Of a stretch of 64,000 nucleotides of DNA, positions 1 through 64,000 are shown one piece after another; positions within the stretch are counted from its first letter, which is position 1, and each line of letters starts with the position of its first letter. The stretch lies in the IMG/VR virus record IMGVR_UViG_3300002835_000148. One strand, 5' to 3'. The position numbers and the translations under genes were made by a program. The notes under the pieces are model-generated. The model saw nothing but the letters and a program-made list of their open reading frames with translations, was not told where the DNA came from and did not search any database. This DNA is from a virus.

Positions 1-285
1 GTGCAGGAGTACACACCCTCTAGGGGTAATGACAAGATAACAAGACTTAACGCAATCTCAGATATTTTTGCATCAGGTAAAGTATGGGCACCGAACAAGC
101 GCTGGGCAGACGAGCTGATAGATGAAGTCGCATCCTTCCCGTCCGGTCGTTACGATGACTTTGTGGATTGCGTTTCTCTTGCTCTGTCTAGGTTTCGTGC
201 TGGCGGATTCGTTGGAACGCAGCATGATAAGAATGATTACGAAGACGAATGGATGTACAAAAGTAGACGAGCAGCCTACTACTAA
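1..285 (+). CDS. Terminase large subunit, C-terminal fragment (gene begins upstream of window)
   Basis: Frame is open from base 1. The tail ...EVASFPSGRYDDFVDCVSLAL resembles the conserved C-terminal end of large terminases. It lies directly upstream of the portal gene. Confidence 0.8.
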   Translation: MQEYTPSRGNDKITRLNAISDIFASGKVWAPNKRWADELIDEVASFPSGRYDDFVDCVSLALSRFRAGGFVGTQHDKNDYEDEWMYKSRRAAYY

Positions 286-326
286 AGCAAAAACACACAA
301 GAAAACAAACGATGAGGAAACAACGA

Positions 327-719
327 ATGACACTAGAAGAGTTTGAAGCGATCTTCAAAGAAAGAGATGAAGCGAAGTCCCCAGATGAGTTGCACGCACA
401 GGTAGTGCGAACCAAACTCCAGAATAACCTGAGCGATCTAGCGAAACTATACAACCCACCAAAGCAAAAAACTCAAGAACAGAACACTCAAGAACAAAAA
501 ACCCACGCTCGGCAGGTAGGCGGCGACCACTACAAAACCAAATCCATTCAGCCGTGGGATGTGATAGATACGCTGCCTCATGCCGAAGCTATCGGATTTT
601 ACAGGGGAAATGCTATAAAATACCTCATGCGAGCAGGAGCTAAGACTGATAATCCAGCGCGACAGGATTACGAGAAGGCACTGCATTACATTGAGAAGTT
701 GCTAGATACCCTACGGTAG
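327..719 (+). CDS. DUF3310-like phage protein
   Basis: GGDHY...GNAIKYLMRAGAK motif recalled from the DUF3310 family. The ORF opens at 312, but GAGGA lies 8 nt before ATG 327. Confidence 0.6.
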   Translation: MTLEEFEAIFKERDEAKSPDELHAQVVRTKLQNNLSDLAKLYNPPKQKTQEQNTQEQKTHARQVGGDHYKTKSIQPWDVIDTLPHAEAIGFYRGNAIKYLMRAGAKTDNPARQDYEKALHYIEKLLDTLR

Positions 720-756
720 CACCCACAAAAGCCTCCCACGAACACAGGAACCCCAC

Positions 757-3234
757 ATGCCCATAGAACGCGCTCCCCAGCAAAGCCCCCTACAGGGTTA
801 CATAGAAGAGAACCTCCGTGCTCAAAGCCCACTGCTGAGTGAGAGCGAAGAAGAGCCTGTAGAGATTATTCTTGGGCCTGAAGACGGTGAGGAGGTATTT
901 TCCATAGAAACTACAGAAATCGAAGCGCCTAGCTTTGATGCTAACCTCGCTGAGTTTATGGATGAGTCAGAGCTTGCAGCCCTGTCTGCGGATTTGCTTG
1001 ATGATTTTAGTAACGACAAGGCAGCGCGTAGAGAGTGGGAAGAGACCTATGTAGACGGGCTGGACTTGCTTGGGTTGAAGCTGGAAGAAAGGACTGAGCC
1101 TTGGAACGGAGCGTGTGGAGTATTCCACCCCATGCTGACAGAAGCGGCTATTCGGTTCCAGAGCGAGATGATCTCAGAGACATTCCCAGCACAAGGGCCA
1201 GTCAAGGCGCGGATCATTGGTAAAACGGATAAAGAGACAGAGCAGGCGGCGGCGCGAGTCGTTGCAGATATGAACTATCAGCTCACTGAGCAGATGCAGG
1301 AGTTTCGGCCAGAGCATGAAAAGATGTTGTGGTCACTGTCTCTCTCGGGCGCTGCGTTCAAGAAGGTGTATTTTGACCCGACACTGAACCGCCCTACGTC
1401 GATGTTTGTGCCAGCGGAGGACATCTACCTGCCCTACGGGTCTAGCAGTGCTAACACTGCTGAGCGCATCACTCACAGCATGCGGAAGACCAAGAACGAG
1501 GTTAAGAAGCTACAGCACAGTGGGTTCTACCGCGACATAGACTTGAACGAGCCGACGAGAGACATAGACCGTATTCAGAAGCGCAAGGACGACGACTCTG
1601 GGTTCAGTGCTATCAACGACGATAGGTATAACTTGCTTGAGATGCAGGTCGAGTTGAATCTGCCGGGGTTTGAAGACGTTGATCCAGAAACAGGTGAAGA
1701 GACAGGTATCGCTCTGCCTTATGTTGTAACCCTCGAAAGGGGTACGGGCGAGGTGCTGGCTGTCAGGAGAAACTATGAAGAGCATGATGATTTTAAGCAG
1801 CCTCGTCAGCATATTGTTCAGTATACGTACATTCCGGGTTTTGGAGCGTATGGATACGGTCTCATTCATCTTATTGGTGGTGCTACCCAGTCAGCTACCT
1901 CGATAATTCGTCAGCTAATAGATGCAGGCACGCTGAGTAACCTGCCGGGTGGGTTCAAGACCACTGGACTACGAGTAAAAGGCGACGACACACCCATAGC
2001 ACCGGGTGAGTTCAGGGATGTGGATATTCCCAGCGGAGCGATGCGTGACAACATCATGCCTCTGCCGTACAAGGAGCCGAGTGCTACGCTGTTCCAGCTA
2101 TTGCAGAACGTAGTGGAGGAGGGCCGCAGGCTAGCAGCCGTGGCTGATGTTAAGCTCAACGAGATGAATGGTGAGGCTCCCGTCGGTACGACGCTGGCGA
2201 TCCTAGAGCGCACTCTGAAGGTTATGTCGGCAGTGCAGGCGCGGGTTCATGCGTCGATGGCTCAGGAGTTCAAGCTGATTGCGGCCCTGATAAGGGACTA
2301 CACCGCCCCTGACTATTCATACCTCCCGGATGACGTAGCCCCTGCTAGTGCTAAAAAGCAGGACTATGAGAAGACTGACATAATCCCAGTATCTGATCCT
2401 AACGCTACGACAATGGCGCAGAGGATCATTCAGTACCAAGCCGCGATACAGCTAGCGCAGATGGCTCCGCAGATTTATAACCTCCCACTGCTACACAGGC
2501 AGATGCTGGACGTTATGGGTATACGTGACGCAGATAAAATCATTGAGGTGGATGATGACCTCAAGCCGACCGATCCTGTTACGGAGAACATGCAGTTAAT
2601 CAAGATGAAACCAGCGAAAGCGTTCATCGAGCAGAACCATGACGCGCACTTGGCTGTGCATAATGCCTTCATACAAGACCCCAAAGTGGCCGCTCAGATG
2701 GGCCAGAATCCTCAAGCGCAGGCTATTATGCAGGCGTTTCAGGCGCATATCGCGGAGCATATCGGGTTCTCGTATAGAAAGCAGATTGAGTTACAGCTAG
2801 GCGTACCTCTACCCCCGCCCGACGAAGATATGCCTCCAGAATTGGAAGCAAGGGTGGCTCCGCTATTGGCACAGGCCGCACAGCAGGCGTTACAGCAGTC
2901 TCAGGCCGAGGCACAGGCGCAACAAGCCCAGCAGCAGGCTCAAGACCCCGTGATGCAGATGCAGATGAAAGAGCTTCAGCTTAAAGAGCAGGAGCTACAG
3001 ATGAAAGCGCAGATTGAGCAGGCCAAAATCCAAGCGGATAAGGAGATTGCCATTATGGACAATCAGACCAAACTCCAGATTCAAGGGGCCAAGGACAAGC
3101 AGGAAGGCTTCAAAGTAGGCTTCGATGCAGTTAAAGAGTACGTCATGAAGGATGGTGAACGCGCACACGGACGTGAGGAAAAGCAGAAAGATCGGGATCA
3201 CTCCGCAGCGCAAGAGCGCGGGAGGTCGGTTTGA
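757..3234 (+). CDS. Portal protein with long Q/A/E/K-rich C-terminal helical extension
   Basis: 825-aa ORF right after the terminase gene. Size, position and core segments (e.g. GAAFKKVYFDP) fit a podovirus portal. The last ~130 aa are Gln/Ala/Glu/Lys-rich and coiled-coil-like. Confidence 0.8.
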   Translation: MPIERAPQQSPLQGYIEENLRAQSPLLSESEEEPVEIILGPEDGEEVFSIETTEIEAPSFDANLAEFMDESELAALSADLLDDFSNDKAARREWEETYVDGLDLLGLKLEERTEPWNGACGVFHPMLTEAAIRFQSEMISETFPAQGPVKARIIGKTDKETEQAAARVVADMNYQLTEQMQEFRPEHEKMLWSLSLSGAAFKKVYFDPTLNRPTSMFVPAEDIYLPYGSSSANTAERITHSMRKTKNEVKKLQHSGFYRDIDLNEPTRDIDRIQKRKDDDSGFSAINDDRYNLLEMQVELNLPGFEDVDPETGEETGIALPYVVTLERGTGEVLAVRRNYEEHDDFKQPRQHIVQYTYIPGFGAYGYGLIHLIGGATQSATSIIRQLIDAGTLSNLPGGFKTTGLRVKGDDTPIAPGEFRDVDIPSGAMRDNIMPLPYKEPSATLFQLLQNVVEEGRRLAAVADVKLNEMNGEAPVGTTLAILERTLKVMSAVQARVHASMAQEFKLIAALIRDYTAPDYSYLPDDVAPASAKKQDYEKTDIIPVSDPNATTMAQRIIQYQAAIQLAQMAPQIYNLPLLHRQMLDVMGIRDADKIIEVDDDLKPTDPVTENMQLIKMKPAKAFIEQNHDAHLAVHNAFIQDPKVAAQMGQNPQAQAIMQAFQAHIAEHIGFSYRKQIELQLGVPLPPPDEDMPPELEARVAPLLAQAAQQALQQSQAEAQAQQAQQQAQDPVMQMQMKELQLKEQELQMKAQIEQAKIQADKEIAIMDNQTKLQIQGAKDKQEGFKVGFDAVKEYVMKDGERAHGREEKQKDRDHSAAQERGRSV

Positions 3235-3661
3235 CTACGCTAAAGGCGGTAAAGTAACACAAGACCCGTATGACTTTTCAGATAGATATAACACACCATT
3301 AACCCCCAAGGAGGAGCGTGCTTTTAAGGAGTGGGCTGGAGAAAAGGTAAAAGACCTGTATGACTATGACCTGAAAGGATTTTGGAAATCTGGTGCAGGC
3401 TTAGATGCTAGAGGGCATGGGTTAGATCAGTACAAAAAGCCTAACCATCCTACTTTTAGCAATCAGAGCTTGTACCACGGGGTTGATGGACAAACGGGCG
3501 GGGCTTGGTCTGAAGCTCCTGATGGGCAGGTTGTGTTTACTCCTTCTAGGCACAATCTTAAAAATATGCCTCTGCCCGTTATGAAACGCTACTTTGATGA
3601 ACGAGAACCGGGCGCGTTGATAAATATAGACCCAGCAACAATAGAGGAAATAAACGAATGA
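3152..3661 (+). CDS. Hypothetical virion-module protein (start uncertain)
   Basis: 169-aa ORF overlapping the portal 3' end by 83 nt, with no alternative start after the portal stop. It contains FDYAKGGKV and the segment YDLKGFW...KKPNHPTFS. Confidence 0.5.
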   Translation: MVNAHTDVRKSRKIGITPQRKSAGGRFDYAKGGKVTQDPYDFSDRYNTPLTPKEERAFKEWAGEKVKDLYDYDLKGFWKSGAGLDARGHGLDQYKKPNHPTFSNQSLYHGVDGQTGGAWSEAPDGQVVFTPSRHNLKNMPLPVMKRYFDEREPGALINIDPATIEEINE

Positions 3662-3843
3662 AAACGCCGGTTGATCTTGTTATAAAAAATCTCGAAGAGG
3701 CTATTTCTTGCCGCAGAGATGCTATTACAAAGGGGCCGATAAGCTCTTTTGAGGAGTATAAATACCTCACCGGGGTCATTGCTGGCCTACAGGCGGCGCT
3801 GGATGCTGTGAAAATAGCGCAGAAACAGTACGAAGAAGATTGA
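3658..3843 (+). CDS. Hypothetical protein (61 aa)
   Basis: ATGA start/stop overlap with the upstream ORF. A hairpin follows its stop. Confidence 0.5.
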   Translation: MKTPVDLVIKNLEEAISCRRDAITKGPISSFEEYKYLTGVIAGLQAALDAVKIAQKQYEED

Positions 3844-3850
3844 TTTTTTG

Positions 3851-3879
3851 TGGGGGATGGAATCAGGCCACATCCCCCA
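3851..3879 (+). terminator. Terminator-like hairpin
   Basis: tgggggatg / catccccca forms a 9-bp stem with an 11-nt loop, followed by ttatatt. The U-tract is only moderate. Confidence 0.4.
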
Positions 3880-3910
3880 TTATATTCTGGCCTGCTGTTA
3901 AGGAGCTTTT

Positions 3911-4300
3911 ATGTCAGTTGCTGATATTGATACGGAAAAAACGCAAGAAAATGCTGAAGCCTTGGCTTCTCGCCTACCCGACCCAGTAGGGTACAAAATG
4001 CTGGTTGTAAAACCAGAAATCGAAGCGCGTTCTGAAGGCGGTATTTTGAAGCCTAAAGAGTTCTTGGATAGAGAAAAAGCTGGTGCAGTAGTAGGGCTTG
4101 TCCTTAAACAAGGCGATCTTTGCTACAAAGATGAGGATAAGTTTCCCTCTGGCCCGTGGTGTAAGGAAGGGGATTTTGTCCTTATCGGAGCCTATAGAGG
4201 CTCTCGTTTTTCCGTAGACGGACAGGAGTTTGTCATTATTAACGACGACATGATCGAAGGTGTCGTTGCCGATCCTCGTGGAATTAACCGCGCATACTAG
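3911..4300 (+). CDS. GroES/Cpn10-like co-chaperonin fold protein
   Basis: KMLVVKPEIEARSEGGILKP...GLVLKQGD...EGDFVLIGAYRGSRFSVDGQEFVIINDDMIEGVV follows the GroES pattern as I recall it: hydrophobic strand, GGI-hydrophobic-x-P (here GGILKP), a G-x-V-x-x-x-G core strand (here the segment ending GLVLKQGD), GD-x-V, and a trailing D-I-hydrophobic motif near the C-terminus (here DDMIEGVV). Confidence 0.6.
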   Translation: MSVADIDTEKTQENAEALASRLPDPVGYKMLVVKPEIEARSEGGILKPKEFLDREKAGAVVGLVLKQGDLCYKDEDKFPSGPWCKEGDFVLIGAYRGSRFSVDGQEFVIINDDMIEGVVADPRGINRAY

Positions 4301-4309
4301 GAGTAAATC

Positions 4310-5281
4310 ATGGCTGAAATAGATGACGATTTTGGTGCTGAAGAGGAAGTCTACGTCGTAGGCTCCAACAAGGACAAACCCAAAGATGAAGTAGAAATCG
4401 AGATTGTCGATGACACTCCTGAAGAGGACAAAGGCAGAAAGCCCTTAAAAGCAGACAAGGAAGAAACGCAGGAAGATGAGCTAGACAAATACTCTGATGG
4501 CGTTCAGAAAAGATTCAACCAGCTTACTCATCGGTATCACGATGAGCGCCGCGCTAAAGAAGCCCTAGAAAAGCAGAATAGCGAAGCGGTAGCACTGGCG
4601 CAGGCCATTCTTGCTGAAAACGAAAAGCTCAAGCAGACCCTTACTTGGGGACAGCAAGAGTACGTTAATGAAGTAAACGCCAAGATTGACTACGCACAGA
4701 AGCTGGCCGAAGATAAGTACCGTCGTGCTTATGAGTCAGGTGATACGGAAGGGGTTTTGGATGCACAAAGAGCGCTACAGGATGTAGCTGTTCAGAAGTC
4801 CAGAATGAGCGATTTTAGACCGCCTATTCCTGAAGTAGAGCAACGTGAAAATAATGCTTTACAACAGCCACAACAACCTGTATATAATCAACCTCATATA
4901 GAGCAGCAGAAACCACAAGCGCCTGTACGCGACCCTAGAGCGGAAGAATGGGCTTCCAAAAATCCTTGGTTCGGTGCAGATGAGGAAATGACCTCCTTGG
5001 CTTATGGCTTGCACTCTAAGCTGGTAAATTCGGGTGTCGATCCGCAGTCAGATGAATACTATGCGACTATCGACAAACGCATCAGGGATGTATTTCCTGA
5101 ATACTTTGGAAAGACGAAAGAAAAGCCGCGAACCTCGTCCCCCGTGGCTCCTGCTGGCAGGTCAACTGCAAGTAGGAAAGTGACGCTAAATCCACATCAA
5201 GTGGCCCTAGCAAAGAAACTCGGCGTTCCATTAGCAGAATACGCTAAACACGTCGCTAAACTGGAGCAGCGCAATGGCTAA
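4310..5281 (+). CDS. Putative scaffolding protein
   Basis: 323 aa with an acidic N-terminus and long charged helical segments. It lies between the portal and capsid genes. Confidence 0.5.
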   Translation: MAEIDDDFGAEEEVYVVGSNKDKPKDEVEIEIVDDTPEEDKGRKPLKADKEETQEDELDKYSDGVQKRFNQLTHRYHDERRAKEALEKQNSEAVALAQAILAENEKLKQTLTWGQQEYVNEVNAKIDYAQKLAEDKYRRAYESGDTEGVLDAQRALQDVAVQKSRMSDFRPPIPEVEQRENNALQQPQQPVYNQPHIEQQKPQAPVRDPRAEEWASKNPWFGADEEMTSLAYGLHSKLVNSGVDPQSDEYYATIDKRIRDVFPEYFGKTKEKPRTSSPVAPAGRSTASRKVTLNPHQVALAKKLGVPLAEYAKHVAKLEQRNG

Positions 5282-5735
5282 TATCCAAATAGATAGAAAA
5301 CAAAGAACCAATGAAACACGGGAAGATGAGGTACGTCAAGTATCTTGGAGGCCCGCGCACGATCTGCCGACTCCCGCACCACAGGACGGCTATGTATTTC
5401 ATTGGAAACGTGTATCTATGGTAGGCCAAGCCGACCCCGCTAATATGGCTAAGGCGCGTCGTGAAGGATGGGAACCGTGCAAAGCGGAAGATCATCCTGA
5501 AATGCTGGCAGATTTCGCCGCTTTTGGGCTGCAAGCCACAGGGATCATTGAAATTGGTGGTCTCGTGCTCTGTAAGTCTACTGTTGAGAACGCACTGGCG
5601 CGTAAGGCGTACTATGAAAACGCAACTCACGCTCAGACTCAAGCAGTAGATCAGAACTTTTTACGTGAAAATGACCCGCGTATGCCTCTCTTTAAGGAAG
5701 GCAGGACAAAGGTTTCTTTCGGTCGCGGTTCCTGA
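5274..5735 (+). CDS. Hypothetical head-module protein (153 aa)
   Basis: Coding-like ORF overlapping the scaffold stop by 8 nt. No motif recognised. Confidence 0.5.
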   Translation: MANIQIDRKQRTNETREDEVRQVSWRPAHDLPTPAPQDGYVFHWKRVSMVGQADPANMAKARREGWEPCKAEDHPEMLADFAAFGLQATGIIEIGGLVLCKSTVENALARKAYYENATHAQTQAVDQNFLRENDPRMPLFKEGRTKVSFGRGS

Positions 5736-5772
5736 TTATTCGGGGCCGCTTAAAATTATTTAGGAGTTTACT

Positions 5773-6411
5773 ATGCCTAGTGTTTTCAATCCCGGCCCCT
5801 CCGGTTTCCTCCCGGTAAACCTGCTGGGTGGTCGTGTATATGCGGGTTCAACCCGACACATCCCGATTGCTTCTGGTTATGCTCAGAACATCGGTTTTGG
5901 TGATCTTGTCGCTCTTGACGCTAACGGTCAGGCCGTTCGTGTTGATACCTCTGCTGGTGCTAAGGCTGACTTTAATACCGCAAAGGTCATTGGTGTCTTC
6001 CTCGGTTGCGGTTATTCACAGACCTCTGGGCTGAAATATACGCTTAACGCTCAGAACTGGGTGTCAGGCACCACTGCTTCTGATGTTTATGCTGTTGTCG
6101 TAGATGACCCGGATGCCATTTTTCAGGTAACTCTGACCAATGCTTCTGGTGTTCAGTACACCTCTTCTGCGGCTACTCAGTCCAATGTTGGTAACAACAT
6201 CGGTTACTACCAGCCCGCTACGTTCGTTAATGCCTCTGGCAATAGCACCGTGTCTGCAAACCTTGCGTCTGCAACTACCACCAGCACCCTGCCCTTCCGT
6301 ATTATTGACGTAGTGCAGGAAAGTGCCCTACCGTCTGATGGATCGTTTACGCAGGTTCTGGTTACGTATAACTTCGGTCTGCATTTCTATCGTCAGGCTA
6401 CAGGCATCTAA
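5773..6411 (+). CDS. Virion structural protein, possible capsid decoration/cement protein
   Basis: 212-aa Gly/Thr/Ser/Val-rich, beta-type composition. A good AGGAG RBS precedes it, and it sits immediately upstream of the major capsid gene. Confidence 0.35.
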   Translation: MPSVFNPGPSGFLPVNLLGGRVYAGSTRHIPIASGYAQNIGFGDLVALDANGQAVRVDTSAGAKADFNTAKVIGVFLGCGYSQTSGLKYTLNAQNWVSGTTASDVYAVVVDDPDAIFQVTLTNASGVQYTSSAATQSNVGNNIGYYQPATFVNASGNSTVSANLASATTTSTLPFRIIDVVQESALPSDGSFTQVLVTYNFGLHFYRQATGI

Positions 6412-6424
6412 GGAGTAATTATCA

Positions 6425-7333
6425 ATGGCTGCTATTTCACGCGCGCAACTACTTAAAGAACTGCTCCCCGGCCTGAACGCCCTGTTCGGTCTGGAATACG
6501 CACGTTATGGTGAAGAATGGAAAGAACTGTTTGAGATCGAAAGTTCTGACCGTTCCTTTGAAGAAGAACAGAAGCTGTCCGGTTTCGGCGCTGCTCCTGT
6601 AAAGAACGAAGGCTCTGCTATCACCTATGACACCGCTCAGGAAGCATGGTCTACCCGATACACCCACGAAACCATCGCTCTTGGCTTCTCTCTGACCGAG
6701 GAAGCTGTAGAAGATAACCTGTATGACTCTCTGTCTGCTCGTTATACTAAGGCGCTGGCTCGTGCTATGGCGTACACCAAGGAAGTCAAGGGCGCTAACG
6801 TGCTCAACAACGGCTTCAACGCTAACTACCCCGGCGGCGACGGCAAACAGCTTTTCAGCAACGCTCACCCGTTGGTTAATGGCTCTACCCTGTCTAACGT
6901 ACCTTCTACCCCCACTGACCTGAATGAAACTTCTCTTGAGAACGCCGTCATTCAGATTTCTCTGTGGACTGACGAACGTGGACTGCTCATCGCAGCAAAA
7001 CCGAAGAAGCTGATTATTCCTCCGGCTCTTCAGTTCGTTGCTACCCGTCTGTTGGAAACCCAGCTTCGTGTTGGCACCACCGACAACGACATCAACGCTC
7101 TGGTTAACAACGGCTCTATTCCGGGCGGCTACAGCATCAACCACTTCTTGACCGACACGAACGCTTGGTTCTTGCAGACTGACGTTCCTAACGGCCTGAA
7201 GCACTTCGTTCGTGCTGCTCTGGCTACCTCTATGGATAGCGACTTCGATACCGGCAACGCCCGTTACAAGGCTCGTGAAAGGTACTCGTACGGTTGGAGT
7301 GACCCGCTGGCTATGTTCGGCTCGCAGGGCTAA
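6425..7333 (+). CDS. Major capsid protein (HK97-fold type)
   Basis: 302 aa. Position, strongly biased codon use and segments such as LFSNAHP and KPKKLIIPPAL resemble Mu gpT-like major head proteins. A strong terminator follows. Confidence 0.8.
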   Translation: MAAISRAQLLKELLPGLNALFGLEYARYGEEWKELFEIESSDRSFEEEQKLSGFGAAPVKNEGSAITYDTAQEAWSTRYTHETIALGFSLTEEAVEDNLYDSLSARYTKALARAMAYTKEVKGANVLNNGFNANYPGGDGKQLFSNAHPLVNGSTLSNVPSTPTDLNETSLENAVIQISLWTDERGLLIAAKPKKLIIPPALQFVATRLLETQLRVGTTDNDINALVNNGSIPGGYSINHFLTDTNAWFLQTDVPNGLKHFVRAALATSMDSDFDTGNARYKARERYSYGWSDPLAMFGSQG

Positions 7334-7355
7334 ACCTTGTAAATCAAGGACTTGG

Positions 7356-7378
7356 AAGGGGCTTCGGCCCCTTTCTTT
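7356..7378 (+). terminator. Rho-independent terminator after the major capsid gene
   Basis: aaggggc-ttcg-gcccctt (7-bp GC stem, TTCG loop) followed by tcttt. Confidence 0.8.
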
Positions 7379-7388
7379 GGATAAAATT

Positions 7389-8045
7389 ATGAACAAAACT
7401 ATTTTTGAAGGTAATAAAGCATTTATCGGCGCTGAACATGGGAAGCCCCTATTTTTGTCTGAAGTCGATAAGAGAAAGGTTAAAGCCATAGCAGGTAAAT
7501 ACGGTGTTTGGTACGAAGGCGCGGGGGGTGATGTTGAATCTAACGCAAGTTTGTTTGCGCCTGAAGACTACGAAGGGTCGTGGGATGACAAGTTTGCTGG
7601 CTCTGTACAAGGCTATCCCTATGAGTTTTTGTACACGATTTTCACTAATACCTCGGTTAACAAGCAAGCAAAAGCCTTGACTGCTCCCAGCAAAACCATA
7701 TTCGCCAGCATCATGGCCGCACAAGAAAAAGTAGGCTACTTCAAAGACAGAAAATTTGGAGAAAATACTCTGCGAAAATTTCTTATAAATTGTGCAAGTG
7801 TGGGCATAAATTTCTTGGTGATGAGCCAGAAGAAAGCTACTGCGGATAACGTGGCCCAGTTTCTTAAAGCGGGCGAACAGTTGATGTGGCCTTCAAACTG
7901 GTCGGAGTACCCCAATGCTGCGGGTAAAGCTATGAAAAAAGCCGAAGAAGCTAGGATAAAGTTCCTTAAAAGTGCCGCTTCTGGGGTATATGTAGTGGGT
8001 AAAGACCACTTAAAATTTTTAGTTGACACGCACCGAAAACCCTAG
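7389..8045 (+). CDS. Hypothetical protein in moron-like position (219 aa)
   Basis: ATG 7389 lies just after the capsid terminator; the ORF-track extension to 7212 overlaps the capsid gene. The sequence is visibly more A/T-rich than its neighbours. No motif recognised. Confidence 0.6.
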   Translation: MNKTIFEGNKAFIGAEHGKPLFLSEVDKRKVKAIAGKYGVWYEGAGGDVESNASLFAPEDYEGSWDDKFAGSVQGYPYEFLYTIFTNTSVNKQAKALTAPSKTIFASIMAAQEKVGYFKDRKFGENTLRKFLINCASVGINFLVMSQKKATADNVAQFLKAGEQLMWPSNWSEYPNAAGKAMKKAEEARIKFLKSAASGVYVVGKDHLKFLVDTHRKP

Positions 8046-8051
8046 TATAAG
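8023..8051 (+). promoter_or_regulatory. Sigma70-like promoter TTGACA-N17-TATAAG
   Basis: TTGACA at 8023-8028, a 17-nt spacer, TATAAG at 8046-8051. It overlaps the 3' end of the moron-like ORF and lies ~90 nt upstream of the 8142 gene. Confidence 0.55.
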
Positions 8052-8141
8052 AAAACTAAATCTGGGACTTTTTATTTTGCCTGTCAGACTGGCCCAGCAG
8101 ACTAGCACACGATTTCAGGCGCAAGTGCATGAGGAAATTCG

Positions 8142-8582
8142 ATGGCTTTTTCAACCTTCTCTGGCCCAATTCGCTCTGGTACTGTTCGTTACGGTACTGG
8201 CAATAATACCGGCGTTGCCGTTCTCGCACAGTCAGCCTCTCTTGGTCTGACTACTTCTGTTGCCTGCGTCCTCCCTGCTGGTGCACAGATTCTGAATATC
8301 TTCATTGACGTAACCACTACGTTCACTACCAGCTCGACGCTGGCTGTTGGCGACGGCACCACTGCTGATAAATACGTCACGGCGATTACCACTCCTACTG
8401 CTGGCCGTCAGACTATTACGTTCACCGCAGCGCAGCTCACGGCTATGTCTAACATTGGCACTACTGATGTGGCGGTAACTATCACTATGGCAGGCACCAC
8501 TGCTGTTGCAGGTGCGGGATTCATTACCGTTGTCTATGCACAGAAAGCTAGCGATGGCTCACAAGACCCAGCAACTCCGTAA
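8142..8582 (+). CDS. Putative virion structural protein (146 aa, Thr/Ala/Gly-rich)
   Basis: GAGGA RBS and beta-rich composition, lying downstream of the promoter at 8023. Confidence 0.45.
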   Translation: MAFSTFSGPIRSGTVRYGTGNNTGVAVLAQSASLGLTTSVACVLPAGAQILNIFIDVTTTFTTSSTLAVGDGTTADKYVTAITTPTAGRQTITFTAAQLTAMSNIGTTDVAVTITMAGTTAVAGAGFITVVYAQKASDGSQDPATP

Positions 8583-8593
8583 GTAGTTAGCAA

Positions 8594-8842
8594 ATGGTTA
8601 CACCAGTGGAACCGCAAGTTATAGTAGACGCTGTTATCGCACTGGTCGGTGCTTTGTTTGGTTGGTTGTTCAAGATGGTCTGGGATGCTATCAAAGAGCT
8701 ACAGAAAGACATCAAGGATACCAACCAAACTATCCATGAAAGCTACGTCAGAAAAGACGACTACCGCGTTGAGATTGCTGAGATCAAAGGCATGTTCAAC
8801 CGGATAATGGATAAGCTAGACGGCAAGGTAGATAAACAATGA
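8594..8842 (+). CDS. Small protein with N-terminal hydrophobic helix
   Basis: VIVDAVIALVGALFGWLFKMVW is followed by a charged helical region. It is either membrane-anchored or a virion protein. Confidence 0.45.
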   Translation: MVTPVEPQVIVDAVIALVGALFGWLFKMVWDAIKELQKDIKDTNQTIHESYVRKDDYRVEIAEIKGMFNRIMDKLDGKVDKQ

Positions 8843-9093
8843 CCAGACCTTCACGCGGAGTTGCCGCAATACAGAAAAAAGCCAGAGGAAATGATATGAA
8901 AGCTAAGAATGTTTCCATGAAAAAGACCAAGATGTCTGTCAAAAAGCCTATGGACAGAGCAAGCCTCGGCCCCGCTATGAGCGCCGGAGCTATTCCGGGC
9001 ATGAAAATGGGCGGTTCTTGTAAGGGTTATGCTAAGGGCGGCTCTATTGATGGTGTTGCTAAGAAAGGCAAAACCAAAGGCAAAATGTGCTAA
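8839..9093 (+). CDS. Lys-rich basic small protein
   Basis: ATGA overlap with the upstream stop. Very basic, and contains GYAKGGSIDG. Confidence 0.5.
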   Translation: MTRPSRGVAAIQKKARGNDMKAKNVSMKKTKMSVKKPMDRASLGPAMSAGAIPGMKMGGSCKGYAKGGSIDGVAKKGKTKGKMC

Positions 9094-9102
9094 GAGGGTA
9101 TT

Positions 9103-9810
9103 ATGGCTAAACCATATCAAAAGTACAGTAAAACGCGCCGCCCCGTTAGTAAAACTCCCGGAAAAGTCAGTGCAACGCCGGAAAAACTCCCTGAGCCTAA
9201 GACCTCCCGCATAGGAAGAATGGCCTCTCGCACTCTCGGCGGGTTGGGGCTTATGGCTTACAGCCCTGCGGTTGGAGAAGGATCAGATAAGCCCAAAAAC
9301 TATCCGGGAGAAGGGTTGAAAGCGAAGGAAAAATCTTCCCCTGCAAAGCCCACTGCTACCGGAATGGAGCGATATAGAGAACCTGCGACTTCGGCCCGTG
9401 CATCTTCTGCGGCGGCAAAGCCCGTGAGCGCCCCGGTGAAAGTTTCTGAATACCCGCCAAAAGGGTCGTCTATTGACACCACTGAGCTTAAACGCTATCG
9501 GGATACTAACGCAGCGGATAGTTCTAAAGCAAAACCTTCTACCCCCGCTTCCACTAAGCCGGTAAAACGCCCAGTGAAAAGCGCTAGCACCAGCTCTGCA
9601 AGTGCTAGAAAAAGTTCGGCAAGCGATAGATATGATCCAAACCTTGATTCTTCTGTAGCAGTGGGCACCACCGCCCGTGCTTCTATGGGGCCATCAGGTA
9701 TGCGCTATGAAAATACTCCTCGCGGGCAGACTTTCAAAAAGGGCGGGTCTGTCAAAAGCCGTGGTGACGGCATAGCGCAACGCGGGCATACTAAAGGAAG
9801 GTTTGTGTAA
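9103..9810 (+). CDS. Basic Ser/Pro/Ala/Lys-rich low-complexity protein (235 aa)
   Basis: Composition-biased ORF ending FKKGGSVKSRGDGIAQRGHTKGRFV. Confidence 0.55.
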   Translation: MAKPYQKYSKTRRPVSKTPGKVSATPEKLPEPKTSRIGRMASRTLGGLGLMAYSPAVGEGSDKPKNYPGEGLKAKEKSSPAKPTATGMERYREPATSARASSAAAKPVSAPVKVSEYPPKGSSIDTTELKRYRDTNAADSSKAKPSTPASTKPVKRPVKSASTSSASARKSSASDRYDPNLDSSVAVGTTARASMGPSGMRYENTPRGQTFKKGGSVKSRGDGIAQRGHTKGRFV

Positions 9811-10235
9811 TGGCTGGGGGAGGACAGAATATAGGCGAGCTGCTGAATCAGCAGAACCCGATGGGGCAGTTTAATACGCAGTCTGGCTATAATAATTTTG
9901 CCTCCCCTAACCAGAACTTCATGCAGTATCCACAGCAGGGGCAGCCAAACCAGCCCACCCAACCACCGGACTTTATGCCTGTGCTGGCAAGCCAAACACC
10001 TCCTGTTATCAACACGGGTGGGCCTAATGCTGGAGGGGATTACCCAAGCACGAACATGGGTTTTGACGGCAGTGGGAGTGATAGCGGAGTTGGAGGGCAG
10101 CCTGTAACGCAGCCGCAGACGCCTTTACAGCAAGGTAATAAGCCTATAGGATTGAATCAATATCGTCCACAGCAAGGGCTTCAGATTCAGGGTAATCCAA
10201 CTGCATCATTTGTGCAAAACCCCCAACAGAGATAA
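9810..10235 (+). CDS. Gln/Asn/Pro/Gly-rich low-complexity protein (141 aa)
   Basis: TAATG overlap with the upstream stop. Q/N/P-rich throughout. Confidence 0.5.
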   Translation: MAGGGQNIGELLNQQNPMGQFNTQSGYNNFASPNQNFMQYPQQGQPNQPTQPPDFMPVLASQTPPVINTGGPNAGGDYPSTNMGFDGSGSDSGVGGQPVTQPQTPLQQGNKPIGLNQYRPQQGLQIQGNPTASFVQNPQQR

Positions 10236-10238
10236 AAC

Positions 10239-10529
10239 ATGCAACCGCAAGTCCGATCACAGACAGCCGCAGGATCAACTTCTCCAATAGTCACAGACTA
10301 CTACATCTCTCCGTTCAATGTAGGGTTTGGCGTTGTGGTATCTGGCACTGTTAACTACACCGTGCAGCATACCTTCGATGGTACTACATGGTTTGACCAT
10401 CCAACCATAGCAAGTAAAGGCACTAATCAGGACGGCAACTATGCTTTTCCTGTACTACAAGTTCGCCTAACAGTAAACTCAGGGGGTGGTACGGCTACTC
10501 TCACGCTGATTCAGGCGGGTAAACCCTAA
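10239..10529 (+). CDS. Hypothetical virion-module protein (96 aa)
   Basis: Tightly packed in the operon with beta-type composition. Confidence 0.5.
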   Translation: MQPQVRSQTAAGSTSPIVTDYYISPFNVGFGVVVSGTVNYTVQHTFDGTTWFDHPTIASKGTNQDGNYAFPVLQVRLTVNSGGGTATLTLIQAGKP

Positions 10530-10828
10530 TGCCCTATGTGGGTGGTTGGGGTACTGGGCCTTGGGGCACTGGGCCTTGGGGCACAACAGGCGCCGTTATT
10601 TCGTATGTAGGGTTTACAGGCGTTGCCAATCTCGCAAACACTTCGACAGGAACGGCGATTAGCGTTGTCGCTAATGCCTATAGTGATTTTGGTGATGACG
10701 TAGGGGACCACGGTGTTGTTGATCTATACACCACATATGTACCGCTCCCCACTGATTCCTTCATATCTATGGAGTCTACAGGATACGTCCTGCAAGAATC
10801 CGACAGCAAAATTTACCTAGAGACCTAA
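10529..10828 (+). CDS. Hypothetical protein with GTGPWGTGPW repeat (99 aa)
   Basis: TAATG overlap. A 15-nt tandem repeat encodes GTGPW twice at the N-terminus. Confidence 0.5.
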   Translation: MPYVGGWGTGPWGTGPWGTTGAVISYVGFTGVANLANTSTGTAISVVANAYSDFGDDVGDHGVVDLYTTYVPLPTDSFISMESTGYVLQESDSKIYLET

Positions 10829-10831
10829 TCA

Positions 10832-11830
10832 ATGCCTGACACAAAAATCTCAGCAATGCCCGGTGCAGCTACCCTCACGGGTACAGAGATTGTGCCGTTG
10901 GTTCAAACTGGGGCTAATGTTCAAACGACAGTAACCAATTTTGTTGGGCAGGCTCTTGACGTTACTCCTGCCACGATACCCAGAGGTGGTACCAACCTAA
11001 CAACCTACACGCTGGGGGATACTCTCTACTCCTCTGCTGCGAACACGTTAGCAAAGCTGGCGGGCAACACCACCACTACGCAGAAATTCTTGACTCAGAC
11101 CGGCACAGGTGCAGCTTCTGCTGCACCTGTATGGAAAGCGCTTAGCCCATCTGACATAAACACTCAGTACGGTGCGTTTCATTACGACTATACCACTACC
11201 CTGACAAGCACTATTAACGGTACTGTTGGTACTATTCCAGTTGTCTCCACGACAGGTTTTTCTTCGACTGGTGCACTCATCATTGGTAACGAGATTATCA
11301 CGTACACGGGTATTACAGCTACTTCGTTTACCGGGTGTACTCGCGGGGTAAATAGTTCAGTAGATAGCACACATACGGCTGGTGCTTATGTAGGAGGAGC
11401 GCAGGTTGCTACAGCAAACACGGCTACTTTGCTTCAGATCAATACAGTCGATCTCAGTAATGGTGTGTCGCTTAACACTACGACAAATGAGTTATCGGTA
11501 GCAGTAGCAGGCACGTACAACCTCGCTTTTAGCATCCAACTATTTAACACAGGTAACAGCCAAGATTTTAGCAATGTTTGGTTCGTACTTGATGGGGCAA
11601 ATATAGCCTCTACAGCGAGTTGGGCAACTACGGCGGCGAGATCGGGGCAAGTACCCGGAGCAGTAATTATGGCTGCTAATGTGTTTTTGACGCTGACAAC
11701 ATCCAATAAAGTCACTATGAAATGGTTAACTACCAATGGAGATACTTCCGTTGTAACCTATGCGCCTAGCGTAAGCCCGTCATATCCGGCAGCCCCTGCT
11801 GTCATCGTAACCGTCAATCAGGTGTCTTAA
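10832..11830 (+). CDS. Tail fibre-like protein
   Basis: The N-terminus MPDTKISAMPGAATLTGTEIVPLVQTG matches an N-terminal motif recalled from many phage tail fibres. The remainder is Thr/Ala/Gly/Asn-rich. Confidence 0.55.
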   Translation: MPDTKISAMPGAATLTGTEIVPLVQTGANVQTTVTNFVGQALDVTPATIPRGGTNLTTYTLGDTLYSSAANTLAKLAGNTTTTQKFLTQTGTGAASAAPVWKALSPSDINTQYGAFHYDYTTTLTSTINGTVGTIPVVSTTGFSSTGALIIGNEIITYTGITATSFTGCTRGVNSSVDSTHTAGAYVGGAQVATANTATLLQINTVDLSNGVSLNTTTNELSVAVAGTYNLAFSIQLFNTGNSQDFSNVWFVLDGANIASTASWATTAARSGQVPGAVIMAANVFLTLTTSNKVTMKWLTTNGDTSVVTYAPSVSPSYPAAPAVIVTVNQVS

Positions 11831-11988
11831 TGGCTAAAGAAATCTGGGACAAACCAAGGCCGAAAGGATTGGGCAAACCGAAGAAACTAAGCTCGGCTAA
11901 AAAGACTGCGGCCAAGGCTATGGCTAAAAAAGCAGGTCGTCCGTATCCGAATCTCGTTGATAACTTAAGAGCTGCGAGGAAGAAATAA
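11830..11988 (+). CDS. Small basic protein (52 aa, below ORF-track cutoff)
   Basis: Hand translation: MAKEIWDKPRPKGLGKPKKLSSAKKTAAKAMAKKAGRPYPNLVDNLRAARKK. TAATG overlaps at both ends. Confidence 0.5.
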   Translation: MAKEIWDKPRPKGLGKPKKLSSAKKTAAKAMAKKAGRPYPNLVDNLRAARKK

Positions 11989-12248
11989 TGGCTAAATCAC
12001 CTGCATGGACTAGAGCAGAAGGTAAGAATCCGAAGGGCGGCCTCAATGCAAAGGGTCGCGCTAGTGCTAAAGCTCAGGGCATGAACCTGAAACCCCCCGC
12101 TCCTAAACCCAAAACAGAAAAAGACGCAGCTAGGCGTAAGTCATTTTGCTCCCGTATGAAGGGTATGAAAAAGGTTAATACCTCTGCTAAGACAGCTAAA
12201 GACCCTAACAGCCGTATAAATAAAAGTCTGCGTGCTTGGAATTGTTAA
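11988..12248 (+). CDS. Small basic protein (86 aa)
   Basis: SPAWTRAEGKNPKGGLNAKGRAS...RKSFCSRMKGMKK...RINKSLRAWNC resembles a widespread small conserved protein family whose name I do not recall. Confidence 0.5.
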   Translation: MAKSPAWTRAEGKNPKGGLNAKGRASAKAQGMNLKPPAPKPKTEKDAARRKSFCSRMKGMKKVNTSAKTAKDPNSRINKSLRAWNC

Positions 12249-12260
12249 CTAGGAAAAGCT

Positions 12261-13319
12261 ATGGCAACTTACTTTACTCTCGATTTGGTGCCGCAAGGCG
12301 GTGGGTTGCTAGGGTCTCCTGTGTCTGTTGGAGTGGTAAACAACGGCACAACCTTTGCCGTTCCTATCTTTGAAGACGAAGCGTTAACTATACCACTGGC
12401 TAACCCCTTCAACATAACTACTACAAACATACACTTTTGGGTAGCTAATGGGGCAATAAGCTACGACATCCTTCTTAATGGGGGCAATCTTTTATCCCCT
12501 GTTACGATCAGCAACATCTGGACGTTACCGGGGCCGATCTGGGCTGATGTGTCTACATTTTGGGAAGACCGTGCCTCCGAGTGGGCGTACATTTCTCCCT
12601 ACATTGTCGCCGTGGCTTCTCGGTCTGAAGAGGCAATGTGGACGCCAGACATGGCGGAAATCATTGAAGAAGCCTATGAGCGATGTGGGGTCGAGGTTCG
12701 TACCGGCTACCAATTCCGCACTGCTAGGCGCAGCTTGAATCTACTCTTTCAAGAGTGGGCTAATCGTGGGTTGAACCTCTGGACTATCGAGCAGGGCGAA
12801 ATTCCTTTGAATGTCGGGCAGGTTGCCTATGAACTGCCGAATGATACTGTTGACCTGATAGAGCATGTAATACGCCAAAACCAAGGCAGTCAGTACAATC
12901 AGGTTGACCTGCAAATCTCACGCATCGCGGTGCCTACATACGCCACTATACCCAATAAACTCGCACAGGGTAGACCTATTCAGCTTTATGTAGACAGGCA
13001 AGCACCGACTCCGATTGTCCGAGTGTGGCCTACTGCGAATGTGACGGGATACACTTTGGTGTACTGGAGACTGCGGCGTATCAGAGATGCCATGAAGCCG
13101 GGGTATGGGCAGATGGATATTCCGTTTCGTTTCATGCCACCACTGATCGCTGGCCTTTCCTATTACCTGTCTTTGAAGGAAGTCAGTGCTACGAACAGAA
13201 CCCCAATGCTCAAGCAGATGTATGACGAAGCATTTGATCTTGCTAGCCGTGAGGACAGAGATCGTTCACCAGTAAGGTTTGTGCCGAGGATTGTAGGGAT
13301 TGGTAGCGGTGGCTGGTAA
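12261..13319 (+). CDS. Putative head-tail adaptor / tail tubular A-like protein
   Basis: 352 aa. The central segment (IIEEAYERCG...RRSLNLLFQEWANRGLNLW...YELP) resembles podovirus adaptor or tail proteins from memory. Unverified. Confidence 0.35.
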   Translation: MATYFTLDLVPQGGGLLGSPVSVGVVNNGTTFAVPIFEDEALTIPLANPFNITTTNIHFWVANGAISYDILLNGGNLLSPVTISNIWTLPGPIWADVSTFWEDRASEWAYISPYIVAVASRSEEAMWTPDMAEIIEEAYERCGVEVRTGYQFRTARRSLNLLFQEWANRGLNLWTIEQGEIPLNVGQVAYELPNDTVDLIEHVIRQNQGSQYNQVDLQISRIAVPTYATIPNKLAQGRPIQLYVDRQAPTPIVRVWPTANVTGYTLVYWRLRRIRDAMKPGYGQMDIPFRFMPPLIAGLSYYLSLKEVSATNRTPMLKQMYDEAFDLASREDRDRSPVRFVPRIVGIGSGGW

Positions 13320-13663
13320 TGTCTAAGAACTTCGCTTCTGAAAAAAAAGCCATAGGGCTATGCGATAGATGCGCCCAAAGATACCCTCTTAAGAAACTGC
13401 GAACCTATGTTGTCAAAGGTCGGGTCATCAATCAAAGGGTTTGCCCTACGTGCTGGGACCCAGATCACCCGCAATTATGGGTAGGCATTATCGGTGCTCA
13501 AAAGGCAACTAACGATCCTCAAGCCCTGAGAAACCCTCGTCCTGACACTAACCTGAATGACAGCAGAGGGTTGTTTGCGTGGAATCCTGTCGCCACTCAG
13601 ACCATAGCAACGACAGTCAATAGTGTTATAATTTCACAATTCGATTCATTCTCTGAAACCTAA
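13319..13663 (+). CDS. Zinc-ribbon protein (114 aa)
   Basis: CDRC...x23...CPTCWDPDHPQ is a four-Cys ribbon. TAATG overlap with the upstream gene. Confidence 0.5.
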   Translation: MSKNFASEKKAIGLCDRCAQRYPLKKLRTYVVKGRVINQRVCPTCWDPDHPQLWVGIIGAQKATNDPQALRNPRPDTNLNDSRGLFAWNPVATQTIATTVNSVIISQFDSFSET

Positions 13664-13676
13664 CGAGGTTAGTAAG

Positions 13677-13901
13677 ATGGCTAAGACTAAATGGGAAGGT
13701 TCTGCTAAAGACGTTGCCCAAGACAAAAAACTAGCGAAAAAGCACAAGATGTCTTTTTCTGACTGGGAGAAATCTTCAATGGACAAAAAGCATGATACGC
13801 AGAAGTCCATGAAGGGTCTAAAGAAGGGCGGTGTCACCACTGCTGAAGCTAAGAAAATGGGCCGTAATCTGGCCCGCGTTGCAAATCAGAGGACAAAGTA
13901 A
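13677..13901 (+). CDS. Small Lys-rich protein (74 aa)
   Basis: Basic, and contains KGLKKGGVTT. A GAGG RBS precedes it. Confidence 0.5.
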   Translation: MAKTKWEGSAKDVAQDKKLAKKHKMSFSDWEKSSMDKKHDTQKSMKGLKKGGVTTAEAKKMGRNLARVANQRTK

Positions 13902-14086
13902 TGCGTAAATCCAAACCTGTATGCTGCGATCATAAAGAAGGCAGCGCTGAGTACGCGGGTGTTAAACAAGTAGAAACCCCTAAAGGCAACGGCTATCCTG
14001 TAGAACTGACCGCAGAAAAAACTGTACAGGTTCGTGGTACTGGCGCTGCTACTAAAGGAACTAAAGCATCTAGCAAAATGGGCTAA
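13901..14086 (+). CDS. Small protein (61 aa)
   Basis: TAATG overlap. Ends RGTGAATKGTKASSKMG. Confidence 0.45.
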   Translation: MRKSKPVCCDHKEGSAEYAGVKQVETPKGNGYPVELTAEKTVQVRGTGAATKGTKASSKMG

Positions 14087-14088
14087 AG

Positions 14089-14730
14089 ATGAGCTTAACA
14101 TACGCGCAGTTGTCCACCGCTATTCAGCAATACACTCAGGTCAATGAGACAAGTTTTATTGCTAACATACCTAACTTTGTCCAAAACACAGAGGTCATTG
14201 TTAACAATGCGGTGCAACTGCCTGCGTCTAGGCAAACTGCTACGCTTACGGCCACTGCTGGAAGCCAATATCTGACGCTTCCTACGGGATTTTTGTCGAT
14301 GTTTTCTCTGGCAGTGTCTAGCCCCACAGAAGGCTACGTGTACCTTCTGAACAAGGATGTTAACTACATCACTGAAGCCTATCCATACCAGACCGCTCGC
14401 GGTCTCCCCGTTGCCTATGCGCTGAACAACGCATCTCAGATGATTCTTGGGCCAATCCCAAACAGTGCCTACTCCTTGGTCTTGAATTACTACGCTTACC
14501 CGCAGAGCATTGTAACCGCAGGAACTAGCTGGCTGGGAGAGAACTTCTCGAACGTACTTCTCTGGGGGTCTATAACAGAAGCCTATATTTACCTGAAAGG
14601 GGAAGCGGATTTGATCCAGACCTATCAGGCTAAATTCCAAGAAGCTCTGGCAGAACTGAAACAGCTAGTCGATGGCAAAGATCGTGGCGATACATACCGC
14701 AGAGGGCAAGTTAGGGATATGGTGACGTAA
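14089..14730 (+). CDS. Putative neck/connector-associated structural protein
   Basis: 213 aa. The N-terminus MSLTYAQLSTAIQQYT...IPNFVQNTE resembles conserved head-completion or adaptor-type phage proteins from memory. Confidence 0.35.
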   Translation: MSLTYAQLSTAIQQYTQVNETSFIANIPNFVQNTEVIVNNAVQLPASRQTATLTATAGSQYLTLPTGFLSMFSLAVSSPTEGYVYLLNKDVNYITEAYPYQTARGLPVAYALNNASQMILGPIPNSAYSLVLNYYAYPQSIVTAGTSWLGENFSNVLLWGSITEAYIYLKGEADLIQTYQAKFQEALAELKQLVDGKDRGDTYRRGQVRDMVT

Positions 14731-15164
14731 TGGCTATTTACCAGACTGTCGTATCTACATTCAAAAGTGAACTGCTGAGCGGGGTGCATGACTTCGCTTC
14801 TGGCGGAAGCACTTTCAAAATTGCCCTGTACTCGTCTATGGCTAATCTTGACTCGGCTACAGTGAGCTATACCGGAACTACAGGTGAAGTTCCCAACGGA
14901 AGCGGATATACTACAGGCGGAAAGACGTTAACAGGTCAGTCTATTACAGCATCAGGAACCGTTAGCTTTGTTGATTTTTCTGATGTTTCATGGATGGGCG
15001 CGTCGTTCTCCGCCGCAGGTGCTTTGATTTATAATGACTCTGCTGTCGGAAAGCCTGCTGTCCTCGTGCTCAATTTTGGTGGAACCTATCTGTCTACTAG
15101 CAGCACTTTTACAGTGAGCTTCCCCAACGCAACTAGCACTACGGCGCTTCTGATACTTAACTAA
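14730..15164 (+). CDS. Hypothetical structural protein (144 aa)
   Basis: TAATG overlap and Ser/Thr/Gly-rich beta-type composition. Confidence 0.45.
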   Translation: MAIYQTVVSTFKSELLSGVHDFASGGSTFKIALYSSMANLDSATVSYTGTTGEVPNGSGYTTGGKTLTGQSITASGTVSFVDFSDVSWMGASFSAAGALIYNDSAVGKPAVLVLNFGGTYLSTSSTFTVSFPNATSTTALLILN

Positions 15165-15184
15165 CGAGCATAAAAGGCCGCACA

Positions 15185-15340
15185 ATGAAAGAAATATCTC
15201 TGTTCCTTACCGTCGATGAAGTCAACGCTATTCTGGCTGTGTTGGGTGATCTACCTACCAAGTCAGGGGCGTTTCCTCTGGTCATAAAGATCAAGGAGCA
15301 GGCTGAAGAGCAGGTAAAGTCTGACGAAAGCGAAGCGTAA
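15185..15340 (+). CDS. Small acidic protein (51 aa, below ORF-track cutoff)
   Basis: Hand translation: MKEISLFLTVDEVNAILAVLGDLPTKSGAFPLVIKIKEQAEEQVKSDESEA. It precedes the endolysin. Confidence 0.4.
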   Translation: MKEISLFLTVDEVNAILAVLGDLPTKSGAFPLVIKIKEQAEEQVKSDESEA

Positions 15341-15351
15341 GGAGTAACGAG

Positions 15352-15723
15352 ATGGCCTTTGGCTTAAGTTCTAAGTCCTTGAAACGCCTTGAAGGGGTGC
15401 ACCCTGACTTGGTGAAAGTCGTCAAACGCGCTATTGAGATCACACCTATTGATTTCGTAGTAATTGAGGGCTTACGGACGAAAGAACGCCAGCACTATCT
15501 GGTAGCCAAAGGTGCATCCCAAACCATGAACTCCTACCATCTCACAGGCCATGCAGTAGACATAGCGCCACTCGTAGATGGGCAAGCTAGTTGGGATTGG
15601 AAGTATTACCATCAGTTAGCCCCTGCTATTAAACAAGCAGCTAAAGAGTTGGGTGTAGACATCACTTGGGGCGGTGATTGGCGAAAATTCAAAGATGGCC
15701 CGCATTGGCAGATACCGAGATGA
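15352..15723 (+). CDS. Endolysin, peptidase M15 (VanY / L-Ala-D-Glu peptidase type)
   Basis: SYHLTGHAVDI and DGPHWQ metal-ligand motifs plus GLRTKERQ are typical of M15 cell-wall peptidases. Confidence 0.85.
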   Translation: MAFGLSSKSLKRLEGVHPDLVKVVKRAIEITPIDFVVIEGLRTKERQHYLVAKGASQTMNSYHLTGHAVDIAPLVDGQASWDWKYYHQLAPAIKQAAKELGVDITWGGDWRKFKDGPHWQIPR

Positions 15724-15905
15724 AATTAAACCCTTTAGCAAGTTGGCTGCTAGATAGACTACGAGAGAAATCTACATGGTATGCCGTGCTGGGCCTTTTG
15801 GCCGCCTTAGATGTTCACTTCAACCCTGAACTTACGCAAAATATAACCGAGTTAGCTGTAGCTGTCGCTAGTGTGATAGCTTTCGTAACCAAAGAGGAAA
15901 AATAA
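15720..15905 (+). CDS. Holin-like small membrane protein
   Basis: ATGA overlap with the endolysin stop; the ORF track starts earlier at 15678. It has two hydrophobic segments, WYAVLGLLAALDV and LAVAVASVIAFV. Confidence 0.4.
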   Translation: MKLNPLASWLLDRLREKSTWYAVLGLLAALDVHFNPELTQNITELAVAVASVIAFVTKEEK

Positions 15906-17606
15906 ATGGCGTCTACTTATTCCCCCAATCTTCGCATTGAACTCATCGGTTACGGCGAACAGAACAACACATGGGGTACTACGACCAATACCAACCTTGG
16001 TACGCTGATTGAGCAGTCGATTGCTGGTCAAGCTGCTATAAATGTAACCGCAGGAGATGTACCCCTGTCGGTTGCCAATGGCGCTACTGACCAAGCTCGT
16101 CAGATGATTTTGGGAATTACAGGTACTCCGGGCACTGCTCGAACTGTCACTGCCCCCAGTGTTAGCAAGGTATATGTAGTAGCTAACGGATCAAATGCTA
16201 CTGTTACTGTAAAAACAGCCGCAGGCACGGGTGTTCCAGTTTCTGCTGGTAAAGCTAAATTTGTTTACTGCAATGGTACGGACTTCTATGAAGCTACCAC
16301 TGAGCAGGCCAGCGCAGCTATTACGAACCTCACTGTATCAGGCAATACCATACTAGGCGATGCGTCAGCAGATACTGTGACTATCAACGGAACAGTTCAG
16401 CCCGGTGTGGTTATATCTGGGTCTTCTAGCTCTAATGCCTTACGAATCACGCAGACTGGTTCGGGCAATGCTCTGGTGGTAGAGGATGACACTAATCCTG
16501 ATAGCAGCCCGTTCGTTGTTGAAGCGACTGGCGATGTTTTGATTGGAACAGCTACATCTATTGCGGGAGCATTTTCGGATACAGGAAAGTTACAGGTAGC
16601 AACAAATACTGGCGAAGCAACACAACACAATTATGCGTTCCTAAGTAACCCGAATGGGTCAATTATTTATCTTAACAAGTCCCGTTCAGGTACAATCGGC
16701 GCTAACACAATAGTCCAGAACGCTGATATTCTTGGGCAATTAGTGTTTGCAGGTGCGGACGGGTCATCTTACACAAGGGGAGCGGCTATCATAGCGGAAG
16801 TAGACGGCACCCCCGGCACTAACGATATGCCCGGAAGGTTGGTGTTCAGCACTACAGCGGATGGCGCTTCCTCCCCTACAGAACGGATGAGGATTGATAA
16901 CGCGGGGCGCGTAGGCATTAACGGCACGATCAGCACCGCCGCTTTACTTTCCTTAAGAGGAACATACCCTACAGACTCAGTTGCCGCATGCACAGTAGCT
17001 AATATCCAAGGTACTATTCCTAGTACCGTAACAGGAACATATAACGGCGTCTTTAATTTCCCAAGCACTGCTGCGAGTACAGCACTTACCACATTCAGAG
17101 GTTTTTCTTCCGCATTACAGACACTGGGCGCTTCTTCAACAATATCTGTAATGCAGGGCTTTTATGCTGACTCATCGTTGGTATCAGGTACTACCAATTA
17201 CGGCTTCTACTCGAATATAGCTACCGCTTCAGGCCGCTACAACTTTTACGCTGCTGGCACTGCTGACAACTTTTTCCAAGGCCCGATTAAAAGCAATGGT
17301 ACTGTAGCTGGCGGGTATTTCGCCCATTCAGCAGGTACGACCGCAATGATGCTTGGTTCTTATAATGTGGTCAAAGTAACGCCAAACGCAACGGCAACTT
17401 ATACTACTACTGTAGCTCCGGCAGGTGCTGAATCTTCCATTATCATCGTGACGAGCGGCACGACATCTTACACCATTACCTTCGGTACGGGGTTCTTAAC
17501 AACGGGCACACTGGCTACTGGCACTGTCACGGCTAAGACTTTCGTTGTAAACTTCGTATCAGATGGTACCACTATGATCGAAACTTCTCGCACTGTAGCG
17601 ATGTAA
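15906..17606 (+). CDS. Tail fibre / tail spike protein
   Basis: 566 aa. The N-terminus YSPNLRIELIGYGEQNNTWGTTTNTNLGTLIEQSIAG is a recalled tail-fibre N-terminal motif. The remainder is Thr/Gly/Ala/Ser-rich. Confidence 0.65.
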   Translation: MASTYSPNLRIELIGYGEQNNTWGTTTNTNLGTLIEQSIAGQAAINVTAGDVPLSVANGATDQARQMILGITGTPGTARTVTAPSVSKVYVVANGSNATVTVKTAAGTGVPVSAGKAKFVYCNGTDFYEATTEQASAAITNLTVSGNTILGDASADTVTINGTVQPGVVISGSSSSNALRITQTGSGNALVVEDDTNPDSSPFVVEATGDVLIGTATSIAGAFSDTGKLQVATNTGEATQHNYAFLSNPNGSIIYLNKSRSGTIGANTIVQNADILGQLVFAGADGSSYTRGAAIIAEVDGTPGTNDMPGRLVFSTTADGASSPTERMRIDNAGRVGINGTISTAALLSLRGTYPTDSVAACTVANIQGTIPSTVTGTYNGVFNFPSTAASTALTTFRGFSSALQTLGASSTISVMQGFYADSSLVSGTTNYGFYSNIATASGRYNFYAAGTADNFFQGPIKSNGTVAGGYFAHSAGTTAMMLGSYNVVKVTPNATATYTTTVAPAGAESSIIIVTSGTTSYTITFGTGFLTTGTLATGTVTAKTFVVNFVSDGTTMIETSRTVAM

Positions 17607-17622
17607 TTTAGAGGAAACACAA

Positions 17623-17976
17623 ATGGCAATATCAATCGAATGGATCGTTACCCGTCTTGAAGTAATACACAAAGACGGCCTTGAAAATGTAGCTGTTCAG
17701 GCATGTTTCGATGTCGAAGGATCAGATGGAGACCTAAAAGGGTTTACGCAGAGTGATGTGTCTTTCGCTAGTACCGATCCAGCTACGTTCACGCCTATCG
17801 AGCAAGTAACGAAGGAGCAGGCTGCCGCATGGGTAAAGAAGGCTCTAGGTAGTCGCGTTACGGAGTTTGAAGACCGCGTTATAGAACAGATTGAAAGACA
17901 GCGTGCCCCACAACCTAAGTCAATCGACCTGCCGTGGATGGCGGCCAGCGAGCCTGAACAGGCACCATTGGGTTAA
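17623..17976 (+). CDS. Hypothetical protein between fibre genes (117 aa)
   Basis: Acidic protein. Its position suggests a fibre accessory or chaperone role, which is inference only. Confidence 0.4.
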   Translation: MAISIEWIVTRLEVIHKDGLENVAVQACFDVEGSDGDLKGFTQSDVSFASTDPATFTPIEQVTKEQAAAWVKKALGSRVTEFEDRVIEQIERQRAPQPKSIDLPWMAASEPEQAPLG

Positions 17977-17979
17977 GCT

Positions 17980-19035
17980 ATGTCAAATCTATCCAACCAG
18001 CAAATAAACCAAACCTTCAACGGTTTACTCCAAGTCCCCGGAGGAGTTACTTCTGCCCTGCAAACGGTGCAGGATGGTAACGGTGCAAGCACTCAGCTAA
18101 AAGTAAGCACCACGCAGGTTCAGGTCGGACTCGTAAACTCTGGGGATATTCTTCAAGTGCCGGGCGGTGTTACCTCCCAGCTTAAAACTGTTTATGATGG
18201 GGACAATGTAGCTACGGGGCTGCAAATAAGCACGACTGGAATTAACGCTGCTTACGCTCAACAGGACTACGGCAGCTATGCCAACTACGTTGAGTCACAG
18301 ACTATGACGTGGATAGCACACCGTGGCGGTGCGGGTATGGCTCCTGAAGACACGATGTCTTCTTTTGCGAATGGTATCGCACTGGGCAGTAAAATAATCG
18401 AGTGTGATGTGCAGATCAGCTTAGACAACGTACCTGTAATCATCCACGACTCTACTGTGGATCGTACTACCAATGGCACAGGCGCAGTCGCAGCATTGAA
18501 TTACTATAGCTACATGCGCGGGCTGGATGCTGGATCATTCTTTAACGCAAAGTTTAGTGACAGCTACATCCCTACACTAGACGAATACTTCGCACTATGT
18601 CGGGCGCGTAACGCGCTTGCAATGCCTGAAATCAAAGGGTATAAAACCCAGAGCAATATCCAGCTTATGCTGGATAGTATGAATAACAACAACTGCCAAC
18701 CGATTACGTGCTGGCAGTCTTTCAATTTTTCTGATCTACAGTACGTTAGAAATTTAGACGCTACTGTTAGCTTAGCCTATCTTTATACACCAACAACGCA
18801 GGCACAGTTGGACACTGTTATCGCTCAGTTAATTGCTCTCGGTGGCCCAGTAGAACTTGCCTGTAGTTATAGCACTGTACTAGCGAATCCCAGTATTACT
18901 TGGGTGTCATCAACAAGCGCAGCTAACATTAAGTTAACAGTTTGGACTGTAGACAGCCCGTATATTGCCAAGCAACTTATGGACTTAGGTATAAATCGAA
19001 TTATGTCTAATTACTATCTGGGGAGTATTATTTAA
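17980..19035 (+). CDS. Tail spike/fibre with glycerophosphodiester phosphodiesterase (GDPD) domain
   Basis: IAHRGGAGMAPEDT...IECDVQISLDNVPVIIHDSTVDRTTNGTG matches the GDPD signature. The N-terminus has two copies of QVPGGVTS-LxTVxDG and looks like a virion-attachment region. Confidence 0.8.
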   Translation: MSNLSNQQINQTFNGLLQVPGGVTSALQTVQDGNGASTQLKVSTTQVQVGLVNSGDILQVPGGVTSQLKTVYDGDNVATGLQISTTGINAAYAQQDYGSYANYVESQTMTWIAHRGGAGMAPEDTMSSFANGIALGSKIIECDVQISLDNVPVIIHDSTVDRTTNGTGAVAALNYYSYMRGLDAGSFFNAKFSDSYIPTLDEYFALCRARNALAMPEIKGYKTQSNIQLMLDSMNNNNCQPITCWQSFNFSDLQYVRNLDATVSLAYLYTPTTQAQLDTVIAQLIALGGPVELACSYSTVLANPSITWVSSTSAANIKLTVWTVDSPYIAKQLMDLGINRIMSNYYLGSII

Positions 19036-20183
19036 TGGCTATAGCAGCAGCAAATGTATGGACGCAATGGCAGTTACAAGGGTCAGGCGGGTCATACACC
19101 ATAGACTCTTCTGGAGTTCTAAACATAATTGACGGCTCCACAAGCACTAATCAATCATTGTATCTGACGATTAACGTGCAAGGTGGGGATGAAATAGAAT
19201 TTTCATGTAAAGCCAAAGCTAACTCCGGCCAAGGTCGGCAGTGGATTAACTATGGTTCCATCGGGAGTGCTTCTGGCGGAAAGCCAGAAATGATTATAGC
19301 TAACAACGCTGATTATCGACCATCTGTGCTGAAAGCTGTTGTTCCAGCGTCTTTCGATATTACAACGTGCTACATTGGCGTTGGGTGCACCACTCCAGAT
19401 ATTGGTGATATTTCTGTGATGGAGCCTGTTGTAACTCTCAATGGCACGCAGATTTACTTTGGGATTGACCCTAATAGCAATACCATTCGCTTTAACGCAA
19501 CCACAACGCCTAATCGTACTATTGTTGCACAATCATCATTTGTTGATGTAAACGGCGGTTATAATGGCTTGTACGCTAGCATTGGCTCACTTAACCCCGC
19601 TCTAAAAATGGTGGGGGGCACCAATGAAACTACGACTTTTGGTATCGCCCAATATGCTGATGATGCGGCAAGCGGGACAATCCGCTTCGGTAAAACGCGC
19701 ACCGCAGTCCCCGGAGATACACCAATCGCAACCGTCTTAAACGATTCTATAGGCGCAATAGACGCTAATGGCGATAATGGTACGGGATTTGTCCCCGGCG
19801 CTCGTATAGATTTTCTTCAAGATGGCGTAGCAGCGGCGTTTGTACCGACGGCAATTCGTTTTAGATGCAGCACGGATGTAGCTGATAGGACTACTCGTCT
19901 TACTATATCTTCAGATGGTAATTTACGCCCCGGTGCTAATAACGTGCAAGGCTTTGGCACTACTTCTCTGAGGTGGGCTAATGCCTATATCAATAATGTC
20001 TATAGCGCTAACTTTTATCCGGGTTCTTCTGGTACTGTTATATGGACTTCCGGTTTCGGCTCTCCTGAAGGAGTAGTGGCTGCGCCTGTGGGGTCTTTGT
20101 ATACAAGGACGAATGGTGGTGCTGGTTCTACTTTATTTGTTAAAGAGACAGGGGTAGGCGACACTGGATGGGTAGCCAAATAA
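19035..20183 (+). CDS. Tail fibre protein
   Basis: The C-terminus GSLYTRTNGGAGSTLFVKETGVGDTGWV is a recalled conserved tail-fibre C-terminal motif. Confidence 0.6.
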   Translation: MAIAAANVWTQWQLQGSGGSYTIDSSGVLNIIDGSTSTNQSLYLTINVQGGDEIEFSCKAKANSGQGRQWINYGSIGSASGGKPEMIIANNADYRPSVLKAVVPASFDITTCYIGVGCTTPDIGDISVMEPVVTLNGTQIYFGIDPNSNTIRFNATTTPNRTIVAQSSFVDVNGGYNGLYASIGSLNPALKMVGGTNETTTFGIAQYADDAASGTIRFGKTRTAVPGDTPIATVLNDSIGAIDANGDNGTGFVPGARIDFLQDGVAAAFVPTAIRFRCSTDVADRTTRLTISSDGNLRPGANNVQGFGTTSLRWANAYINNVYSANFYPGSSGTVIWTSGFGSPEGVVAAPVGSLYTRTNGGAGSTLFVKETGVGDTGWVAK

Positions 20184-20221
20184 CGCGGCTGCATACTTTT
20201 GAAAGCTGAATAGGAATCCAC

Positions 20222-22039
20222 GTGCCCTTACAAAAAGTCCAATTTAGACCCGGTATCTCCAGAGAATCCACCAACTACGCCAATGAAGGCGGGTGGTACG
20301 AGTGCGACAAAGTGCGCTTTCGCTCTGGGGCACCGGAAAAGCTAGGGGGCTGGGCATGGCAAGGTGACGAAGAGTATTTAGGTATTTGCCGCCATCTAAA
20401 CGAATGGACTTCTCTCTCAGGGTACTACTTGCTGGGCGTAGGCACTCACACCAATTTCTACATTTGGGTGCGCGAAAACTTTTATGATATTACTCCTTCG
20501 GGGCTAACTCCCGGCCTGCCCATAAATGAGTACGCCGCTGGCTGGGGTGTTGGACACTGGGGTACAGGGCATGGGTGGGGCACGCCGTCTCCTAGCACTT
20601 ACTCTCCTACGGTTACGGTCACTAGGCTGCGTACGTGGAGTGGGGACAACTTCGGGGAAGACCTCGTTTACAACCCAGCCAACCTGCCGATTTACTATTG
20701 GGATGCTTCTGTCAATCTGGACTCAAATGGGGTAGTGACTGGGGCGGGGGTAAATGTAAGGTTCCTACCGGGTGCTGACCTATGCGCTCCTTCTATAGCG
20801 TCTTGGGCTTTTGTCACCGAGGAGCGGCATATTGTTGCGCTAGGGGCTAATGTAACGATTCCGGTTTTAGCTGAGACTATTGTTATTGACACAAATTACA
20901 CCATAGCAGAAGTTGGTAACACAAATTTTATCCCTCTTGGAGCAGCATCTAATACCATCGGGGTTAGCTTTACCGCTATCTTGTCAGGGTCTACGGTAGC
21001 AGGCACTACGGGTACTGTTGTTAGTACAAACACTGCTCAGCAGCCCATGATGGTTAGCTGGTGCTCGCAAGAAAATCCTTTGATATGGAATCCATCTGAC
21101 ATCACAAACACTGCGGGCAATCAACTGCTGTCCATAGGTAGCCGCCTCATAACAGCGGAGAAAACGCGCCAAGAGTATTTGCTTTGGTCTGACGCTGCTC
21201 TGTACTCTATGCGCTATCTGGGTGCTCCGTATGTCTTTGGGTTCAATGTTATCTCAGCATCAATAAGCATCGCGTCCCCCAATGCCAAGGCTAGTGCAGC
21301 AGGTATGACTTTCTGGATGGGGGTAAACAAATTCTATGTATACACAGGAAGAGTGGATTCTCTCCCGTGCTCTTTGTATCAGTATGTCTTTTCAGATATA
21401 AACGCCGAGCAGCTAGACATGGTGTACGCAGGCACAAACGAGCGCTACAACGAAGTGTGGTGGCACTACCCCTCCGCTGAGTCATTGGTCAATGATAGGT
21501 ATGTTGTCTATAACTACTTAGAAAAACTCTGGTACTACGGCTCTTGGGATGCAGCGCAACAGCGCACGGCTTGGATGAACTCCACTCTGTTCAAATACCC
21601 TGTAGCGGCAGCGGGTGTTACGGCGAGTGGGAAAGTGCTGTTCCACGAGTTAGGAGCTGATGATGGCTTTGATATTCCGGCGGTTGCTATCGACGCTTAT
21701 ATTCGTAGTGCAGACTTTGACTTGGGTGAGGGCGATAGCTTTTCATTCATCAAGCGTATCATTCATGACGTAGATTTTATTGGGTCTGATACCACTGCTC
21801 CTGTTGCTGATGTTACGTTATCAGTGAGAAACTATCCGGGCCAAGCTAATTTTATGCAGTCGAATGACGCCGTTGTGGACGGCTCTGAAGTTACCATTCA
21901 GGTATACGAGTACACTCCTGATACGTGGCTCAGACTGAGAGGCAGGCAGGCTTCCTTCCGCATAGAAAGTGATGGCTTAGGCGTTCGCTGGCAGTTAGGT
22001 GTTCCTCGATTAGACATTAAGGCTGATGGCCGCAGGTAG
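20222..22039 (+). CDS. Putative tail tubular B / nozzle-like protein
   Basis: 605 aa with a GTG start. The N-terminus ...STNYANEGGWYECDKVRFRSGAPEKLGGW resembles podovirus tail proteins from memory. Confidence 0.45.
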   Translation: MPLQKVQFRPGISRESTNYANEGGWYECDKVRFRSGAPEKLGGWAWQGDEEYLGICRHLNEWTSLSGYYLLGVGTHTNFYIWVRENFYDITPSGLTPGLPINEYAAGWGVGHWGTGHGWGTPSPSTYSPTVTVTRLRTWSGDNFGEDLVYNPANLPIYYWDASVNLDSNGVVTGAGVNVRFLPGADLCAPSIASWAFVTEERHIVALGANVTIPVLAETIVIDTNYTIAEVGNTNFIPLGAASNTIGVSFTAILSGSTVAGTTGTVVSTNTAQQPMMVSWCSQENPLIWNPSDITNTAGNQLLSIGSRLITAEKTRQEYLLWSDAALYSMRYLGAPYVFGFNVISASISIASPNAKASAAGMTFWMGVNKFYVYTGRVDSLPCSLYQYVFSDINAEQLDMVYAGTNERYNEVWWHYPSAESLVNDRYVVYNYLEKLWYYGSWDAAQQRTAWMNSTLFKYPVAAAGVTASGKVLFHELGADDGFDIPAVAIDAYIRSADFDLGEGDSFSFIKRIIHDVDFIGSDTTAPVADVTLSVRNYPGQANFMQSNDAVVDGSEVTIQVYEYTPDTWLRLRGRQASFRIESDGLGVRWQLGVPRLDIKADGRR

Positions 22040-22044
22040 ATAAA

Positions 22045-22278
22045 ATGGCTAATAACAACAACGTACCCAACTCAGTCCTCCCTCTGCCTCCTTTAGAATA
22101 TGACACGCAGTATTTTAACAGCCTCGTTCGCCAGCTCAATTACATAATCCAGCAACAGGCGAATCCGGGGCAGATGCGCGGGGCGACCCTGACTTTGACT
22201 AATTTACCTACTTCTGCCGCAGGGCTGCCTTCTGGCTCTATCTGGAATAACGCGGGCGTTTTGAACATTGTACCTTAG
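22045..22278 (+). CDS. Hypothetical virion protein (77 aa)
   Basis: Compact ORF between the tail and ejection-protein genes. Confidence 0.45.
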   Translation: MANNNNVPNSVLPLPPLEYDTQYFNSLVRQLNYIIQQQANPGQMRGATLTLTNLPTSAAGLPSGSIWNNAGVLNIVP

Positions 22279-22286
22279 AGGCAATC

Positions 22287-23528
22287 ATGTACGGACTTGA
22301 AAATCTTTTTAGCCAAGGAATCACCGCTGTAGGAGCACCTGCACTATCCTCGTTTGTTAAGGAAGGCACGGGGGACATGATTGCTTCTGGGCTAAGTGGG
22401 CTGGATTTGAAACCGGATACGCTCAAGCTGCTGGGAGATATAGGCAGTGGGACTCTTGGTGCTTTGTCTGGTGCAGCTCTTGGTGCGGGTCTTGGCGCTC
22501 TTACTGGAGGGCAGGCAGGCGCAGCGGGCGGTGCGGCTACAGGTTTGCTAAGTGGCGGCTGGGGTGCATACAAGTCCAAAGATATACAGGGTGCGCTGGG
22601 CAACCCCATGACGCAGCAGGGTGTGGCAAATACTGGGTTTGGTGTGACTCCAGAACAGTTAGCAAAGCCTCAAGCCTTTGGCGTATCCAATCAGCAGTTA
22701 GCAGGGCAAAACGCATCTAGCCCCATAGCAGAAGCGTTCAATAAACCTATTGGCGAAATGCCTTCTGAAGTAACGGCACCCACTGCCGTTGCCTCCACTC
22801 CTGCGGAAGCTGCACCCGCTTCTTCTGATGTAGACTTAGAAAAATACTTTGATATAGCAGGCAAGGGGGCACTGCCTGCATTTACACTTGGCTCTGGTAT
22901 TGGCAGTAACATGGCGCTCAGCGACTACATGAGCGAGCAAGAACAGCAACTACAGCAGAAACGCCAGCAAGAAGCAGCCAAGTTAGCACAGTTGACTCAG
23001 GGATTATACAACTCTCCGGGCTATGCAGATGGCGGTGCGCTAGAAATTCATCCTCCCAACACTGATGCAACTATACGGTTCCCTGAGTGGTTTCTTGAAG
23101 ACTACCAACGGTCAGGTGGCCTCGCTGCGCTGAAAGATCGCTTTGCTAACGGCGGCTTTATTCATACCCAGCCCATAGACCCTAACGCAGCGTACCCACA
23201 GTCACAAATAGCTCGCGCCACTCCCTATCCAGCGGCCTCCCCTCAGCGGAGTGAAGTTGTAGATCATTACGAGCATGGGGGCTTGCTTGAGGGTGATGGA
23301 GATGGGATGAGCGACGATATTCCCGCTAATATCTCAGGACAGGAAGATGTACGAGTCGCTGATGGCGAGTATGTTGTGCCTAAGAAAATAGCGGAATCTA
23401 TGGAAGCTAAGTTAGACCGTATGCTCACAGCAGTACGAAGTGCCGCGCATTCGCATAAGGGCAAGCAGATTATTCAGGACGCTGCTAAAAAAGCCTTCAT
23501 CCATGCTATGACCGGAGTTAAAGCCTAA
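22287..23528 (+). CDS. Internal virion / ejection-type protein
   Basis: 413 aa. The N-terminal half is Gly/Ala-rich. The C-terminal half contains YADGGAL, FANGGFI, YEHGGLL and DGEYVVPKKI. Confidence 0.5.
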   Translation: MYGLENLFSQGITAVGAPALSSFVKEGTGDMIASGLSGLDLKPDTLKLLGDIGSGTLGALSGAALGAGLGALTGGQAGAAGGAATGLLSGGWGAYKSKDIQGALGNPMTQQGVANTGFGVTPEQLAKPQAFGVSNQQLAGQNASSPIAEAFNKPIGEMPSEVTAPTAVASTPAEAAPASSDVDLEKYFDIAGKGALPAFTLGSGIGSNMALSDYMSEQEQQLQQKRQQEAAKLAQLTQGLYNSPGYADGGALEIHPPNTDATIRFPEWFLEDYQRSGGLAALKDRFANGGFIHTQPIDPNAAYPQSQIARATPYPAASPQRSEVVDHYEHGGLLEGDGDGMSDDIPANISGQEDVRVADGEYVVPKKIAESMEAKLDRMLTAVRSAAHSHKGKQIIQDAAKKAFIHAMTGVKA

Positions 23529-23959
23529 TGAACGCTGTAGCAAAAGGGGCGCACCTCGCTGAGCTGAAAGCCAGCATGCACAATGCGATAGACTCTGGCG
23601 AGCTTACCCAGATTGAAGCCCCGTTGGATCACTACCATACGCCCGGCTTATATGGCAGAAGAATCTATGTCCCTGCGGGGGCGACGGTTGTAACTAAGGT
23701 GCATAAATCAGAGCATATAACGGTCGCGCTTAAAGGCCACTGCATTGTTGTAGATGAGCTAGGTAATAAGGCAGAGGTAATAGCCCCTGCGGTGTTTGTA
23801 ACTAAACCCGGAACGCAGCGAGCAGTATACGCAATAACCGACGTAGAGTGGCTAACAGTCCATGCTTGTCAAGAGCAAGTGCTGGAAAAGATAGAAAATT
23901 TTTTGGTTTGTGATACTATGACTGAATACAACAGTCTACAAATTGAGGATAAGTTATGA
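23528..23959 (+). CDS. Small beta-barrel (cupin-like) protein
   Basis: 143 aa. Alternating beta-strand pattern ...RRIYVPAGATVVTKVHKSEHITVALKGHCIVVD...; the fold assignment is tentative. Confidence 0.35.
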   Translation: MNAVAKGAHLAELKASMHNAIDSGELTQIEAPLDHYHTPGLYGRRIYVPAGATVVTKVHKSEHITVALKGHCIVVDELGNKAEVIAPAVFVTKPGTQRAVYAITDVEWLTVHACQEQVLEKIENFLVCDTMTEYNSLQIEDKL

Positions 23960-24711
23960 GCTTCGCCGCCCTTATCACTATCGGCACTACTATAGGCAAT
24001 GTCGCCGGGGCAGCGGCAGCTTCTCTTGGCGGCGTTTTAGGTGGAGCAGCGGGCACCGCTCTCGGTGCAGGGGCTGGCGCTGGTGGTTTGGGCACTATGG
24101 CTGGGGCTACTATGGCGGGCAGTGCAGGTTCTGCACTAGCAGGTACGGCACTTGCTCCTGCGGCGTCAACGACGGCTCTAGCTAATCTAGCTGCGGCGGG
24201 GGCGGGAGCAACGGCTCCAACGTCTTTAGCTTCTGGGGTGGGCGCAGGCGCAGCCGGTAAAATGGGGCTGGCTGGCTTACAGGGAGCGGTTCCCGCTAGT
24301 CCGGGCGTGGGTGTTACTTCTGCGGGTGTTACAGCACCAACAGCAGGAGGAGGTATGTCAACTGCTGCACTGCCTTCAGCGGCGCAGGGGGGACTAGGGG
24401 CTGTAGGAAACTTCTTAGGGCAAACGGCGACAGGGCAAGTAGTAGACCAAGGCGTCAAAGGTATTCAGGCCCAGCAGCAGCGTGCTTCGGTAAATGCGGC
24501 AAATCGTAACGCAACCAGACAGCAACAGCAGGAAGGGCAAAAAGCCCAAGAGCTAGGAGGCAATCTTATGAACCAAAAACTAGCACATGGCGGCTCAGTT
24601 AATCTTGAGAATGGGCAGTTTATTATCCCTGCCGACGTAGTAAGCGCTCTTGGTAATGGCTCAACTAAGGCGGGCGCTAAGTTTCTTGATGAGTTTTTCG
24701 GTAAAGTCTAG
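23956..24711 (+). CDS. Gly/Ala-rich internal virion / ejection-type protein
   Basis: 251 aa. A long hydrophobic Gly/Ala tract is followed by LAHGGSVNLENGQFIIPADVVSALG. Confidence 0.5.
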   Translation: MSFAALITIGTTIGNVAGAAAASLGGVLGGAAGTALGAGAGAGGLGTMAGATMAGSAGSALAGTALAPAASTTALANLAAAGAGATAPTSLASGVGAGAAGKMGLAGLQGAVPASPGVGVTSAGVTAPTAGGGMSTAALPSAAQGGLGAVGNFLGQTATGQVVDQGVKGIQAQQQRASVNAANRNATRQQQQEGQKAQELGGNLMNQKLAHGGSVNLENGQFIIPADVVSALGNGSTKAGAKFLDEFFGKV

Positions 24712-25124
24712 TGGCCTATAGCGTCCAAGAAGTACCCATAGAGTTTGTAAATAGAGCGTGGCCTGATGTAGAGAAGTTTATCACCACCTCTGTTGAGTAT
24801 GCTGATGGAGAGTTTACTTTAGACGAAGTGAAAGCGCGGCTGGTGCAGGGTTCTTGGGCTTTAGTTGTTGCAGTGGATGAGAGCAACACAGTGCGTGGAG
24901 TAGCTACCGTGGCTTATTATAATAGAACTGACCATCGCGTAGCTTTTGTGACTAATTTCGGCGGTAAGTTTGTGTCCAATCCAGAGGTGTTTTCTCAGTT
25001 CGCTTCTATCTTAGTGAGCAAGGGGGCTACATGTATGGAAGGGGCGGTTCGTGACTCGATGTTGCGCTTGTGGGCTAGGCTAGGTGCCCGGAAAAAATCC
25101 ACCAATATCCAAATCATATTGTAA
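24711..25124 (+). CDS. Hypothetical protein (137 aa, GTG start)
   Basis: Compact ORF. An acetyltransferase-like strand/helix pattern is possible but unsupported. Confidence 0.4.
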   Translation: MAYSVQEVPIEFVNRAWPDVEKFITTSVEYADGEFTLDEVKARLVQGSWALVVAVDESNTVRGVATVAYYNRTDHRVAFVTNFGGKFVSNPEVFSQFASILVSKGATCMEGAVRDSMLRLWARLGARKKSTNIQIIL

Positions 25125-25143
25125 AAATTTAGAAGGTAACATT

Positions 25144-26238
25144 ATGGCCTCAGCTCCCGGACAACTCGCCCAAACTTCATCCACCCAAATAACCGACCTT
25201 TCGGACTACGCTAAACAACTATTGTACGGGCAGCAGTTTGCTCCCGGTTCTGTCACCTTGCGCCGTGGCGCTCAAGATGCTCGTTTATACGAAGGCATGT
25301 ACGGTGGCAATCCTGAATACACTAGGCAGTGGGCGGGGTTAGCCCCCGATGCAGATTTGGCAGCATATAAATCCCAGCTAGGCACTGCCAACCCACCTGC
25401 TACCAAAGAAGCGCCAAAGGAAGAAGCGCCGAAAAAGGCGGCTGAAGGCGGCATCATGTCCCTACGTGGCTACAAAAAAGGCAAAGGCATTACCGCTGAC
25501 CGCGCTGATTTTCTCAGGACTAGGCAAGAGGAAGGCAAGAAATTAACACCTATGCAGCTAAAGAATCTCGCTGCATACGACAAAGCGGAGGCCAAAAGAG
25601 CTGCTGCATCCCCCTATACCCGTGCGGAAGCAGATGTAGGCGTAGTGCCATTCTACGACCCTAAAACAATGATGTCTACGAACCCTTACTTTCTTAGGGC
25701 TATTGAGGAAATAGAAAAAAGAAAGTCGTGGACTGATCCGGGCGTGTCTGAGCAATACATGAGTCCCTACATAAAGAATGTCATTGACGAGCAGAAGCAG
25801 CAGGCTAATAGGGACTTTGCTCAACAGCAGAATCTGCTCCGTTCAAATCAGGTCGGCCTGGGTGCGTTTGGTGGCTCTCGCGGTGCATTGATGGAAACGG
25901 AAGGCCAGCGCAACCAGAATTTCCTGCTAAACAAAATAGCCCAAGAAGGCTTGCAGAACGCTTACACGCAAGGTATGGGTCAGTTTAACACGGGGCAGGA
26001 TCAGCTAATGGCAGGTGCTCAGGGCTGGGGTGCCGCAGGGCAAACGCTACAAGGTCTGGGCCAAGACTACTACAACACCAGACAGCAGAGCGCTAAAAAT
26101 TATTGGGGTGGCGCAACGCAAGCAGCGAGTCCGGGAGTAACCATGATAACAGGTATGCCGGGATCAGCTACGACGGGGCAATATACTCAGGTGCCTAGCT
26201 ATTGGGGTGCAGGTAAAGCTAAAGGGGGCAAAGTATGA
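25144..26238 (+). CDS. Internal virion / ejection-type protein
   Basis: ATG 25144 (MASAPGQL) is preferred over the ORF-track start at 25084. The protein is Gln/Gly-rich and ends GAGKAKGGKV. Confidence 0.5.
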   Translation: MASAPGQLAQTSSTQITDLSDYAKQLLYGQQFAPGSVTLRRGAQDARLYEGMYGGNPEYTRQWAGLAPDADLAAYKSQLGTANPPATKEAPKEEAPKKAAEGGIMSLRGYKKGKGITADRADFLRTRQEEGKKLTPMQLKNLAAYDKAEAKRAAASPYTRAEADVGVVPFYDPKTMMSTNPYFLRAIEEIEKRKSWTDPGVSEQYMSPYIKNVIDEQKQQANRDFAQQQNLLRSNQVGLGAFGGSRGALMETEGQRNQNFLLNKIAQEGLQNAYTQGMGQFNTGQDQLMAGAQGWGAAGQTLQGLGQDYYNTRQQSAKNYWGGATQAASPGVTMITGMPGSATTGQYTQVPSYWGAGKAKGGKV

Positions 26239-28379
26239 GCCAAGGAATTGTTGACCAGCTAACTTCTGCTTTCAAGGTATACAGTGCCAATCCTAATGCG
26301 GCTAAGCAAGCTGTAGCCGCCGCTGCTCAAGGACAACCTATAGGGCCGAAAGGACTCGCCGCCGCCGCTGCGCTGCAACAAGCACCGCAGGCACAAACCC
26401 CCGCACCCCAAGGCACAGTGATGCAGCACCTTGCTCAACAGCAAGGTATTATGGGCCAGCTCCCTGCTATGCAGGGACAGCTTCCTCCGGCGCAGCCACA
26501 ACCTGAACCTGAAATGGGTATGGCAGGTGGTGGTCTAGTGTCTTTTGCTCAAGGCGGTGTAATCCCCCCTGATGTTCTTGAGGCTATCCAAGAGCACTTT
26601 GCTCAAGGTGGCGCAGTGCGTGGATTCCCCACAGGTGGCTCCTTACAGGCGCTATCAAAAATGATACCTGATGCTCCGGGCTACTACGAATCTGGGGATA
26701 TACTCAGCCGAGAAGATGAAAAGCTGATGCAGGAGTTATTGCGGGAGCAAGACACGGCGACCAGAGCGCGGCTAGAAGAAGAGGCAGCGCGGAGAGGATT
26801 ACGAGGAGAGCGCTCTAGTCCTTCTGCATATCAACAGCGGGCGGGTATGGTCTCTGACCAACCGGAGCCAACACAAGGGCGGGCCACGCCCAAGTCAATT
26901 CAAGGGCTATCTGAAGCAGACTCTGCTACAGAAATGGAGCGGTTGAACCGCCGCCTCAAATGGCAGAATTTAGACAAAAGCGTTGGGTATGAACTACCTA
27001 AAGAGCCGCCTCCGGCAAAAGCCCCCCGTGGTATGGACACCAGCAAACTTAGCAAAGAAGCACGAGAGTTTCTTAGCAGGGAGATACCACAGGCAGAAAA
27101 ACTCGCAGTGCCTGAAGCAGAAAGCCTAGCAACTAAACTAGGTAAAGTGGGTAGGGCCGCAGGTAAGTTCGGCAAAGGGCTTGGGCCAGTAGGCGAAGTG
27201 CTTGGGCCAGTAGGCAAAGTGCTTGGGCCAGTGGGCGTAGCACTGGGCGCTTGGGATATGATTGACTCACTCGCTAACCCACAATTCCAAAAACAGTATG
27301 CTGAGGACTGGAAAGAGTACATGCCCTCATGGATGGGAGGCAAAGCGGCACCGCAAGAGGAAACAAAAGGAGTTACTGCCCCGCCAAAAAATGGAGCCTC
27401 CTCTGATAAAACAAGGCTAGGCGTTACTGAGCAACAGATGGCGAAAGTCTTTCCTAGTGCAGGGCTAGGCTCTCTAAAACAGGAAGGCAAACAGGTTGGT
27501 AAACAGGAACCTACTACGGGCGCATCTGTAACACCTCGTGCGGAGCCTACTCCAGAAGCGAAAAAAGCTGGGTATACGCCACCTGAAGAGCAGACCATAA
27601 AGACAAATAGCCAAGCGGCCCCTGCTGCTACAGAAGCCTCTCCGCAGGGTGCATCCTCTCTCATGCCGGGAGAAAGCTATGGCATACCCTCTCTTGAAGG
27701 CCAAGTCAAAATGCTGGACGAACTGCGTGGGTTATCCAACGCTAAGATGTCTGACGCGCAGGCTAAACGCCTTGAAGAAATGCAGACTGGTGCTAAGGAA
27801 GACAAATGGCTAGGTGCCCTTATGGGTATGATTTCTGGCACATTGGGTTCTTCATCGCCCTATCTAGGTCAAGCTATCGGGACTGGTGGCATCCAAGCGC
27901 TATCCGCTTACCAGCAAGGAGCTAAAGAAGAAGCAGACATTGCACGTAAAGCCTATGACATATATGGAGAAGAAGAAAAAGCCCCTCAACTGGAGCATGC
28001 TCGCAACGTCGATACAATTTTGAAACTGTTGCAGCAGAAAGCTGAAATGGCAAGCGAAGAGCGTAGAGCGGCGAATAGAGGGAGGATGCCTTTTGAAGAG
28101 AGATGGGCCTTAGACCGAGAAAAAGGGATAGAGGCTGAAAAACGCGCTGCGCTTGTGTCTGGTAAAACTAATGCAGCTATTGAGCATGCTGCTCTCCAGC
28201 AAGCGGTGGCTGATTATAATGCAGCAAGAGACAAGGGCGAAAACCCCAATTTTGACCAAATACTAACCAAGGCGCGAGTTCAATATGGGCTTACCCCGTT
28301 AGGGCTAGGCGGTGGCGAGCTAGGCGGGGGCGGGCTGGGTGGCGGTTTAACAGTTACAAGACAAGGCGTAAGGCAGTAA
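26235..28379 (+). CDS. Internal virion / ejection-type protein (714 aa)
   Basis: Contains MAGGGLVSFAQGGVIPP and HFAQGGAVRGFPTGG motifs, a 21-nt x3 repeat (LGPVGxV) at 27179-27241 and a Gly-rich C-terminus. Confidence 0.5.
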   Translation: MSQGIVDQLTSAFKVYSANPNAAKQAVAAAAQGQPIGPKGLAAAAALQQAPQAQTPAPQGTVMQHLAQQQGIMGQLPAMQGQLPPAQPQPEPEMGMAGGGLVSFAQGGVIPPDVLEAIQEHFAQGGAVRGFPTGGSLQALSKMIPDAPGYYESGDILSREDEKLMQELLREQDTATRARLEEEAARRGLRGERSSPSAYQQRAGMVSDQPEPTQGRATPKSIQGLSEADSATEMERLNRRLKWQNLDKSVGYELPKEPPPAKAPRGMDTSKLSKEAREFLSREIPQAEKLAVPEAESLATKLGKVGRAAGKFGKGLGPVGEVLGPVGKVLGPVGVALGAWDMIDSLANPQFQKQYAEDWKEYMPSWMGGKAAPQEETKGVTAPPKNGASSDKTRLGVTEQQMAKVFPSAGLGSLKQEGKQVGKQEPTTGASVTPRAEPTPEAKKAGYTPPEEQTIKTNSQAAPAATEASPQGASSLMPGESYGIPSLEGQVKMLDELRGLSNAKMSDAQAKRLEEMQTGAKEDKWLGALMGMISGTLGSSSPYLGQAIGTGGIQALSAYQQGAKEEADIARKAYDIYGEEEKAPQLEHARNVDTILKLLQQKAEMASEERRAANRGRMPFEERWALDREKGIEAEKRAALVSGKTNAAIEHAALQQAVADYNAARDKGENPNFDQILTKARVQYGLTPLGLGGGELGGGGLGGGLTVTRQGVRQ

Positions 28380-28412
28380 AATACCTCAAGCAACTTTAAC
28401 TCAGGAAACCGC

Positions 28413-31400
28413 ATGGATAAGTACGCTGGCCTTGCTTCTTTGTTCGACCCTTCTGTTGGCTCTGGCGATGCCGCGCTAGACGAGCTTATAGGGATACGCC
28501 CCTATACGGCCAAAGAACGGGAAGAGGATAAGCGGCGAGAGCTAGCGGATATAGAAGCCTACATGGGTGGCGAGGCTAGGCCAATGCAGGGTGATGGTGA
28601 GCAGAATCTCGCCTATGCCCGTAGATACTTAGAAGCTAAGGGGTTCCCTGCACATATTGCTGCTGGTGCAGTTGGTAACTTTGCACAAGAGTCAAGCGGT
28701 ATTTCGGGGGGTTCCTTAAACAAGGAGGGTGGGCTAGGTATCGCTCAATGGCGCAAAGAAAGGCTCTATGGCGGTGGCGGGTATGAAGGGCTAATCCCTT
28801 TTGCAAAACGCCAAGGGCGCTCTCCGCAAGACCTTACTACGCAGCTCGATTATTTTGTTAGTGAGTTACAAGGGCCAGAAAGAGCTGCTCTCGAAAAAGC
28901 TATGCAGACGCGCACTCCTGAGCAAGCTGCTGTCATACTTGGGCGCTACTATGAACGTCCGAATGAACAGTATGCCAACTATGAAAATAGGGCCGCGCAA
29001 GCGCGGCGCTTCGCTGCTATCCCTGACGAGCAAATACAGAACGCTCCGTCTGGAATGTACTTAGATGTAACAGGTGGTAGGCCATTCCAACAACGGCAGG
29101 GACAATCCCCACAATACTCTCAGCTAGAAACCACCCCCATGCAGTTAAGCACAGGGCAGACGATCAATGTTGAGAAGGGCATGACTCATGCCGAGGTAGC
29201 GGCTATGCTGAAAAAAGAAGGCATAGAAGGCGTTCCGCTACGCCAATTCCAAGCGCCCAATGGTCAGACTGTCAACGCTGAATATGATATGTCTGATGAC
29301 GAGGTGCTGGGTATGCTTCGCAAAGAAGCCCCTGAATATGCTACTCCTCAAGGCGCTCCCACTCCCAATAAGTCAAGCTATGGCGCTGCGGCTAAAGAAT
29401 CGCTTCTGACAAGCGGTGCAGGGATATTTACAGGGCTTGGTGGAGAAACAAAAGAGCTAGGGAAAGCTGTGGCTGACACTGAACTGCTGGGGCAGTATGC
29501 GAAGCCTATAGGGGAAGCCATTACAGGTGCTGGGGAGTCGATGCGTGGCTATGGCGAAGAGCTAGGTCATAGAGCAGAGGGCGTCTTTGAGATGCCTAAA
29601 GATGCAAGTTGGTTTGAGAAGACTGTAGGCTACCCAATCGTTCAAACAGGTGCGGGGATTGTCCCTTACGCTGCTGCGTATGCTATTCCGGGTGTAGGCC
29701 CAGCTACGGGCACTGCTGCTCTGTATGGCGGCGCTATGGGTGGGCTTGAAGAACGCGCTAAGGAAACAGGCAAAGAGTTTGTACCTAGCGAGGCACGCCC
29801 CTATGCTGTGGGCGAGACTGCCCTTGATTATGTAGGCGGCAGACTGCTCGGCCCGTTGAAAAAGTTATTCAGTGATGACGTAGTGCTGGGTGCTAGAGAG
29901 ACTATTATAAAGGCTGTAGAAAAAGGCGGTATTGAAGAAGCCAAGAAACTCGTAGGCTCACGCCTCGGCAATATAGCTAAACAGGTAGGCATCACGGATG
30001 CAGCCTTCACCAGCAGTGAAGTAGCTGAGAATGTCATAGAACGCGCCTATGCTGGACAGCCCTTATTTGATGACTCTGCTCTACAGGAATATGCTGACAC
30101 TGCTAAACAAGTTGCAGGTTTTGGTGGCGTTGCCGGTGTAGCGCAAGGTCTTGGCAGACACCACATCAAGGCTACAGAAGTAGCCCGCATCGAAGAGCAG
30201 AAAGCTACGGAAGAGGCGTTAGCCGCACAGAAAGCAGCCCAGCTCGCTCAGCAAACAGCCCTAGAAGAACAAGCTGTTGCTAAGGCAGAAAAGAGGAAAG
30301 AGCGCCAACCTATCGAGATACCTGAAGAATTACAAGGTATGCCCTATAAGGACGCTGTGCGCTACATGCAGATGCAGGAAGCCAAGGCACAACCCCCAGT
30401 AGAAGAAGTACCAGAACCTACGGTGCAAGAGAAGCCCTACTACGAACAATTAGGGTTGAAGGCGCGTAAGAATACCCTAGTCATGAAGGGATTGAAGCAG
30501 CTTAACCCAGATGACCCTTCTCATGGCCCCACTATCAATGCGTTTCTTGATGAAATAGAAGCGAAGAATATGCCCCGCGATCAGCAGGCTATAGACGCTT
30601 TACGCACTAAACTTAACGAGGTACAACAAAATGCCCAGCAAGTCTCCGAAACAGGCCCGACTGATGGCAGCGGCGGCGCACAACCCAGCGTTCTCGAAGA
30701 AGGTGGGGATCAAACAATCAGTGGCGAAGGAATGGAACCAAGCCGACAAGGGGAGCAAGATGTTGAAGTCGATGACGAAGAACCCACGGAAAAAGTAAAA
30801 GCTGTCGCGGAAGAGGTTCCTACGGGGATGGTAAATCCTCGTGAGTTTATGCACTATAAGGATGTAACCAAGCGCACTGCTGAGTTAACCCAAGCGGCGG
30901 AGCAATTAGCTGCTGGGGAAATTACTAAGGAAGACTACGCTGCACTGGTAAACAAATATAAACCTGTTACAGCATATCGTAGTATCCCCAAGCCTGCCTC
31001 ACTGGAAGAAATGTACAACGCTTTATCTAAAGATAAAGTAGACAAAATAGGTGAGGCGAGCGGCACTCTGGAGGAAGGGGAAAATATAGGATTGCGCTTA
31101 GACATCCCCGCCTACAGGGATCACGGCGCTTGGGTAGTCACGGTGCATACACCGCGTCGAGGGGGGTTTGCGGGTAAGCCTATTGGGTACGAAAGTGTCG
31201 CAGGAGCTACGGATGTATCTTTTGGGATTACTGAAAAAGCTGCATTAAACATAGCTAAGGGTTCTGGTAAAGCCACCATAGCGACAATGGAAGGTAAGTG
31301 GAAGCCTGTATCCCCAGAAGAAGCTGCAACGCTGGGAAAGCAATACCTTAATGACCCAGAATGGATTCAGGTGGGCATGGACCCGGAGCGCCATAGCTAC

Positions 31401-34400
31401 TTCTATGATCGCGCTAACATGGAACCCGTTACTCATGCTGAGGAGGTTTTGCAAATCGGCGGTCTAGTGTTCGCTAAAAATCCTACCTATGCCCCAGCAA
31501 GCAAATTCCTTTTCTCCGGTAGGGGCAAAAACCCAGACAAAGGAGTGCTCTCCTTACCAATACAAGAGTTCGAGTCAGCAACAGATGCTAAAGACCTGCT
31601 GAACAGATACGTCAAAATAGCTACGGATTCTCGCCTACATGATCTTGCTAAGACGTATTTAACATCTCCTCATATTGCGGCAGCCAAGGTTACATTCTTC
31701 AAGCAAGGAGACAAGATACCGCGTAATGTTAAAAATGCCTTTGATGCAGCCAAGGCGGGTGCAGTTACCGTAGTGGGCGAAGATGGTGCTCATCTCTATT
31801 TCAAAGCAGATGATCCTAACGTTTTCCGCGAAGACAACGTAATCCACGAAGTCACCCATGCTTTAACTGAGGCAGCTCTGGTGCGGAACCCATCTGCACG
31901 GGCGGAGCTAACAGGTCTATCGGACAAAATAAGTCGCGTACTTCATTCCAACAACCCAAAGTACGGGAAATTCTGGGATGACATAATAGGCAAAGACCCT
32001 AGTGAAACGCTGGCATACAGCTTGACTTTGCCTTCTTTCCGACAGGTTTTAAGCAAGTACGACGAAGATGGGCATAGGCTGAAAGCTAAGCCTGCTGCAT
32101 TTAAGGGCCAAGCACCTGTACGCACCCTGTGGCAGAAATTCGTTGACACTCTTACAAGATTATTCGGCTTACCCAGCAAGCAGAAACAGGCGTATGACAC
32201 TGCACTAAACGAGTATCTCGACCGCAAAGCAGAGTACGAAAAGCAAGTTGCTGACTACAACGCCCAGCGCCCAATGCAGGCTAAGCTGGATAGCATCCTA
32301 CAAGAATTGCTAAAAACTACTGCGGCTGAAGGCGTTGCTATGCCTAGCGACACCGCTGTTAAAGCAGTTTACGCAGGAAAGAGCGCTGTTGGCGCTGACT
32401 TAGGCAAACTTGAGGAAGCTGAAAAACGAACCACTGCTGGAGAAAGCGCCCAAAAAGTCCGTAAGGATACAGGCTGGTTCAAAGGCACGGAGGGCGAATG
32501 GCGTTTTGAAATTCCAGACGACAAGGCTGAATGGGCGACAGACTGGGAAAAAATATCGGAAGCATCTGTAAGAGGCAAAGGGCTTCGTCTTGAGGATGTA
32601 CTAGACGCTCCTGAATTATTCGCTGCTTATCCTGAGCTAAAGGGGGTAAAGTTCACTAAGCGCCCTGCCCTGTTTGACTTTTATGACGAGAGTTTAGGTT
32701 GGTTTGACCCTGCAACTAACACTCTAAACGTGACACCTAACAACCTTTCTGCTGACGCCGCGCTCGGCACTGCCCTGCACGAAATACAGCATTGGGTTCA
32801 AACAAAGGAGGGTTTTGCTCGCGGCGGCAATAGTAATTCGGTGCGCTTAAGCAACATAGATTCCTTAAATAAGCTAGCAAAATACTGGGCACGCAGCGCC
32901 CCCTCTAACTATGACGCGCTCAATGCACTGGCTATGGAAGAGCAGGGTGTGCCCTTTAGTAAGGTTAAAAGTCGTTACAACAGAGAAGATATGGTAGCTA
33001 GTGTTTTTTACGCTAAGCCTTATGACGAACTCACTGAAGCGCAGCAGCAAACTGTACGCAATAGTGCTAGCGCTAAAGCATTACAGCGCGAATTTTTAGC
33101 TTACGAGAGGGAAAAGACCGCCCCGATTGAAGAGCTTAAGGAAAATGCTGGTAAAAACGCTGCTTTATACGAAAGGGTTAACAATGCTGAAACTACGGTT
33201 AAGCTGCTAAAAGAGTATATTGCTGATAAGAAAAGAGAGTTTAAGGGCGCTTACGATACCTCAGTAAAAGCTCGACAGTATGACCTTGCTGGAAAAATCG
33301 AAAGCACGCATAAAGCCGAAATAGAAAAGCTGGAAACTTCCCTAGATGAGAAGAAAGCAGAACTAATAGAGGCAACCGATGCCCTTAACGACTTTACTAG
33401 CCAATTCGCTGATATTCAACACGCGCTGTATAAGCTCCTAGCTGGTGAGCGAGAAGCGCGAGATGTCGCAGGGCGGCGCAAACTGACTGCTGAGCAGCGC
33501 AGAGAGAGTGCCCCCTATACAGCGGAGGATATTAGGGAAGATGAGGCTATAATCGTAACAGGTGCTGGAGCAGATGCCGCTAGAGTAATGTCTCGACAAA
33601 CCCCTAGAGGGCAAAGAGGATTAGCAGGCAAGCTAAAGGACAAGGACTTTGGCGAAAAACTTTCAGAAGCTGCGCGTGACGTTCTTACATCAGGGCGGCA
33701 TACTTCTTTGCGTAGTGAATGGCTTGACCAGTCTGAAGCATTGGGCAAGGTTACAGAAAACCTGCCTACTATGGTCGGTAAAAAGGCCCGTGTTGATTTC
33801 CTAGCTAGCCATTTCGCGCAGGTGGGCAATGTCATTGCTGACTCTATCCATAACGGATTCGTAAAAGATGTAGGCGACGGCTCTGTGATGACGATTAAAG
33901 ATCACAGTTTAGCCCCAGAGAAGATATTCAGGCGAGTAGCTGAGACAGGCAAAAAAGAACTGTTCAACGAAATGCTGGTAGCACTTAGAGGTCGATCCAT
34001 ACGCGAGGCTGACATAAAAACCAAAGCCCTTGCTGATGATCTGCTGACTAAAGCAGACGAGCTGGATGACTATGCTAGCACTCTACAGGACAAGAAGAAG
34101 CGAGCGAGCTTCACTCGGTCAGCGCAAAACCTTCGCACTCTTGCTGAGAAAAAGCTAGAGGGTATCAACTATGATAGAGGCCGCACCGAAGTCTCTGAAG
34201 AGGATATTCGTAAAGCAGAGGAGCTAGAACGCGCCGAGCCTGAGTTGGCCCGCGAAGCACAAAACGTCTATGACCTGCTGAGAAAGTCCGTTGATCTTCT
34301 CGAAGATAGCGGATTGATAGATTCTAAAACAGCCAAGCAGTATCGGGAGTACCCTAACTACATACCTCTGTACAAGGTGCAAGACTTTGAAGAGGCTATG

Positions 34401-36308
34401 ATTGACCCTAAAAAGCACCTGCAACTCATCATCAGCAAAATGGGTAGAGGTGCAAACAAACTGCCTGAGATAAAGCGGCAGAAAGCTCACTTCCATGAGG
34501 TTATGGTAGAGAGTAACATTCTCAAGCACATCGCACTGTGCACCATGACAGCAGCTAAGAACAATCTCAACAAAGCCGCAGCACTACAGATGGAACTCGT
34601 GGGTGCAGCAGAGCCTAGCAGATTAGGTAAAGACGATCCTGATGCTGTGCAATTCCGTGACAAGGGTGAGGTTAAATACTACACCATCAAAGATAAGCAG
34701 GCGTTGTTCGCTTTGCAAGCCGCGCAGCCTCTAATCAATCCTATCTTCAAACAGCTTAAGAAAGTATCAGGCGTCGTGCGCGGCGCTATGGTTATGAACC
34801 CGCTGTTCTGGTATCGGCAGTTGGTGCGTGAGCCACTGACCGCTAGCCTTGTTGGTAGAACAGGGTTGGTGACGCCTTTTGATACTCTTGCTGAAATAAC
34901 CAAGATAGCCGCAGGTAAGTCCAAGCGGTATGAAGACCTGAAGCGCAGAGGCATAGTCGCAGCACAGGACGTTATCACTGACCCTATAGAGTTCATCAAA
35001 TATGTCGAGAAAGGCAAAGGCTGGACAACCAAGGGCATCGAGCGGATTAAGGAAATACATGAAGCGGTGGACGGTGCTACTAGAGCGGTGGTTGCTGAAC
35101 GCGCATATCAAGATGCTATCAGTAAAGGTCTCAGCGAAGAGGATGCGAATAATCTGGCGGCGATAAAAGCACGGGAGATTATCAACTTCTCCAAGCAGGG
35201 TAGATCACAGAATGTTCGGGTCATGAGGGCCACTACGCCTTTCTTCGGCGCTGCGCTAAACGGTTTGGATGTACTGATGAAAGCCGCCATGCCTAGAAAA
35301 TACGGGCGGTTGAGCAAAGCTGAAGCAATGGAAGCTAGACGTATGTTCTACTCTCGTGCGTCTATGATAGCGCTGTACACCGCAGCTTACACTATGGCAA
35401 GTTCAGATGATGAAGATTATCTGAGCACTGTAGACCGCGCTGGTAATTGGCTGGTGCCGATAGGTAATAAGGACAACCCCTTTACCAAAATATCTATCCC
35501 CTACGAATTGGGCTTCTTCATTAAGACGCTGCCTGAGCTTATTACGCTCCTGAACATGGGGGCTATCTCTACTAAAAAGGCCGTAACAGAAGCGGGCAAA
35601 GCAGCTTGGGAAACGGTGGTTCCCCCTATGCCGACTATCTATGCAATCAAACCCTTGGTAGAAGCCTTTATAAACTTTGACTTCCATACGCAAAGCCCCA
35701 TAGAAACAGGCTCCGATTCCAGAGGAATGATACACCTCAGAAATAAGAAGGCGGGTGAGCTAACCAAAGCGGTTGCAAGCAAGCTGCACGATGCAGGGAT
35801 AGACCTAGAAACTCTGTCTCCTGATCGTATGGAGCACATAATGGAGGGCTTCTTTGGGCAGATATGGGGTGTGACTCGCGCCGTGTCAGACTATTTTATG
35901 TACGATGGCCCTGAGAAACCTGAGAAGATTCTTTCAGATTTACCCCTGATCGGCGGTGCATTTACCAAAGGCGCTAGGGATGCTGCGGTGAATGACTTCT
36001 ACACGGTTTATAACAATGTTCGAGACCTTGCTGAGAGTGTGTCCAAGTTGGAAAAGGGCGGTGACGTAGATACCCTAGAGAAGCTGCGCGAAGACAAAAA
36101 CTACGCAAAGTACATGAGAGCTAACACCCCGCTAGGCGACAAGATGCAGGCTATGGATAATAAAATGCAGATCATAACGCGCATCGAGAAAGACCCTACG
36201 ATAGACGCTGCGGAAAAGAAACGCAGGATAGACATTCAGAACGAACAGCGCAATACGCTCGCCAAGCAAGGACTGGATATTGCTAGAAAGCTAGGTCTGG
36301 AGTTTTAG
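28413..36308 (+). CDS. Giant polyvalent virion protein (2631 aa): N-terminal lysozyme-like domain and two HExxH motifs
   Basis: AAGAVGNFAQESSG...GLGIAQWRKER matches the recalled phage tail lysozyme family. HEVTH is at 31845-31859 and HEIQH at 32778-32792. Long helical and charged regions fill the rest. No T7-like RNA polymerase motifs were noticed. Confidence 0.65.
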   Translation: MDKYAGLASLFDPSVGSGDAALDELIGIRPYTAKEREEDKRRELADIEAYMGGEARPMQGDGEQNLAYARRYLEAKGFPAHIAAGAVGNFAQESSGISGGSLNKEGGLGIAQWRKERLYGGGGYEGLIPFAKRQGRSPQDLTTQLDYFVSELQGPERAALEKAMQTRTPEQAAVILGRYYERPNEQYANYENRAAQARRFAAIPDEQIQNAPSGMYLDVTGGRPFQQRQGQSPQYSQLETTPMQLSTGQTINVEKGMTHAEVAAMLKKEGIEGVPLRQFQAPNGQTVNAEYDMSDDEVLGMLRKEAPEYATPQGAPTPNKSSYGAAAKESLLTSGAGIFTGLGGETKELGKAVADTELLGQYAKPIGEAITGAGESMRGYGEELGHRAEGVFEMPKDASWFEKTVGYPIVQTGAGIVPYAAAYAIPGVGPATGTAALYGGAMGGLEERAKETGKEFVPSEARPYAVGETALDYVGGRLLGPLKKLFSDDVVLGARETIIKAVEKGGIEEAKKLVGSRLGNIAKQVGITDAAFTSSEVAENVIERAYAGQPLFDDSALQEYADTAKQVAGFGGVAGVAQGLGRHHIKATEVARIEEQKATEEALAAQKAAQLAQQTALEEQAVAKAEKRKERQPIEIPEELQGMPYKDAVRYMQMQEAKAQPPVEEVPEPTVQEKPYYEQLGLKARKNTLVMKGLKQLNPDDPSHGPTINAFLDEIEAKNMPRDQQAIDALRTKLNEVQQNAQQVSETGPTDGSGGAQPSVLEEGGDQTISGEGMEPSRQGEQDVEVDDEEPTEKVKAVAEEVPTGMVNPREFMHYKDVTKRTAELTQAAEQLAAGEITKEDYAALVNKYKPVTAYRSIPKPASLEEMYNALSKDKVDKIGEASGTLEEGENIGLRLDIPAYRDHGAWVVTVHTPRRGGFAGKPIGYESVAGATDVSFGITEKAALNIAKGSGKATIATMEGKWKPVSPEEAATLGKQYLNDPEWIQVGMDPERHSYFYDRANMEPVTHAEEVLQIGGLVFAKNPTYAPASKFLFSGRGKNPDKGVLSLPIQEFESATDAKDLLNRYVKIATDSRLHDLAKTYLTSPHIAAAKVTFFKQGDKIPRNVKNAFDAAKAGAVTVVGEDGAHLYFKADDPNVFREDNVIHEVTHALTEAALVRNPSARAELTGLSDKISRVLHSNNPKYGKFWDDIIGKDPSETLAYSLTLPSFRQVLSKYDEDGHRLKAKPAAFKGQAPVRTLWQKFVDTLTRLFGLPSKQKQAYDTALNEYLDRKAEYEKQVADYNAQRPMQAKLDSILQELLKTTAAEGVAMPSDTAVKAVYAGKSAVGADLGKLEEAEKRTTAGESAQKVRKDTGWFKGTEGEWRFEIPDDKAEWATDWEKISEASVRGKGLRLEDVLDAPELFAAYPELKGVKFTKRPALFDFYDESLGWFDPATNTLNVTPNNLSADAALGTALHEIQHWVQTKEGFARGGNSNSVRLSNIDSLNKLAKYWARSAPSNYDALNALAMEEQGVPFSKVKSRYNREDMVASVFYAKPYDELTEAQQQTVRNSASAKALQREFLAYEREKTAPIEELKENAGKNAALYERVNNAETTVKLLKEYIADKKREFKGAYDTSVKARQYDLAGKIESTHKAEIEKLETSLDEKKAELIEATDALNDFTSQFADIQHALYKLLAGEREARDVAGRRKLTAEQRRESAPYTAEDIREDEAIIVTGAGADAARVMSRQTPRGQRGLAGKLKDKDFGEKLSEAARDVLTSGRHTSLRSEWLDQSEALGKVTENLPTMVGKKARVDFLASHFAQVGNVIADSIHNGFVKDVGDGSVMTIKDHSLAPEKIFRRVAETGKKELFNEMLVALRGRSIREADIKTKALADDLLTKADELDDYASTLQDKKKRASFTRSAQNLRTLAEKKLEGINYDRGRTEVSEEDIRKAEELERAEPELAREAQNVYDLLRKSVDLLEDSGLIDSKTAKQYREYPNYIPLYKVQDFEEAMIDPKKHLQLIISKMGRGANKLPEIKRQKAHFHEVMVESNILKHIALCTMTAAKNNLNKAAALQMELVGAAEPSRLGKDDPDAVQFRDKGEVKYYTIKDKQALFALQAAQPLINPIFKQLKKVSGVVRGAMVMNPLFWYRQLVREPLTASLVGRTGLVTPFDTLAEITKIAAGKSKRYEDLKRRGIVAAQDVITDPIEFIKYVEKGKGWTTKGIERIKEIHEAVDGATRAVVAERAYQDAISKGLSEEDANNLAAIKAREIINFSKQGRSQNVRVMRATTPFFGAALNGLDVLMKAAMPRKYGRLSKAEAMEARRMFYSRASMIALYTAAYTMASSDDEDYLSTVDRAGNWLVPIGNKDNPFTKISIPYELGFFIKTLPELITLLNMGAISTKKAVTEAGKAAWETVVPPMPTIYAIKPLVEAFINFDFHTQSPIETGSDSRGMIHLRNKKAGELTKAVASKLHDAGIDLETLSPDRMEHIMEGFFGQIWGVTRAVSDYFMYDGPEKPEKILSDLPLIGGAFTKGARDAAVNDFYTVYNNVRDLAESVSKLEKGGDVDTLEKLREDKNYAKYMRANTPLGDKMQAMDNKMQIITRIEKDPTIDAAEKKRRIDIQNEQRNTLAKQGLDIARKLGLEF

Positions 36309-36316
36309 GCAAAAAG

Positions 36317-36343
36317 AAGCCACCTATGGAGGGAAGGTGGCTT
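36317..36343. terminator. Hairpin at the convergence point (U-tract on the minus-strand side)
   Basis: aagccacct / aggtggctt forms a 9-bp stem with a 9-nt loop. aaaaag on the plus strand gives CUUUUU after the stem on minus-strand RNA. Confidence 0.6.
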
Positions 36344-36384
36344 AAGGGTAGGTATAGGAACGAGAGAACAAAACGAAATGCAAT

Positions 36385-36403
36385 GGAGGGATACTACCCC
36401 TCC
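36385..36403 (-). terminator. Terminator-like hairpin after the primase-helicase gene
   Basis: Minus strand GGAGGG-GTAGTAT-CCCTCC followed by ATTGCATTTCGTTTTGTT. Confidence 0.5.
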
Positions 36404-36420
36404 TCAATGCGGTTGTCAAG

Positions 36421-39354
36421 CTATAATATGATGCTTAGCAGTCTGGTGTTAAAGCGGTAGACCCTCACGGGTGCTGTGGAGTATACCTTGGTGTCGAAGC
36501 CTATATTCAGCATCTGCTCTGTCTCCAGTGCATTAGACGCCCTCAATGCTTCCACTAGCTGAGTTGTCGGTAGGCGCTTCTCACTCATCCATGCCTCGAA
36601 GTCAGCGATAGTCAGATATAGCCTTTCTTTTGACACTTCGTAGCGCCCCTTCAACGAGCCTATCACGGGCTTGAAAGTAGACTGCCTCATCAGTATATCA
36701 TCAACTTCTGATGCCCCTGCGCTTACGACAAGAATATGCTGGTGCTTTTCATTCCAGTAACGGCTTATTATTTCTTCGTATTTATTATCCTCGTTGACGA
36801 TAGATGACTTACGAATGGTAGCACGGGTGGTTGTCACTAAGCCTAGCGCCCACTCCCATATAGGCTCTATAGGCACCTTGATTAGACCCAAGCGATTAGC
36901 GATTTCCGCCCCCGTGAACGCCGCCGCAAAACAGGCAGAGTAGAAACGGTCTTTGCTCTTCAGCCCTGCTTCCTTATCGAACTTGTCGTGTATCTCTTTC
37001 ATGCGTTCAATCACGTTGTCCAGATTAGGCACAACATACTTCATGAACTCTTCGCCTGCTATGCCGTAATGTCTAGGCAAGGTATAACTGAATAGGTCAT
37101 CTGCTTCCTGTTTTGTCAAGCTCTTGTCCAACGGCACAGGGATTTCAAGGATACGATACATCTCACCTTCTACAGATGCCTTGTGTTGTTTAAGCACATC
37201 GTACAGGCTGTTGTTGCCTGAAGTCTGGAATATCGTAGCCCATGTTGTCTCGTTGACTCGCTCCTCATTTGCATTACTAGCCATGCGATTTCTGCCACGG
37301 CCAGAGGACAAGTCAAACGCCAGCCTGCTCACGGCTTCAGGTGCCATATTGGTCAGCTCGTCTATGCAGACAGGGATATTGTTCAACACACCTGCTCTAT
37401 GCAGCTTGGCATTGTTGGTGTCGTTGTCTGTCAGCATACCCTCTACAGGATTACCCCATACGCTTGTTGCTACCTTCTGTGCGGTGGATTTACCCACGCC
37501 AGAAGCTACGTTAGTCAGGTGCAACAACATGCTGCCTTCGCCAATAAACTTGTAGAGGGGCGCACCGAAACTTGCAAACAGACTGAAGCCTCGCGCCTCA
37601 TTTCCCGGCATAGCATAGGTATTGGCTACTTTCTGCCACATCGCTAACTCACCCTGCTTGGAGTAAATCTTAGCTACGTTCTCTACATTCTTTGCAATAG
37701 GGCAGAATTTGATATTGCCGGTGCGATCTATTTCTCTAGTGCCTATTACAAAGCTCTGCCCGTTATCATGCCAGCCAAACTGCATCCTTGATCTTTCCGC
37801 CGCGCTGTCCTTTTGCAGCTTGTGAACCCATGCCGCTAAGTATTTTCTTAGTAGCTCTAGGCGCTTAGGATTCGCTGCGGCGCTGACACCCTTCTTGGAT
37901 AGTAACTCTTGCAGCTTGTCTGTCTTGAATACAACGGTCAGGGGTGCAGTAAACTCAGCGATACCATCATTAGGCAGTCGCCTAGCAATTACAATGTATT
38001 CCTCCTGCCCGTCACACATCCTGCTCTTAACCCACAAGTCATGCTCATACACCATAACTTCATCAGGGTCAGCGTCAGGGTCTTCTGAAGGTGCTGCATC
38101 CTCTGGGCTTCCTCTAAATGCCACACCACCTGTCTTGGGTCTTAGCCAAGGAAAAGGGTAGTCACTAGGTATTTCTACTGTAACTGTTTCGCCAAGGCTC
38201 TCGTGCTTATCCTCGAAAACATTGTCTTCAGGTGTAGCTTCTTCAATCATTACACCTAACAGCAGAGGAGTGCTGATCTTGCCTCTATGGATACACTGCC
38301 CACAAAGCTGCGGCTGGTCTAATTCTTTCCACTTCTCGCATAAGCGTGGCCCCACTTTGCGCTCAGCCTTCGCATAGGCTTCGGCAAATACATAGTCGGG
38401 GTGGTCTCTCGACACCATGTCGATAGCTTCGTTTTTATCTATGCAGTGCCATGCAATAGATAGAGCGGCATCCCACATAGGCTCTTCTAGTGATGCTCTA
38501 TTGGCAACGCAGTAGGCGATCTGCGGGCACCCTGCGCTTTTCTGAATCTTCTTGTTGACGAGGCGGATTGCTTTCTTGCCGTCCTCTTGTAGATACTCTT
38601 CCTCTACCTGTTCCGTAACCTCAATAGTCTCAATGCTTTTCTTGTATATGCGGCTGAATTTGTACTTCGTGCTGTTCTTCAGCAGTGCATCCATCACAGG
38701 GTCAGCGTTATTGGCTGAGTATGATCCCCGCGCTATGTAGCCTATCTTGGATGCAAAGTCCTCTAAGGAAATAGCAGCGCAAGTTTTCTTTAACGTGACT
38801 AACTTGTGAGCATTGTTGCGCTTTTTGTTCGTAGTCCCCGGTATGCGAAGGATTCGCGCACCGTCTGCTGTAACTACATTGTCTGCTTTTAGTCCCTTCT
38901 CAATCGTCTTTCTTTTCAGAGCATCAGCTACGGGCTTCCATGCGTTATAGTCTACCGATTCGTCCAAGGGCCAGTAGGTGTGAACTCCGAATCCTGAATC
39001 TACTAGTGTCGGTATGGGCAGTCCGACCTCTTTGCAGAACGCTGTCAGTGCTAGTATTGCTGTCTTTTGGTCTGGGTAGCTCTTGTCTTTCCCGCAATCT
39101 AAGTCTAAATAAAATGTTTTAAGACTATGGACATTACGAACATCCTTAGCCTTAGATGAATCAACGTAACTTGCACACCCGAAATAAACTTCGCGCCCTG
39201 CCTCATCAAGCGACCTGATGCACTCATCTGCCTCCTCACTCCCCATGTTGAAATACTTAACAACAGGAGGTGCAGACCTATCACTCATCAACCCTACGAT
39301 GCAAAGCAAGCCGTTTTCGGGCAACACAACATCTAATAATTCTTGTCCTATCAT
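36421..39354 (-). CDS. Bifunctional primase-polymerase (AEP) / SF3-type helicase
   Basis: AEP motifs YLDLDCG and SGFGVHTYW at the N-terminus. Walker A is VASGVGKST and Walker B is VCIDELT in the C-terminal half. 977 aa. Confidence 0.8.
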   Translation of the reverse strand: MIGQELLDVVLPENGLLCIVGLMSDRSAPPVVKYFNMGSEEADECIRSLDEAGREVYFGCASYVDSSKAKDVRNVHSLKTFYLDLDCGKDKSYPDQKTAILALTAFCKEVGLPIPTLVDSGFGVHTYWPLDESVDYNAWKPVADALKRKTIEKGLKADNVVTADGARILRIPGTTNKKRNNAHKLVTLKKTCAAISLEDFASKIGYIARGSYSANNADPVMDALLKNSTKYKFSRIYKKSIETIEVTEQVEEEYLQEDGKKAIRLVNKKIQKSAGCPQIAYCVANRASLEEPMWDAALSIAWHCIDKNEAIDMVSRDHPDYVFAEAYAKAERKVGPRLCEKWKELDQPQLCGQCIHRGKISTPLLLGVMIEEATPEDNVFEDKHESLGETVTVEIPSDYPFPWLRPKTGGVAFRGSPEDAAPSEDPDADPDEVMVYEHDLWVKSRMCDGQEEYIVIARRLPNDGIAEFTAPLTVVFKTDKLQELLSKKGVSAAANPKRLELLRKYLAAWVHKLQKDSAAERSRMQFGWHDNGQSFVIGTREIDRTGNIKFCPIAKNVENVAKIYSKQGELAMWQKVANTYAMPGNEARGFSLFASFGAPLYKFIGEGSMLLHLTNVASGVGKSTAQKVATSVWGNPVEGMLTDNDTNNAKLHRAGVLNNIPVCIDELTNMAPEAVSRLAFDLSSGRGRNRMASNANEERVNETTWATIFQTSGNNSLYDVLKQHKASVEGEMYRILEIPVPLDKSLTKQEADDLFSYTLPRHYGIAGEEFMKYVVPNLDNVIERMKEIHDKFDKEAGLKSKDRFYSACFAAAFTGAEIANRLGLIKVPIEPIWEWALGLVTTTRATIRKSSIVNEDNKYEEIISRYWNEKHQHILVVSAGASEVDDILMRQSTFKPVIGSLKGRYEVSKERLYLTIADFEAWMSEKRLPTTQLVEALRASNALETEQMLNIGFDTKVYSTAPVRVYRFNTRLLSIIL

Positions 39355-39422
39355 GGTGTCCCTGCTTGCATGTGGAAAGGGCGGCGATTATACGCCGCCC
39401 CAAAGGATAAAGGAACTAACCC

Positions 39423-40298
39423 TTAATCGTCGGTAGCCCAGTCATCCAGTGTGTCTTCTATGGACTCCTCTTTAGCAGGGACTGGCTTGCTCTTGTTGCT
39501 ACGCACCACAGGCTCGGCCTCTTCACGGAATGGCGTCGGCGCTACTGCCACATCTTTTCTTGCACTTGCATCAAGAGTGCCCGGATTGAACACGATAGCT
39601 GCTTCTGCTTCAGGGCTAGCACCCTTCTCTGCTGCTATGGTTAACTCGTCGCCCTTGAGCCTACGCACCGCACGGAAATACAGGCGGGGTGTATCTGAGT
39701 GTTCATCGAAGCGCATTTCAGTCACAACCCGCGTGATTGAATAGTTGTACGCTGCGAGGTGCTTAACATAAGCGTCCAAGCCCATGTGGTCTTCATCGGG
39801 AGCTTTGCCAAACAGTGAAGTAGGTGCAAGCTGCATCTGATACACGTCACTGTTCTCTATGTTGTTGCCCAGCAGAACTGCCAACCTGCGAGAGTATTTG
39901 CAAGCGCGGCTCTTGCCATTAGAACCTGACCCCGATTTGTTCATGGGGCAAGTCTCACAGGTTTTGCCCTGCGGTGCCGCTGACCTTGCGTCAGGCTTTA
40001 TGCCATCATTCGACCAGCAGTCAGGTACGGAAATAGCATTGGGGTCATACAGCTTCGCGTAATAGGCTCGGCTAACATGAGGTGCGGCATTGACGATAAC
40101 TACATCCATCTTGGAGTCAGGGCTACGCGCCGCTTCCTGCCCATTAACGATCATGCGGAATTTGCCACCCTTTATAGAAATGCGCTTGTAGTTCGCATTG
40201 CCCAGCAGTCGTTTAGTAATCTCATCAAGACCTGTGCTGTCAGCTTTGTTGATAACAAGGTCAGTCTCATCGCGGAATAAAGTTACATTAGTAGCCAT
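39423..40298 (-). CDS. Putative ssDNA-binding protein with Cys cluster
   Basis: 291 aa with PDCWSNDG...CETCP...SRACK, and an acidic C-terminal tail DTLDDWATDD like SSB tails. It sits between the primase and helicase genes. Confidence 0.45.
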   Translation of the reverse strand: MATNVTLFRDETDLVINKADSTGLDEITKRLLGNANYKRISIKGGKFRMIVNGQEAARSPDSKMDVVIVNAAPHVSRAYYAKLYDPNAISVPDCWSNDGIKPDARSAAPQGKTCETCPMNKSGSGSNGKSRACKYSRRLAVLLGNNIENSDVYQMQLAPTSLFGKAPDEDHMGLDAYVKHLAAYNYSITRVVTEMRFDEHSDTPRLYFRAVRRLKGDELTIAAEKGASPEAEAAIVFNPGTLDASARKDVAVAPTPFREEAEPVVRSNKSKPVPAKEESIEDTLDDWATDD

Positions 40299-40318
40299 TG
40301 TGTTTTCCTATTTACGTA

Positions 40319-40735
40319 TTAAATTTTCTTGGTAGGGCGGCGAACCATGACAGTGTAGGCACTGTCAACATTCATTCCAGCGGGGTGTGCCTCTGGATGC
40401 TCTTCCAAGAACTCTTTCATTGCAGAACCGCAAATGCGCTTTTCGAGTAGGTACGGTGCGTTATACTTGATGATTACACCGTGTAGTGAACCCCAGTCGT
40501 TTGTCCAATAGCGCGTAGTGGTTGTGCGAATAATCGTCCCGTGCGGTGTGCGTATGCTAGACGCCCCCTGTGTGTTGCACAGAACATTCATCTGGGCGCG
40601 TATGTCCTCCATTCTATCCTTCAATACGGCTTGTTCTTTTTTATGCTTGTCTTCGAGAATCTCCAGTTCTGTTTTTAGTTCTATGTATTCTTTCGCCAAA
40701 AGGCTAGCGTCTACAATTTGCGCTTCATTTTCCAT
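40319..40735 (-). CDS. Hypothetical protein (138 aa)
   Basis: Coiled-coil-like N-terminus. It lies downstream of the promoter at 40784-40812. Confidence 0.5.
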   Translation of the reverse strand: MENEAQIVDASLLAKEYIELKTELEILEDKHKKEQAVLKDRMEDIRAQMNVLCNTQGASSIRTPHGTIIRTTTTRYWTNDWGSLHGVIIKYNAPYLLEKRICGSAMKEFLEEHPEAHPAGMNVDSAYTVMVRRPTKKI

Positions 40736-40758
40736 GTTAACCTCTGTTGTCTAGTTCC

Positions 40759-40776
40759 CACCGAATACCTTCGGTG
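40759..40776 (-). promoter_or_regulatory. 5' stem-loop next to the promoter at 40784-40812
   Basis: Minus strand CACCGAA-GGTA-TTCGGTG, starting 7 nt after the -10 element. Confidence 0.5.
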
Positions 40777-40783
40777 TGCGGGT

Positions 40784-40812
40784 ATTATACTGTTTTTACT
40801 ATGTTTTTACAA
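40784..40812 (-). promoter_or_regulatory. Sigma70-like promoter TTGTAA-N17-TATAAT
   Basis: Read on the minus strand. The -35 element overlaps the helicase stop codon. Confidence 0.55.
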
Positions 40813-43293
40813 GGCACCTCCCAAAAAGCTCTGATACATTTCCAACAAACTTTTTTGCGCCAGTGTGCGGCTGGCTAGCGCTTTGTACAATTTGGTCTCA
40901 ACAGGACTGCTGCATAGGTGGACTACCAAACAAGGATTCTTCTGCCCCGATCTATGCACCCGTGCATTGGCCTGTAAATATGTCTCCGCCGATGTCGTTG
41001 GGGAGAACCATACTACCGTATTAGCTGCTGTCAGTGTAACCCCATGTGCCGCCGCCTGTGGCTGAATGACTAGCACCTGTGGGTTTTTATCAGTCTGAAA
41101 CTCTTTGAAAATAACCGTGCGCTTTTTAGCCGACACATCACCGTGTATCGCTGCTGTGGTTATGCCATGCTTATTCAGGTAGCGCTCGACCAAATCTATC
41201 GAGTGCCGAAAGGCGCAAAACACTAGCGTTTTATGCGAGACTTGCTGAACAATGTCCAGCAATTCTTCCAGTTTGTTAGAGCAGTCAAACTCAACAACCT
41301 CTCCAGTGTCAGAATACACTGATCCACAATTATGCACAATAAGCGGCCCTTGGTGCCCAGCTACAACAAACCTAGCCCTGGGTCCGCAGTTAAGTAAGTC
41401 GTAAGTTTTTTGCTCTTGTCTGGAGGCACCATCAGGGCTATTTCTACGGGCCAACCCGCCTTTAGGCGTCTTCTCAATGTGATAGGCTTGATCCCATACG
41501 CCTTCGCCGCTTGTGCTATGGGCATTAAACCTTTCGGGGTGTCTATGAGTACATTCGTCCGTTTGTTCAGCCCCTGCTGTTCTGCGGTAGCCCATCGGCA
41601 ATTTTCTGGGGAATATGGGCCATTGTTGTCTATTCGATCCAGTGTGAGCCCCTTCTTGTATACCGGCCCCATATCTAACCAAAACGCCGCGAATGAATAC
41701 CGCCAACTTTCGCATACTGCTATACCCCGTGCCCCGTAATTTTTGTAGTCCTTGTTGGAGGGATTGTGACAACGGAGTATCATGTTTTGATAATTGGAAT
41801 ACGCCTGATGGTAACTCATTTTGTGCGTTTCGTTCCCGTGGTGGCAGCCACAACTCCTTGGGTATTTTCTGTGCTTCGCCCGCAAGTATTGGCTCTCCCT
41901 TTCCGTAATGTTCCCACAATCGCAAAGACAAAGCCATCTGGCTTTTTTTGCTTTCCCAACTGATGTTCCGGCCCTTGCTATCACAGTCAGGTAGCCGAAC
42001 TTTCGCTGCATCAAATCTATAGCCGGATTTGCCATATAGTATATCTCCTGCTGTGCGCCAACCTTGTGTAGTAAGGACATTATGATCTAGTGTCATAGAT
42101 ACCCCGTAGCAGTCCTCTACTTGCTTAACTCCTCGGAATATGACTCCACCATGATCTACCCATTCCTCTCCATCCCAGACTTTATGCTTGGCTGATACGT
42201 CTTGTATAGGTATCCAGCCTATATCCGTGAGTACCGGAGTATTATACACTATGCACGAAATTTGCAATAGCTTCCCCATCTGCACAGCGGCATTTACCGC
42301 TGATATATCCGTCCCCGCCGCCTGAATGAGCTGCTCTTTCCTCAGCTTATCATAGTATTTTTTCTGCTGCGCTGTCATAGGTATTTGCCTATCTGAATAC
42401 AGCATATCCGGTAAGTCTAGGCAGTCTTCTGTCTTGTATCGAATGGCTGGCTGAAGCGCTTCATACACAATATCTTGAGCTTCTGGGCGCGGAACGTATT
42501 TGAACTGCGACGTTTTCAGCATCACTTTGTCTTTCCATGCTCCAGCATATCCCGGCACAGCGCTTGGATTCACTAGCCTAGCCTGACCATACGCATCTTC
42601 TGGTGACTGCGCTGCGGGTGTTCCTGTCAATAGCCAGAGCCATGTGTCTGCCTTTATCAATGAGTTTAGCGTCTTCCATCGCCTTGTCTTTACATTCTTT
42701 AGCGCAGTGCTCTCGTCACACACAATCAGGTCAAAGCCACCCTGCAATATCTCATCGCGCACCACTTCAATCCCGTCATAGTTGATGATGACAAAATCGG
42801 CCTTACCCTTTATAACGGCGATGCGCTGCTCTTTCGTGCCGTGGGCTATACCCACTCGCCTGTGCATAACTGTATTGAATAGGTCTGACCGCCATGCACA
42901 ATCCATGATAGACAGTGGGCATACGATCAACACGCGCTTTATTGCTTTGGTGTTCAGCAGGTAGTCTGCGGCCCACGCTACAGCAGAGGTCTTCCCCGTC
43001 CCCATCGCATTAAGGCAAAACGCTCTCCTGTGCAATGTCAGAAACGATGCAGTGTCCCTCTGATGGTCAAACGGGCTGTATATTCCGGGCCAGTCGTACT
43101 TACCAAGGATAGGTGACAGCACCTTTTTGAAGCCTAGGTTTTTCAGAATCATGGCATTGCCCAGATTCCAATGCACAGCAACATCGTGCACTCCATGCCC
43201 TTCTTTTATAACCTTGGACTTTTGAATCACCTGAGTGATTTTGTCTGGGTTCTTTGTACGCACAACAAGTGCGCTATTTGCTAATACTTCCAT
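40807..43293 (-). CDS. SNF2/DEAD-like helicase interrupted by an intein
   Basis: Motifs LNAMGTGKT, DESTALKN, LTGTP and QANARVHRSGQ are present. The extein junction is ...KLLQIS|C...VHN|CGSVY. Confidence 0.85.
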   Translation of the reverse strand: MEVLANSALVVRTKNPDKITQVIQKSKVIKEGHGVHDVAVHWNLGNAMILKNLGFKKVLSPILGKYDWPGIYSPFDHQRDTASFLTLHRRAFCLNAMGTGKTSAVAWAADYLLNTKAIKRVLIVCPLSIMDCAWRSDLFNTVMHRRVGIAHGTKEQRIAVIKGKADFVIINYDGIEVVRDEILQGGFDLIVCDESTALKNVKTRRWKTLNSLIKADTWLWLLTGTPAAQSPEDAYGQARLVNPSAVPGYAGAWKDKVMLKTSQFKYVPRPEAQDIVYEALQPAIRYKTEDCLDLPDMLYSDRQIPMTAQQKKYYDKLRKEQLIQAAGTDISAVNAAVQMGKLLQISCIVYNTPVLTDIGWIPIQDVSAKHKVWDGEEWVDHGGVIFRGVKQVEDCYGVSMTLDHNVLTTQGWRTAGDILYGKSGYRFDAAKVRLPDCDSKGRNISWESKKSQMALSLRLWEHYGKGEPILAGEAQKIPKELWLPPRERNAQNELPSGVFQLSKHDTPLSQSLQQGLQKLRGTGYSSMRKLAVFIRGVLVRYGAGIQEGAHTGSNRQQWPIFPRKLPMGYRRTAGAEQTDECTHRHPERFNAHSTSGEGVWDQAYHIEKTPKGGLARRNSPDGASRQEQKTYDLLNCGPRARFVVAGHQGPLIVHNCGSVYSDTGEVVEFDCSNKLEELLDIVQQVSHKTLVFCAFRHSIDLVERYLNKHGITTAAIHGDVSAKKRTVIFKEFQTDKNPQVLVIQPQAAAHGVTLTAANTVVWFSPTTSAETYLQANARVHRSGQKNPCLVVHLCSSPVETKLYKALASRTLAQKSLLEMYQSFLGGAL
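41329..42255 (-). mobile_element. Intein (309 codons) in the SNF2 helicase
   Basis: Begins CIVYNTPVL (block A). TLDHNVLT is block B. It ends YDLLNCGPRARFVVAGHQGPLIVHN, followed by a +1 Cys. Confidence 0.85.
41361..42035 (-). CDS. Homing-endonuclease-like protein nested in the helicase intein, in a different frame
   Basis: AGGAGA lies 8 nt before ATG 42035; the ORF track opens at 42080. The protein has a Zn-ribbon CLCDCG...SCGC, the core YKNYGARGIAVCESW...LDRIDNNGPYSPENCRWAT and a C-terminal HTH-like segment. Confidence 0.75.
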   Translation of the reverse strand: MANPAIDLMQRKFGYLTVIARAGTSVGKAKKARWLCLCDCGNITERESQYLRAKHRKYPRSCGCHHGNETHKMSYHQAYSNYQNMILRCHNPSNKDYKNYGARGIAVCESWRYSFAAFWLDMGPVYKKGLTLDRIDNNGPYSPENCRWATAEQQGLNKRTNVLIDTPKGLMPIAQAAKAYGIKPITLRRRLKAGWPVEIALMVPPDKSKKLTTYLTADPGLGLL

Positions 43294-43347
43294 AATTTCA
43301 CCACATCGCTTAGGGAGCGACGACCCATGTTGTTTCGCTAGATACTT

Positions 43348-43584
43348 TTAGAGAATGTCGTAGGTGTCATCCTCACTTGATATTTTAAGAACATCCTGCA
43401 CATCGGGTTTGATAACATCGCCGCTGTGCACCCACTCCTTGATCTGTTTGTAGCAGTGCTTCCTCTCCCGACGGGCTACCACAAAGGTCATGTTTATCAA
43501 CTCATCCAAGAACCGATCTATGACCTCTTGCGGCATCCCAGCGTTTCGTGCTAACTGCTTAACGCTTTTAGTTGTTACTCTCAT
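43348..43584 (-). CDS. Hypothetical protein (78 aa)
   Basis: ATGA-type overlap with the upstream ORF. No motif recognised. Confidence 0.5.
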   Translation of the reverse strand: MRVTTKSVKQLARNAGMPQEVIDRFLDELINMTFVVARRERKHCYKQIKEWVHSGDVIKPDVQDVLKISSEDDTYDIL

Positions 43585-43874
43585 TTTTTCTTTTTCGGAC
43601 TGTCATAAGTTGCTTTGGGTTTGTGGTTGCTAGCTCTAGCATAGCTACGGTTGTCATGCTTAGAGGTTAAAAAATATCCGTCTGCATTAGAGCCACCTTT
43701 GGACAAAGCCTTTTTATGCGCTATGTCTTTGCCGGTTCTATCCACACCTTCTTTATCCAGTTTATACCTAGCACGCTGACGGGCCAGCTTAGCTTGAAGG
43801 ACACCGCCGTCTTTTTTCTGCCGTGCCTTTTCATTCTGCCAATCACGCTTGTAGTCTCTCACCTTAGAGGGCAT
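43581..43874 (-). CDS. Small basic protein, possible HNH-like
   Basis: GKDIAHKKALSKGGSN...HDN resembles a minimal HNH motif, tentatively. The protein is Lys/Arg-rich. Confidence 0.35.
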   Translation of the reverse strand: MPSKVRDYKRDWQNEKARQKKDGGVLQAKLARQRARYKLDKEGVDRTGKDIAHKKALSKGGSNADGYFLTSKHDNRSYARASNHKPKATYDSPKKKK

Positions 43875-43883
43875 CGCCTTCTC

Positions 43884-44564
43884 CTATCTATTTCTGCCGT
43901 TATGCTCACAAGATAGTGCTTCGCACCACTTGCCACATAAACCATTCGGTTTTGGGTTGAACACGCCTGTTTCATAAGACATTTCTCGTTGTGCAAGTAT
44001 ACCATGCAGGTCAGAGAAAATAGTGAAAGCCTCGTCACGGGTGTAGACACTCTGTATGCGGTCATTAGGCACGATGAACCACAGCATAGCCTTCACTTTT
44101 TCCAACTGCGGAAACTTAGCGAACATACACGCTGCCATCAGCGCCAACTGCTTTATGTCTGCATAACGAGAGCTTTTGCCTGTCTTGTAGTCCAGCACCC
44201 AGCCTGTGCTGTCATTTATGATAATCAGGTCGGCTATGCCTCTAAACCATACGTCCTTGTCAAAGAAGTCACAGGCTACCAGCTTACCGTCCTCTTTCTT
44301 CAACCCCATTTTGAGTTCGCAATGCTTATCACCGGGGAATCTCTTTAGGCTGTCTAGGTAAGACTGTATATGAGAAAACTTGGGCAGGAGTGGCTTGTCA
44401 TCGCGTACGTACTCTTCCGCTGCGGTATGCAGCTCTTTTCCGTAAAGTGTAGCCTCAGTGTCAGTGAATACTACTTCTTTGGTGATCTTCTCCGCCTCGT
44501 ACTTACGAGGGCATAGCTCATACAATTTTATTGATGAGAAACTCCATGCTCCGGGTTTTTTCAT
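43884..44564 (-). CDS. PD-(D/E)XK exonuclease, Cas4/RecB-like
   Basis: An N-terminal Cys (YELCPRKY), GIADLIII...LDYKTGK, QLALMA and the C-terminal cluster CGKWCEALSC. Confidence 0.8.
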   Translation of the reverse strand: MKKPGAWSFSSIKLYELCPRKYEAEKITKEVVFTDTEATLYGKELHTAAEEYVRDDKPLLPKFSHIQSYLDSLKRFPGDKHCELKMGLKKEDGKLVACDFFDKDVWFRGIADLIIINDSTGWVLDYKTGKSSRYADIKQLALMAACMFAKFPQLEKVKAMLWFIVPNDRIQSVYTRDEAFTIFSDLHGILAQREMSYETGVFNPKPNGLCGKWCEALSCEHNGRNR

Positions 44565-44575
44565 CTGTACCTTCC

Positions 44576-47272
44576 TTAAAAATAACTCTCTAACTTCTTC
44601 ATTTTGAATGATAAATTATCTCCGAACCCGCACTCGGCGTCCAGCGGTATGTTGGGCAGCCACTCTGGAGGTCTACGAAGCTCCTCTACAATAAACTTCA
44701 TAGCTTCTAGTGATTGCTCGGTCGGTACAATACCGTAGAGCGCGTCATGGATAGTCAGCCCGACAGGGTACTTCTTGTGTACTCTTACCATAGCCTCGCC
44801 CATCACGCACCTAGCCAATGCCTGAATGATATTCTGAAAGCATTTGGCGGCGTGTATATGCACTGGCCCTTTGCGCGTTTTGTACACCCATTGTAGCCTG
44901 TTCGAGCTATCCATAGAGGGTGTCAGGTCATTATAGGTCATATACAAATTGGAAGGTAGCCTGATGCCCCGCGCTCCGATAACTTTCAGCGATAGCGCTC
45001 CTAAACCAATGTCGTATTCTTCATTTTGTGCAATCGCGTACAGCGCGTTACCTGCATCATGCCAAGCTTTTTTGACCATATAGTAATCATCTCGGTAAAT
45101 TTCTACGACTTTTTTAGCAAATGTTTCTCCAATGTCCCTACCGGATAGCATCTTGATTTGCTCACGTAATTTCACATGGCCTGTGCCATAGATCAAACTT
45201 AACTGACAGTTATGTACAATTATTGGGCCGGAATCAGTCAAGATCGTAAATCTGTTCCTCGGCCCGGCGCAAAGCAAGTCGTAAACGGGCAATCTCCGCC
45301 TCAAGCTCACTGATTTGGCGCTTGTTTCTGGTATTCTCCGCTCTGGAGATAAACCTAATGTTGCCCGGTTCGTAATTACCATTATTGTCGATGCGATCCA
45401 TGTCAAACTCTGGAACATCCCAACCATCAAGTGTTTGCGCGTGCGCGAGAAACTGCGCTTTATCCATGCGCCATAGTGCGTACACCGTGATGCCTCGGCC
45501 CCCATAGTTTTTATAGTTGCCGTCTTTGGTGTTATGGCAGCGGTTAATTGCTGCGGCGATTCGGTTAAGCAACCTACGCCGATGCTGGTCATTAGGCATG
45601 GCTTTGGTGTAAGCCCAGAACCTTTTAGTCCGACCTGCTGTAAGCCCGCATTGATGGCATCTAGTGCTTTTGAAGTCTTTGAAATTATGCTTATCCACAG
45701 TGTATTCAGGGAGGCCGCAGTCGCATTGGACAATAAGCGCGGCAACTCCCCCTCGCGGGCCTTGAATGTAGCCTGTAACGGTAAGTTTGCCGCTCCTATA
45801 CCCAATGCTTGGGAGAGGATGGACGCATCTGAAACCACTGATTGACTTTCCAACCACTGAGTCCCTGACCACACTAGATGATCCGGTGTTAACCAACTCC
45901 CGCAAAGACTCAATGTTTCTTTGTAACCTTTCGACACTAATCCTTGGTGGCATACCCACTCCTCCCCATCCCATACTTTGTCTGACAAAGAAACCGCTTC
46001 AATCGGCTTCCATCCTGAGTAGCATAATACTAGAGTTCCCTCGGCAATACAAGTTTTTCCAACGAAGCGCTGCTCGTCTGTGACATCTGCATATCTTATG
46101 TTAAACGCTGATGCAGCAAAGTCTTTATACAGGTCAAGCCCATCGCCCAGCATCTCTAGCTTATCCATCTGCCCAGCAAAGTACAGGCCCACACGCAGCT
46201 CGATGTTAGACAAGTCAGCACCCACTATGCTATAGCCCAAAGGCGCGACGATAGCCTTCTTTAGCGGAGAAGTGCGAGGCAAATTCTGCAGATTGATTGA
46301 GTCCACTGCCGACCAGCGCCCTGTGATCGCGCCATAGTATTTTAGAGGTACAGGTAGCGAACCACTCTCTTCTGCTATGCGAATGAAGCGCTCTGTGCGG
46401 GTTTCTTCGAGTGTGCTCTTGACGCCTAGCCTAGCAGCAACTACAGCCTGTACACTGAAATTATCATGCTCCAGCAGTGCTTTGAACTCTGCATCACTCT
46501 TGGCAAAAGCGTAGGCAATCTTGCCCGTTCGCGGGCTTACTTTCACCGGAGGTGTAACACCAAAACTTTTAAGCACTTCCGCCAGCTTCGGGTTCGACAT
46601 CAAGTCTTCTTTAGCAATACCGCTCTCTATAAGCAGGATTGTTTTCCTACCACGCACATCCGTTAAGTGCTCGTGTAACAGTGCGGTGTCTAGTTGAAAT
46701 TGTGGCTTTGTGTGCATCTTGATCGTCATGTCGATCAACGCAATTTCCGACTTGATAAATGCTGGGGCTAGTCGCTTGAACAACTCATAGGTTAGCTCTA
46801 CGTCATTCTTGCAGTATTCCCCATACGCCTTTAACTCTAACTCTGCGAAATCTGCACGGCGTTTACCCATAGCAAGGACAACTTCTTCACCCTTTACCCC
46901 TAGCTCGTAGCGTTCAGCTAGCGCTTTGAGCGATCCACCTGCGTCAACACCATGTACGGCGCGGGCCATAGACAGAGTATCGAGTATCAGCTTAGGGTGA
47001 ATCCCGAACCGCCACGCTAGAATAGACGCATCAAACAGCGCATTGTGAGCCAGCATAAACGCATTGGCCCAGTCAAAACAACCAAGCCAGTCCCTAATTT
47101 CTTCATGCGTTCCGCTAAACCATGCTGCCGGTTCATCGTTCTTCTTTACTGCAACGCCGATAGTTTCATATCGTTCGTCATCTACGTAGCTCTGAGTCGT
47201 TACGTCTTTGCGTGATAAGCTGTACTCTTTGCTATAGTAGGTTTCTATATCCACCGTAAACATATTTAGCAT
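44576..47272 (-). CDS. Family A DNA polymerase with 3'-5' exonuclease domain, interrupted by an intein
   Basis: Exo motifs VDIET, HNALFD and YCKNDV. Pol motif A is DLSNIELRV. Motif B, RFVGKT|intein|CQLSLIYG, is split by the intein. Motif C is TIHDAL. Confidence 0.9.
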   Translation of the reverse strand: MLNMFTVDIETYYSKEYSLSRKDVTTQSYVDDERYETIGVAVKKNDEPAAWFSGTHEEIRDWLGCFDWANAFMLAHNALFDASILAWRFGIHPKLILDTLSMARAVHGVDAGGSLKALAERYELGVKGEEVVLAMGKRRADFAELELKAYGEYCKNDVELTYELFKRLAPAFIKSEIALIDMTIKMHTKPQFQLDTALLHEHLTDVRGRKTILLIESGIAKEDLMSNPKLAEVLKSFGVTPPVKVSPRTGKIAYAFAKSDAEFKALLEHDNFSVQAVVAARLGVKSTLEETRTERFIRIAEESGSLPVPLKYYGAITGRWSAVDSINLQNLPRTSPLKKAIVAPLGYSIVGADLSNIELRVGLYFAGQMDKLEMLGDGLDLYKDFAASAFNIRYADVTDEQRFVGKTCIAEGTLVLCYSGWKPIEAVSLSDKVWDGEEWVCHQGLVSKGYKETLSLCGSWLTPDHLVWSGTQWLESQSVVSDASILSQALGIGAANLPLQATFKAREGELPRLLSNATAASLNTLWISIISKTSKALDAINAGLQQVGLKGSGLTPKPCLMTSIGVGCLTESPQQLTAAITPKTATIKTMGAEASRCTHYGAWIKRSFSRTRKHLMVGMFQSLTWIASTIMVITNRATLGLSPERRIPETSAKSVSLRRRLPVYDLLCAGPRNRFTILTDSGPIIVHNCQLSLIYGTGHVKLREQIKMLSGRDIGETFAKKVVEIYRDDYYMVKKAWHDAGNALYAIAQNEEYDIGLGALSLKVIGARGIRLPSNLYMTYNDLTPSMDSSNRLQWVYKTRKGPVHIHAAKCFQNIIQALARCVMGEAMVRVHKKYPVGLTIHDALYGIVPTEQSLEAMKFIVEELRRPPEWLPNIPLDAECGFGDNLSFKMKKLESYF
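45209..46051 (-). mobile_element. Intein (281 codons) in DNA polymerase motif B
   Basis: Begins CIAEGTLVL. Block B is LTPDHLV. It ends VYDLLCAGPRNRFTILTDSGPIIVHN, followed by a +1 Cys. Confidence 0.85.
45234..45953 (-). CDS. Homing-endonuclease-like protein nested in the polymerase intein, in a different frame
   Basis: GGAGGAG lies 5 nt before ATG 45953; the ORF track opens at 45974. The protein has QCDCG...CHQCG and the core YKNYGGRGITV...MDRIDNNGNYEPGN. Confidence 0.75.
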   Translation of the reverse strand: MPPRISVERLQRNIESLRELVNTGSSSVVRDSVVGKSISGFRCVHPLPSIGYRSGKLTVTGYIQGPRGGVAALIVQCDCGLPEYTVDKHNFKDFKSTRCHQCGLTAGRTKRFWAYTKAMPNDQHRRRLLNRIAAAINRCHNTKDGNYKNYGGRGITVYALWRMDKAQFLAHAQTLDGWDVPEFDMDRIDNNGNYEPGNIRFISRAENTRNKRQISELEAEIARLRLALRRAEEQIYDLD

Positions 47273-47760
47273 ATGCCTTTCTCCTGCATAAACGCCCTAA
47301 CTATTGCTTCCTTTTCTGGGCTTAATCTGGCGCAATTAAAGCCTTCTTTGTCTTTGTGCCTTACTCGCCAAATGTAATGATGCGCGGTCATTGTCTTCAC
47401 ACCCATGAGGACGCCTAATTCCCATGCCATAGTTTTAGCATAGTTGCGATTTCGCGCCTGTGTTTGTCGTGTAGCCCAACAGCAATTATCAGGGCTGTAC
47501 CCTTTGTTTACATCAACTCTTTCTAGTGTGTGCTTGCTCGTAGGGCGTCGCCCCATATCCGATAAGAAATTTTCGTAGAGCAACCATTCAGCTATGACAG
47601 AGATTCCCCGCCCCCCGTAGTGCTTATAATCTACGGCTCTAGTGTTGAAACACCTATTTTTCATCATTTGCCATGAGCGATATTCTGGAGTAGCCACGCG
47701 CCGCCCATTTACGTAGCGCACTTCCCCGCACGCTTTTACAGCCATTACTTTATCAGGCAT
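47266..47760 (-). CDS. Free-standing homing-endonuclease-like protein, paralogue of the two nested ones
   Basis: YKHYGGRGISVIAEW...FLSDMG...LERVDVNKGYSPDNCCWAT shares its core with the ORFs at 41361 and 45234. It overlaps the polymerase start by 7 nt. Confidence 0.7.
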   Translation of the reverse strand: MPDKVMAVKACGEVRYVNGRRVATPEYRSWQMMKNRCFNTRAVDYKHYGGRGISVIAEWLLYENFLSDMGRRPTSKHTLERVDVNKGYSPDNCCWATRQTQARNRNYAKTMAWELGVLMGVKTMTAHHYIWRVRHKDKEGFNCARLSPEKEAIVRAFMQEKGIC

Positions 47761-48067
47761 CCTCCCTCCAATTTTTTAATAGCCTTTGCAGGTCTTCTTT
47801 CAGTGTGCCTAAGCCTGCTTCATTAACGACGAGAGCGCACCCACCAGCAGTGCTTATTCTTTTTAGCTCTCGCTCCTGCAACGCCGTGGTCTTCCCCTTT
47901 CCAGCTTTGCACTCTATTCCAAAAAAATACCCATTCAAACAACCGCATATATCAGGCACCCCACTTTTTCCATAGCCGCCCGTAACAGGGCTAAAATGAT
48001 ATGCTCCCAACTCATCCAAGATTTTCTTAACTACTGCTTTTACTTTAGCCTCTGGCGTAGTTGCCAT
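47753..48067 (-). CDS. VRR-NUC domain nuclease
   Basis: GVPDICGCL...FGIECKAGKGKTTALQ matches the D...ExK core recalled for VRR-NUC. Confidence 0.75.
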   Translation of the reverse strand: MATTPEAKVKAVVKKILDELGAYHFSPVTGGYGKSGVPDICGCLNGYFFGIECKAGKGKTTALQERELKRISTAGGCALVVNEAGLGTLKEDLQRLLKNWREDA

Positions 48068-48081
48068 TCACTCCTCCTTTG

Positions 48082-48312
48082 TTAACCATCACCGCTACCC
48101 TCGCCATCACCGTAGCCAGCACCACTGCCACTACCGTGGCTGAAACTACTACCTATGTCAGTGCCAAAGCCCTCTACCGCTTCAAAGTACCATTCAGGGC
48201 AATCGTTTACACCATCGCCAGCACCAGCGCCATTACCGATACCCCACCCGTGACCACGCCCTGAGTAGTGGCCTGAGTTATCTCCTTCGTTAGTGAGTTT
48301 ATAGGGTGGCAT
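48082..48312 (-). CDS. Gly-rich small protein G5 (76 aa)
   Basis: MPPYKLTNEGDNSGHYSGRGHGWGIGNG... Its ATG is embedded in the last codons of G4 and preceded by GGGAGGTGGGAAG. Confidence 0.55.
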   Translation of the reverse strand: MPPYKLTNEGDNSGHYSGRGHGWGIGNGAGAGDGVNDCPEWYFEAVEGFGTDIGSSFSHGSGSGAGYGDGEGSGDG

Positions 48313-48550
48313 CTTCCCACCTCCCGCTGTAACCGCCCTCACCATCGCCATAACCCGCACCGCCCCCCTCCCCCTCGCCACTGCCCTCGCCAGCGCAGCC
48401 TCCAATACCCCCATCCGCGCCGTCCCCACCGCCAGTGCTATCACCAGCGCCAGCATCATATCCGTAAGTAGATAGATCGCCCCAGCCCCTACCCTGCCCT
48501 GTGCCGAGGCATAAGTTATCTCCATTGTTAGTGAATCTATAGGTCAACAT
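48299..48550 (-). CDS. Gly-rich small protein G4 (83 aa)
   Basis: MLTYRFTNNGDNL...GYSGRWEDATL, with the same junction architecture as G5. Confidence 0.55.
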   Translation of the reverse strand: MLTYRFTNNGDNLCLGTGQGRGWGDLSTYGYDAGAGDSTGGGDGADGGIGGCAGEGSGEGEGGGAGYGDGEGGYSGRWEDATL

Positions 48551-48809
48551 CTTCCCACCTCCCGTTGTAGCCACCCTCACCTGCGCCTCCGCCGGAGCCA
48601 TCTCCATCACCATAGCCATCGGCATAGCTGTCTTCATTGACCTCACAATCACCATTCCCAAAACCGTCGCCAGAGCCACTATACCTGCCGTGACCTATTC
48701 TAACGTGGCTGAGAGTAGCAGCATTACCGGAGCCGTAACCCCATCCCCAACAGCGACCTGAGTCGTGGCCTGAGCTATCTCCTCCGTTAGTAAGTTTATA
48801 GGTCAACAT
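48537..48809 (-). CDS. Gly-rich small protein G3 (90 aa)
   Basis: MLTYKLTNGGDSSGH...GGYNGRWEDVDL. The start lies 14 nt inside G2. Confidence 0.55.
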   Translation of the reverse strand: MLTYKLTNGGDSSGHDSGRCWGWGYGSGNAATLSHVRIGHGRYSGSGDGFGNGDCEVNEDSYADGYGDGDGSGGGAGEGGYNGRWEDVDL

Positions 48810-48996
48810 CTTCCCACCTCCCAGTAGCGCTCCCTCTACCCTCGCCGGAACCACCGCCGAAGCCGTTGCCGTCGCCGTCGCCGTCGCCGTTGCCATAGCC
48901 GTTGCCGTAGCCGTATCCGCTGCCGTTGCCGTAGCCGTGGCCGTGGCCGTAGCCCCATTGGGAATCGTGGTCGTTACTCAGTATCTTAGGGGACAT
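48796..48996 (-). CDS. Gly/Tyr/His/Asp-rich small protein G2 (66 aa)
   Basis: MSPKILSNDHDSQWGYGHGHGYGNGSGYGYGNGYGNGDGDGDGNG...GRWEDVDL. Confidence 0.55.
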   Translation of the reverse strand: MSPKILSNDHDSQWGYGHGHGYGNGSGYGYGNGYGNGDGDGDGNGFGGGSGEGRGSATGRWEDVDL

Positions 48997-49022
48997 AGGG
49001 GTCAATGCCTTCGCTAGTGAGT

Positions 49023-49310
49023 TTATAGGGCATTGTCTTTCCAGCTCCCATCACGACCTCCTCTACCGTTGCCAGAACCCCAGCCGATGCCCACGCCAGT
49101 GCCCAAGCCGGAGCCTCCCACCGCACCGCCGCCGGAGCCTTCTACCCTGCCAGCATCTGTTATGACAGTCCCGTGTGATCGACCCATGCCGTCGCCGTAG
49201 CCGGAACCGGAAAGGCTAATAGCACCGTAGCCATAGCCATTACCGGAAGCAGTGCCGCGCCCCCTGCCATTAGTAGAGCCACAGTCGTTATTCAGTATCT
49301 TAGGGGACAT
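49023..49310 (-). CDS. Gly-rich small protein G1 (95 aa)
   Basis: MSPKILNNDCGSTNGRGRG...GSWKDNAL. ATG 49310 is preferred over the TTG at 49319. Confidence 0.55.
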   Translation of the reverse strand: MSPKILNNDCGSTNGRGRGTASGNGYGYGAISLSGSGYGDGMGRSHGTVITDAGRVEGSGGGAVGGSGLGTGVGIGWGSGNGRGGRDGSWKDNAL

Positions 49311-49593
49311 AGGGGTCAATGCCTACGACAAGTATCGTCTGGGCTGTGCCTGTGCAGGGAATCACTTCAATCACCCCCGTTAGGTAAATATCATCGACGG
49401 TAACAGACAGCTTGGACGAAGTAGCCAAACCATTCTTGCTGATCTCGCTGAGAGTGAACGCACCTTCCCATGACCAGATACGCCGCGCTTGTGTGAGTAC
49501 GCATATGTCCCTATCCAACTCCTCTACGATGCCGACATGAACGCCAGCGCTAACGGTACGAACTACTACGTATTTACCAATGTACTTTTTCAT
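49300..49593 (-). CDS. Hypothetical protein (97 aa)
   Basis: Ordinary composition (VVVRTVSAGVHVGIVEE...ARRIWSWEGAFTL). It lies immediately upstream of the Gly-rich array. Confidence 0.55.
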   Translation of the reverse strand: MKKYIGKYVVVRTVSAGVHVGIVEELDRDICVLTQARRIWSWEGAFTLSEISKNGLATSSKLSVTVDDIYLTGVIEVIPCTGTAQTILVVGIDPYVP

Positions 49594-49853
49594 TCTTCAA
49601 TCTCCACAGTCACAGTACGCTTTACCTTTACGATCTTGCCTGTGCTCAGTTCTCTGGTGTAATGACTGCCAGCCCATGTTACATCAGTGGGATGCTGCAA
49701 GAACTTAGCGCGGATTTTAGGTATGAACTTCACATTTTTTAAAGTGGGGTCTTTCCATCCGCAAGCCGTTTCCCGTCCATCAGCATAGGTCTCACCCCAT
49801 GCCAGTCCATCTTTCATAATCATCACGCCTTCTTCAGTGTGTTCGTATTTCAT
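49590..49853 (-). CDS. Hypothetical protein (87 aa)
   Basis: ATGA overlaps at both ends. Confidence 0.5.
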   Translation of the reverse strand: MKYEHTEEGVMIMKDGLAWGETYADGRETACGWKDPTLKNVKFIPKIRAKFLQHPTDVTWAGSHYTRELSTGKIVKVKRTVTVEIEE

Positions 49854-50164
49854 TCTTCATCTCCTATCCTGTAATGTTTCTCAGCAAAGCAAATCCCAGC
49901 CAAAAAACTAAGCAAGTGTACTCCGTCGTCTCTGTCCCGTAACTCAATGAACCCTTGCAGTCGCTCGTTGCTGGTCAGCGGCTTTCTTTTTGGATTGGAT
50001 ATTGTGTATAGGGGTATATTGTTTTCGCCAAGGAAAGCGCGGATTTCTTCGATTATTGGTGGGCTACGCCAAGGCTGCATACCGCAAAACTCGGCGCATA
50101 TTGTTTCGTCTTGGTCAATCAACTCAGCAAGCGCCCGCCTCAGCAGTTCAACCGGATTGCTCAT
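49850..50164 (-). CDS. Hypothetical protein (104 aa)
   Basis: ATG 50164 overlaps the upstream stop as ATGA and follows GGAGGA. The ORF track starts at 50179. Confidence 0.5.
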   Translation of the reverse strand: MSNPVELLRRALAELIDQDETICAEFCGMQPWRSPPIIEEIRAFLGENNIPLYTISNPKRKPLTSNERLQGFIELRDRDDGVHLLSFLAGICFAEKHYRIGDEE

Positions 50165-50352
50165 TCTTCTTCCTCCCATTCGATACGGACACAGGCTTTT
50201 GGTTTTTGTGTAGCAACTCTATCTCTCATTGCGTCAGCTTGTTCCTTTGTAGGCCAAATACCATTGTTCCCAGCTCCATAGTAATAGACATTCACCCACC
50301 CCTCTTTTTTCACACGCCCTTCTTTTTTCTCGGATTTGTGCTCAGTTCCCAT
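50161..50352 (-). CDS. Hypothetical protein (63 aa)
   Basis: Compact ORF in the operon. Confidence 0.45.
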   Translation of the reverse strand: MGTEHKSEKKEGRVKKEGWVNVYYYGAGNNGIWPTKEQADAMRDRVATQKPKACVRIEWEEEE

Positions 50353-50578
50353 TTTCTTCCTCCATCGCTTCCAGTGCAGCGTTAACGCGACTTTCGTAGT
50401 CGAACCAATCTTTATCTTCCTCTGCCGTGGCGGTATTCCATTCTTTTAGTAGACTGGCTAATTCCTCTACTAAGTCTGCGCGGATATATTTATTTCTACA
50501 CCTGAAGGCTACATATCCAGCGAGTAGTTTCCCGGTTTCAGCAACCTCGACCCAAATCTTCTTCGGTGCTTCGTTCAT
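50342..50578 (-). CDS. Hypothetical protein (78 aa)
   Basis: ATG 50578 (MNEAPKK) forms an ATTTCATGA junction with the upstream small ORF. An alternative start is at 50590. Confidence 0.45.
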   Translation of the reverse strand: MNEAPKKIWVEVAETGKLLAGYVAFRCRNKYIRADLVEELASLLKEWNTATAEEDKDWFDYESRVNAALEAMEEENGN

Positions 50579-50715
50579 GAAATCAACCATATAAATAAAT
50601 ATGCAGGGATGAATAGGATTGCAATCATAATAGTACTACCCACAGCTAACCCAACACTAAAAACAATACAATCAGCCAAGAAGCCTTTTAAGTCTTTCAT
50701 TATATGTTTGCTCAT
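50575..50715 (-). CDS. Small single-pass membrane protein (46 aa, below ORF-track cutoff)
   Basis: Hand translation: MSKHIMKDLKGFLADCIVFSVGLAVGSTIMIAILFIPAYLFIWLIS. Confidence 0.45.
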   Translation of the reverse strand: MSKHIMKDLKGFLADCIVFSVGLAVGSTIMIAILFIPAYLFIWLIS

Positions 50716-50825
50716 GAAATCACCCATACGAAGAATTTAACGACTACGTATGCTGCTCCTATAAAAGCGCCAGCTAACGCACCAAGGAATACAGCTCCTA
50801 GTAAAGACGTAATAGTGTCGTTCAT
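50712..50825 (-). CDS. Small single-pass membrane protein (37 aa, below ORF-track cutoff)
   Basis: Hand translation: MNDTITSLLGAVFLGALAGAFIGAAYVVVKFFVWVIS. It has the same W-x-IS end and ATTTCATGA junction as its neighbour. Confidence 0.45.
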   Translation of the reverse strand: MNDTITSLLGAVFLGALAGAFIGAAYVVVKFFVWVIS

Positions 50826-50835
50826 TTCATCTCCC

Positions 50836-51066
50836 TCAAGTTTCAAACGACGCAACTATGCCGGGTTCGTAGGTTACGGCTGAGTCTAGCTTAAACTCCT
50901 TGACTGAGCGCACAGATATGCGTAAGTCGAAGTATACTTCATGCCTCTTGAACCGCTCAGTCAGTATCTTTCCACATTGCTTGGGAGACTCGGCTATCAC
51001 TGCAACCATCCCGCCGTATTCAGAACGGGGGAATTTAACAGGCATATCGCAAATGTATATGTTCAT
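50836..51066 (-). CDS. Hypothetical protein (76 aa)
   Basis: Preceded by AACGAGAGAAACACAATG, almost the same initiation region as the MoxR-like gene. Confidence 0.5.
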   Translation of the reverse strand: MNIYICDMPVKFPRSEYGGMVAVIAESPKQCGKILTERFKRHEVYFDLRISVRSVKEFKLDSAVTYEPGIVASFET

Positions 51067-51232
51067 TGTGTTTCTCTCGTTAAAGTGCCAGCGCTAACGC
51101 GGCTGGCGAGCGATTGTCGGTCGGTACTTTCGCCTCTCGTTGCCACACAAAAATAAAAGCCCAACCGACGAATGGGTGCCGCCCCAGTGGTTCCAATACT
51201 CCCATTAAAAATAGGTAAGGGCGGCATTAAAC

Positions 51233-51868
51233 CTAAGCCATCAGTGCAGCCCAACTCACGGGGAATAACTGCTGAATAAACCCGCTAAACTCCTCAACCA
51301 CATCTCTCGTTTCCTTCTGTGCGTGTGAGTCTAGTCTTAGTTTGCACACCCGAGCGAAGAAAACCAGCGAGCCTGTCCATATCCATGTGGTTTCTGAGCA
51401 TATAGGGATGACCACACGCGCTTGTTCAGGACATACACCACTTTCAATCAAGTAGTCGTATGTAGCCAAACATTGATCCATTAGTTGATTTATATGCTCT
51501 TGATCTACGTTTACTAGCTCATCGCTTGAGCCTTGCTTCACATTCTCTGCGGCTCTGCGCCATTTGGTAGGCACATCTAACACAGGTGAGGTACTTACAT
51601 ACCGCCTGCTCACCTCATTAACAACCCCACCGACTTGATGTTTAGCCAACTGACGGGCTACATAGATAGGCATAGTCACCCTAAACTTTATGCTCGTGTG
51701 CGCGAACGGAGTCCAGTGTTTGTTCTTTGCGAGGTAGTGGATTAACTTCGCATCCTTTTCTGACAAAATAATTGCCGATTCGTACTCTGACTCTTTATCA
51801 AAGCTGACTCGCGCTGCGTTCACCACATCCAAATCGTCGCCCATGTAGTCTAGTAATTCAACGTGCAT
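51233..51868 (-). CDS. thyX: ThyX-like flavin-dependent thymidylate synthase family protein (divergent signature)
   Basis: VELLDYMGDDLDVVNAARVSF and HWTPFAHTSIKFRV...ARQLAKH...EVSRRYV follow the ThyX layout. The canonical RHR of the signature reads KHQ here. Confidence 0.6.
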   Translation of the reverse strand: MHVELLDYMGDDLDVVNAARVSFDKESEYESAIILSEKDAKLIHYLAKNKHWTPFAHTSIKFRVTMPIYVARQLAKHQVGGVVNEVSRRYVSTSPVLDVPTKWRRAAENVKQGSSDELVNVDQEHINQLMDQCLATYDYLIESGVCPEQARVVIPICSETTWIWTGSLVFFARVCKLRLDSHAQKETRDVVEEFSGFIQQLFPVSWAALMA

Positions 51869-51871
51869 AGT

Positions 51872-51949
51872 CTATTTTTCCATTAAGTAAAAGCTAAGAA
51901 TAAGCAGGGCGAACGCCCATAACACAGGATCATGTAGAACATTTACCAT
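51872..51949 (-). CDS. Possible 25-aa hydrophobic peptide
   Basis: Hand translation: MVNVLHDPVLWAFALLILSFYLMEK. It overlaps the upstream stop. Too short to judge. Confidence 0.25.
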   Translation of the reverse strand: MVNVLHDPVLWAFALLILSFYLMEK

Positions 51950-52203
51950 ACATCCTCCCCCACATCGTCTGTTTTTCGCATCTCTTCGGGGGACATTTGG
52001 ATGAAGGTAGCAGGCTCGTTAGGTGGAATGACAACGTACCCATTGCTGGTCTTGTTGATTGTCGTAATGCCCTTACCACTCAGGCTGCTGATAGCATAGC
52101 CATAAGAAGTCTCCTGCACATCTGCTGCACCATCCGGCCCCCAGATAAACAATGCCTGTGCAGGTAGGGAAAATACTACGCCTAGTAAAAATAGCTTTTT
52201 CAT
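51943..52203 (-). CDS. Small secreted protein (86 aa)
   Basis: Signal-peptide-like N-terminus MKKLFLLGVVFSLPAQA. Confidence 0.55.
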   Translation of the reverse strand: MKKLFLLGVVFSLPAQALFIWGPDGAADVQETSYGYAISSLSGKGITTINKTSNGYVVIPPNEPATFIQMSPEEMRKTDDVGEDVW

Positions 52204-52691
52204 ATCTCAAACCTCTCGTCGATACCAACCTTCTCATCTAGCAAAATGTCCAAGAGCTTTATGTGAACCATGCGAGACATCTTGTACAGCATCTTCCTCT
52301 CACCAATTTTGATGCCCTCTTTAATCCCAGCGGCTTTAGCACGACCCAGCATGTCATAAGAAGGTGCAATCTCATCAGCTAACTTAGCGGCCTCTTCTAC
52401 TACCTCCTCGACTTCAGGTTCTTCTTCCATTACCTCCTCAACAACTTCTTCAACTACCTCTTCAACGGCTTCTTCCACTACCTCCTCAGCTTTATACTCT
52501 CTATTGAAACTCAGCCACTCAATGCCATCATCACTCACAACCCGCAGCACTTGGCCGCTATCAATAAGCAGCTTCAAAGGTTTTCTGATTCTGTCTTTGC
52601 TCATTCCCAATGCGTTTACAATCTGACCGCGTGTCATTTCACAGCGAGTGCTTAACAAATCAAGTAGGCAGATGCGTGTACTCATGCTCAT
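52200..52691 (-). CDS. Winged-helix-like DNA-binding protein with acidic EEVV repeat
   Basis: The N-terminus LLDLLSTRCEMTRGQIVNALGMSKDRIRKPLKLLIDSGQV is wHTH-like. A central (EEVV/EEAV)n tandem repeat follows. Confidence 0.5.
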   Translation of the reverse strand: MSMSTRICLLDLLSTRCEMTRGQIVNALGMSKDRIRKPLKLLIDSGQVLRVVSDDGIEWLSFNREYKAEEVVEEAVEEVVEEVVEEVMEEEPEVEEVVEEAAKLADEIAPSYDMLGRAKAAGIKEGIKIGERKMLYKMSRMVHIKLLDILLDEKVGIDERFEI

Positions 52692-52700
52692 ATTTTTACC

Positions 52701-53015
52701 TCACACTATATCTTTTACGAAAATACCGTTGACCATCTTGCCACTGCGCTTGCGAATGACATTGTAGGAGTCTGTCAGGCATGTCATCAGATCAGTGTCG
52801 ATCAATTCAGATAGCAGAATAAGCGTAACCAATACGTCACCAATATCATCTTGCGCTGCTTCGTAATTACCAACGGCTATGTTATCCGCCAACTCACCTG
52901 CTTCTGATATAAATTTTAAGCACTGAGTTTTAGGGTCACTGCTAACTAGAATCCCTCGGCTATCAGCCCATGCAACAACAGCCGCTTTGAGCTGCTCATA
53001 CGTCATCTCATTCAT
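52701..53015 (-). CDS. mazG: MazG-like nucleoside triphosphate pyrophosphohydrolase
   Basis: EAGELADNIAVGNYEAAQDDIGDVLVTLILL matches the recalled MazG metal-binding pattern, roughly E-x-x-E ... E-x-x-D. Confidence 0.7.
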   Translation of the reverse strand: MNEMTYEQLKAAVVAWADSRGILVSSDPKTQCLKFISEAGELADNIAVGNYEAAQDDIGDVLVTLILLSELIDTDLMTCLTDSYNVIRKRSGKMVNGIFVKDIV

Positions 53016-53233
53016 TTCATAACCTCAATTTTAAGTTCACATTGTTCTGCATCGTAAGGCGATGCGTCCATATAGGGTGTCCACCAAGCTGTACTTAGTC
53101 TATCAGATTGAGCATCCCTGTCAATCTGCAAGTACCTTTCACAAGTATTTTTTTGGCGACACAGGCTCCCCGCGCACCTCGCTACATCCGTCGGTAGCCC
53201 ACTTATTTTGTATAAACGCCGCGATTTTTTCAT
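53012..53233 (-). CDS. Cys-rich small protein (start uncertain)
   Basis: MKKSRRLYKISG...CAGSLCRQKNTCERY. The ORF opens at 53281. Either start overlaps the upstream ORF. Confidence 0.4.
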   Translation of the reverse strand: MKKSRRLYKISGLPTDVARCAGSLCRQKNTCERYLQIDRDAQSDRLSTAWWTPYMDASPYDAEQCELKIEVMK

Positions 53234-53423
53234 GCTGCTCCGGTGAAAGTTTAGGGAGGGGGCACCATGCAGAGAACTCACCCTCCTCGTACCAATGCCC
53301 TATGACTGCCGATCCCCATGATGTTAGCAAAAGCACCTTAGTGCTTAGGGGCGCAGGCTCCTCGAACTGCAACCGCCATTCTGGTTTGAACTCAGCCGCG
53401 TATTTCTCATGTAGTCTATCCAT
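53139..53423 (-). CDS. Hypothetical protein, DUF551-like C-terminus
   Basis: ...GHWYEEGEFSAWCPLPKL resembles the W-x-P-x-P end recalled for DUF551 phage proteins. Confidence 0.4.
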   Translation of the reverse strand: MDRLHEKYAAEFKPEWRLQFEEPAPLSTKVLLLTSWGSAVIGHWYEEGEFSAWCPLPKLSPEQHEKIAAFIQNKWATDGCSEVRGEPVSPKKYL

Positions 53424-53571
53424 AATGTCCTCTGCCTTGCGGTACTCTGTTGGGGTGGTAACGGTACACTTTTACCAGCGGCCCGTACTTGTCGATCACT
53501 TTGTAAAACAGGTTGCCTTTTCTGTATATCTGCCCGATGTACTTATCAATCCCTAGCGTTATCATGTTCAT
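53416..53571 (-). CDS. Small ORF (51 aa, below ORF-track cutoff)
   Basis: Hand translation: MNMITLGIDKYIGQIYRKGNLFYKVIDKYGPLVKVYRYHPNRVPQGRGHYG. It is chained to its neighbours by overlaps. Confidence 0.35.
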   Translation of the reverse strand: MNMITLGIDKYIGQIYRKGNLFYKVIDKYGPLVKVYRYHPNRVPQGRGHYG

Positions 53572-53719
53572 TGCTTACCTCTGGTTCTTTCATCTGGCAC
53601 TCATCGCTTAAGACCAACACCCTCTTAACAACGGGGCAGTAGTAGTAAAAGAAATGGTGCTTGAATTGCTCAACTCTATGCTTGTCACCGCACTTCTTGC
53701 ATACGGCTTGCTCGCTCAT
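53546..53719 (-). CDS. Small zinc-ribbon-like ORF (57 aa, below ORF-track cutoff)
   Basis: Hand translation: MSEQAVCKKCGDKHRVEQFKHHFFYYYCPVV...DEC... ATGA overlap with the upstream stop. Confidence 0.35.
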   Translation of the reverse strand: MSEQAVCKKCGDKHRVEQFKHHFFYYYCPVVKRVLVLSDECQMKEPEVSNEHDNARD

Positions 53720-53904
53720 GTATCACCTCGGCTTCGTATCATAGCTATGATTTCCTCGCGCTCTTCTCTCTTTGCTTTAGCCATCATCTCATTCCACGCA
53801 GTAAAAAATATGAGCGCATCAGGGTGCTTCGCAATGATAGCCCCCTCCTTGGTTATGACTACCTCTATCTTTACGCTGTCGCTGCCATCTATTTCATCAA
53901 TCAT
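53716..53904 (-). CDS. Hypothetical protein (62 aa)
   Basis: Compact ORF with ATGA-type overlaps. Confidence 0.45.
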   Translation of the reverse strand: MIDEIDGSDSVKIEVVITKEGAIIAKHPDALIFFTAWNEMMAKAKREEREEIIAMIRSRGDT

Positions 53905-54164
53905 AATGAATCCGCTCTCCGTAATGCACTGCTCACTTCATATCTGAACAGCAGGTTAGCTGGCGTTTTAGGCGGGGTATGCTTGCTCTCATCCCAAAAC
54001 TGCTTGTATGTACCCACGGGTTTTTTGCTATCAGGTATAGCTACATAGATCGTATAGTCTCCGCGTGACAGCACTATGTAATTGCCGGATTTCATCGCCG
54101 TGACGTTAGGTATACTGTCAAGTTCGGCCATCATATTTTTAAGGCTTGGTCTAAAATTACTCAT
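53901..54164 (-). CDS. Hypothetical protein (87 aa)
   Basis: Compact ORF with no motif recognised. Confidence 0.45.
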   Translation of the reverse strand: MSNFRPSLKNMMAELDSIPNVTAMKSGNYIVLSRGDYTIYVAIPDSKKPVGTYKQFWDESKHTPPKTPANLLFRYEVSSALRRADSL

Positions 54165-54165
54165 G

Positions 54166-54453
54166 TTACTCTCCTAGTGATCCTTTTATGGTCAAGTAAA
54201 ATACGTTGTCGGTCATTCTGTATCCTACGCCCTCCAGTTCAGTTCCGTTCTCTACTATAAACAGCAGTGCCATACTCTCACGCACCCAGCGGGGCGCTTC
54301 CTCTACTCGCCACGAACCCATCGCAAAGGGGCCATACATATCAGGGCCGTCGTTGAGATTAGTCCAAGAGTATATTGGGCTTGACGCCTCGTCCACACAT
54401 GTCTCTATGCGTAGACGAAGCATACTAGGCTTGGTGCTATCTTTTGCACTCAT
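54166..54453 (-). CDS. Hypothetical protein (95 aa)
   Basis: ATG 54453 (MSAKDS) overlaps the VWA-gene stop as ATGA. The ORF-track start at 54621 would overlap that gene by ~170 nt. Confidence 0.5.
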   Translation of the reverse strand: MSAKDSTKPSMLRLRIETCVDEASSPIYSWTNLNDGPDMYGPFAMGSWRVEEAPRWVRESMALLFIVENGTELEGVGYRMTDNVFYLTIKGSLGE

Positions 54454-55586
54454 GTGTTTATATGAATTGTGCTGCCAGCGGGGGCTAGGATATGCTCTGA
54501 AGTTATGGCCCACAGCGTCGGATACTTGATGATGTTTGGGAAGGGTGTGTATCCGTCGGTCAGCACGATTATAGCCTCTGGCTCTAGCTTGTTCTCTTCG
54601 ACGTACTCGAAGATTCGACACATATCTGTACCACCACCGCCCTTGAATGACTTCTTCTGCTCTAGCGAATCGAATGTCTCTCGGTCATACACGGTGTGGG
54701 CCTGCACTTTAGCATCGACTTCCAGCAAGTGCAATGTAGTGGGTGACACTGTGTTACATATAGCGACGATCTCAGAGAGGAAGCAAGCTAGTTCCTTATC
54801 TCCCAGACTGCCAGACGTATCAACACCTACCACCACAGCCCCCATAGTTTCAGAGAACGACTGCGGCATATACAAATCGTGCTGCAACCACCGACGGCTG
54901 GGTCTAGCCCATGTGCTGTCATCCTTACCTGCTGATACTGAAGACACGAACTCTCTCAACTGCTCACGCCAGTCAACCTGCGGTCGCATCAACTCGCCAA
55001 ACAATCTATTGGCATCACCTGACATTTTACTCGCAAGCATCGCCCCCTGTCGTACAGCCTGCTCAATCTCTTTGGATAACTCGTGACACTCTGCCTCGCT
55101 TATCTCATCGAAGCGATGCTCGTCCATACCACCCTGCCCACCATTACCACCTTTTTCTTTCAGCTTGCTAAAGACCTCTTGGGTGTTCATCCCTCTAAAG
55201 CCCTCATCAAGCAAAGCACAGTCAGGTAGCTTGACGAACCCCTTATGCTTCTTCTCCATGTCAGCAATCTCTAAGTTGATAACATAGTCTGCCGCTTGGT
55301 TAGCGAGCTGAGCATTTTCTTTCCACAGGTGCTTCCATAGCCAGTGATGCTGATAGACTTTATGCAGGTTCTCATGAAGCACCAGACCTACGATCTCCGA
55401 ATCCTCTAGGCTGCGAATGAAATCCGCACCGTATAAAACATCACGCCCATTAGTACACGCGGTGGGTATGTCATCTCTAACCTCAGTGTCACCCACCATC
55501 AGTATCGCACTGTAAGATAGCGTAGCTGGGTGGCCCATCATACGCACATGGATTTTCTGTAGTCTCTGTTCTGGTGTAAGTTTCAT
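54450..55586 (-). CDS. Metallopeptidase-like (HExxH) plus VWA domain protein
   Basis: HENLH lies in the N-terminal half. The C-terminal half has a VWA-like VVVGVDTSGSL MIDAS-type segment. The architecture resembles the recalled DUF2201/VWA partners of MoxR ATPases. Confidence 0.65.
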   Translation of the reverse strand: MKLTPEQRLQKIHVRMMGHPATLSYSAILMVGDTEVRDDIPTACTNGRDVLYGADFIRSLEDSEIVGLVLHENLHKVYQHHWLWKHLWKENAQLANQAADYVINLEIADMEKKHKGFVKLPDCALLDEGFRGMNTQEVFSKLKEKGGNGGQGGMDEHRFDEISEAECHELSKEIEQAVRQGAMLASKMSGDANRLFGELMRPQVDWREQLREFVSSVSAGKDDSTWARPSRRWLQHDLYMPQSFSETMGAVVVGVDTSGSLGDKELACFLSEIVAICNTVSPTTLHLLEVDAKVQAHTVYDRETFDSLEQKKSFKGGGGTDMCRIFEYVEENKLEPEAIIVLTDGYTPFPNIIKYPTLWAITSEHILAPAGSTIHINT

Positions 55587-55604
55587 CTCTGTTCCTCTCT
55601 ATTG

Positions 55605-55958
55605 TTATGCTGTTAAAGCTGCAAAGTCTGCGGGTTCCATGATCGTGCCATCCTCATCGCACTCGCGCACTGCACTTCCCCACGCTTGTAGTTGTTTATA
55701 GTTCAGCATGGTTGCGTCGTATATCTTGTGCTTCTTGATTACCTCTACATTGGGTACGCTGTAGGTAATCATGTAGTCCACATTGTCTTTGCCTGAGCGA
55801 TACGTGTAGTCAAGCCCTACAGCGTTCTCAGCTATCAGAGCCTGTATCTGATGCGCTACATGAAGTGGCACCATGATCGTCCCGTTGAGGTGCATCTTAG
55901 CCATGATCTGATTTTGCGCGGGCAGGGTAATAGTAGGGGTTTGTTTTGTTTTGCTCAT
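55605..55958 (-). CDS. Hypothetical protein (117 aa)
   Basis: An AGGAGAG RBS precedes it. It lies between the MoxR-like and VWA genes. Confidence 0.5.
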   Translation of the reverse strand: MSKTKQTPTITLPAQNQIMAKMHLNGTIMVPLHVAHQIQALIAENAVGLDYTYRSGKDNVDYMITYSVPNVEVIKKHKIYDATMLNYKQLQAWGSAVRECDEDGTIMEPADFAALTA

Positions 55959-55976
55959 TGTTACTCTCCTGTTGTG

Positions 55977-55996
55977 GGGGCTACCTAAGTAGCCCC
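55977..55996 (-). promoter_or_regulatory. GC-rich hairpin between palindrome copy 1 and the RBS
   Basis: ggggctac-ctaa-gtagcccc forms an 8-bp stem. No U-tract follows on the minus strand. Confidence 0.4.
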
Positions 55997-55999
55997 ATG

Positions 56000-56022
56000 A
56001 AAACTTATACCGTATAAGTTTT
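56000..56022 (-). promoter_or_regulatory. 23-bp inverted repeat AAAACTTATAC-C-GTATAAGTTTT, copy 1 of 7
   Basis: Exact copy between the MoxR-like gene stop and the 55605-55958 gene, 41 nt from its ATG. Confidence 0.9.
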
Positions 56023-56026
56023 TACC

Positions 56027-57103
56027 TTATGAAAATAAGAAGCTGTTTTGTGCAGCCCATGTTATGAACGTCTTGTGTGTAGATGCCATGCCCTGCTTCT
56101 CACTACGCATGATGGTCTTGGCAAACAGCGCGGCTACCTCTTTGGGCATACGCTCTACATACTCCATCCACGCCGAGAATGTCTCGCGCTCTAGTCTCAT
56201 GCAAGCCTTGGCTACCAACATACAGCACGCTGCGCCAGACTTAGGGATCGCTGTACCAGTAGGGTCTTTGAGTATCTGCTCCCATCTTGGCAGGTCATTG
56301 TTTAGCTTACGCATGGTCAACAAGTCCATAGCAGCGGCCTCACCTACTGTACCCATGAGAGCGTGGATAATTACGCTATCGGGCAGATGCTCAGTAGCCT
56401 TGAGAATATCGCTGGCCTTCTCCATTGCCCTGTGAGTTACGAACGCAGCACGCTGTGCCTTAGGGTGGTTGATATAGTGATTATTGCTAGGGTGTTCCAC
56501 ATGAATGTCATCCTCGAACATAGAAGGAAACTCCAGCACCGTGCCGATAACTATGGGGTGGATGTTATTCTTGAGCGCCCAATTCTCTACCCACTCCATA
56601 GCCGAAGACTTAGTGATTGCTGCTTGACACATCCTGTTGCGCTCATGGGGTAGGAACACATCGCCCAGCCCCTCACTAGACCTGTTAGTGGTAGCAAACA
56701 CTATGCTCCCTTCTGGCAAAGCATAAGTGCCTATCATTCTATCCAGCATGACCCTCAACAGGCCGTTCTTCACCGCTTTGCTAGTCTTGCCTATCTCGTC
56801 AAGCATTATGATGACAGGCTTTTTCAGGTGACAACCAAACGCTTCGTTAGGTACGAACGACACAACATCAGTGCCGTCGATGGTCTTGAACTTCGGCATC
56901 TGCAAGTCACCCAAGTCCATTAGCTGCGCTTCTACATACACAGGGTGGTGGTCAGGGAACCTAGCTGCCAGCTCCTTGAGAATAGACGACTTGCCGCATC
57001 CCATCGGGCCAGTGACTAGCACTGTAACTTTGTCGCCAATAGCTGCGATCAGATCAGTCGCGCCAGCCAAAGATATGTAGTTGTATTCTTTCTGTATTTT
57101 CAT
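56027..57103 (-). CDS. MoxR/AAA_5-type ATPase
   Basis: Walker A is GPMGCGKS and Walker B is IIMLDEIG, with sensor-like ATTN. ATG 57103 follows CGAGAGAAACAGCA; the ORF track starts at 57148. Confidence 0.75.
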   Translation of the reverse strand: MKIQKEYNYISLAGATDLIAAIGDKVTVLVTGPMGCGKSSILKELAARFPDHHPVYVEAQLMDLGDLQMPKFKTIDGTDVVSFVPNEAFGCHLKKPVIIMLDEIGKTSKAVKNGLLRVMLDRMIGTYALPEGSIVFATTNRSSEGLGDVFLPHERNRMCQAAITKSSAMEWVENWALKNNIHPIVIGTVLEFPSMFEDDIHVEHPSNNHYINHPKAQRAAFVTHRAMEKASDILKATEHLPDSVIIHALMGTVGEAAAMDLLTMRKLNNDLPRWEQILKDPTGTAIPKSGAACCMLVAKACMRLERETFSAWMEYVERMPKEVAALFAKTIMRSEKQGMASTHKTFITWAAQNSFLFS

Positions 57104-57141
57104 TGCTGTTTCTCTCGTTGTGTTGTGTTTATTTCTGCTTA

Positions 57142-58023
57142 CTACCAAGCGAACTTATCTAACAGTGCGTCCACCTCCTCCTTCATATACTTCCTCACCA
57201 CTTCATCCTTGCGTAACTCTGCTGGTTCATACCCAGTCAACACCATCCGTATGTTGCTCTTTAACTCCTCTATCTCTACGTCCCTTGTCAGGTTGAACCC
57301 ATCCAGTGCATCGCATAACTCAAGCGCGCTCTCAATAGTCACATCATGGATGCGCCCCTTCTTACCATTCTCATCTACCCTGAGTTGCTTGGATATTTTC
57401 TCAAGCGAACTCTTGACTCTGCTACGCACCTCAGTCATAGCCCCATTCAACCTAGCATCCTGCTGTCTGGCAAACTGCTCACGCAATTCACTCAATCCTT
57501 GATTGCCTATATCTACACGGAAGTCCCCTGTCTCCGGCAGTGGGTACACCGCGCTACGCATCTCGAACTTAGCAGGTATCTCTGACGGGTCAGGGTAGTC
57601 GTCAGCCTTGAACATAGCACCAAGGGAGAACTGCGCTGCTTGTACTAACAAGGTGTACTCATTCACGAACGCTTGCACCCTGCGATTGTATTCCGCTTCG
57701 TGCGCCCCGTACTGCGCCATGTATTCTTGTAAGCGTGCGGCTGGTAATAGCCGCGTCCCTGAGTCCGACCAAGGCAGAGTGTTCCAGTTGTGCCATTGCC
57801 TGATGATGGCAGCGTACTTTGTTATGTCATCCAGTTGCCCTGACCCTGCAAGCAGGTTCTTCTGATACACACCTGCTCTGTTAGTCGCGCCCTTGTTCTG
57901 CCCTACCTCATCGGACACTTCCTTGTCCTGCTTTTTAGCAGTCCATCCTCTGATGGTCAGGTCTACCAGCACTGCGCTAGATGCAATCGTTACGTCGTTG
58001 TTGTTTACGTTGTTCATGCTCAT
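57142..58023 (-). CDS. DUF3150-like protein linked to the MoxR/VWA pair
   Basis: 293 aa. ...LVDLTIRGWTAKKQDK...TLPWSDSGTRLLP... resembles DUF3150 as I recall it. Unverified. Confidence 0.45.
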   Translation of the reverse strand: MSMNNVNNNDVTIASSAVLVDLTIRGWTAKKQDKEVSDEVGQNKGATNRAGVYQKNLLAGSGQLDDITKYAAIIRQWHNWNTLPWSDSGTRLLPAARLQEYMAQYGAHEAEYNRRVQAFVNEYTLLVQAAQFSLGAMFKADDYPDPSEIPAKFEMRSAVYPLPETGDFRVDIGNQGLSELREQFARQQDARLNGAMTEVRSRVKSSLEKISKQLRVDENGKKGRIHDVTIESALELCDALDGFNLTRDVEIEELKSNIRMVLTGYEPAELRKDEVVRKYMKEEVDALLDKFAW

Positions 58024-58042
58024 CGTTATATCCTCATTGTTG

Positions 58043-58065
58043 AAAACTTATACCGTATAAGTTTT
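58043..58065 (-). promoter_or_regulatory. 23-bp inverted repeat, copy 2 of 7
   Basis: Exact copy 19 nt upstream of ATG 58023. Confidence 0.9.
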
Positions 58066-58104
58066 TGCTGCTTTACATCAGCGGGTAAGGCCCGCCACCT
58101 CTTT

Positions 58105-58123
58105 CTACGTTTCTTCAACGTAG
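58105..58123 (-). promoter_or_regulatory. 5' stem-loop next to the promoter at 58128-58157
   Basis: Minus strand CTACGTT-GAAGA-AACGTAG, starting 4 nt after the -10 element. Confidence 0.5.
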
Positions 58124-58127
58124 ATAT

Positions 58128-58157
58128 ATTATAGCACAACTATAATACAAAAGTCAA
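58128..58157 (-). promoter_or_regulatory. Sigma70-like promoter TTGACT-N18-TATAAT
   Basis: Read on the minus strand, in the intergenic region upstream of the 57142-58023 gene. Confidence 0.55.
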
Positions 58158-58300
58158 ATTTAGACCGCGTTAACCATCAGCGGCGTAGGACTACATCCTA
58201 GTGGGAGAGAGGTGCAGAATTACGATAACTGCAATTCGACACTATATGTAGCAGCCACGGTTATTACGCAAGTGAGGCACTCATGGCTTACCCTCTTTTG

Positions 58301-58564
58301 TTAACTAAAAATTATTGCGATGACCGGCGCTTGCTGGTCTATAAAATCTCTTACGTGCCGTGGCAGTTGTGCGTAGTACACACACTGCGTCTCTCTCAGG
58401 TTGTTTGGCCCACCATAGGCTACGCTCTGTGGTGGCTCTCCCGCATTGTAGGTATAGTACCAGTATTTAGTACCCTTGATTTTGAACCTTGTCAACACTC
58501 GGGTAAACCGCTCGTCCTCAATTAAGTCATGTGTCAGATTAGTCACTTCGTATTTCATACTCAC
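58301..58564 (-). CDS. Hypothetical protein (87 aa), tandem paralogue
   Basis: Its C-terminus QQAPVIAIIFS parallels the neighbour's EQLPIIAIMLS. Confidence 0.5.
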   Translation of the reverse strand: MSMKYEVTNLTHDLIEDERFTRVLTRFKIKGTKYWYYTYNAGEPPQSVAYGGPNNLRETQCVYYAQLPRHVRDFIDQQAPVIAIIFS

Positions 58565-58565
58565 C

Positions 58566-58826
58566 TCACGAAAGCATGATCGCTATTATTGGTAGCTGCT
58601 CAGTGATTGTTCTCTGCACCCACTTGGGTGCGCTGCATGTCCTAATGGACACTCCGGTTGCTGCGTTCGTCACACGGCCTGGGCCTAGTAGACGGCACTT
58701 GGACTCCTTAAATACATGTGTTTGGTACGTCGTCCCCCTGTCATTGGTCATGGTGATCGTCACAAAATGTGACCACGCATGCCCTACATCCCACAGCTCA
58801 TGCTTAACCTCAATCTTACCGGCCAT
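58566..58826 (-). CDS. Hypothetical protein (86 aa), tandem paralogue
   Basis: Same length class and C-terminal motif as the ORF at 58301-58564. Confidence 0.5.
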   Translation of the reverse strand: MAGKIEVKHELWDVGHAWSHFVTITMTNDRGTTYQTHVFKESKCRLLGPGRVTNAATGVSIRTCSAPKWVQRTITEQLPIIAIMLS

Positions 58827-59028
58827 CGGCGTAGTCCTCGCAGTGCATGTTCAGTACCCACAGGGATACCAAGTCGTCTAGCTGTTCTTGAGTGAGGCAC
58901 CCTCTTATATCCACGAACTTATAAACAACTCGATGCACGTACCACTCACCCTCATCCTTACAGTAGGCGCACTCCAACTCTACCTGCTGTTCGTTTATTC
59001 CTATTTGTGCTTTCATACTAATTTTCAT
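58816..59028 (-). CDS. Hypothetical protein (70 aa)
   Basis: Compact ORF containing CAYCKDEGEWY. Confidence 0.45.
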   Translation of the reverse strand: MKISMKAQIGINEQQVELECAYCKDEGEWYVHRVVYKFVDIRGCLTQEQLDDLVSLWVLNMHCEDYADGR

Positions 59029-59594
59029 AACAGCTCACCCTCCTCGTCGAACTCGCACTCGTTTGCGAGTATGGATTCTTCAATAGCCTCATCGCTCGTC
59101 AGCCAGTCGTATTCCTTTTGCAGTGTGTCCTGTATCCAATCGGCAAAGCCATTGAATGCTTGCTCGATTACCTCACCATTTAGCAAGTCCTCTATTTCTT
59201 CATCGTCGTCTGCGTCACACACTTCCCAATCTACGTTCAATGAAGTGCGGTGTGATGGTGTAATCGACGCCCATAGGTAGCTACCCTGCGTATGGATAGC
59301 GCATAGTGCAGATTGCTCAACCAGAGGGTCGATGATATGTTTTAAGTCCTCTCTCTGCACATCGGTGAAGTCATCGAGCCTCATATTTTTAGAATTAAAC
59401 CGCGCCTCATACTGGACATACGCTCCATAAACTAGGCCGAATCCCTTGATCTCGAAGCCATATATCCCCAATCCAAACGCCACGTCTGCAACGTATTTGT
59501 ATACGTGCTCCCACCAATCGTGATCGACGTTGATGTCAGCGAAGCGGTCGCGGGCTTTCTCTTTTGCTTCGTTGCTCAGTTGTTCGTACTTCAT
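59025..59594 (-). CDS. Hypothetical acidic protein (189 aa)
   Basis: LSNEAKEKARDRF...DWWEHVY...ILANECEFDEEGELL resembles a plasmid or phage family I cannot name. Palindrome copy 3 lies 16 nt upstream. Confidence 0.5.
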   Translation of the reverse strand: MKYEQLSNEAKEKARDRFADINVDHDWWEHVYKYVADVAFGLGIYGFEIKGFGLVYGAYVQYEARFNSKNMRLDDFTDVQREDLKHIIDPLVEQSALCAIHTQGSYLWASITPSHRTSLNVDWEVCDADDDEEIEDLLNGEVIEQAFNGFADWIQDTLQKEYDWLTSDEAIEESILANECEFDEEGELL

Positions 59595-59610
59595 GCTGCT
59601 CTCTCCTGCG

Positions 59611-59633
59611 AAAACTTATACCGTATAAGTTTT
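59611..59633 (-). promoter_or_regulatory. 23-bp inverted repeat, copy 3 of 7
   Basis: Exact copy 16 nt upstream of ATG 59594. The symmetry extends to gcg...cgc (59608-59636). Confidence 0.9.
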
Positions 59634-59654
59634 CGCCTTGTTATTTTGTTACTC

Positions 59655-60104
59655 TTACCACCAAGCGGGTGCTGTGGCGCGATCCCAAGAGGCGAAGCTC
59701 TTGGTTCTGTAGTATGTGCGGTATGATTCTACCGCATCATCCGTCTTACACGCATCTGGCATAGCCAGAGCGAATGGCGTTAGCCCTGCATTGGGCAGGG
59801 TTGAGATAAAGCCAGTCCTTCCTAAATGTACGCACTTGGCAAGGGCTAAGTGATTGTCGTGCTTACCCCACCTCTTCTTGTACTCCTCATTTAGCCACAC
59901 CATTAACTCCCATAGCCACGTAGCATTATCTTGTGACTGTGCCACCCACCTAGTGCATGGGTGGTTTTTATGGGTGGGCTTGTATGGGCCGTTAAGGGCT
60001 GTGGATAACATCTGCGCGCTCTCTAATATCATCTTCGGCACATGCTTATCGCAATGTGCCTGAGCCGCAAGGCGCGGCTCCTCGTCTAATACAAATATAT
60101 TCAT
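59655..60104 (-). CDS. Conserved phage protein (149 aa), function unknown
   Basis: ATG 60104 (MNIFVLDEEPRLAAQAHCDKHVPKMILESAQML) overlaps the upstream stop as ATGA. It resembles a widespread phage and giant-virus family, and a glycosylase-like role is only a guess. Confidence 0.5.
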   Translation of the reverse strand: MNIFVLDEEPRLAAQAHCDKHVPKMILESAQMLSTALNGPYKPTHKNHPCTRWVAQSQDNATWLWELMVWLNEEYKKRWGKHDNHLALAKCVHLGRTGFISTLPNAGLTPFALAMPDACKTDDAVESYRTYYRTKSFASWDRATAPAWW

Positions 60105-60337
60105 TGCTTTCTCTCCTCGTCCTCGTAGAATTTTGCCTCGACGCAATTCCCCCACAAACCCGTGACTTCACACAATGCGAAGCCCACTTCATCGCCACAG
60201 TCCCATGTGCCTGTACCTGCCGTAGCTAAGAAGGCATTGAGCATACCTTCTTCCTCATCCTCCAGCCCTGAGTAGTCGCCATTGATAATGGCGGGCAGGA
60301 AGTGTTCGCCTATTGTGTATTCGATTGGCTCTCTCAT
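60101..60337 (-). CDS. Hypothetical acidic protein (78 aa)
   Basis: Compact ORF with ATGA overlaps. Confidence 0.45.
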   Translation of the reverse strand: MREPIEYTIGEHFLPAIINGDYSGLEDEEEGMLNAFLATAGTGTWDCGDEVGFALCEVTGLWGNCVEAKFYEDEERKQ

Positions 60338-60699
60338 CTCAATTCCTCCGGTACATCTACCTCATCGCCTAATTTACTAGCCACATAGCAGCGCATAGCT
60401 GCGATAAGGGGGGTCGTGCCGTGAAAGTGGTCAGACCGTTTTTGTTTACGGCAGGCAAACCAGTCAGGGTTTGCTTCCTTGAATGCTTTTGCTTGTGCAA
60501 GGGTCAGGTTACACAGCACCTCTATGCCCTCCCGCTCAATGATCGGCCCACCTTGCTCCCATTTGGTCGAGGGGCTAAAAAACCCTTGTTTTACGCCATC
60601 TATGGCGATCTTACCAAGCATCAAGCCTTCACACTTTGCCACTGCCCAGTCAAGGGCAGCGCCACTCAGTCGATATGTTTTCATACTCTCGTATCTCAT
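60334..60699 (-). CDS. DUF2591-like phage protein
   Basis: LSGAALDWAVAKCEG near the N-terminus is recalled from DUF2591 (NinX-like) proteins. Confidence 0.5.
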   Translation of the reverse strand: MRYESMKTYRLSGAALDWAVAKCEGLMLGKIAIDGVKQGFFSPSTKWEQGGPIIEREGIEVLCNLTLAQAKAFKEANPDWFACRKQKRSDHFHGTTPLIAAMRCYVASKLGDEVDVPEELR

Positions 60700-60714
60700 C
60701 GTTGTTCCTCCTGT

Positions 60715-60737
60715 AAAACTTATACCGTATAAGTTTT
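60715..60737 (-). promoter_or_regulatory. 23-bp inverted repeat, copy 4 of 7
   Basis: Exact copy 15 nt upstream of ATG 60699. Confidence 0.9.
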
Positions 60738-60744
60738 CGTGTTG

Positions 60745-61014
60745 TTACTCGCCATATGCGCTTTCGATGCGCTCCCCGCTGTGGGCGCAGTACCAGTCGT
60801 ACTCGCCCCAATTCACGTCCATATAAATGACGCGCCATCCGTAATCGCTCTGTTCCCTGACAGCTCGCAATACTTCCTTGTAATTCTCCTTGACTGCCTT
60901 AAATGATAAGGCTTCGCCATCGCTGGCGATGAAATACACTGGATACCCGCCCGGCCACGCATAGGGGCCAGAGCGGAGGGCGTTCTTCAAATCTTTGCTG
61001 TTTTTTATTTCCAT
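60745..61014 (-). CDS. Hypothetical protein (89 aa)
   Basis: Compact early ORF with no motif recognised. Confidence 0.45.
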   Translation of the reverse strand: MEIKNSKDLKNALRSGPYAWPGGYPVYFIASDGEALSFKAVKENYKEVLRAVREQSDYGWRVIYMDVNWGEYDWYCAHSGERIESAYGE

Positions 61015-61016
61015 TG

Positions 61017-61247
61017 CTACTCCTCCTCTATGAACATCACTACGCAGTCGCCGTTTTTGGGGTGCAGCACTATGGTGTCATGCCCATACTGCACATCACA
61101 GGGTATACCTGCCCACCCCGCCACTGCCTTGGCAGCGCGGATTTTTGCCAGTCGGGTGTTTGTCTTGGTCTCGGCCTCGTACCGACGCACCCACGCATAG
61201 TTTGCGTCTCCTCCGAATGTATCAGTCACTTCTACTTTTATTTTCAT
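61017..61247 (-). CDS. Hypothetical protein (76 aa), first gene after promoters P2/P1
   Basis: An AGGAGAG RBS precedes it. Palindrome copy 5 lies 18 nt upstream of the ATG. Confidence 0.5.
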   Translation of the reverse strand: MKIKVEVTDTFGGDANYAWVRRYEAETKTNTRLAKIRAAKAVAGWAGIPCDVQYGHDTIVLHPKNGDCVVMFIEEE

Positions 61248-61265
61248 TGCGCTCTCCTATGTTTG

Positions 61266-61288
61266 AAAACTTATACCGTATAAGTTTT
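61266..61288 (-). promoter_or_regulatory. 23-bp inverted repeat, copy 5 of 7
   Basis: Exact copy 18 nt upstream of ATG 61247. Confidence 0.9.
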
Positions 61289-61397
61289 CGTTGGGTTTGT
61301 TGTGATGATGTGTTGTGTCTAGCTGGTAAGGCCAGCCGTCCTATATGTGAATGAAATGCGCAACGTGTAAACCTATACAAGCACCGCTCATTCATCG

Positions 61398-61417
61398 CAC
61401 CGTTTTCTCAAACAGTG
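61398..61417 (-). promoter_or_regulatory. 5' stem-loop next to promoter P1
   Basis: Minus strand CACTGTTT-GAGA-AAACGGTG. It has one U-G wobble relative to the P2 copy. Confidence 0.55.
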
Positions 61418-61422
61418 GGGAT

Positions 61423-61451
61423 ATTATACTCTAATATCTGGTTGCTGTCAA
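61423..61451 (-). promoter_or_regulatory. Promoter P1: consensus sigma70 TTGACA-N17-TATAAT
   Basis: Minus strand TTGACAGCAACCAGATATTAGAGTATAAT. Confidence 0.7.
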
Positions 61452-61519
61452 GCATTTAATTTTAGGTCATTCATCATCATCCAGCAGCACCTAAAACTCT
61501 CTGCCCTCAGCCTCCGTCC

Positions 61520-61539
61520 CACTGTTTTCTCAAACAGTG
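61520..61539 (-). promoter_or_regulatory. 5' stem-loop next to promoter P2
   Basis: Minus strand CACTGTTT-GAGA-AAACAGTG, a perfect 8-bp stem starting 5 nt after the -10 element. Confidence 0.55.
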
Positions 61540-61544
61540 GGGAT

Positions 61545-61573
61545 ATTGTACGCCTATTCTACTTCTTTGTCAA
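61545..61573 (-). promoter_or_regulatory. Promoter P2: TTGACA-N17-TACAAT
   Basis: Minus strand TTGACAAAGAAGTAGAATAGGCGTACAAT, lying 122 bp upstream of P1. Confidence 0.65.
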
Positions 61574-61604
61574 GTCTTTGTTTTTGTTGGCTTTTTCTGC
61601 GTTT

Positions 61605-62732
61605 TTACCATAGGGGTCTTACCTTTAGTGGGCTGAGTGGGATGAAGTTGGTTTTCTCCCAGTAGTTTACTGGGTCTGCATCGGGTAGCACGTGGCTTCC
61701 GTCTGCTTTTAACTCGTCCACCTTGTTTCCAGCACTGTCTATCACTACCTGCCATCCTGTCGGCTGGCCTATGGGTTTTGTGTTGCTACTGGGTTTTGTG
61801 TTGCTACTGGGTTTTGCGTTGCTACTGGGTTTTGCGTTGCTACTGGGTTTTGCGTTTTCCTGCCCCCACTCATTTTCCTCGCCTCTGCCCCATGCTTCCA
61901 GTGCATCGAGCAGGGTCATCATGTCGGCTTCGTCTATTATCCGCAGGCTCTTAGCGTATGGGGTCTGGTACTTGAGCCAATGCTCGCGTGTGTTGTTTAT
62001 AACCTGTAAGAATGAAGCCGTACTCACACCACCTAACAAGCCCGCATCTATGCTACCGCCACCTAATAGGCCAGCGCCTCCCAAGCCAGTCCCTCCGCCT
62101 ACCAGCCAATTAAATGTGTAGGCACTTTTAGCAGCCTTTTCAGCGCGTTCTGTCGCGCTGTTGCCCTTGTTCCTATTCATTATAGAAGGTAGATACATGG
62201 TAGAAGCACCCTCTGCCCTGAAATCCTGCTTGTGGTCGATGCAGTATTTGTTCTTAACATCCTCAATCAAGGCAGCACTAGGGATAATAATGGAGTGGCG
62301 CACCGTTTCGACGTAATTCACAGCACCCCCATGCGCTTCTACTCCATAGTACGACACTATGCCTTTCCTAGCTGCTATGCCTGCATTACGCATGTTCAAC
62401 GTGTTTTCTGATGCGTACCTTGTGCTTAGAAATTCTCCACGCTGGCGCGTGATGTATACAAGGTAGTCTAGTTCGGGTAGGTAGAGTCCTTCTGGCATGA
62501 ACTCCCGTGTCTTAGCACGAGGGCTTTTCCTTGGGCTTCTTTGGTTGTTTGTGTCGGTGGCGGTGGTGATTTTTATGGGCTGGTGGTTGGTGCTTTGTTG
62601 GGCGTTTTGCTGTAGGTTTTCTATCTGGTGCGTCAGTTTTTTTATCTCATCCATCATCATTGCCACCGTCTTTTCCAGCATTTTTTCACGGTCTTGGGCA
62701 CTTTCGGGGGAGGGGGAGAATTGTGATGTCAT
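61605..62732 (-). CDS. Hypothetical early protein (375 aa) with KPSSN(A/T) repeat and Gly/Leu-rich tract
   Basis: ATG 62732 (MTSQFSP) follows AGGA. The ORF-track TTG start at 62789 is itself a TTGACA hexamer. No family recognised. Confidence 0.55.
   Translation of the reverse strand: MTSQFSPSPESAQDREKMLEKTVAMMMDEIKKLTHQIENLQQNAQQSTNHQPIKITTATDTNNQRSPRKSPRAKTREFMPEGLYLPELDYLVYITRQRGEFLSTRYASENTLNMRNAGIAARKGIVSYYGVEAHGGAVNYVETVRHSIIIPSAALIEDVKNKYCIDHKQDFRAEGASTMYLPSIMNRNKGNSATERAEKAAKSAYTFNWLVGGGTGLGGAGLLGGGSIDAGLLGGVSTASFLQVINNTREHWLKYQTPYAKSLRIIDEADMMTLLDALEAWGRGEENEWGQENAKPSSNAKPSSNAKPSSNTKPSSNTKPIGQPTGWQVVIDSAGNKVDELKADGSHVLPDADPVNYWEKTNFIPLSPLKVRPLW
61773..61857 (-). repeat. 18-nt tandem repeat x ~4.7 (encodes KPSSNA/KPSSNT)
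   Basis: gggttttg(t/c)gttgctact units at 61773, 61791, 61809 and 61827, plus a partial fifth unit. Confidence 0.9.
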
Positions 62733-63025
62733 GGTGAATCCTATAATTAGATGTAACGAATCGTTCTTGTATTTGAAATAACTTGTCAAATTTAGGGGGG
62801 TTGAAAGTTACCGCTCTTACTCGGATATGATGGGGGCGTAAGCGGATTAAGTCAATAGGCTTTTTGTATTTATATTGGATTGGGGGATTGATTGGATTAG
62901 GGAAAAAATAGTGATGTTTATGGCTCTTAATTTTGGTTGTTTTTCAGTGTGAAAGTTTAACCTGTGGATAAAATTAAGGCGTTGATTTGGAAGGAGTTTT
63001 TCGACGGCGATTAAGGAAATGCGCG

Positions 63026-63152
63026 ATATAATAACCTATTCTATTAAAGAGAAAAGAGAGAGACCCTATAAGAGGGGTCGTAGGAAAACGGGCGGCTGGG
63101 AAAATCTCTACGACGCCCTCTCTTTCTTCTTTAATAGAATACATTATTATAT
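63026..63152. repeat. Large interrupted inverted repeat (~35-nt A/T-rich arms) enclosing two smaller hairpins
   Basis: Arms at 63026-63062 and 63118-63152 match except for about 4 positions. The inner stems are gaccc/gggtc (63062-63079) and gtcgtag/ctacgac (63077-63114). Confidence 0.8.
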
Positions 63153-63217
63153 CTTCTACTTTTTTCTTTTTTCGCGGGGTTCGCGCCCACCTCACCCCTG
63201 CCTCAAACGCACCCCCA

Positions 63218-63240
63218 AAAACTTATACCGTATAAGTTTT
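63218..63240 (-). promoter_or_regulatory. 23-bp inverted repeat, copy 6 of 7
   Basis: Exact copy in the non-coding control region. Confidence 0.9.
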
Positions 63241-63319
63241 GCATCCCTGCCACGCAACACGAAAACGCCCAAAGGCCTCAGTCCTAGTAATAAGGAACTG
63301 GCTTGGTGGAACTGGCTTG

Positions 63320-63342
63320 AAAACTTATACCGTATAAGTTTT
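63320..63342 (-). promoter_or_regulatory. 23-bp inverted repeat, copy 7 of 7
   Basis: Exact copy in the non-coding control region, 102 bp from copy 6. Confidence 0.9.
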
Positions 63343-63411
63343 CAGCCTCGCGCATGCGCGAACGCTAATCGAAGTGAGAATGAGAATCATTCTCAACAAA
63401 AAGTTGAGGCC

Positions 63412-63435
63412 AAAAAAGCCGCGCATACGCGCGGC
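63412..63435 (-). terminator. Rho-independent terminator of the rightmost gene
   Basis: Minus strand GCCGCGC-GTAT-GCGCGGC followed by TTTTTTGG, ~20 nt after the stop at 63454. Confidence 0.8.
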
Positions 63436-63453
63436 TATGTTGGTGAGTGCGTG

Positions 63454-64000
63454 CTACTTGCTAGACTTAGCCTTGAGCGCGTCGCCCGCTTTGCGGGTTT
63501 CCTGTTCGCTTTGTATCAAAGCATTTTTTAAGTCCACGTACTTTATGCCTAGGATTCCCGCAGTGTTTTTAATGTACTCGACTGTCAAGGGGTGCCGTTG
63601 AAATTGCAATAGTATCGTGTACCAATGCTCCAGCTCTGATAGCGCGTCCGTGTCGTCTGTTTTGCTTACTATTTTGGATAGTGTTGCGTCCGCATCTTGC
63701 ACTTGTTTTGGTGGGACTTTACCCGCTGGAGCTGGAGCTGGAGCTGGAGCTGGAGCTGGAGCTGGAGCTGGAGCTGGAGCTGGAGCTGGAGCTGGAGCTG
63801 GAGCTGGAGCTGGAGCTGGAGCTGGAGCTTTATCCGCTGATGCCGGAGCTTTATCCGCTGATGCCGGAGCTTTATCCGCTGATGCCGGAGCTGATGCCTT
63901 GCTAACAGCCCTATTGATCGTTTTGCCGTCCCAGCCTATCCACGCTTTTGCCGTTTTTAGCCTATGCGGGTTTAAGTCCGTTGGGATTATTCGCTCTTGA
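63454..64000 (-). CDS. Partial CDS (N-terminus beyond window) with (Pro-Ala)n and SADKAPA repeats
   Basis: The frame of ORF 63454-63702 stays open to base 64000. Read by hand it is ...WIGWDGKTINRAVSKASAPASADKAPASADKAPASADKA(PA)17...GKVPPKQVQDADATLSK... The GTG at 63702 is only the first in-window start codon. Confidence 0.6.
   Translation of the reverse strand, partial: QERIIPTDLNPHRLKTAKAWIGWDGKTINRAVSKASAPASADKAPASADKAPASADKAPAPAPAPAPAPAPAPAPAPAPAPAPAPAPAPAPAGKVPPKQVQDADATLSKIVSKTDDTDALSELEHWYTILLQFQRHPLTVEYIKNTAGILGIKYVDLKNALIQSEQETRKAGDALKAKSSK
63725..63826 (-). repeat. Perfect hexanucleotide tandem repeat (GCTGGA)17
   Basis: Counted directly. It encodes (Pro-Ala)17 in the minus-strand frame. 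Confidence 0.95.
63827..63889 (-). repeat. 21-nt tandem repeat x3 (gctttatccgctgatgccgga)
   Basis: Three exact units encoding the heptad SADKAPA (register arbitrary), read as APASADK in the flanking sequence, on the minus strand. Confidence 0.9.

Follow-up and report, generated by a model that had tools for sequence, protein, structure and literature searches.

A phage SNF2 helicase intein with a putative homing-endonuclease-type gene overprinted in the +1 frame

Introduction

Can the middle of an intein serve at the same time as a complete gene in another reading frame, and if so, which of the two frames does selection maintain? This question is raised by a viral contig of 64,000 nucleotides (IMG/VR record IMGVR_UViG_3300002835_000148; hereafter the window), in which an SNF2-family helicase gene carries an insertion with intein features and, within it, an open reading frame for a second protein. 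The original prediction, made from the sequence alone, proposed that both frames are under selection and that no such intein had been described. We consider it likely that the locus is a mobile class-1 mini-intein at a conserved SNF2 helicase site, whose homing-endonuclease-type gene is not an in-frame domain but a separate gene overprinted in the +1 frame.

Results

A class-1 intein interrupts a conserved helicase site

The helicase ORF had been described as continuous for 828 codons, and re-reading of the minus strand found it stop-free throughout (Table 1), although gene callers break it into fragments. Pfam placed SNF2-rel_dom at helicase residues 96-333 (1.2e-17) and Helicase_C at residues 674-783 (3.1e-20), and the ORF matched phrog_62, DNA helicase, in PHROGs (1.5e-101). 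A megablast search of the gene against GenBank phages gave no match.

The intein hallmarks proposed for residues 347-655 were all re-read in the sequence. The first intein residue is Cys347 (CIVYNTPVL), block B T-L-D-H occupies intein residues 55-58 (nt 42082-42093) with a His that is nearly invariant in the family alignment, and the C-terminus reads ...PLIVHN followed by Cys656. The catalytic splicing residues, Cys1 among them, were present in 22/22 family members. Aligning the exteins to intein-less SNF2 homologues confirmed the junctions: the insertion falls exactly where intein-less homologues read KLLQIS/CG (slash, insertion point), in aligned form ...KLLQ[IVL][SA]/[TLC]G[WA]..., and the 309-residue block is missing from the helicases of Rhizobium phage RHph_TM3_14A, Pseudomonas phage Rollin and Acinetobacter phage MD-2021a, which match the extein flanks residue for residue in the alignment. 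The expected length of the helicase after splicing would be 519 aa.

Table 1. Positions of the helicase intein, its inner gene and the related features in the window
Feature	Position	Strand	Basis or remark
SNF2-family helicase precursor ORF	40807..43293	minus	828 codons + stop, continuous through intein
Class-1 intein, 309 residues (helicase 347-655), Cys1 to His-Asn	41329..42255	minus	Junction alignment and Hint homology
Hint-N half, intein residues ~1-90, with Cys1 and block B T-L-D-H	41986..42255	minus	Predicted fold
Helicase-frame linker, ~190 codons, stop-free	41416..41985	minus	Covered along its whole length by the +1 ORF
C-terminal splicing half, blocks F and G (...TYDLLNCGPRARFVVAGHQGPLIVHN)	41329..41415	minus	Identity to other inteins
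+1 extein nucleophile Cys656	41326..41328	minus	Cys after HN in 22/22 family members
Overprinted ORF, +1 frame, 224 aa + stop	41361..42035	minus	phrog_374 match, AF2, dN/dS
Shine-Dalgarno-like AGGAGA, 8 nt before the ATG at 42033-42035	42044..42049	minus	Direct sequence reading
Polymerase intein, Hint family as in the helicase intein; host gene, family-A DNA polymerase (44576-47272)	45209..46051	minus	tblastn
Overprinted phrog_374-family homologue inside the polymerase intein, +2 frame	45234..45974	minus	phrog_374 4.8e-32
Free-standing third phrog_374 homologue, 164 aa	47266..47760	minus	phrog_374 5.5e-36

We utilized AF2 to predict the structure of the intein. The Hint-N half was beta-rich with a pLDDT of 81-85, the Hint-C half reached 69-82, and the linker in the helicase frame was predicted to be disordered (pLDDT 25-48). 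When the intein ends were searched against the PDB with Foldseek, each of the top 31 matches was an intein, a split intein or a bacterial intein-like (Hint) splicing domain, led by the Ssp DnaB mini-intein 6frg (E=4.9e-4, probability 1.0). Both ends are homologous to those of 21 other inteins, with 51-82% identity over the C-terminal blocks. The models suggest that only the two intein ends fold, as a mini-intein (Hint) domain. The middle had been called featureless in the helicase frame, and its pLDDT below 50 and the lack of any family or domain match in Pfam, PHROGs or NCBIfam agree with that description.

Two other architectures were considered and rejected. For a group I intron with an endonuclease ORF, there was no Rfam match at E<=1 across 40700-47900, and the host frame is open and encodes Hint blocks. 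As for a fractured gene with a split intein, the helicase is a single ORF with no stop after the N-intein and no restart.

A second protein is encoded in the +1 frame

Profile searches on the frames, suggested in the original prediction, gave phrog_374 in the +1 frame; Hint was identified by fold and homology. The well-formed 224-aa protein expected in the shifted frame held up: the ORF matched phrog_374, named 'HNH endonuclease', at 6.6e-60, had >7,800 homologues at E<=1e-10, and was modelled by AF2 with a mean pLDDT of 89.8, the model having 131 matches in BFVD at E<=1e-3. In its predicted layout, a beta-sheet bearing a CxC...CxC zinc ribbon forms the N-terminal part, followed by a beta-beta-alpha core (LDRIDNNG...NCRWAT...Q..N) and, at the C-terminus, an HTH. 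The ORF shares its first ~17 codons with Hint-N and its last ~18 with block F.

The full open +1 frame spans 41361..42080 (239 aa), and the ATG at 42035, which yields 224 aa, follows the predicted AGGAGA-N8 spacing. Upstream of this ATG the +1 frame varies with helicase-frame periodicity in its codon-position variability, and it is therefore not coding there. A start codon (ATG, GTG or TTG) was found at the aligned position in 12/20 family members; of the 8/20 with no initiation codon there, 6/8 have an ATG five codons upstream. A promoter and terminator scan before the internal ORF revealed no promoter-like signal above shuffled expectation.

Selection acts on one frame and keeps the other open

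A run of 200 stop-free codons had been judged unlikely by chance, and simulation bore this out. Synonymous-codon shuffles of the 224-aa ORF introduced a mean of 11.3 helicase-frame stops with its own codon pool and 13.4 with extein codon usage, and the helicase frame was stop-free in 0/20,000 of them. The openness of this frame is thus far beyond chance. It stays open because T-ending codons are never used before codons starting with AA, AG or GA: in this window they occupy 0/60 such positions of the ORF, against 42/164 in other contexts. Across the embedded genes overall, T-ending codons were found in 0/1065 risky contexts, compared with a fraction of 0.21 elsewhere and 0.20-0.26 in free-standing relatives.

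We then compared codon-position substitutions across relatives, as the original prediction had proposed. The most variable codon position in both Hint halves was helicase position 3 (0.60-0.68); in the middle it was helicase position 1, which is ORF position 3 (0.59-0.63), and helicase-frame periodicity came back in the C-terminal splicing half. Estimates of dN/dS, from family-level pairs with dS saturated for several, were about 0.1 (0.07-0.33) in the ORF frame versus an apparent 1.3-3.0 in the helicase frame, and pairwise identity in the middle was 0.46 in the ORF frame versus 0.23 in the helicase frame. In the ~570-nt middle, the endonuclease frame alone bears the mark of protein-level purifying selection; in the helicase-frame linker, stop-codon avoidance is the only sign of constraint. 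Of the proposed selection on both frames, the part concerning the endonuclease stood; the helicase frame merely avoids stops. The content of disorder-promoting residues in the linker did not differ significantly from that of the same frame of free-standing homologues (p=0.11).

The cassette recurs in other phages and host genes

We found the cassette of Hint and +1 ORF in 21 other loci, namely 18/80 of the closest IMG/VR relatives together with APSE-1, Caulobacter phage GB2A and Shewanella phage SFCi1 (L001-L003). In all of these the +1 ORF lies within a host ORF of 900-1278 aa with zero host-frame stops, and the remaining 62/80 IMG/VR relatives have 1-37 stops in that frame. The cassettes of APSE-1 and of the Caulobacter and Shewanella phages reside in DNA polymerases. 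Homologous inteins occupy different sites, in DNA polymerase, in SNF2 helicase and in a third host protein, for which Pfam and PHROGs gave no identity (L017, L018 and L035), and their presence in host genes is sporadic.

Pairwise identities of Hint and ORF correlate (r=0.42, Mantel p=2e-4), and helicase-resident ORFs cluster at 58-65% identity, polymerase-resident ORFs at 39-47%. By these sequence comparisons, the cassette evolves as a unit. Some members carry decayed ORFs (L023, L093 and L095). The same Hint family also occurs as a mini-intein (P0131 and P0132) and in fractured form with a GIY-YIG gene (L099 and L101), and the 224-aa ORF family has thousands of free-standing phage copies. A scan of bacterial and archaeal genomes returned only three distant free-standing relatives and no host pointer.

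The window itself holds a second intein of this Hint family, within a gene matching Pfam DNA_pol_A. It is inserted in motif B (RFVGKT/C...HN/CQLSLIYG), shares 45% and 53% identity with the halves of the helicase intein by tblastn, and is conserved in six IMG/VR contigs. It too contains an overprinted homologue: stops number 0 in the polymerase frame and 26 in the third frame, the periodicity changes to polymerase-frame position 2, and 0.2% of synonymous shuffles were stop-free. Table 1 gives this inner ORF at its longest ATG-initiated extent; constraint specific to its frame sets in only around intein residue 62-70, and the real start probably lies further downstream. The free-standing 164-aa homologue sits directly upstream of the polymerase start, which it overlaps by 7 nt.

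Discussion

An overprinted gene accounts for the locus better than an artefact, a relic or a frameshift

Paired indel errors, shifting an ordinary in-frame endonuclease domain out of frame, had been named in the original prediction as something that re-sequencing might reveal. Three independent JGI metagenome contigs match window positions 40087-42521 at 99.73-100% identity with no gaps, and such errors are thereby excluded; the same +1 offset at 21 other loci, from unrelated samples and cultured phages, and the specific synonymous-codon bias that keeps the helicase frame open also refute this explanation, which we regard as hardly conceivable. To much the same degree we discount a shifted ORF that is open by chance or a dead relic, with the helicase-frame middle left over from an endonuclease domain that was once in frame. 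The host-frame middle columns are moderately conserved (majority-residue fractions of 0.3-0.5), as this explanation would have it, but that conservation is a by-product of the overlap, given the lower identity in the helicase frame. The family match, the high pLDDT of the product, the variability at ORF position 3 and the low ORF-frame dN/dS refute a relic, and the similarity to a known endonuclease that the original prediction had set against itself was not seen in any domain search of the helicase-frame middle. Under programmed ribosomal frameshifting, ribosomes would slip out of the helicase frame into +1 and make a fusion of extein, Hint-N and endonuclease without a separate start. It could draw on a +1 frame that is already open 17 codons upstream of the ATG at 42035, but these codons vary as the helicase frame and not as the +1 frame (0.227/0.572/0.37), a strong AGGAGA-N8-ATG is present, the initiation codon is kept at the aligned position in most relatives and informal reading of the sequence noticed no slippery motif, leaving frameshifting very improbable.

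The arrangement of the locus, its recurrence in other phages and the selection specific to each frame are shown by the data above. A contiguous mini-intein with a separate, overprinted gene thus remains our preferred reading, and from it we infer splicing, internal initiation, DNA cleavage and homing. Ribosomes would read straight through the helicase frame to give an 828-aa precursor, in which the two Hint halves, joined by the disordered linker of ~190 residues, would fold together and splice via Cys1, TxxH, the terminal His-Asn and Cys+1 into the 519-aa helicase. Internal initiation at AGGAGA-N8-ATG (42035) on the same mRNA would produce the 224-aa DNA-binding protein, a presumed DNA cutter. 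In a co-infection, this protein may attack intein-less helicase alleles, whose repair would copy in the whole cassette. The endonuclease frame is under ordinary protein-level selection, and the helicase-frame linker is barred only from stops.

The inner protein as a putative nuclease

The 'HNH' label of the overprinted protein comes only from PHROG and RefSeq names. Pfam and NCBIfam searches of the 224-aa protein found no nuclease domain, only weak HTH matches; among its BFVD neighbours, several bear the names 'AP2 domain' or 'DNA-binding domain protein'. With the model as query, Foldseek matched no solved structure in the PDB at E<=1e-3 and did not recover 1u3e, the structure of I-HmuI, which at E=0.29 is a weak match and the sole PDB sequence link. 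I-HmuI, an HNH homing (nicking) endonuclease, binds DNA through an N-terminal beta-sheet part, which is followed by a beta-beta-alpha core and, at the C-terminus, a helix-turn-helix. By AF2 secondary structure, the 224-aa protein is predicted to have a similar module order, with core strands at 131-134 and 146-149 and a helix at 151-156, and the alignment shares the motif GLxLD[HR]xD...N.RW.T. In this weak alignment, the general-base His75 of I-HmuI corresponds to Arg134, invariant in 69 aligned family members, and the metal-ligand Asn96 to the nearly invariant Gln154, with an invariant Asn157 three residues later. Both paralogues of the window likewise have Arg at this position and lack the catalytic His. 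The CxC...CxC zinc ribbon is also extra relative to I-HmuI. The overprinted protein is a putative and unproven nuclease in which, judged by this alignment, the canonical HNH His and Asn appear as Arg and Gln.

It may be, as we tentatively propose, an uncharacterised catalytic homing-endonuclease variant or a non-cleaving mobility factor, built on an I-HmuI-like scaffold with family-wide Arg and Gln. Alternatively, it could be a catalytically dead HNH derivative with only sequence-specific DNA binding, acting as a regulator or as the partner of another nuclease, with the intein kept mainly by vertical descent or collaborative homing. The Arg and Gln substitutions, the missing nuclease-domain and solved-structure matches and the DNA-binding or AP2 names of the BFVD neighbours are all in keeping with a dead enzyme; however, the residue equivalences are insecure at E=0.29, and the spread of the family, with three paralogues in one phage replication module and thousands of free-standing copies, resembles that of homing endonucleases. 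Homologous inteins at several host sites with sporadic presence, strong purifying selection on the ORF and members with decayed ORFs, expected in a homing cycle, further speak against loss of activity, which we consider unlikely.

If the variant or mobility-factor proposal were true, the Hint family would preserve a full evolutionary series, from the mini-intein through the contiguous intein with an overprinted gene (+1 or +2) to the GIY-YIG-fractured gene. Overprinting would then be a long-lived, selectable alternative to gene breakage that a simple rule on synonymous codons maintains, and the gene-breaking model of split-intein origin would have in this family a tractable test system. The locus is in any case a natural example of dual coding, in which ~0.7 kb specifies two proteins, one frame being under protein selection and the other under a pure requirement to stay open, with a codon rule that can be read directly: no T-ending codon before AA, AG or GA. 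The cassette forms a family spread widely among the DNA polymerases and helicases of phages, the well-studied APSE phages included, and the occurrence of one Hint family as mini-intein, overprinted intein and fractured gene provides material on the origin of split inteins and the entry of endonucleases. Because gene callers fragment the host gene or truncate the inner ORF, as with APSE-1 P46, such inteins are systematically overlooked or else labelled wrongly as mini or decaying. Those with out-of-frame endonucleases, so far reported as rare in actinophages and cyanobacteria, may be less rare than thought.

Comparison with known systems

The claim that no such intein had been described is out of date, and with it the claim to novelty falls: preprints of 2025-2026 have already reported inteins whose homing endonucleases lie out of frame or antisense. 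Actinobacteriophage inteins carry an endonuclease VII-like gene in frame 3 (Gosselin, Arsenault & Gogarten, bioRxiv 10.1101/2025.01.02.630785), and a cyanobacterial dnaX intein carries a LAGLIDADG gene in a +2 ORF (Phillips et al., bioRxiv 10.64898/2026.09.14.751524, who cite Gorbalenya 1998). Like these, the present intein has its splicing blocks in the extein frame, a stop-free but disordered host-frame middle and a well-folding endonuclease-family ORF in another frame of the same strand, with low dN/dS in the endonuclease frame and inflated dN/dS in the host frame; the proposed origin, a free-standing endonuclease gene invading a mini-intein, is also shared. Unlike these, the endonuclease family here is phrog_374, with an I-HmuI-like layout and Arg for the catalytic His, and the hosts are family-A DNA polymerases of Gram-negative-type phages and an SNF2 helicase. 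A clear Shine-Dalgarno sequence, the coexistence of +1 and +2 versions in one genome and ORF ends that each run about 50 nt into the folded Hint halves further set it apart.

A relative in a named phage is the APSE-1 P45 polymerase intein (NC_000935.1), in another host gene and insertion site. Its Hint is homologous, with 55% identity over the splicing blocks, and ORF P46 is homologous to the 224-aa ORF, with 40% identity and the same +1 offset. P46 has been annotated inside the intein region since the first annotation, though its annotated start is an internal Met that leaves 141 of ~216 codons, and the literature searched does not discuss this inner ORF as the endonuclease of the intein.

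In fractured genes (Dassa et al. 2009, PMC2677866), split inteins flank a free-standing endonuclease gene whose 3' end reaches into the C-terminal intein half. That overlap is found here too, but the host frame has neither stop nor restart, splicing of the contiguous intein would occur in cis, and the endonuclease is overprinted rather than intercalated. ShiLan (2025, PMC11855218) likewise presents a stop-free host-frame insertion that hides an endonuclease-family ORF in another frame; it has no splicing domain and the insert stays in the protein, whereas complete Hint halves flank the ORF here.

An intein with exact junctions in the helicase gene

The original prediction had described a continuous helicase ORF interrupted by an intein, and no stop codon was found along its length. 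Its product is an SNF2-type helicase, with Pfam matches to SNF2-rel_dom (residues 96-333, 1.2e-17) and Helicase_C (residues 674-783, 3.1e-20) and a PHROG match to phrog_62 (1.5e-101). The ~340 residues between these domains had no family match except for short intein-N-terminal stretches. All the predicted intein hallmarks were present: Cys347 (CIVYNTPVL), TLDH, and ...PLIVHN followed by Cys656. Alignment to the intein-less helicases of Rhizobium phage RHph_TM3_14A, Pseudomonas phage Rollin, and Acinetobacter phage MD-2021a delimited a clean insertion, with extein flanks matching residue for residue. On the coding strand, the extein junction, the presumed target in an intein-less helicase, reads ...AAACTGCTGCAAATTTCG / TGTGGATCAGTGTAT...

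We utilized AlphaFold2 with an 11-sequence alignment to model the helicase-frame insert. Its ends were beta-rich, with pLDDT values of 81-85 at approximately residues 5-90 and 69-82 over the last ~35 residues, and the 190 middle residues reached 25-48. The top 31 Foldseek matches in the PDB were solely inteins, split inteins, or bacterial intein-like (Hint) splicing domains, among them the Ssp DnaB mini-intein (E=4.9e-4, probability 1.0), the DnaX mini-intein, Npu DnaE, and gp41-1. An Rfam scan of 40700-47900 gave no match to a group I intron or to any other RNA family. These results demonstrate that the insert is an intein with exact junctions, Hint-fold ends, and a disordered middle.

Features of the helicase and polymerase region
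Feature	Coordinates	Strand	Remarks
SNF2 helicase precursor ORF	40807..43293	-	828 codons, stop-free
Helicase intein	41329-42255	-	residues 347-655, 309 residues; between ...KLLQIS and CGSVY
Shifted (inner) ORF	41361..42080	-	239 aa; 224 aa counted from ATG at 42035
Family-A DNA polymerase gene	44576-47272	-	
Second intein	45209-46051	-	homologous to helicase intein; inserted in polymerase motif B
Overprinted phrog_374 homologue in second intein	45234-45974	-	+2 frame, 4.8e-32
Free-standing paralogue	47266-47760	-	164 aa; directly upstream of polymerase gene, 7-nt overlap with its start

A separate gene in the +1 frame

The shifted-frame protein of 224 amino acids predicted within the intein, with its AGGAGA-N8-ATG, is present in the sequence, and the offset between the two ORF starts (43293-42080=1213) places it in the +1 frame of the helicase. 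It matched phrog_374 ("HNH endonuclease") at 6.6e-60 and had >7,800 homologues at E<=1e-10 in a metagenome protein collection. The predicted fold (mean pLDDT 89.8) comprises an N-terminal three-stranded sheet, a CxC...CxC zinc ribbon, a strand-strand-helix core around LDRIDNNG..NCRWAT..Q..N, and a C-terminal helix-turn-helix. Among predicted viral proteins, 131 structural matches were obtained at E<=1e-3, with names including HNH endonuclease, HTH homing endonuclease, AP2-domain protein, and PVL ORF-50-like. The inner ORF is thus a separate, conserved, well-folding gene with a Shine-Dalgarno sequence and an ATG.

The arrangement recurs across phages

The best tblastn matches of the 224-aa protein in GenBank phages lay inside DNA polymerase genes, namely those of APSE phages, Caulobacter phages GB2A, RW, RLK, and KcrB, and Shewanella phage SFCi1. 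Each homologue was shifted by +1 relative to the polymerase CDS as annotated, and this CDS ran open across it. In APSE-1, part of the inner ORF is already annotated as P46. This RefSeq entry (NC_000935.1, 'HNH endonuclease') begins at an internal Met and covers 141 of ~216 codons; the same +1 ORF occupies positions 2501-3139 of the compared locus inside the polymerase intein, and the family-aligned start is the GTG at 2501. The inner ORF is wholly unannotated in GB2A and SFCi1.

Scanning IMG/VR with a profile built from four sequences yielded 80 loci. Reading one base upstream of the homologue gave a stop-free frame, part of a 900-1278-aa ORF, in 18 of them and a frame with 1-37 stops in the other 62; the other alternative frame was open in 0/80. 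In all embedded cases, the N- and C-terminal Hint blocks were homologous to those of the window, with Cys first and HN then Cys last. The hosts of the cassette were the SNF2 helicase, always at the same site (the window, L004, L005, and L006), family-A DNA polymerase, and a third protein. The latter (L017 2303-5107, L018, and L035 2231-5104) is ~640 aa long without a Pfam or PHROG match, a third target gene for the intein and its +1 ORF.

The original prediction had named paired indel errors as a scenario that would undo the arrangement. Three independent JGI metagenome contigs (L096-L098) matched window 40087-42521 at 99.73-100% identity with zero gaps, contrary to that scenario. Given these gap-free assemblies and the conservation across loci, we reject an artefact; the intein with an overprinted ORF is real and well supported. 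On the same contigs, gene callers did not report one intein-containing helicase; they called the 239-aa inner ORF and, separately, a Helicase_C fragment of 170 aa. The intein was thus missed, illustrating how such inteins vanish in annotation.

Purifying selection is frame-specific

We compared mean pairwise nucleotide differences at helicase-frame codon positions among 20 non-redundant cassettes. Differences at positions 1, 2, and 3 were 0.447, 0.367, and 0.678 in Hint-N (residues 1-56), and position 3 was also the highest of the three in blocks F and G (0.61-0.65). In the middle, the values were 0.628, 0.436, and 0.399; the most variable site was helicase position 1, so the wobble falls on ORF position 3. 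The ATG (intein residue ~74) and block F mark the two points where this periodicity changes. In the 17 codons that precede the ATG and are open in the +1 frame, it is still that of the helicase frame, a pattern favouring independent initiation over a frameshift fusion.

Over the same DNA, mean pairwise amino-acid identity was 0.46 in the ORF frame vs. 0.23 in the helicase frame. Nei-Gojobori dN/dS was 0.07-0.33 in the ORF frame where dS was unsaturated, and apparent values in the helicase frame were 1.3-3.0, the signature reported for a cyanobacterial dnaX intein (10.64898/2026.09.14.751524). Both frames had been proposed to be under selection. In the middle, purifying selection was borne out for the ORF frame, whereas stop avoidance alone was detected in the helicase frame.

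A codon rule keeps the helicase frame open

A helicase-frame stop can arise only where a T-ending ORF codon precedes a codon starting with AA, AG, or GA. In embedded genes, T-ending codons occupied 0/1065 of these risky contexts and 21% of other contexts; the corresponding values were 26% (20% in a GC-matched subset) and 27.5% in free-standing relatives, and 0/60 and 42/164 in the window gene. Synonymous-codon shuffling of the window gene introduced a mean of 11.3-13.4 stops, and 0/20,000 shuffles were stop-free. Linker amino-acid composition did not differ from that of the same frame in free-standing homologues (p=0.11), so stop avoidance is the only helicase-frame constraint detectable in the middle. 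At each end, ~50 nt of the ORF also encode part of a folded Hint half, and here the conserved residues of the two frames fall at the same sites (helicase RLPD with ORF GYLT).

Further copies in the replication module

Within the polymerase intein, variability shifts to polymerase codon position 2 from residue ~62 to residue ~250, the pattern that a +2 ORF should give, and only 0.2% of synonymous shuffles of this ORF were stop-free. Six IMG/VR contigs (L090-L095) share the arrangement; the polymerase frame is stop-free in all six, and the third frame contains 6-27 stops. Together with the free-standing paralogue, the replication module holds three copies of the family. Further along, 48082-48679 (-) contains two overlapping ORFs of 147 and 126 aa in different frames, both Gly/Asp/Ala-rich, with a common GGGKMxxY[KR][LF]TNxGDN motif followed by GxGxG repeats; these look like tandem paralogous small genes.

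Evolution of the cassette

Hint and ORF divergences were correlated (r=0.42, Mantel p=2e-4). Helicase-resident ORFs grouped together at 58-65% identity to the window ORF vs. 39-47% for polymerase-resident ones. These observations fit a cassette evolving as a unit, with the inner protein tracking the target site. In L023, L093, and L095, the inner ORF was broken or truncated with the host frame still open. The L023 host ORF (608-4444) is an APSE-like polymerase with two inteins of the window's Hint family, at residues 450-735 and 894-1199. The latter contains a +1 ORF split into pieces of 52 and 169 codons within an open polymerase frame, which suggests that its inner gene is decaying. In L006, the related helicase (host ORF 1217-4744) has an extra ~300-residue insertion near the N-terminal ATPase motifs (residues ~122-424) with a weak LAGLIDADG_3 match (E=0.0016); this insertion is probably another intein, of the conventional type.

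The window's Hint family is also represented by a mini-intein at the APSE-type polymerase site, with a linker of ~15 residues (proteins P0131 and P0132), and by split inteins in polymerase genes that a GIY-YIG endonuclease gene has fractured (L099 1633-5650 and L101 130-3797). In the latter, the GIY-YIG gene lies between N-intein and C-intein, with Hint motifs WDGxEWV, TPDH, and YDIxxAGPRNRF, exactly the fractured-gene arrangement of Dassa et al. 2009 (PMC2677866). The fractured polymerases P0132 and P0134 also bear a mini-intein of this family further downstream. In the window, an endonuclease gene has entered a mini-intein without breakage, an outcome proposed as an off-track of Dassa's model (10.1101/2025.01.02.630785).

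Proposed mechanism and nuclease chemistry

What is established about inteins and homing endonucleases suggests that cis-splicing of the precursor would yield a 519-aa helicase and that internal translation initiation on the helicase mRNA would produce the 224-aa protein. This protein may then cleave the DNA of intein-less alleles, allowing homing of the intein cassette. The nuclease chemistry is the weakest link of this mechanism. Pfam and NCBIfam identified no nuclease domain in the protein, its model matched no solved structure in the PDB, and its sole PDB sequence link was a weak profile match to I-HmuI (E=0.29). In this weak alignment, the general-base His75 of I-HmuI corresponds to Arg134, invariant in 69 sequences, and the metal-ligand Asn96 to Gln154, nearly invariant. 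Membership of the catalytic HNH family is therefore not established; we infer the endonuclease label from family names and the mobile-element-like distribution.

Comparison with known systems

The original prediction knew of no intein with an overprinted endonuclease gene, a concept already present in two preprints. Actinophage inteins carry an endonuclease VII-like gene in frame 3 or antisense LAGLIDADG or Vsr-like genes (10.1101/2025.01.02.630785), and a dnaX intein carries a LAGLIDADG +2 ORF (10.64898/2026.09.14.751524, crediting Gorbalenya 1998). The ShiLan insertion is a related case without an intein (PMC11855218). The authors of these cases regard the architecture as rare and predict that it is under-detected. 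In the literature searched, we found no paper treating APSE P46 or the phrog_374 family as an intein's out-of-frame endonuclease. New here are the endonuclease family of the inner ORF, the host range of Gram-negative-type phage polymerases, APSE included, and an SNF2 helicase, the explicit Shine-Dalgarno-led start, the occurrence of +1 and +2 versions together in one genome, and the explicit codon rule keeping the host frame open.

Follow-up and report, generated by a model that had tools for sequence, protein, structure and literature searches.

Motif B in the family A DNA polymerase gene of a phage is occupied by a class-1 intein whose DNA codes for two proteins in two frames, and the nested protein is most likely a homing protein; to this reading as a whole we give a probability of about 0.8. 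The gene lies in the window, a 64,000-nucleotide stretch of viral DNA (IMG/VR record IMGVR_UViG_3300002835_000148). The layout itself, a polymerase intein with an overlapping gene in a second frame, is real and widespread, and this confirms the observation made in an initial annotation of the DNA.

The polymerase gene (44576-47272) is on the minus strand, as are the intein, the nested ORF, a second intein in a helicase gene and a free-standing paralogue of the nested gene. It is a single ORF coding for a precursor of 898 aa, and it matches the Pfam families DNA_pol_A (1.4e-18) and DNA_pol_A_exo1 (5.5e-09). The N-extein is encoded at 46052-47272 and the C-extein at 44576-45208, including the stop codon. 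Between Thr407 and Cys689, amino acids 408-688 of the ORF form an insert of 281 codons with no stop (45209-46051), and the polymerase frame reads ...RFVGKT/CIAEGTLVL...LTPDHLV...GPIIVHN/CQLSLIYG.... The initial annotation had proposed an intein at exactly this position in motif B, and the stop-free codons, Cys1, TPDH, the terminal HN, the +1 Cys, a Hint model and exact intein-less alleles all bear this out.

The features of a Hint domain are found at both ends of the insert. The N-terminal splicing segment (intein aa 1-93; 45773-46051) carries Cys1 in block A and LTPDH in block B, where it supplies the TxxH motif, and the C-terminal splicing segment (aa 250-281, VYDLLCAGPRNRFTILTDSGPIIVHN; 45209-45304) ends in IVHN, with Cys at +1. 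AlphaFold2 models these two segments as a Hint fold with a pLDDT of ~94. The linker between them in the polymerase frame (aa 96-247; 45311-45766) has a pLDDT of ~29 and no secondary structure; it is predicted to be disordered, evolves fast and is kept only free of stops. In an alignment of 40 sequences, C1, T55, H58 and N281 of the intein are invariant, as are Y257, D258 and G263 in the C-terminal splicing segment. Furthermore, Cys1 is present in all 41 extracted inteins and the insertion site is identical in all 41 related inteins, with Cys at +1 in 39 and Ser in two. In a Foldseek search of the PDB with the intein model, 40 of the 44 matches were inteins or other Hint domains, including Ssp DnaB, Mtu RecA, Npu DnaE and gp41-1 (probability ~1.0, E of 5e-3 or weaker), and the matches of the N-terminal splicing segment were mini-inteins. 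The E-values are modest because the N-terminal half alone aligns. No Pfam or NCBIfam profile matched the insert at E up to 0.1, a PDB sequence search with the intein gave no match, and its sole profile match was PHROG 93 (9e-20). This lack of a curated-profile match reflects a divergent intein sequence and is not evidence against the Hint fold; the insert is a class-1 intein. Since the insert breaks up motif B of an essential polymerase, the intein is probably active in splicing.

The nested ORF (45234-45974), which encodes an HNH-like putative homing endonuclease, lies at an offset of +2 (equivalent to -1) relative to the polymerase frame and contains QCDCG...CHQCG, YKNYGGRGITV and MDRIDNNGNYEPGN. 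It gives 246 aa from the ATG at 45974 and 239 aa from the ATG at 45953, and the shorter form (45234-45953) is the shifted-frame protein with GGAGGAG-N5-ATG that the initial annotation had described. Its start signals occupy 45951-45965: a ribosome binding site, GGAGGAG (45959-45965), a 5-nt spacer and the ATG (45951-45953). Both the ribosome binding site and the ATG are made from the conserved WDGEEWVC codons of the N-terminal splicing domain. Similarly, 40 of 41 related inteins have an in-frame ATG at intein nt 78, 93 or 99, downstream of G/A-rich W-D-G-E codons, and in 39 of 40 (9.6 expected) the nested frame has no stop between that ATG and the end of its overlap with the splicing domain; in most inteins there is a nested-frame stop just 5' of the conserved ATG. 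These sequence features are consistent with internal initiation of translation of the nested ORF. The ORF overlaps the splicing domains by ~44 codons at the N-terminal side and ~23 at the C-terminal side, and in several relatives its stop is the TAA formed by the terminal CAT AAC of the intein. The nested ORF thus extends beyond the centre that the initial annotation had called featureless and into the splicing domains on either side.

Each frame of the insert is under selection in its own region. In a gapless alignment of 13 inteins over 843 nt, codon-position analysis gave a clean three-base periodicity in the nested frame, with wobble variation following the nested frame at intein nt ~211-750 and the polymerase frame on either side. 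Over intein nt 1-210, selection on the polymerase frame is dominant, with variation highest at polymerase position 3, and the codon periodicity of that frame resumes from ~nt 750. Variation at polymerase codon positions 1, 2 and 3 is 0.29, 0.18 and 0.50 at one end of the insert and 0.21, 0.11 and 0.62 at the other; in the core it is 0.25, 0.60 and 0.31, so that the peak falls on polymerase position 2, which is nested position 3. Pairwise amino-acid identity over the central part (intein aa 71-250) is 0.64 for the nested frame vs 0.33 for the polymerase frame. Stops abound in the third frame of the insert. When the nested ORF was recoded synonymously, the polymerase frame acquired a mean of 12.4 stops, and none of 20,000 recodings was free of stops. 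Both frames are kept open, with the same nested offset throughout, in all 46 related loci, defined as those encoding a protein with ≥37% identity to the nested protein of the window; these loci are phylogenetically related, and the counts overstate their independence. The set includes one locus (L016) in which the nested ORF persists only in truncated form, and the polymerase frame is open for up to ~1,190 aa, or less where the contig ends. Homologues more distant than these are free-standing. The same frame arrangement occurs in 163 isolate phage genomes. On these codon-level patterns, the nested ORF is a functional gene under purifying selection.

Alleles with and without the intein are found in near-identical genomes. 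Three intein-less polymerases of 617 aa (P0122, P0124 and P0129; 97-99% identical) read RFVGKT/AQLSLIYG, with Ala in place of the +1 Cys that follows the 281 aa in the window, and seven substitutions are clustered within -7 to +9 of the intein junction. In L017, which comes from an independent ENA sample, the polymerase (P0121; 99% identical, 898 aa) has an open frame and the intein is identical to that of the window, with no differences over 843 nt. L016 is a natural derivative from which the endonuclease core has been deleted, leaving a mini-intein of ~147 aa. A free-standing member of the nested endonuclease family, a paralogue of 164 aa (47266-47760) that is 33% identical to the nested protein and matches PHROG 374 at 5.5e-36, lies between a 104-aa gene and the polymerase gene. 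The ~499-nt block that carries it (47252-47750) is absent in L017 and L018, and is therefore also an insertion polymorphism. In being present or absent at their sites, the nested and free-standing copies resemble homing endonuclease genes.

The nested protein was modelled by AlphaFold2 with a pLDDT of 85 and has more than 100 full-length homologues at 43-81% identity. It contains a four-Cys zinc-ribbon-like segment (C84, C86, C106 and C109, all invariant in 26 sequences; 45648-45725), with a weak CapR homology match and modelled beta strands at 64-71, 77-84 and 91-93. The core conserved domain (nested aa 129-219; 45318-45590), with a pLDDT of 90-96, has the pattern HRxRLLNR...YxNYGGRGI...DRID..GNYEPGNIRF.SR.EN..NKR, and H131, R132, Y157, G158, R160, G161, D193, R194, N205, N214 and N217 are invariant in the 26 sequences. 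In the model it ends in a beta-beta-alpha motif (strands 190-194 and 206-210, then helix 211-217, pLDDT >90) that resembles HNH_3 with Arg replacing the catalytic His. A C-terminal, coiled-coil-like helix (aa 221-245; 45240-45314) gives weak GCN4/bZIP-like matches and overlaps block F of the intein in the other frame. Three PHROG families named 'HNH endonuclease' (374, 3377 and 2081) match the nested protein at 5e-32 to 8e-21, the match to PHROG 374 being at 4.8e-32, and there is a weak match to PHROG 1035 (4.8e-4). In a Foldseek search of BFVD, the core matched phage proteins named 'HNH endonuclease' at ~1e-11. No Pfam HNH family matched the nested protein of the window at E up to 1, none appeared in the list of the 25 families with most matches across the 26 nested members, and neither product of the insert matched a Pfam or NCBIfam intein or HNH model. 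Endonuclease_7 (PF02945) had no match in the 26 members, and hhalign gave a probability of 1.6% against an Endonuclease_7 protein. With the nested protein as query, neither Foldseek nor profile searches of solved structures gave anything significant, and no nuclease was matched. HNH enzymes have their catalytic His at the end of the first strand; here the motif is D193-R194, with Arg invariant in the nested clade, and the equivalence to the HNH_3 His was set by motif spacing and not by a computed alignment. The putative label 'endonuclease' is taken solely from the PHROG family names and the mobility pattern of the element, and the nested protein is a candidate nuclease.

The two products could operate as follows. 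In the polymerase frame, the ribosome would read through the insert to give Hint aa 1-93, a disordered spacer of ~150 residues and Hint aa 250-281, and the only requirement on the spacer would be that it contain no stop codon. The two Hint segments would fold together, excise the intein and join ...RFVGKT to CQLSLIYG..., restoring motif B. A second set of ribosomes would start within the polymerase mRNA, at the ribosome binding site and ATG in the WDGEEWV codons, and read the +2 frame to give a free-standing protein of ~240 aa with an N-terminal helix, a four-Cys zinc ribbon, an HNH_3-like core and a C-terminal coiled coil. During co-infection, this protein would most likely recognize and cut intein-less alleles at or near the junction of CGCTTCGTTGGTAAGACG and GCGCAGTTGAGT, and recombinational repair from intein-carrying genomes would give them the intein together with the nested gene and the +1 Cys codon. 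We infer both the target site and homing itself.

The nested protein could be functional and selected but not be the nuclease that mobilizes the intein, acting as a DNA-binding or regulatory protein or as a targeting subunit for another nuclease while the intein spreads by other means. The invariant Arg194 at the position of the catalytic His of HNH_3 enzymes would agree with this, and DRID also occurs in five free-standing homologues, those for which this motif was extracted; so would the lack of a Pfam HNH family among those listed for the 26 members and of a match to a solved nuclease, and the BFVD neighbours that are named 'DNA-binding domain' and 'AP2/ERF'. We nevertheless consider it unlikely, given the annotation of the three PHROG families as HNH endonucleases and the insertion polymorphism of nested and free-standing copies in near-identical genomes. 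Moreover, H131, D193, N205 and N214, all invariant, could make up an active site of another kind. Much less probable still is programmed ribosomal frameshifting from the polymerase frame, which would yield a fusion of N-extein, N-terminal Hint segment and endonuclease with no independent initiation. The nested frame corresponds to -1 relative to the polymerase and is open from inside the N-terminal splicing domain, and the authors of the ShiLan paper (PMC11855218) ask the same question of how hidden endonucleases are translated. However, the polymerase frame contains no X XXY YYZ slippery heptamer between intein nt 1 and 260, the helicase copy, at offset +1, would demand the opposite shift, and the conserved ATG with its Shine-Dalgarno-like tract in 40 of 41 inteins, preceded in most by a nested-frame stop, also argues against a fusion.

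An out-of-frame domain is also the outcome expected from two compensating indel errors, although nothing specific points to an assembly or sequencing artefact here, or to a decaying pseudogene of a once in-frame intein endonuclease. This reading is refuted by the identical intein in the independent sample, by the same frames in the 163 isolate genomes and at 46 of 46 loci, and by the nested-frame periodicity and identity of the central region. The initial annotation had likewise argued against an artefact, and the further data support it on each point: independent data also show an open polymerase frame, every relative that carries the intein has kept the nested ORF, down to 37% identity and though truncated in L016, and there is no in-frame endonuclease domain, either as a Pfam or NCBIfam match or in the AlphaFold2 model of residues 96-247. 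Similarly negligible is the chance that a group I intron with an HNH endonuclease gene makes up the insert, which is how the homologue in Sodalis phage SO-1 is annotated (RefSeq NC_013600 gp39, 'HNH endonuclease; type I self-splicing intron', inside the polymerase CDS). At E up to 1, Rfam gave no match, its group I intron models included; no locus has a polymerase frame that is closed within the insert, and the ends of the insert bear intein blocks, a Hint fold and the codon periodicity of the polymerase frame.

Out-of-frame intein endonucleases have already been reported (Gorbalenya 1998; Gogarten-lab papers 2025-26), and the polymerase case is a new variant of them. The interpretation in the initial annotation, that a free-standing endonuclease and a mini-intein had combined, is supported. 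However, the idea is not new, and it corresponds to a published model (Dassa 2009, PMC2677866; Gosselin 2025, 10.1101/2025.01.02.630785). The closest description is that of actinobacteriophage inteins with an endonuclease VII-like gene in 'reading frame 3' (Gosselin, Arsenault, Gogarten, 10.1101/2025.01.02.630785). These inteins share with ours the strand, the +2 ('frame 3') offset, an in-frame centre without recognizable structure and a relationship of the endonuclease to free-standing phage endonuclease genes, and the origin proposed there, in which a free-standing endonuclease gene invaded an intein, would be common to both. Four host types are listed there for non-canonical inteins, namely DNA polymerase, minor capsid, terminase and thymidylate synthase, and the polymerase host named in the text consulted is Pol III alpha. 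Our case differs in the endonuclease family, in the host gene (motif B of a family A polymerase), in the phages, which are siphoviruses of Gram-negative bacteria and metagenomic phages, and in having the start codon, the ribosome binding site and ~44 nested codons inside the splicing domain.

The cyanobacterial DnaX intein has an out-of-frame LAGLIDADG endonuclease (Gorbalenya 1998; Phillips et al., 10.64898/2026.09.14.751524); the Synechocystis dnaX case is called antisense by Gosselin et al. (10.1101/2025.01.02.630785) and '+2ORF' by Phillips et al. It resembles ours in its overlapping endonuclease ORF, in purifying selection on the endonuclease frame with a relaxed intein frame, and in the coexistence of mini-intein derivatives and intein-free alleles (10.64898/2026.09.14.751524), but it is a LAGLIDADG enzyme in a cellular gene, whereas ours belongs to a DRxD/HNH-like family in a phage gene. 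Similarly, a mycobacteriophage methylase contains the ShiLan domain, an HNH endonuclease hidden out of frame (Arsenault et al. 2025, PMC11855218), in an insert that is open in the host frame and has a disjunct distribution among close relatives. The ShiLan endonuclease stop lies within the last bases of the insert (TAAC), much as the stop of several of our relatives lies in CAT AAC. However, no splicing domain is detectable in the ShiLan insert, which the host protein presumably tolerates as a loop (PMC11855218), whereas both Hint halves are intact here. In 'fractured genes', split inteins have a free-standing endonuclease gene between their halves (Dassa et al. 2009, PMC2677866). Our case shares with them the evolutionary model and an endonuclease gene that is translated independently and lies between the two splicing segments, N- and C-terminal, but there the host gene is in two ORFs and splicing is in trans, whereas here splicing would be in cis. 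A fractured gene or split intein was rejected for the window, since the host gene, as in the 46 related loci, is one continuous ORF (898 codons in the window) and not two ORFs. Canonical bifunctional inteins, with an in-frame LAGLIDADG or HNH domain, also have the Hint domain interrupted at the same structural position and sit in a catalytic motif of a replication protein; their endonuclease forms one domain of the intein polypeptide, whereas here it would be a separate polypeptide and the in-frame translation is predicted to be a disordered spacer.

The polymerase intein of Jerseyvirus and Dhillonvirus phages (Salmonella phages vB_SenS-Ent1 and SETP3 and Sodalis phage SO-1) belongs to the same intein family, with the same motif B site and the same nested ORF, and is represented in 163 phage records at ≥82% nucleotide identity to Ent1. 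These copies are 31% identical to the window in the polymerase frame and 47-50% in the nested frame. In Ent1 the annotation is limited to an 'intein encoding splicing domains', and in SO-1 the nested gene is annotated as part of a group I intron; our literature search found no paper that describes overprinting in these phages.

The architecture recurs in the window itself. A SNF2 helicase gene (40807-43293, minus strand) contains an intein of 309 codons (41329-42255) with a nested ORF of 239 aa in the +1 frame (41361-42080). The splicing domains of the two inteins are homologous and their nested proteins are 35% identical (7e-17). The initial annotation had taken the two endonuclease genes to be the same; they are of one family, but they are different genes and their offsets differ (+1, not +2). 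Its suggestion that the architecture is reproducible has held up, as the nested arrangement in the helicase frame was found in 11 of 11 IMG/VR relatives at ≥51% identity. An intein-less helicase allele of 519 aa is present in L019.

A broader proposal, which we put forward tentatively as a possibility, is that intein and nested gene form an obligately dual-coding mobile unit with its start signals in the conserved splicing motif WDGxxWV. Such a unit may have moved among at least three host genes (the family A polymerase, the SNF2 helicase and a host in L074) in two different frame offsets, and its endonuclease may belong to a large 'YGGRGI...DRxD' family without the HNH catalytic His. If this is true, the 'YGGRGI...DRxD' family would be either a new catalytic variant of homing endonuclease or a driver of mobility other than a conventional HNH enzyme.

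The family A DNA polymerase gene (44576-47272, minus strand) is a single ORF of 898 codons whose product contains family A polymerase and 3'-5' exonuclease domains. Within it lies a stop-free insert of 281 codons (residues 408-688; window 45209-46051, minus strand), and the polymerase frame reads ...RFVGKT|CIAEGTLVL...LTPDHLV...GPIIVHN|CQLSLIYG.... A second ORF (45234-45974, minus strand) is nested in the insert in the +2 frame (equivalent to -1), and encodes 246 aa from its first ATG or 239 aa from a second ATG at 45953, which follows GGAGGAG (45959-45965) after 5 nt; the third frame of the insert contains many stops throughout. The initial annotation had read this region as an intein in motif B with an overprinted endonuclease gene. 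Every motif that it quoted is found in the sequence, and its interpretation is supported by the two open frames, the intein features and the selection acting on the nested frame.

On the grounds of sequence comparison and structural modelling, the polymerase-frame product of the insert is assigned as an intein. Three intein-less alleles (P0122, P0124 and P0129; polymerase 97-99% identical) lack precisely these 281 residues and read RFVGKT|AQLSLIYG; thus, the Cys at +1 arrives with the element. All 41 extracted relatives carry the insert at one motif B position with Cys or Ser next, and an alignment of 40 sequences shows no variation at C1, at T55 and H58 (block B, TPDH) or at N281. Intein boundaries were set by alignment to the intein-less allele. 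In the AlphaFold2 model, residues 1-93 and 250-281 have a pLDDT of ~94, while residues 96-247 have a pLDDT of ~29 and no secondary structure. Forty of 44 Foldseek matches in the PDB were inteins or other Hint domains (probability ~1, E-values 5e-3 or weaker). Curated profiles and sequences (Pfam, NCBIfam, PDB sequences) did not recognise the intein, which therefore represents a divergent intein family. A group I intron was also considered as the identity of the insert and was rejected, as an Rfam scan of the region matched no family, the group I intron models included.

Codon usage in the two frames marks the nested ORF as a gene under selection. We calculated mean pairwise differences by codon position in a gapless alignment of 13 relatives with inteins of exactly 843 nt, where nested position 3 equals polymerase position 2. 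Differences at polymerase positions 1/2/3 were 0.29/0.18/0.50 in intein nt 1-75, 0.25/0.60/0.31 in the core (nt 331-735) and 0.21/0.11/0.62 in nt 819-843, with codon variation switching frame near nt 211 and nt 750. Similarly, amino acid identity in the polymerase and nested frames, respectively, was 0.70 and 0.50 in the N-terminal part, 0.33 and 0.64 in the centre, and 0.63 and 0.42 in the C-terminal part. Synonymous recoding of the nested ORF introduced a mean of 12.4 polymerase-frame stops (0 of 20,000 recodings were stop-free), and the reverse recoding, synonymous in the polymerase frame, introduced a mean of 9.5 nested-frame stops and never gave zero. Thus, codon choice in each frame is constrained by the other.

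The same layout was found in independent data. An independent ENA assembly (L017) encodes an 898-aa polymerase (P0121) that is 99% identical, with an 843-nt intein identical to that of the window. With tblastn, both frames were found conserved in Salmonella Jerseyviruses, Vibrio phage 97.13 and EBPR siphovirus 2, at the same position in the polymerase gene, and a six-frame check of these phages and of Pseudomonas phage MR14 found the polymerase frame open, a homologous ORF in the +2 frame and the +1 frame closed. The comparison was then widened to 46 loci, drawn from GenBank phages, IMG/VR and metagenome contigs, with proteins 37-100% identical to the nested protein of the window. In 46 of 46, the polymerase frame (up to ~1,190 codons, shorter at contig ends) is open and encloses the nested ORF at the same offset, although in one, L016, the nested ORF is kept in truncated form only. 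Homologues at 38% identity or less are free-standing genes. A search for polymerase-frame stops found none in L017 or in any of the 46 loci; with an identical intein in an independent assembly and this layout throughout, a sequencing artefact, against which the initial annotation had argued, is very unlikely. The polymerase gene gave no megablast match among GenBank phages, and the phage of the window is without a close cultured relative; the element itself is present in over 160 phages of Salmonella, E. coli and Shigella that have been sequenced and can be cultured. Some polymerase homologues are ~300 aa over the expected length: P0123 (1198 aa), P0189 (1208 aa), P0234 (1170 aa) and P0136/P0137 (917 aa), P0136 reaching this size although it is without the motif B intein. 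These lengths suggest that additional sites carry insertions, which may be inteins too; a Pfam search of the longer homologues (P0123, P0135, P0136, P0189 and others) left the extra ~300 residues without an identity.

In 40 of 41 inteins, an in-frame nested ATG occurs at intein nt 78, 93 or 99, and is formed by codons (GTA TGG, GAA TGG or GTA TGC) of a conserved splicing-domain motif, [LV]-W-D-G-x-x-W-V-[C]. Upstream of it are G/A-rich W-D-G-E codons, which supply GGAGGAG in the window. From this ATG to intein nt 209, the nested frame is free of stops in 39 of 40 inteins, against 9.6 expected if polymerase-frame codons were freely chosen. The stretch shared with the N-terminal splicing domain thus appears to be preserved in the nested frame, although constraint on the polymerase frame dominates there. 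The nested stop falls 1-61 nt short of the intein end, and in several relatives it is a TAA provided by the terminal His-Asn codons of the intein, CAT AAC (window equivalent 45209-45214). A TAAC end has also been reported for the ShiLan element, an out-of-frame HNH without splicing domains (PMC11855218); the agreement may be accidental or may reflect a constraint common to both. A scan of intein nt 1-260 for slippery heptamers found none that would allow -1 frameshifting, and a consensus scan within the polymerase gene found neither promoter nor terminator, leaving a dedicated internal promoter unsupported. The simplest reading, which we infer from the sequence, would be internal initiation on the polymerase mRNA.

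What does the nested ORF encode? Full-length homologues (230-275 aa) number more than 100 in the protein collection, many of them called on ~1-kb contigs, and the AlphaFold2 model of the nested protein has a mean pLDDT of 85. The protein matches three PHROG families annotated as HNH endonuclease, 374 (4.8e-32), 3377 and 2081. Salmonella phage LPSE1 supplies its best structural neighbour in BFVD, an 'uncharacterized protein' (247 aa, 41% identity) that by size and identity alone would fit the same nested ORF, and the next neighbours are phage 'HNH endonuclease' and 'AP2/ERF' proteins (~1e-11). Invariant residues include Cys 84/86/106/109, H131, YG.RGI (157-162), D193-R194, N205, N214 and N217, and the last helix is coiled-coil-like. 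When we compared motif spacing ourselves, DRID..GNYEPGNIRF.SR.EN, the C-terminal motif, looked HNH_3-like with Arg at the place of the catalytic His; a crude pattern search found DRID, with the same Arg, in all five free-standing homologues with a readable motif. Pfam HNH models did not match the nested protein, and Pfam and NCBIfam searches of both products gave only a weak CapR match and coiled-coil noise. Against the PDB, Foldseek with the nested-protein model found nothing significant, and profile and sequence searches gave zinc-ribbon and GCN4-like noise only. An endonuclease VII-like identity was rejected, with a probability of 1.6% against a genuine Endonuclease_7 protein from L006. Given the PHROG annotation, the Arg for His and the lack of a Pfam HNH or solved-structure match, 'homing endonuclease' is the best-supported, if unproven, label.

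Indirect support for this label comes from signs of mobility. Intein presence varies between near-identical genomes, and one contig, L019, has neither the polymerase nor the helicase intein; its intein-less helicase allele is 519 aa long. Between -7 and +9, seven positions distinguish empty from occupied polymerase sites (GGT AAG ACG|GCG CAG TTG versus GGA AAA ACT|TGT CAG TTA); the intein-less site, from contig L018, is GTCACAGACGAGCAGCGCTTCGTTGGTAAGACGGCGCAGTTGAGTTTGATCTATGGC, and the recoded flanks of the occupied site are GGAAAAACT / TGTCAGTTA. The nested family also has a free-standing paralogue of 164 aa (gene 47266-47760, minus strand) between a 104-aa gene and the polymerase gene, and the ~499-nt block that carries it (47252-47750) is missing from the near-identical contigs L017 and L018. 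The adjoining first ~50 nt of the polymerase gene are 84.6% identical, against 97-99% elsewhere, and the block has the look of a homing endonuclease gene that was inserted separately and is accompanied by a co-conversion tract. Finally, L016 (IMGVR_UViG_3300032435_000381, host frame 772-3201) has a mini-intein of ~147 aa at the same motif B site, which has lost the endonuclease core but keeps the polymerase frame, the two Hint halves and nested codons 1 to ~74; judged by its sequence, this is the degenerate stage expected of a homing cycle.

A second copy of the design occurs in the SNF2 helicase gene (40807-43293, minus strand), which carries a 309-codon intein (41329-42255, minus strand) with splicing segments homologous to those of the polymerase intein and a nested ORF of 239 aa (41361-42080, minus strand) at offset +1. 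The two nested proteins are of one family (35% identical, 7e-17). Thus, where the initial annotation had seen the same overprinted endonuclease gene in both hosts, the overprinted design and the family hold, but the gene is not the same. The differing offsets argue against frameshifting and for independent integration or a history of indels. All 11 IMG/VR relatives at 51% identity or more likewise lie within the helicase frame, and those at greater distance are free-standing. The helicase intein of Salmonella phage vB_SenS-Ent1, unlike that of the window, is annotated with an in-frame LAGLIDADG domain. A third host gene carries a related composite: in L074 (IMGVR_UViG_3300020049_007373, host ORF 288-3089), an intein 32% identical to the helicase intein contains a nested endonuclease homologue at offset +1, in a 934-aa protein that is neither polymerase nor helicase. 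On the gene strand, the replication module is directly preceded by two adjacent ORFs (48082-48679, minus strand; 147 and 126 aa), both repetitive and very Gly/Asp/Ala-rich with GxGxGDG-type runs.

Out-of-frame endonucleases within inteins are documented, if rare. Later papers cite a dnaX intein with one (Gorbalenya 1998; Gogarten 2002), and frame-specific selection analysis has been applied to dnaX (bioRxiv 10.64898/2026.09.14.751524). A preprint on actinophage inteins reports LAGLIDADG and VSR-like endonucleases encoded antisense, together with an endonuclease VII-like one on the same strand in 'frame 3', and proposes that endonuclease genes that were once free-standing invaded inteins (bioRxiv 10.1101/2025.01.02.630785). 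In 'fractured genes', an endonuclease gene is placed between split-intein halves (PMC2677866). The present element differs from the published out-of-frame intein endonucleases in its endonuclease family, its host site in family A polymerase motif B, the embedding of the nested start signals in a conserved splicing motif, and its broad distribution in Gram-negative phages. A literature search found no description of overprinting in this polymerase intein, and the homologous Jerseyvirus intein is annotated in GenBank as 'encoding splicing domains' only. Among 60 sampled of 163 records, the nested gene is annotated only in Sodalis phage SO-1 (NC_013600), where gp39 (1989-2747) lies inside a continuous polymerase CDS (505-3693); its RefSeq description is 'HNH endonuclease; type I self-splicing intron', and the overprinted intein has probably been misread here.

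In summary, although this class of architecture is already published, the polymerase element is unusually well supported, widespread and present in culturable phages, where it has been misannotated as a splicing-only intein or a group I intron. Its occurrence in more than 160 such phages makes splicing, internal initiation, cleavage and homing directly testable, and the annotations correctable. The nested protein also flags a large HNH-annotated family without the canonical catalytic His. For the evolution of inteins, the element lends support to the 'splicing first, endonuclease invades later' model. Several steps of the homing cycle are represented, with empty site, full element and endonuclease-deleted mini-intein, and free-standing paralogues occur besides. 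Furthermore, it offers a clean, deeply sampled natural case of long-term overprinting, in which one frame of the overprinted DNA is constrained only to stay free of stops and the other to encode a folded protein, and at the edges of the overlap, on both sides, the constraints of two functional proteins meet.
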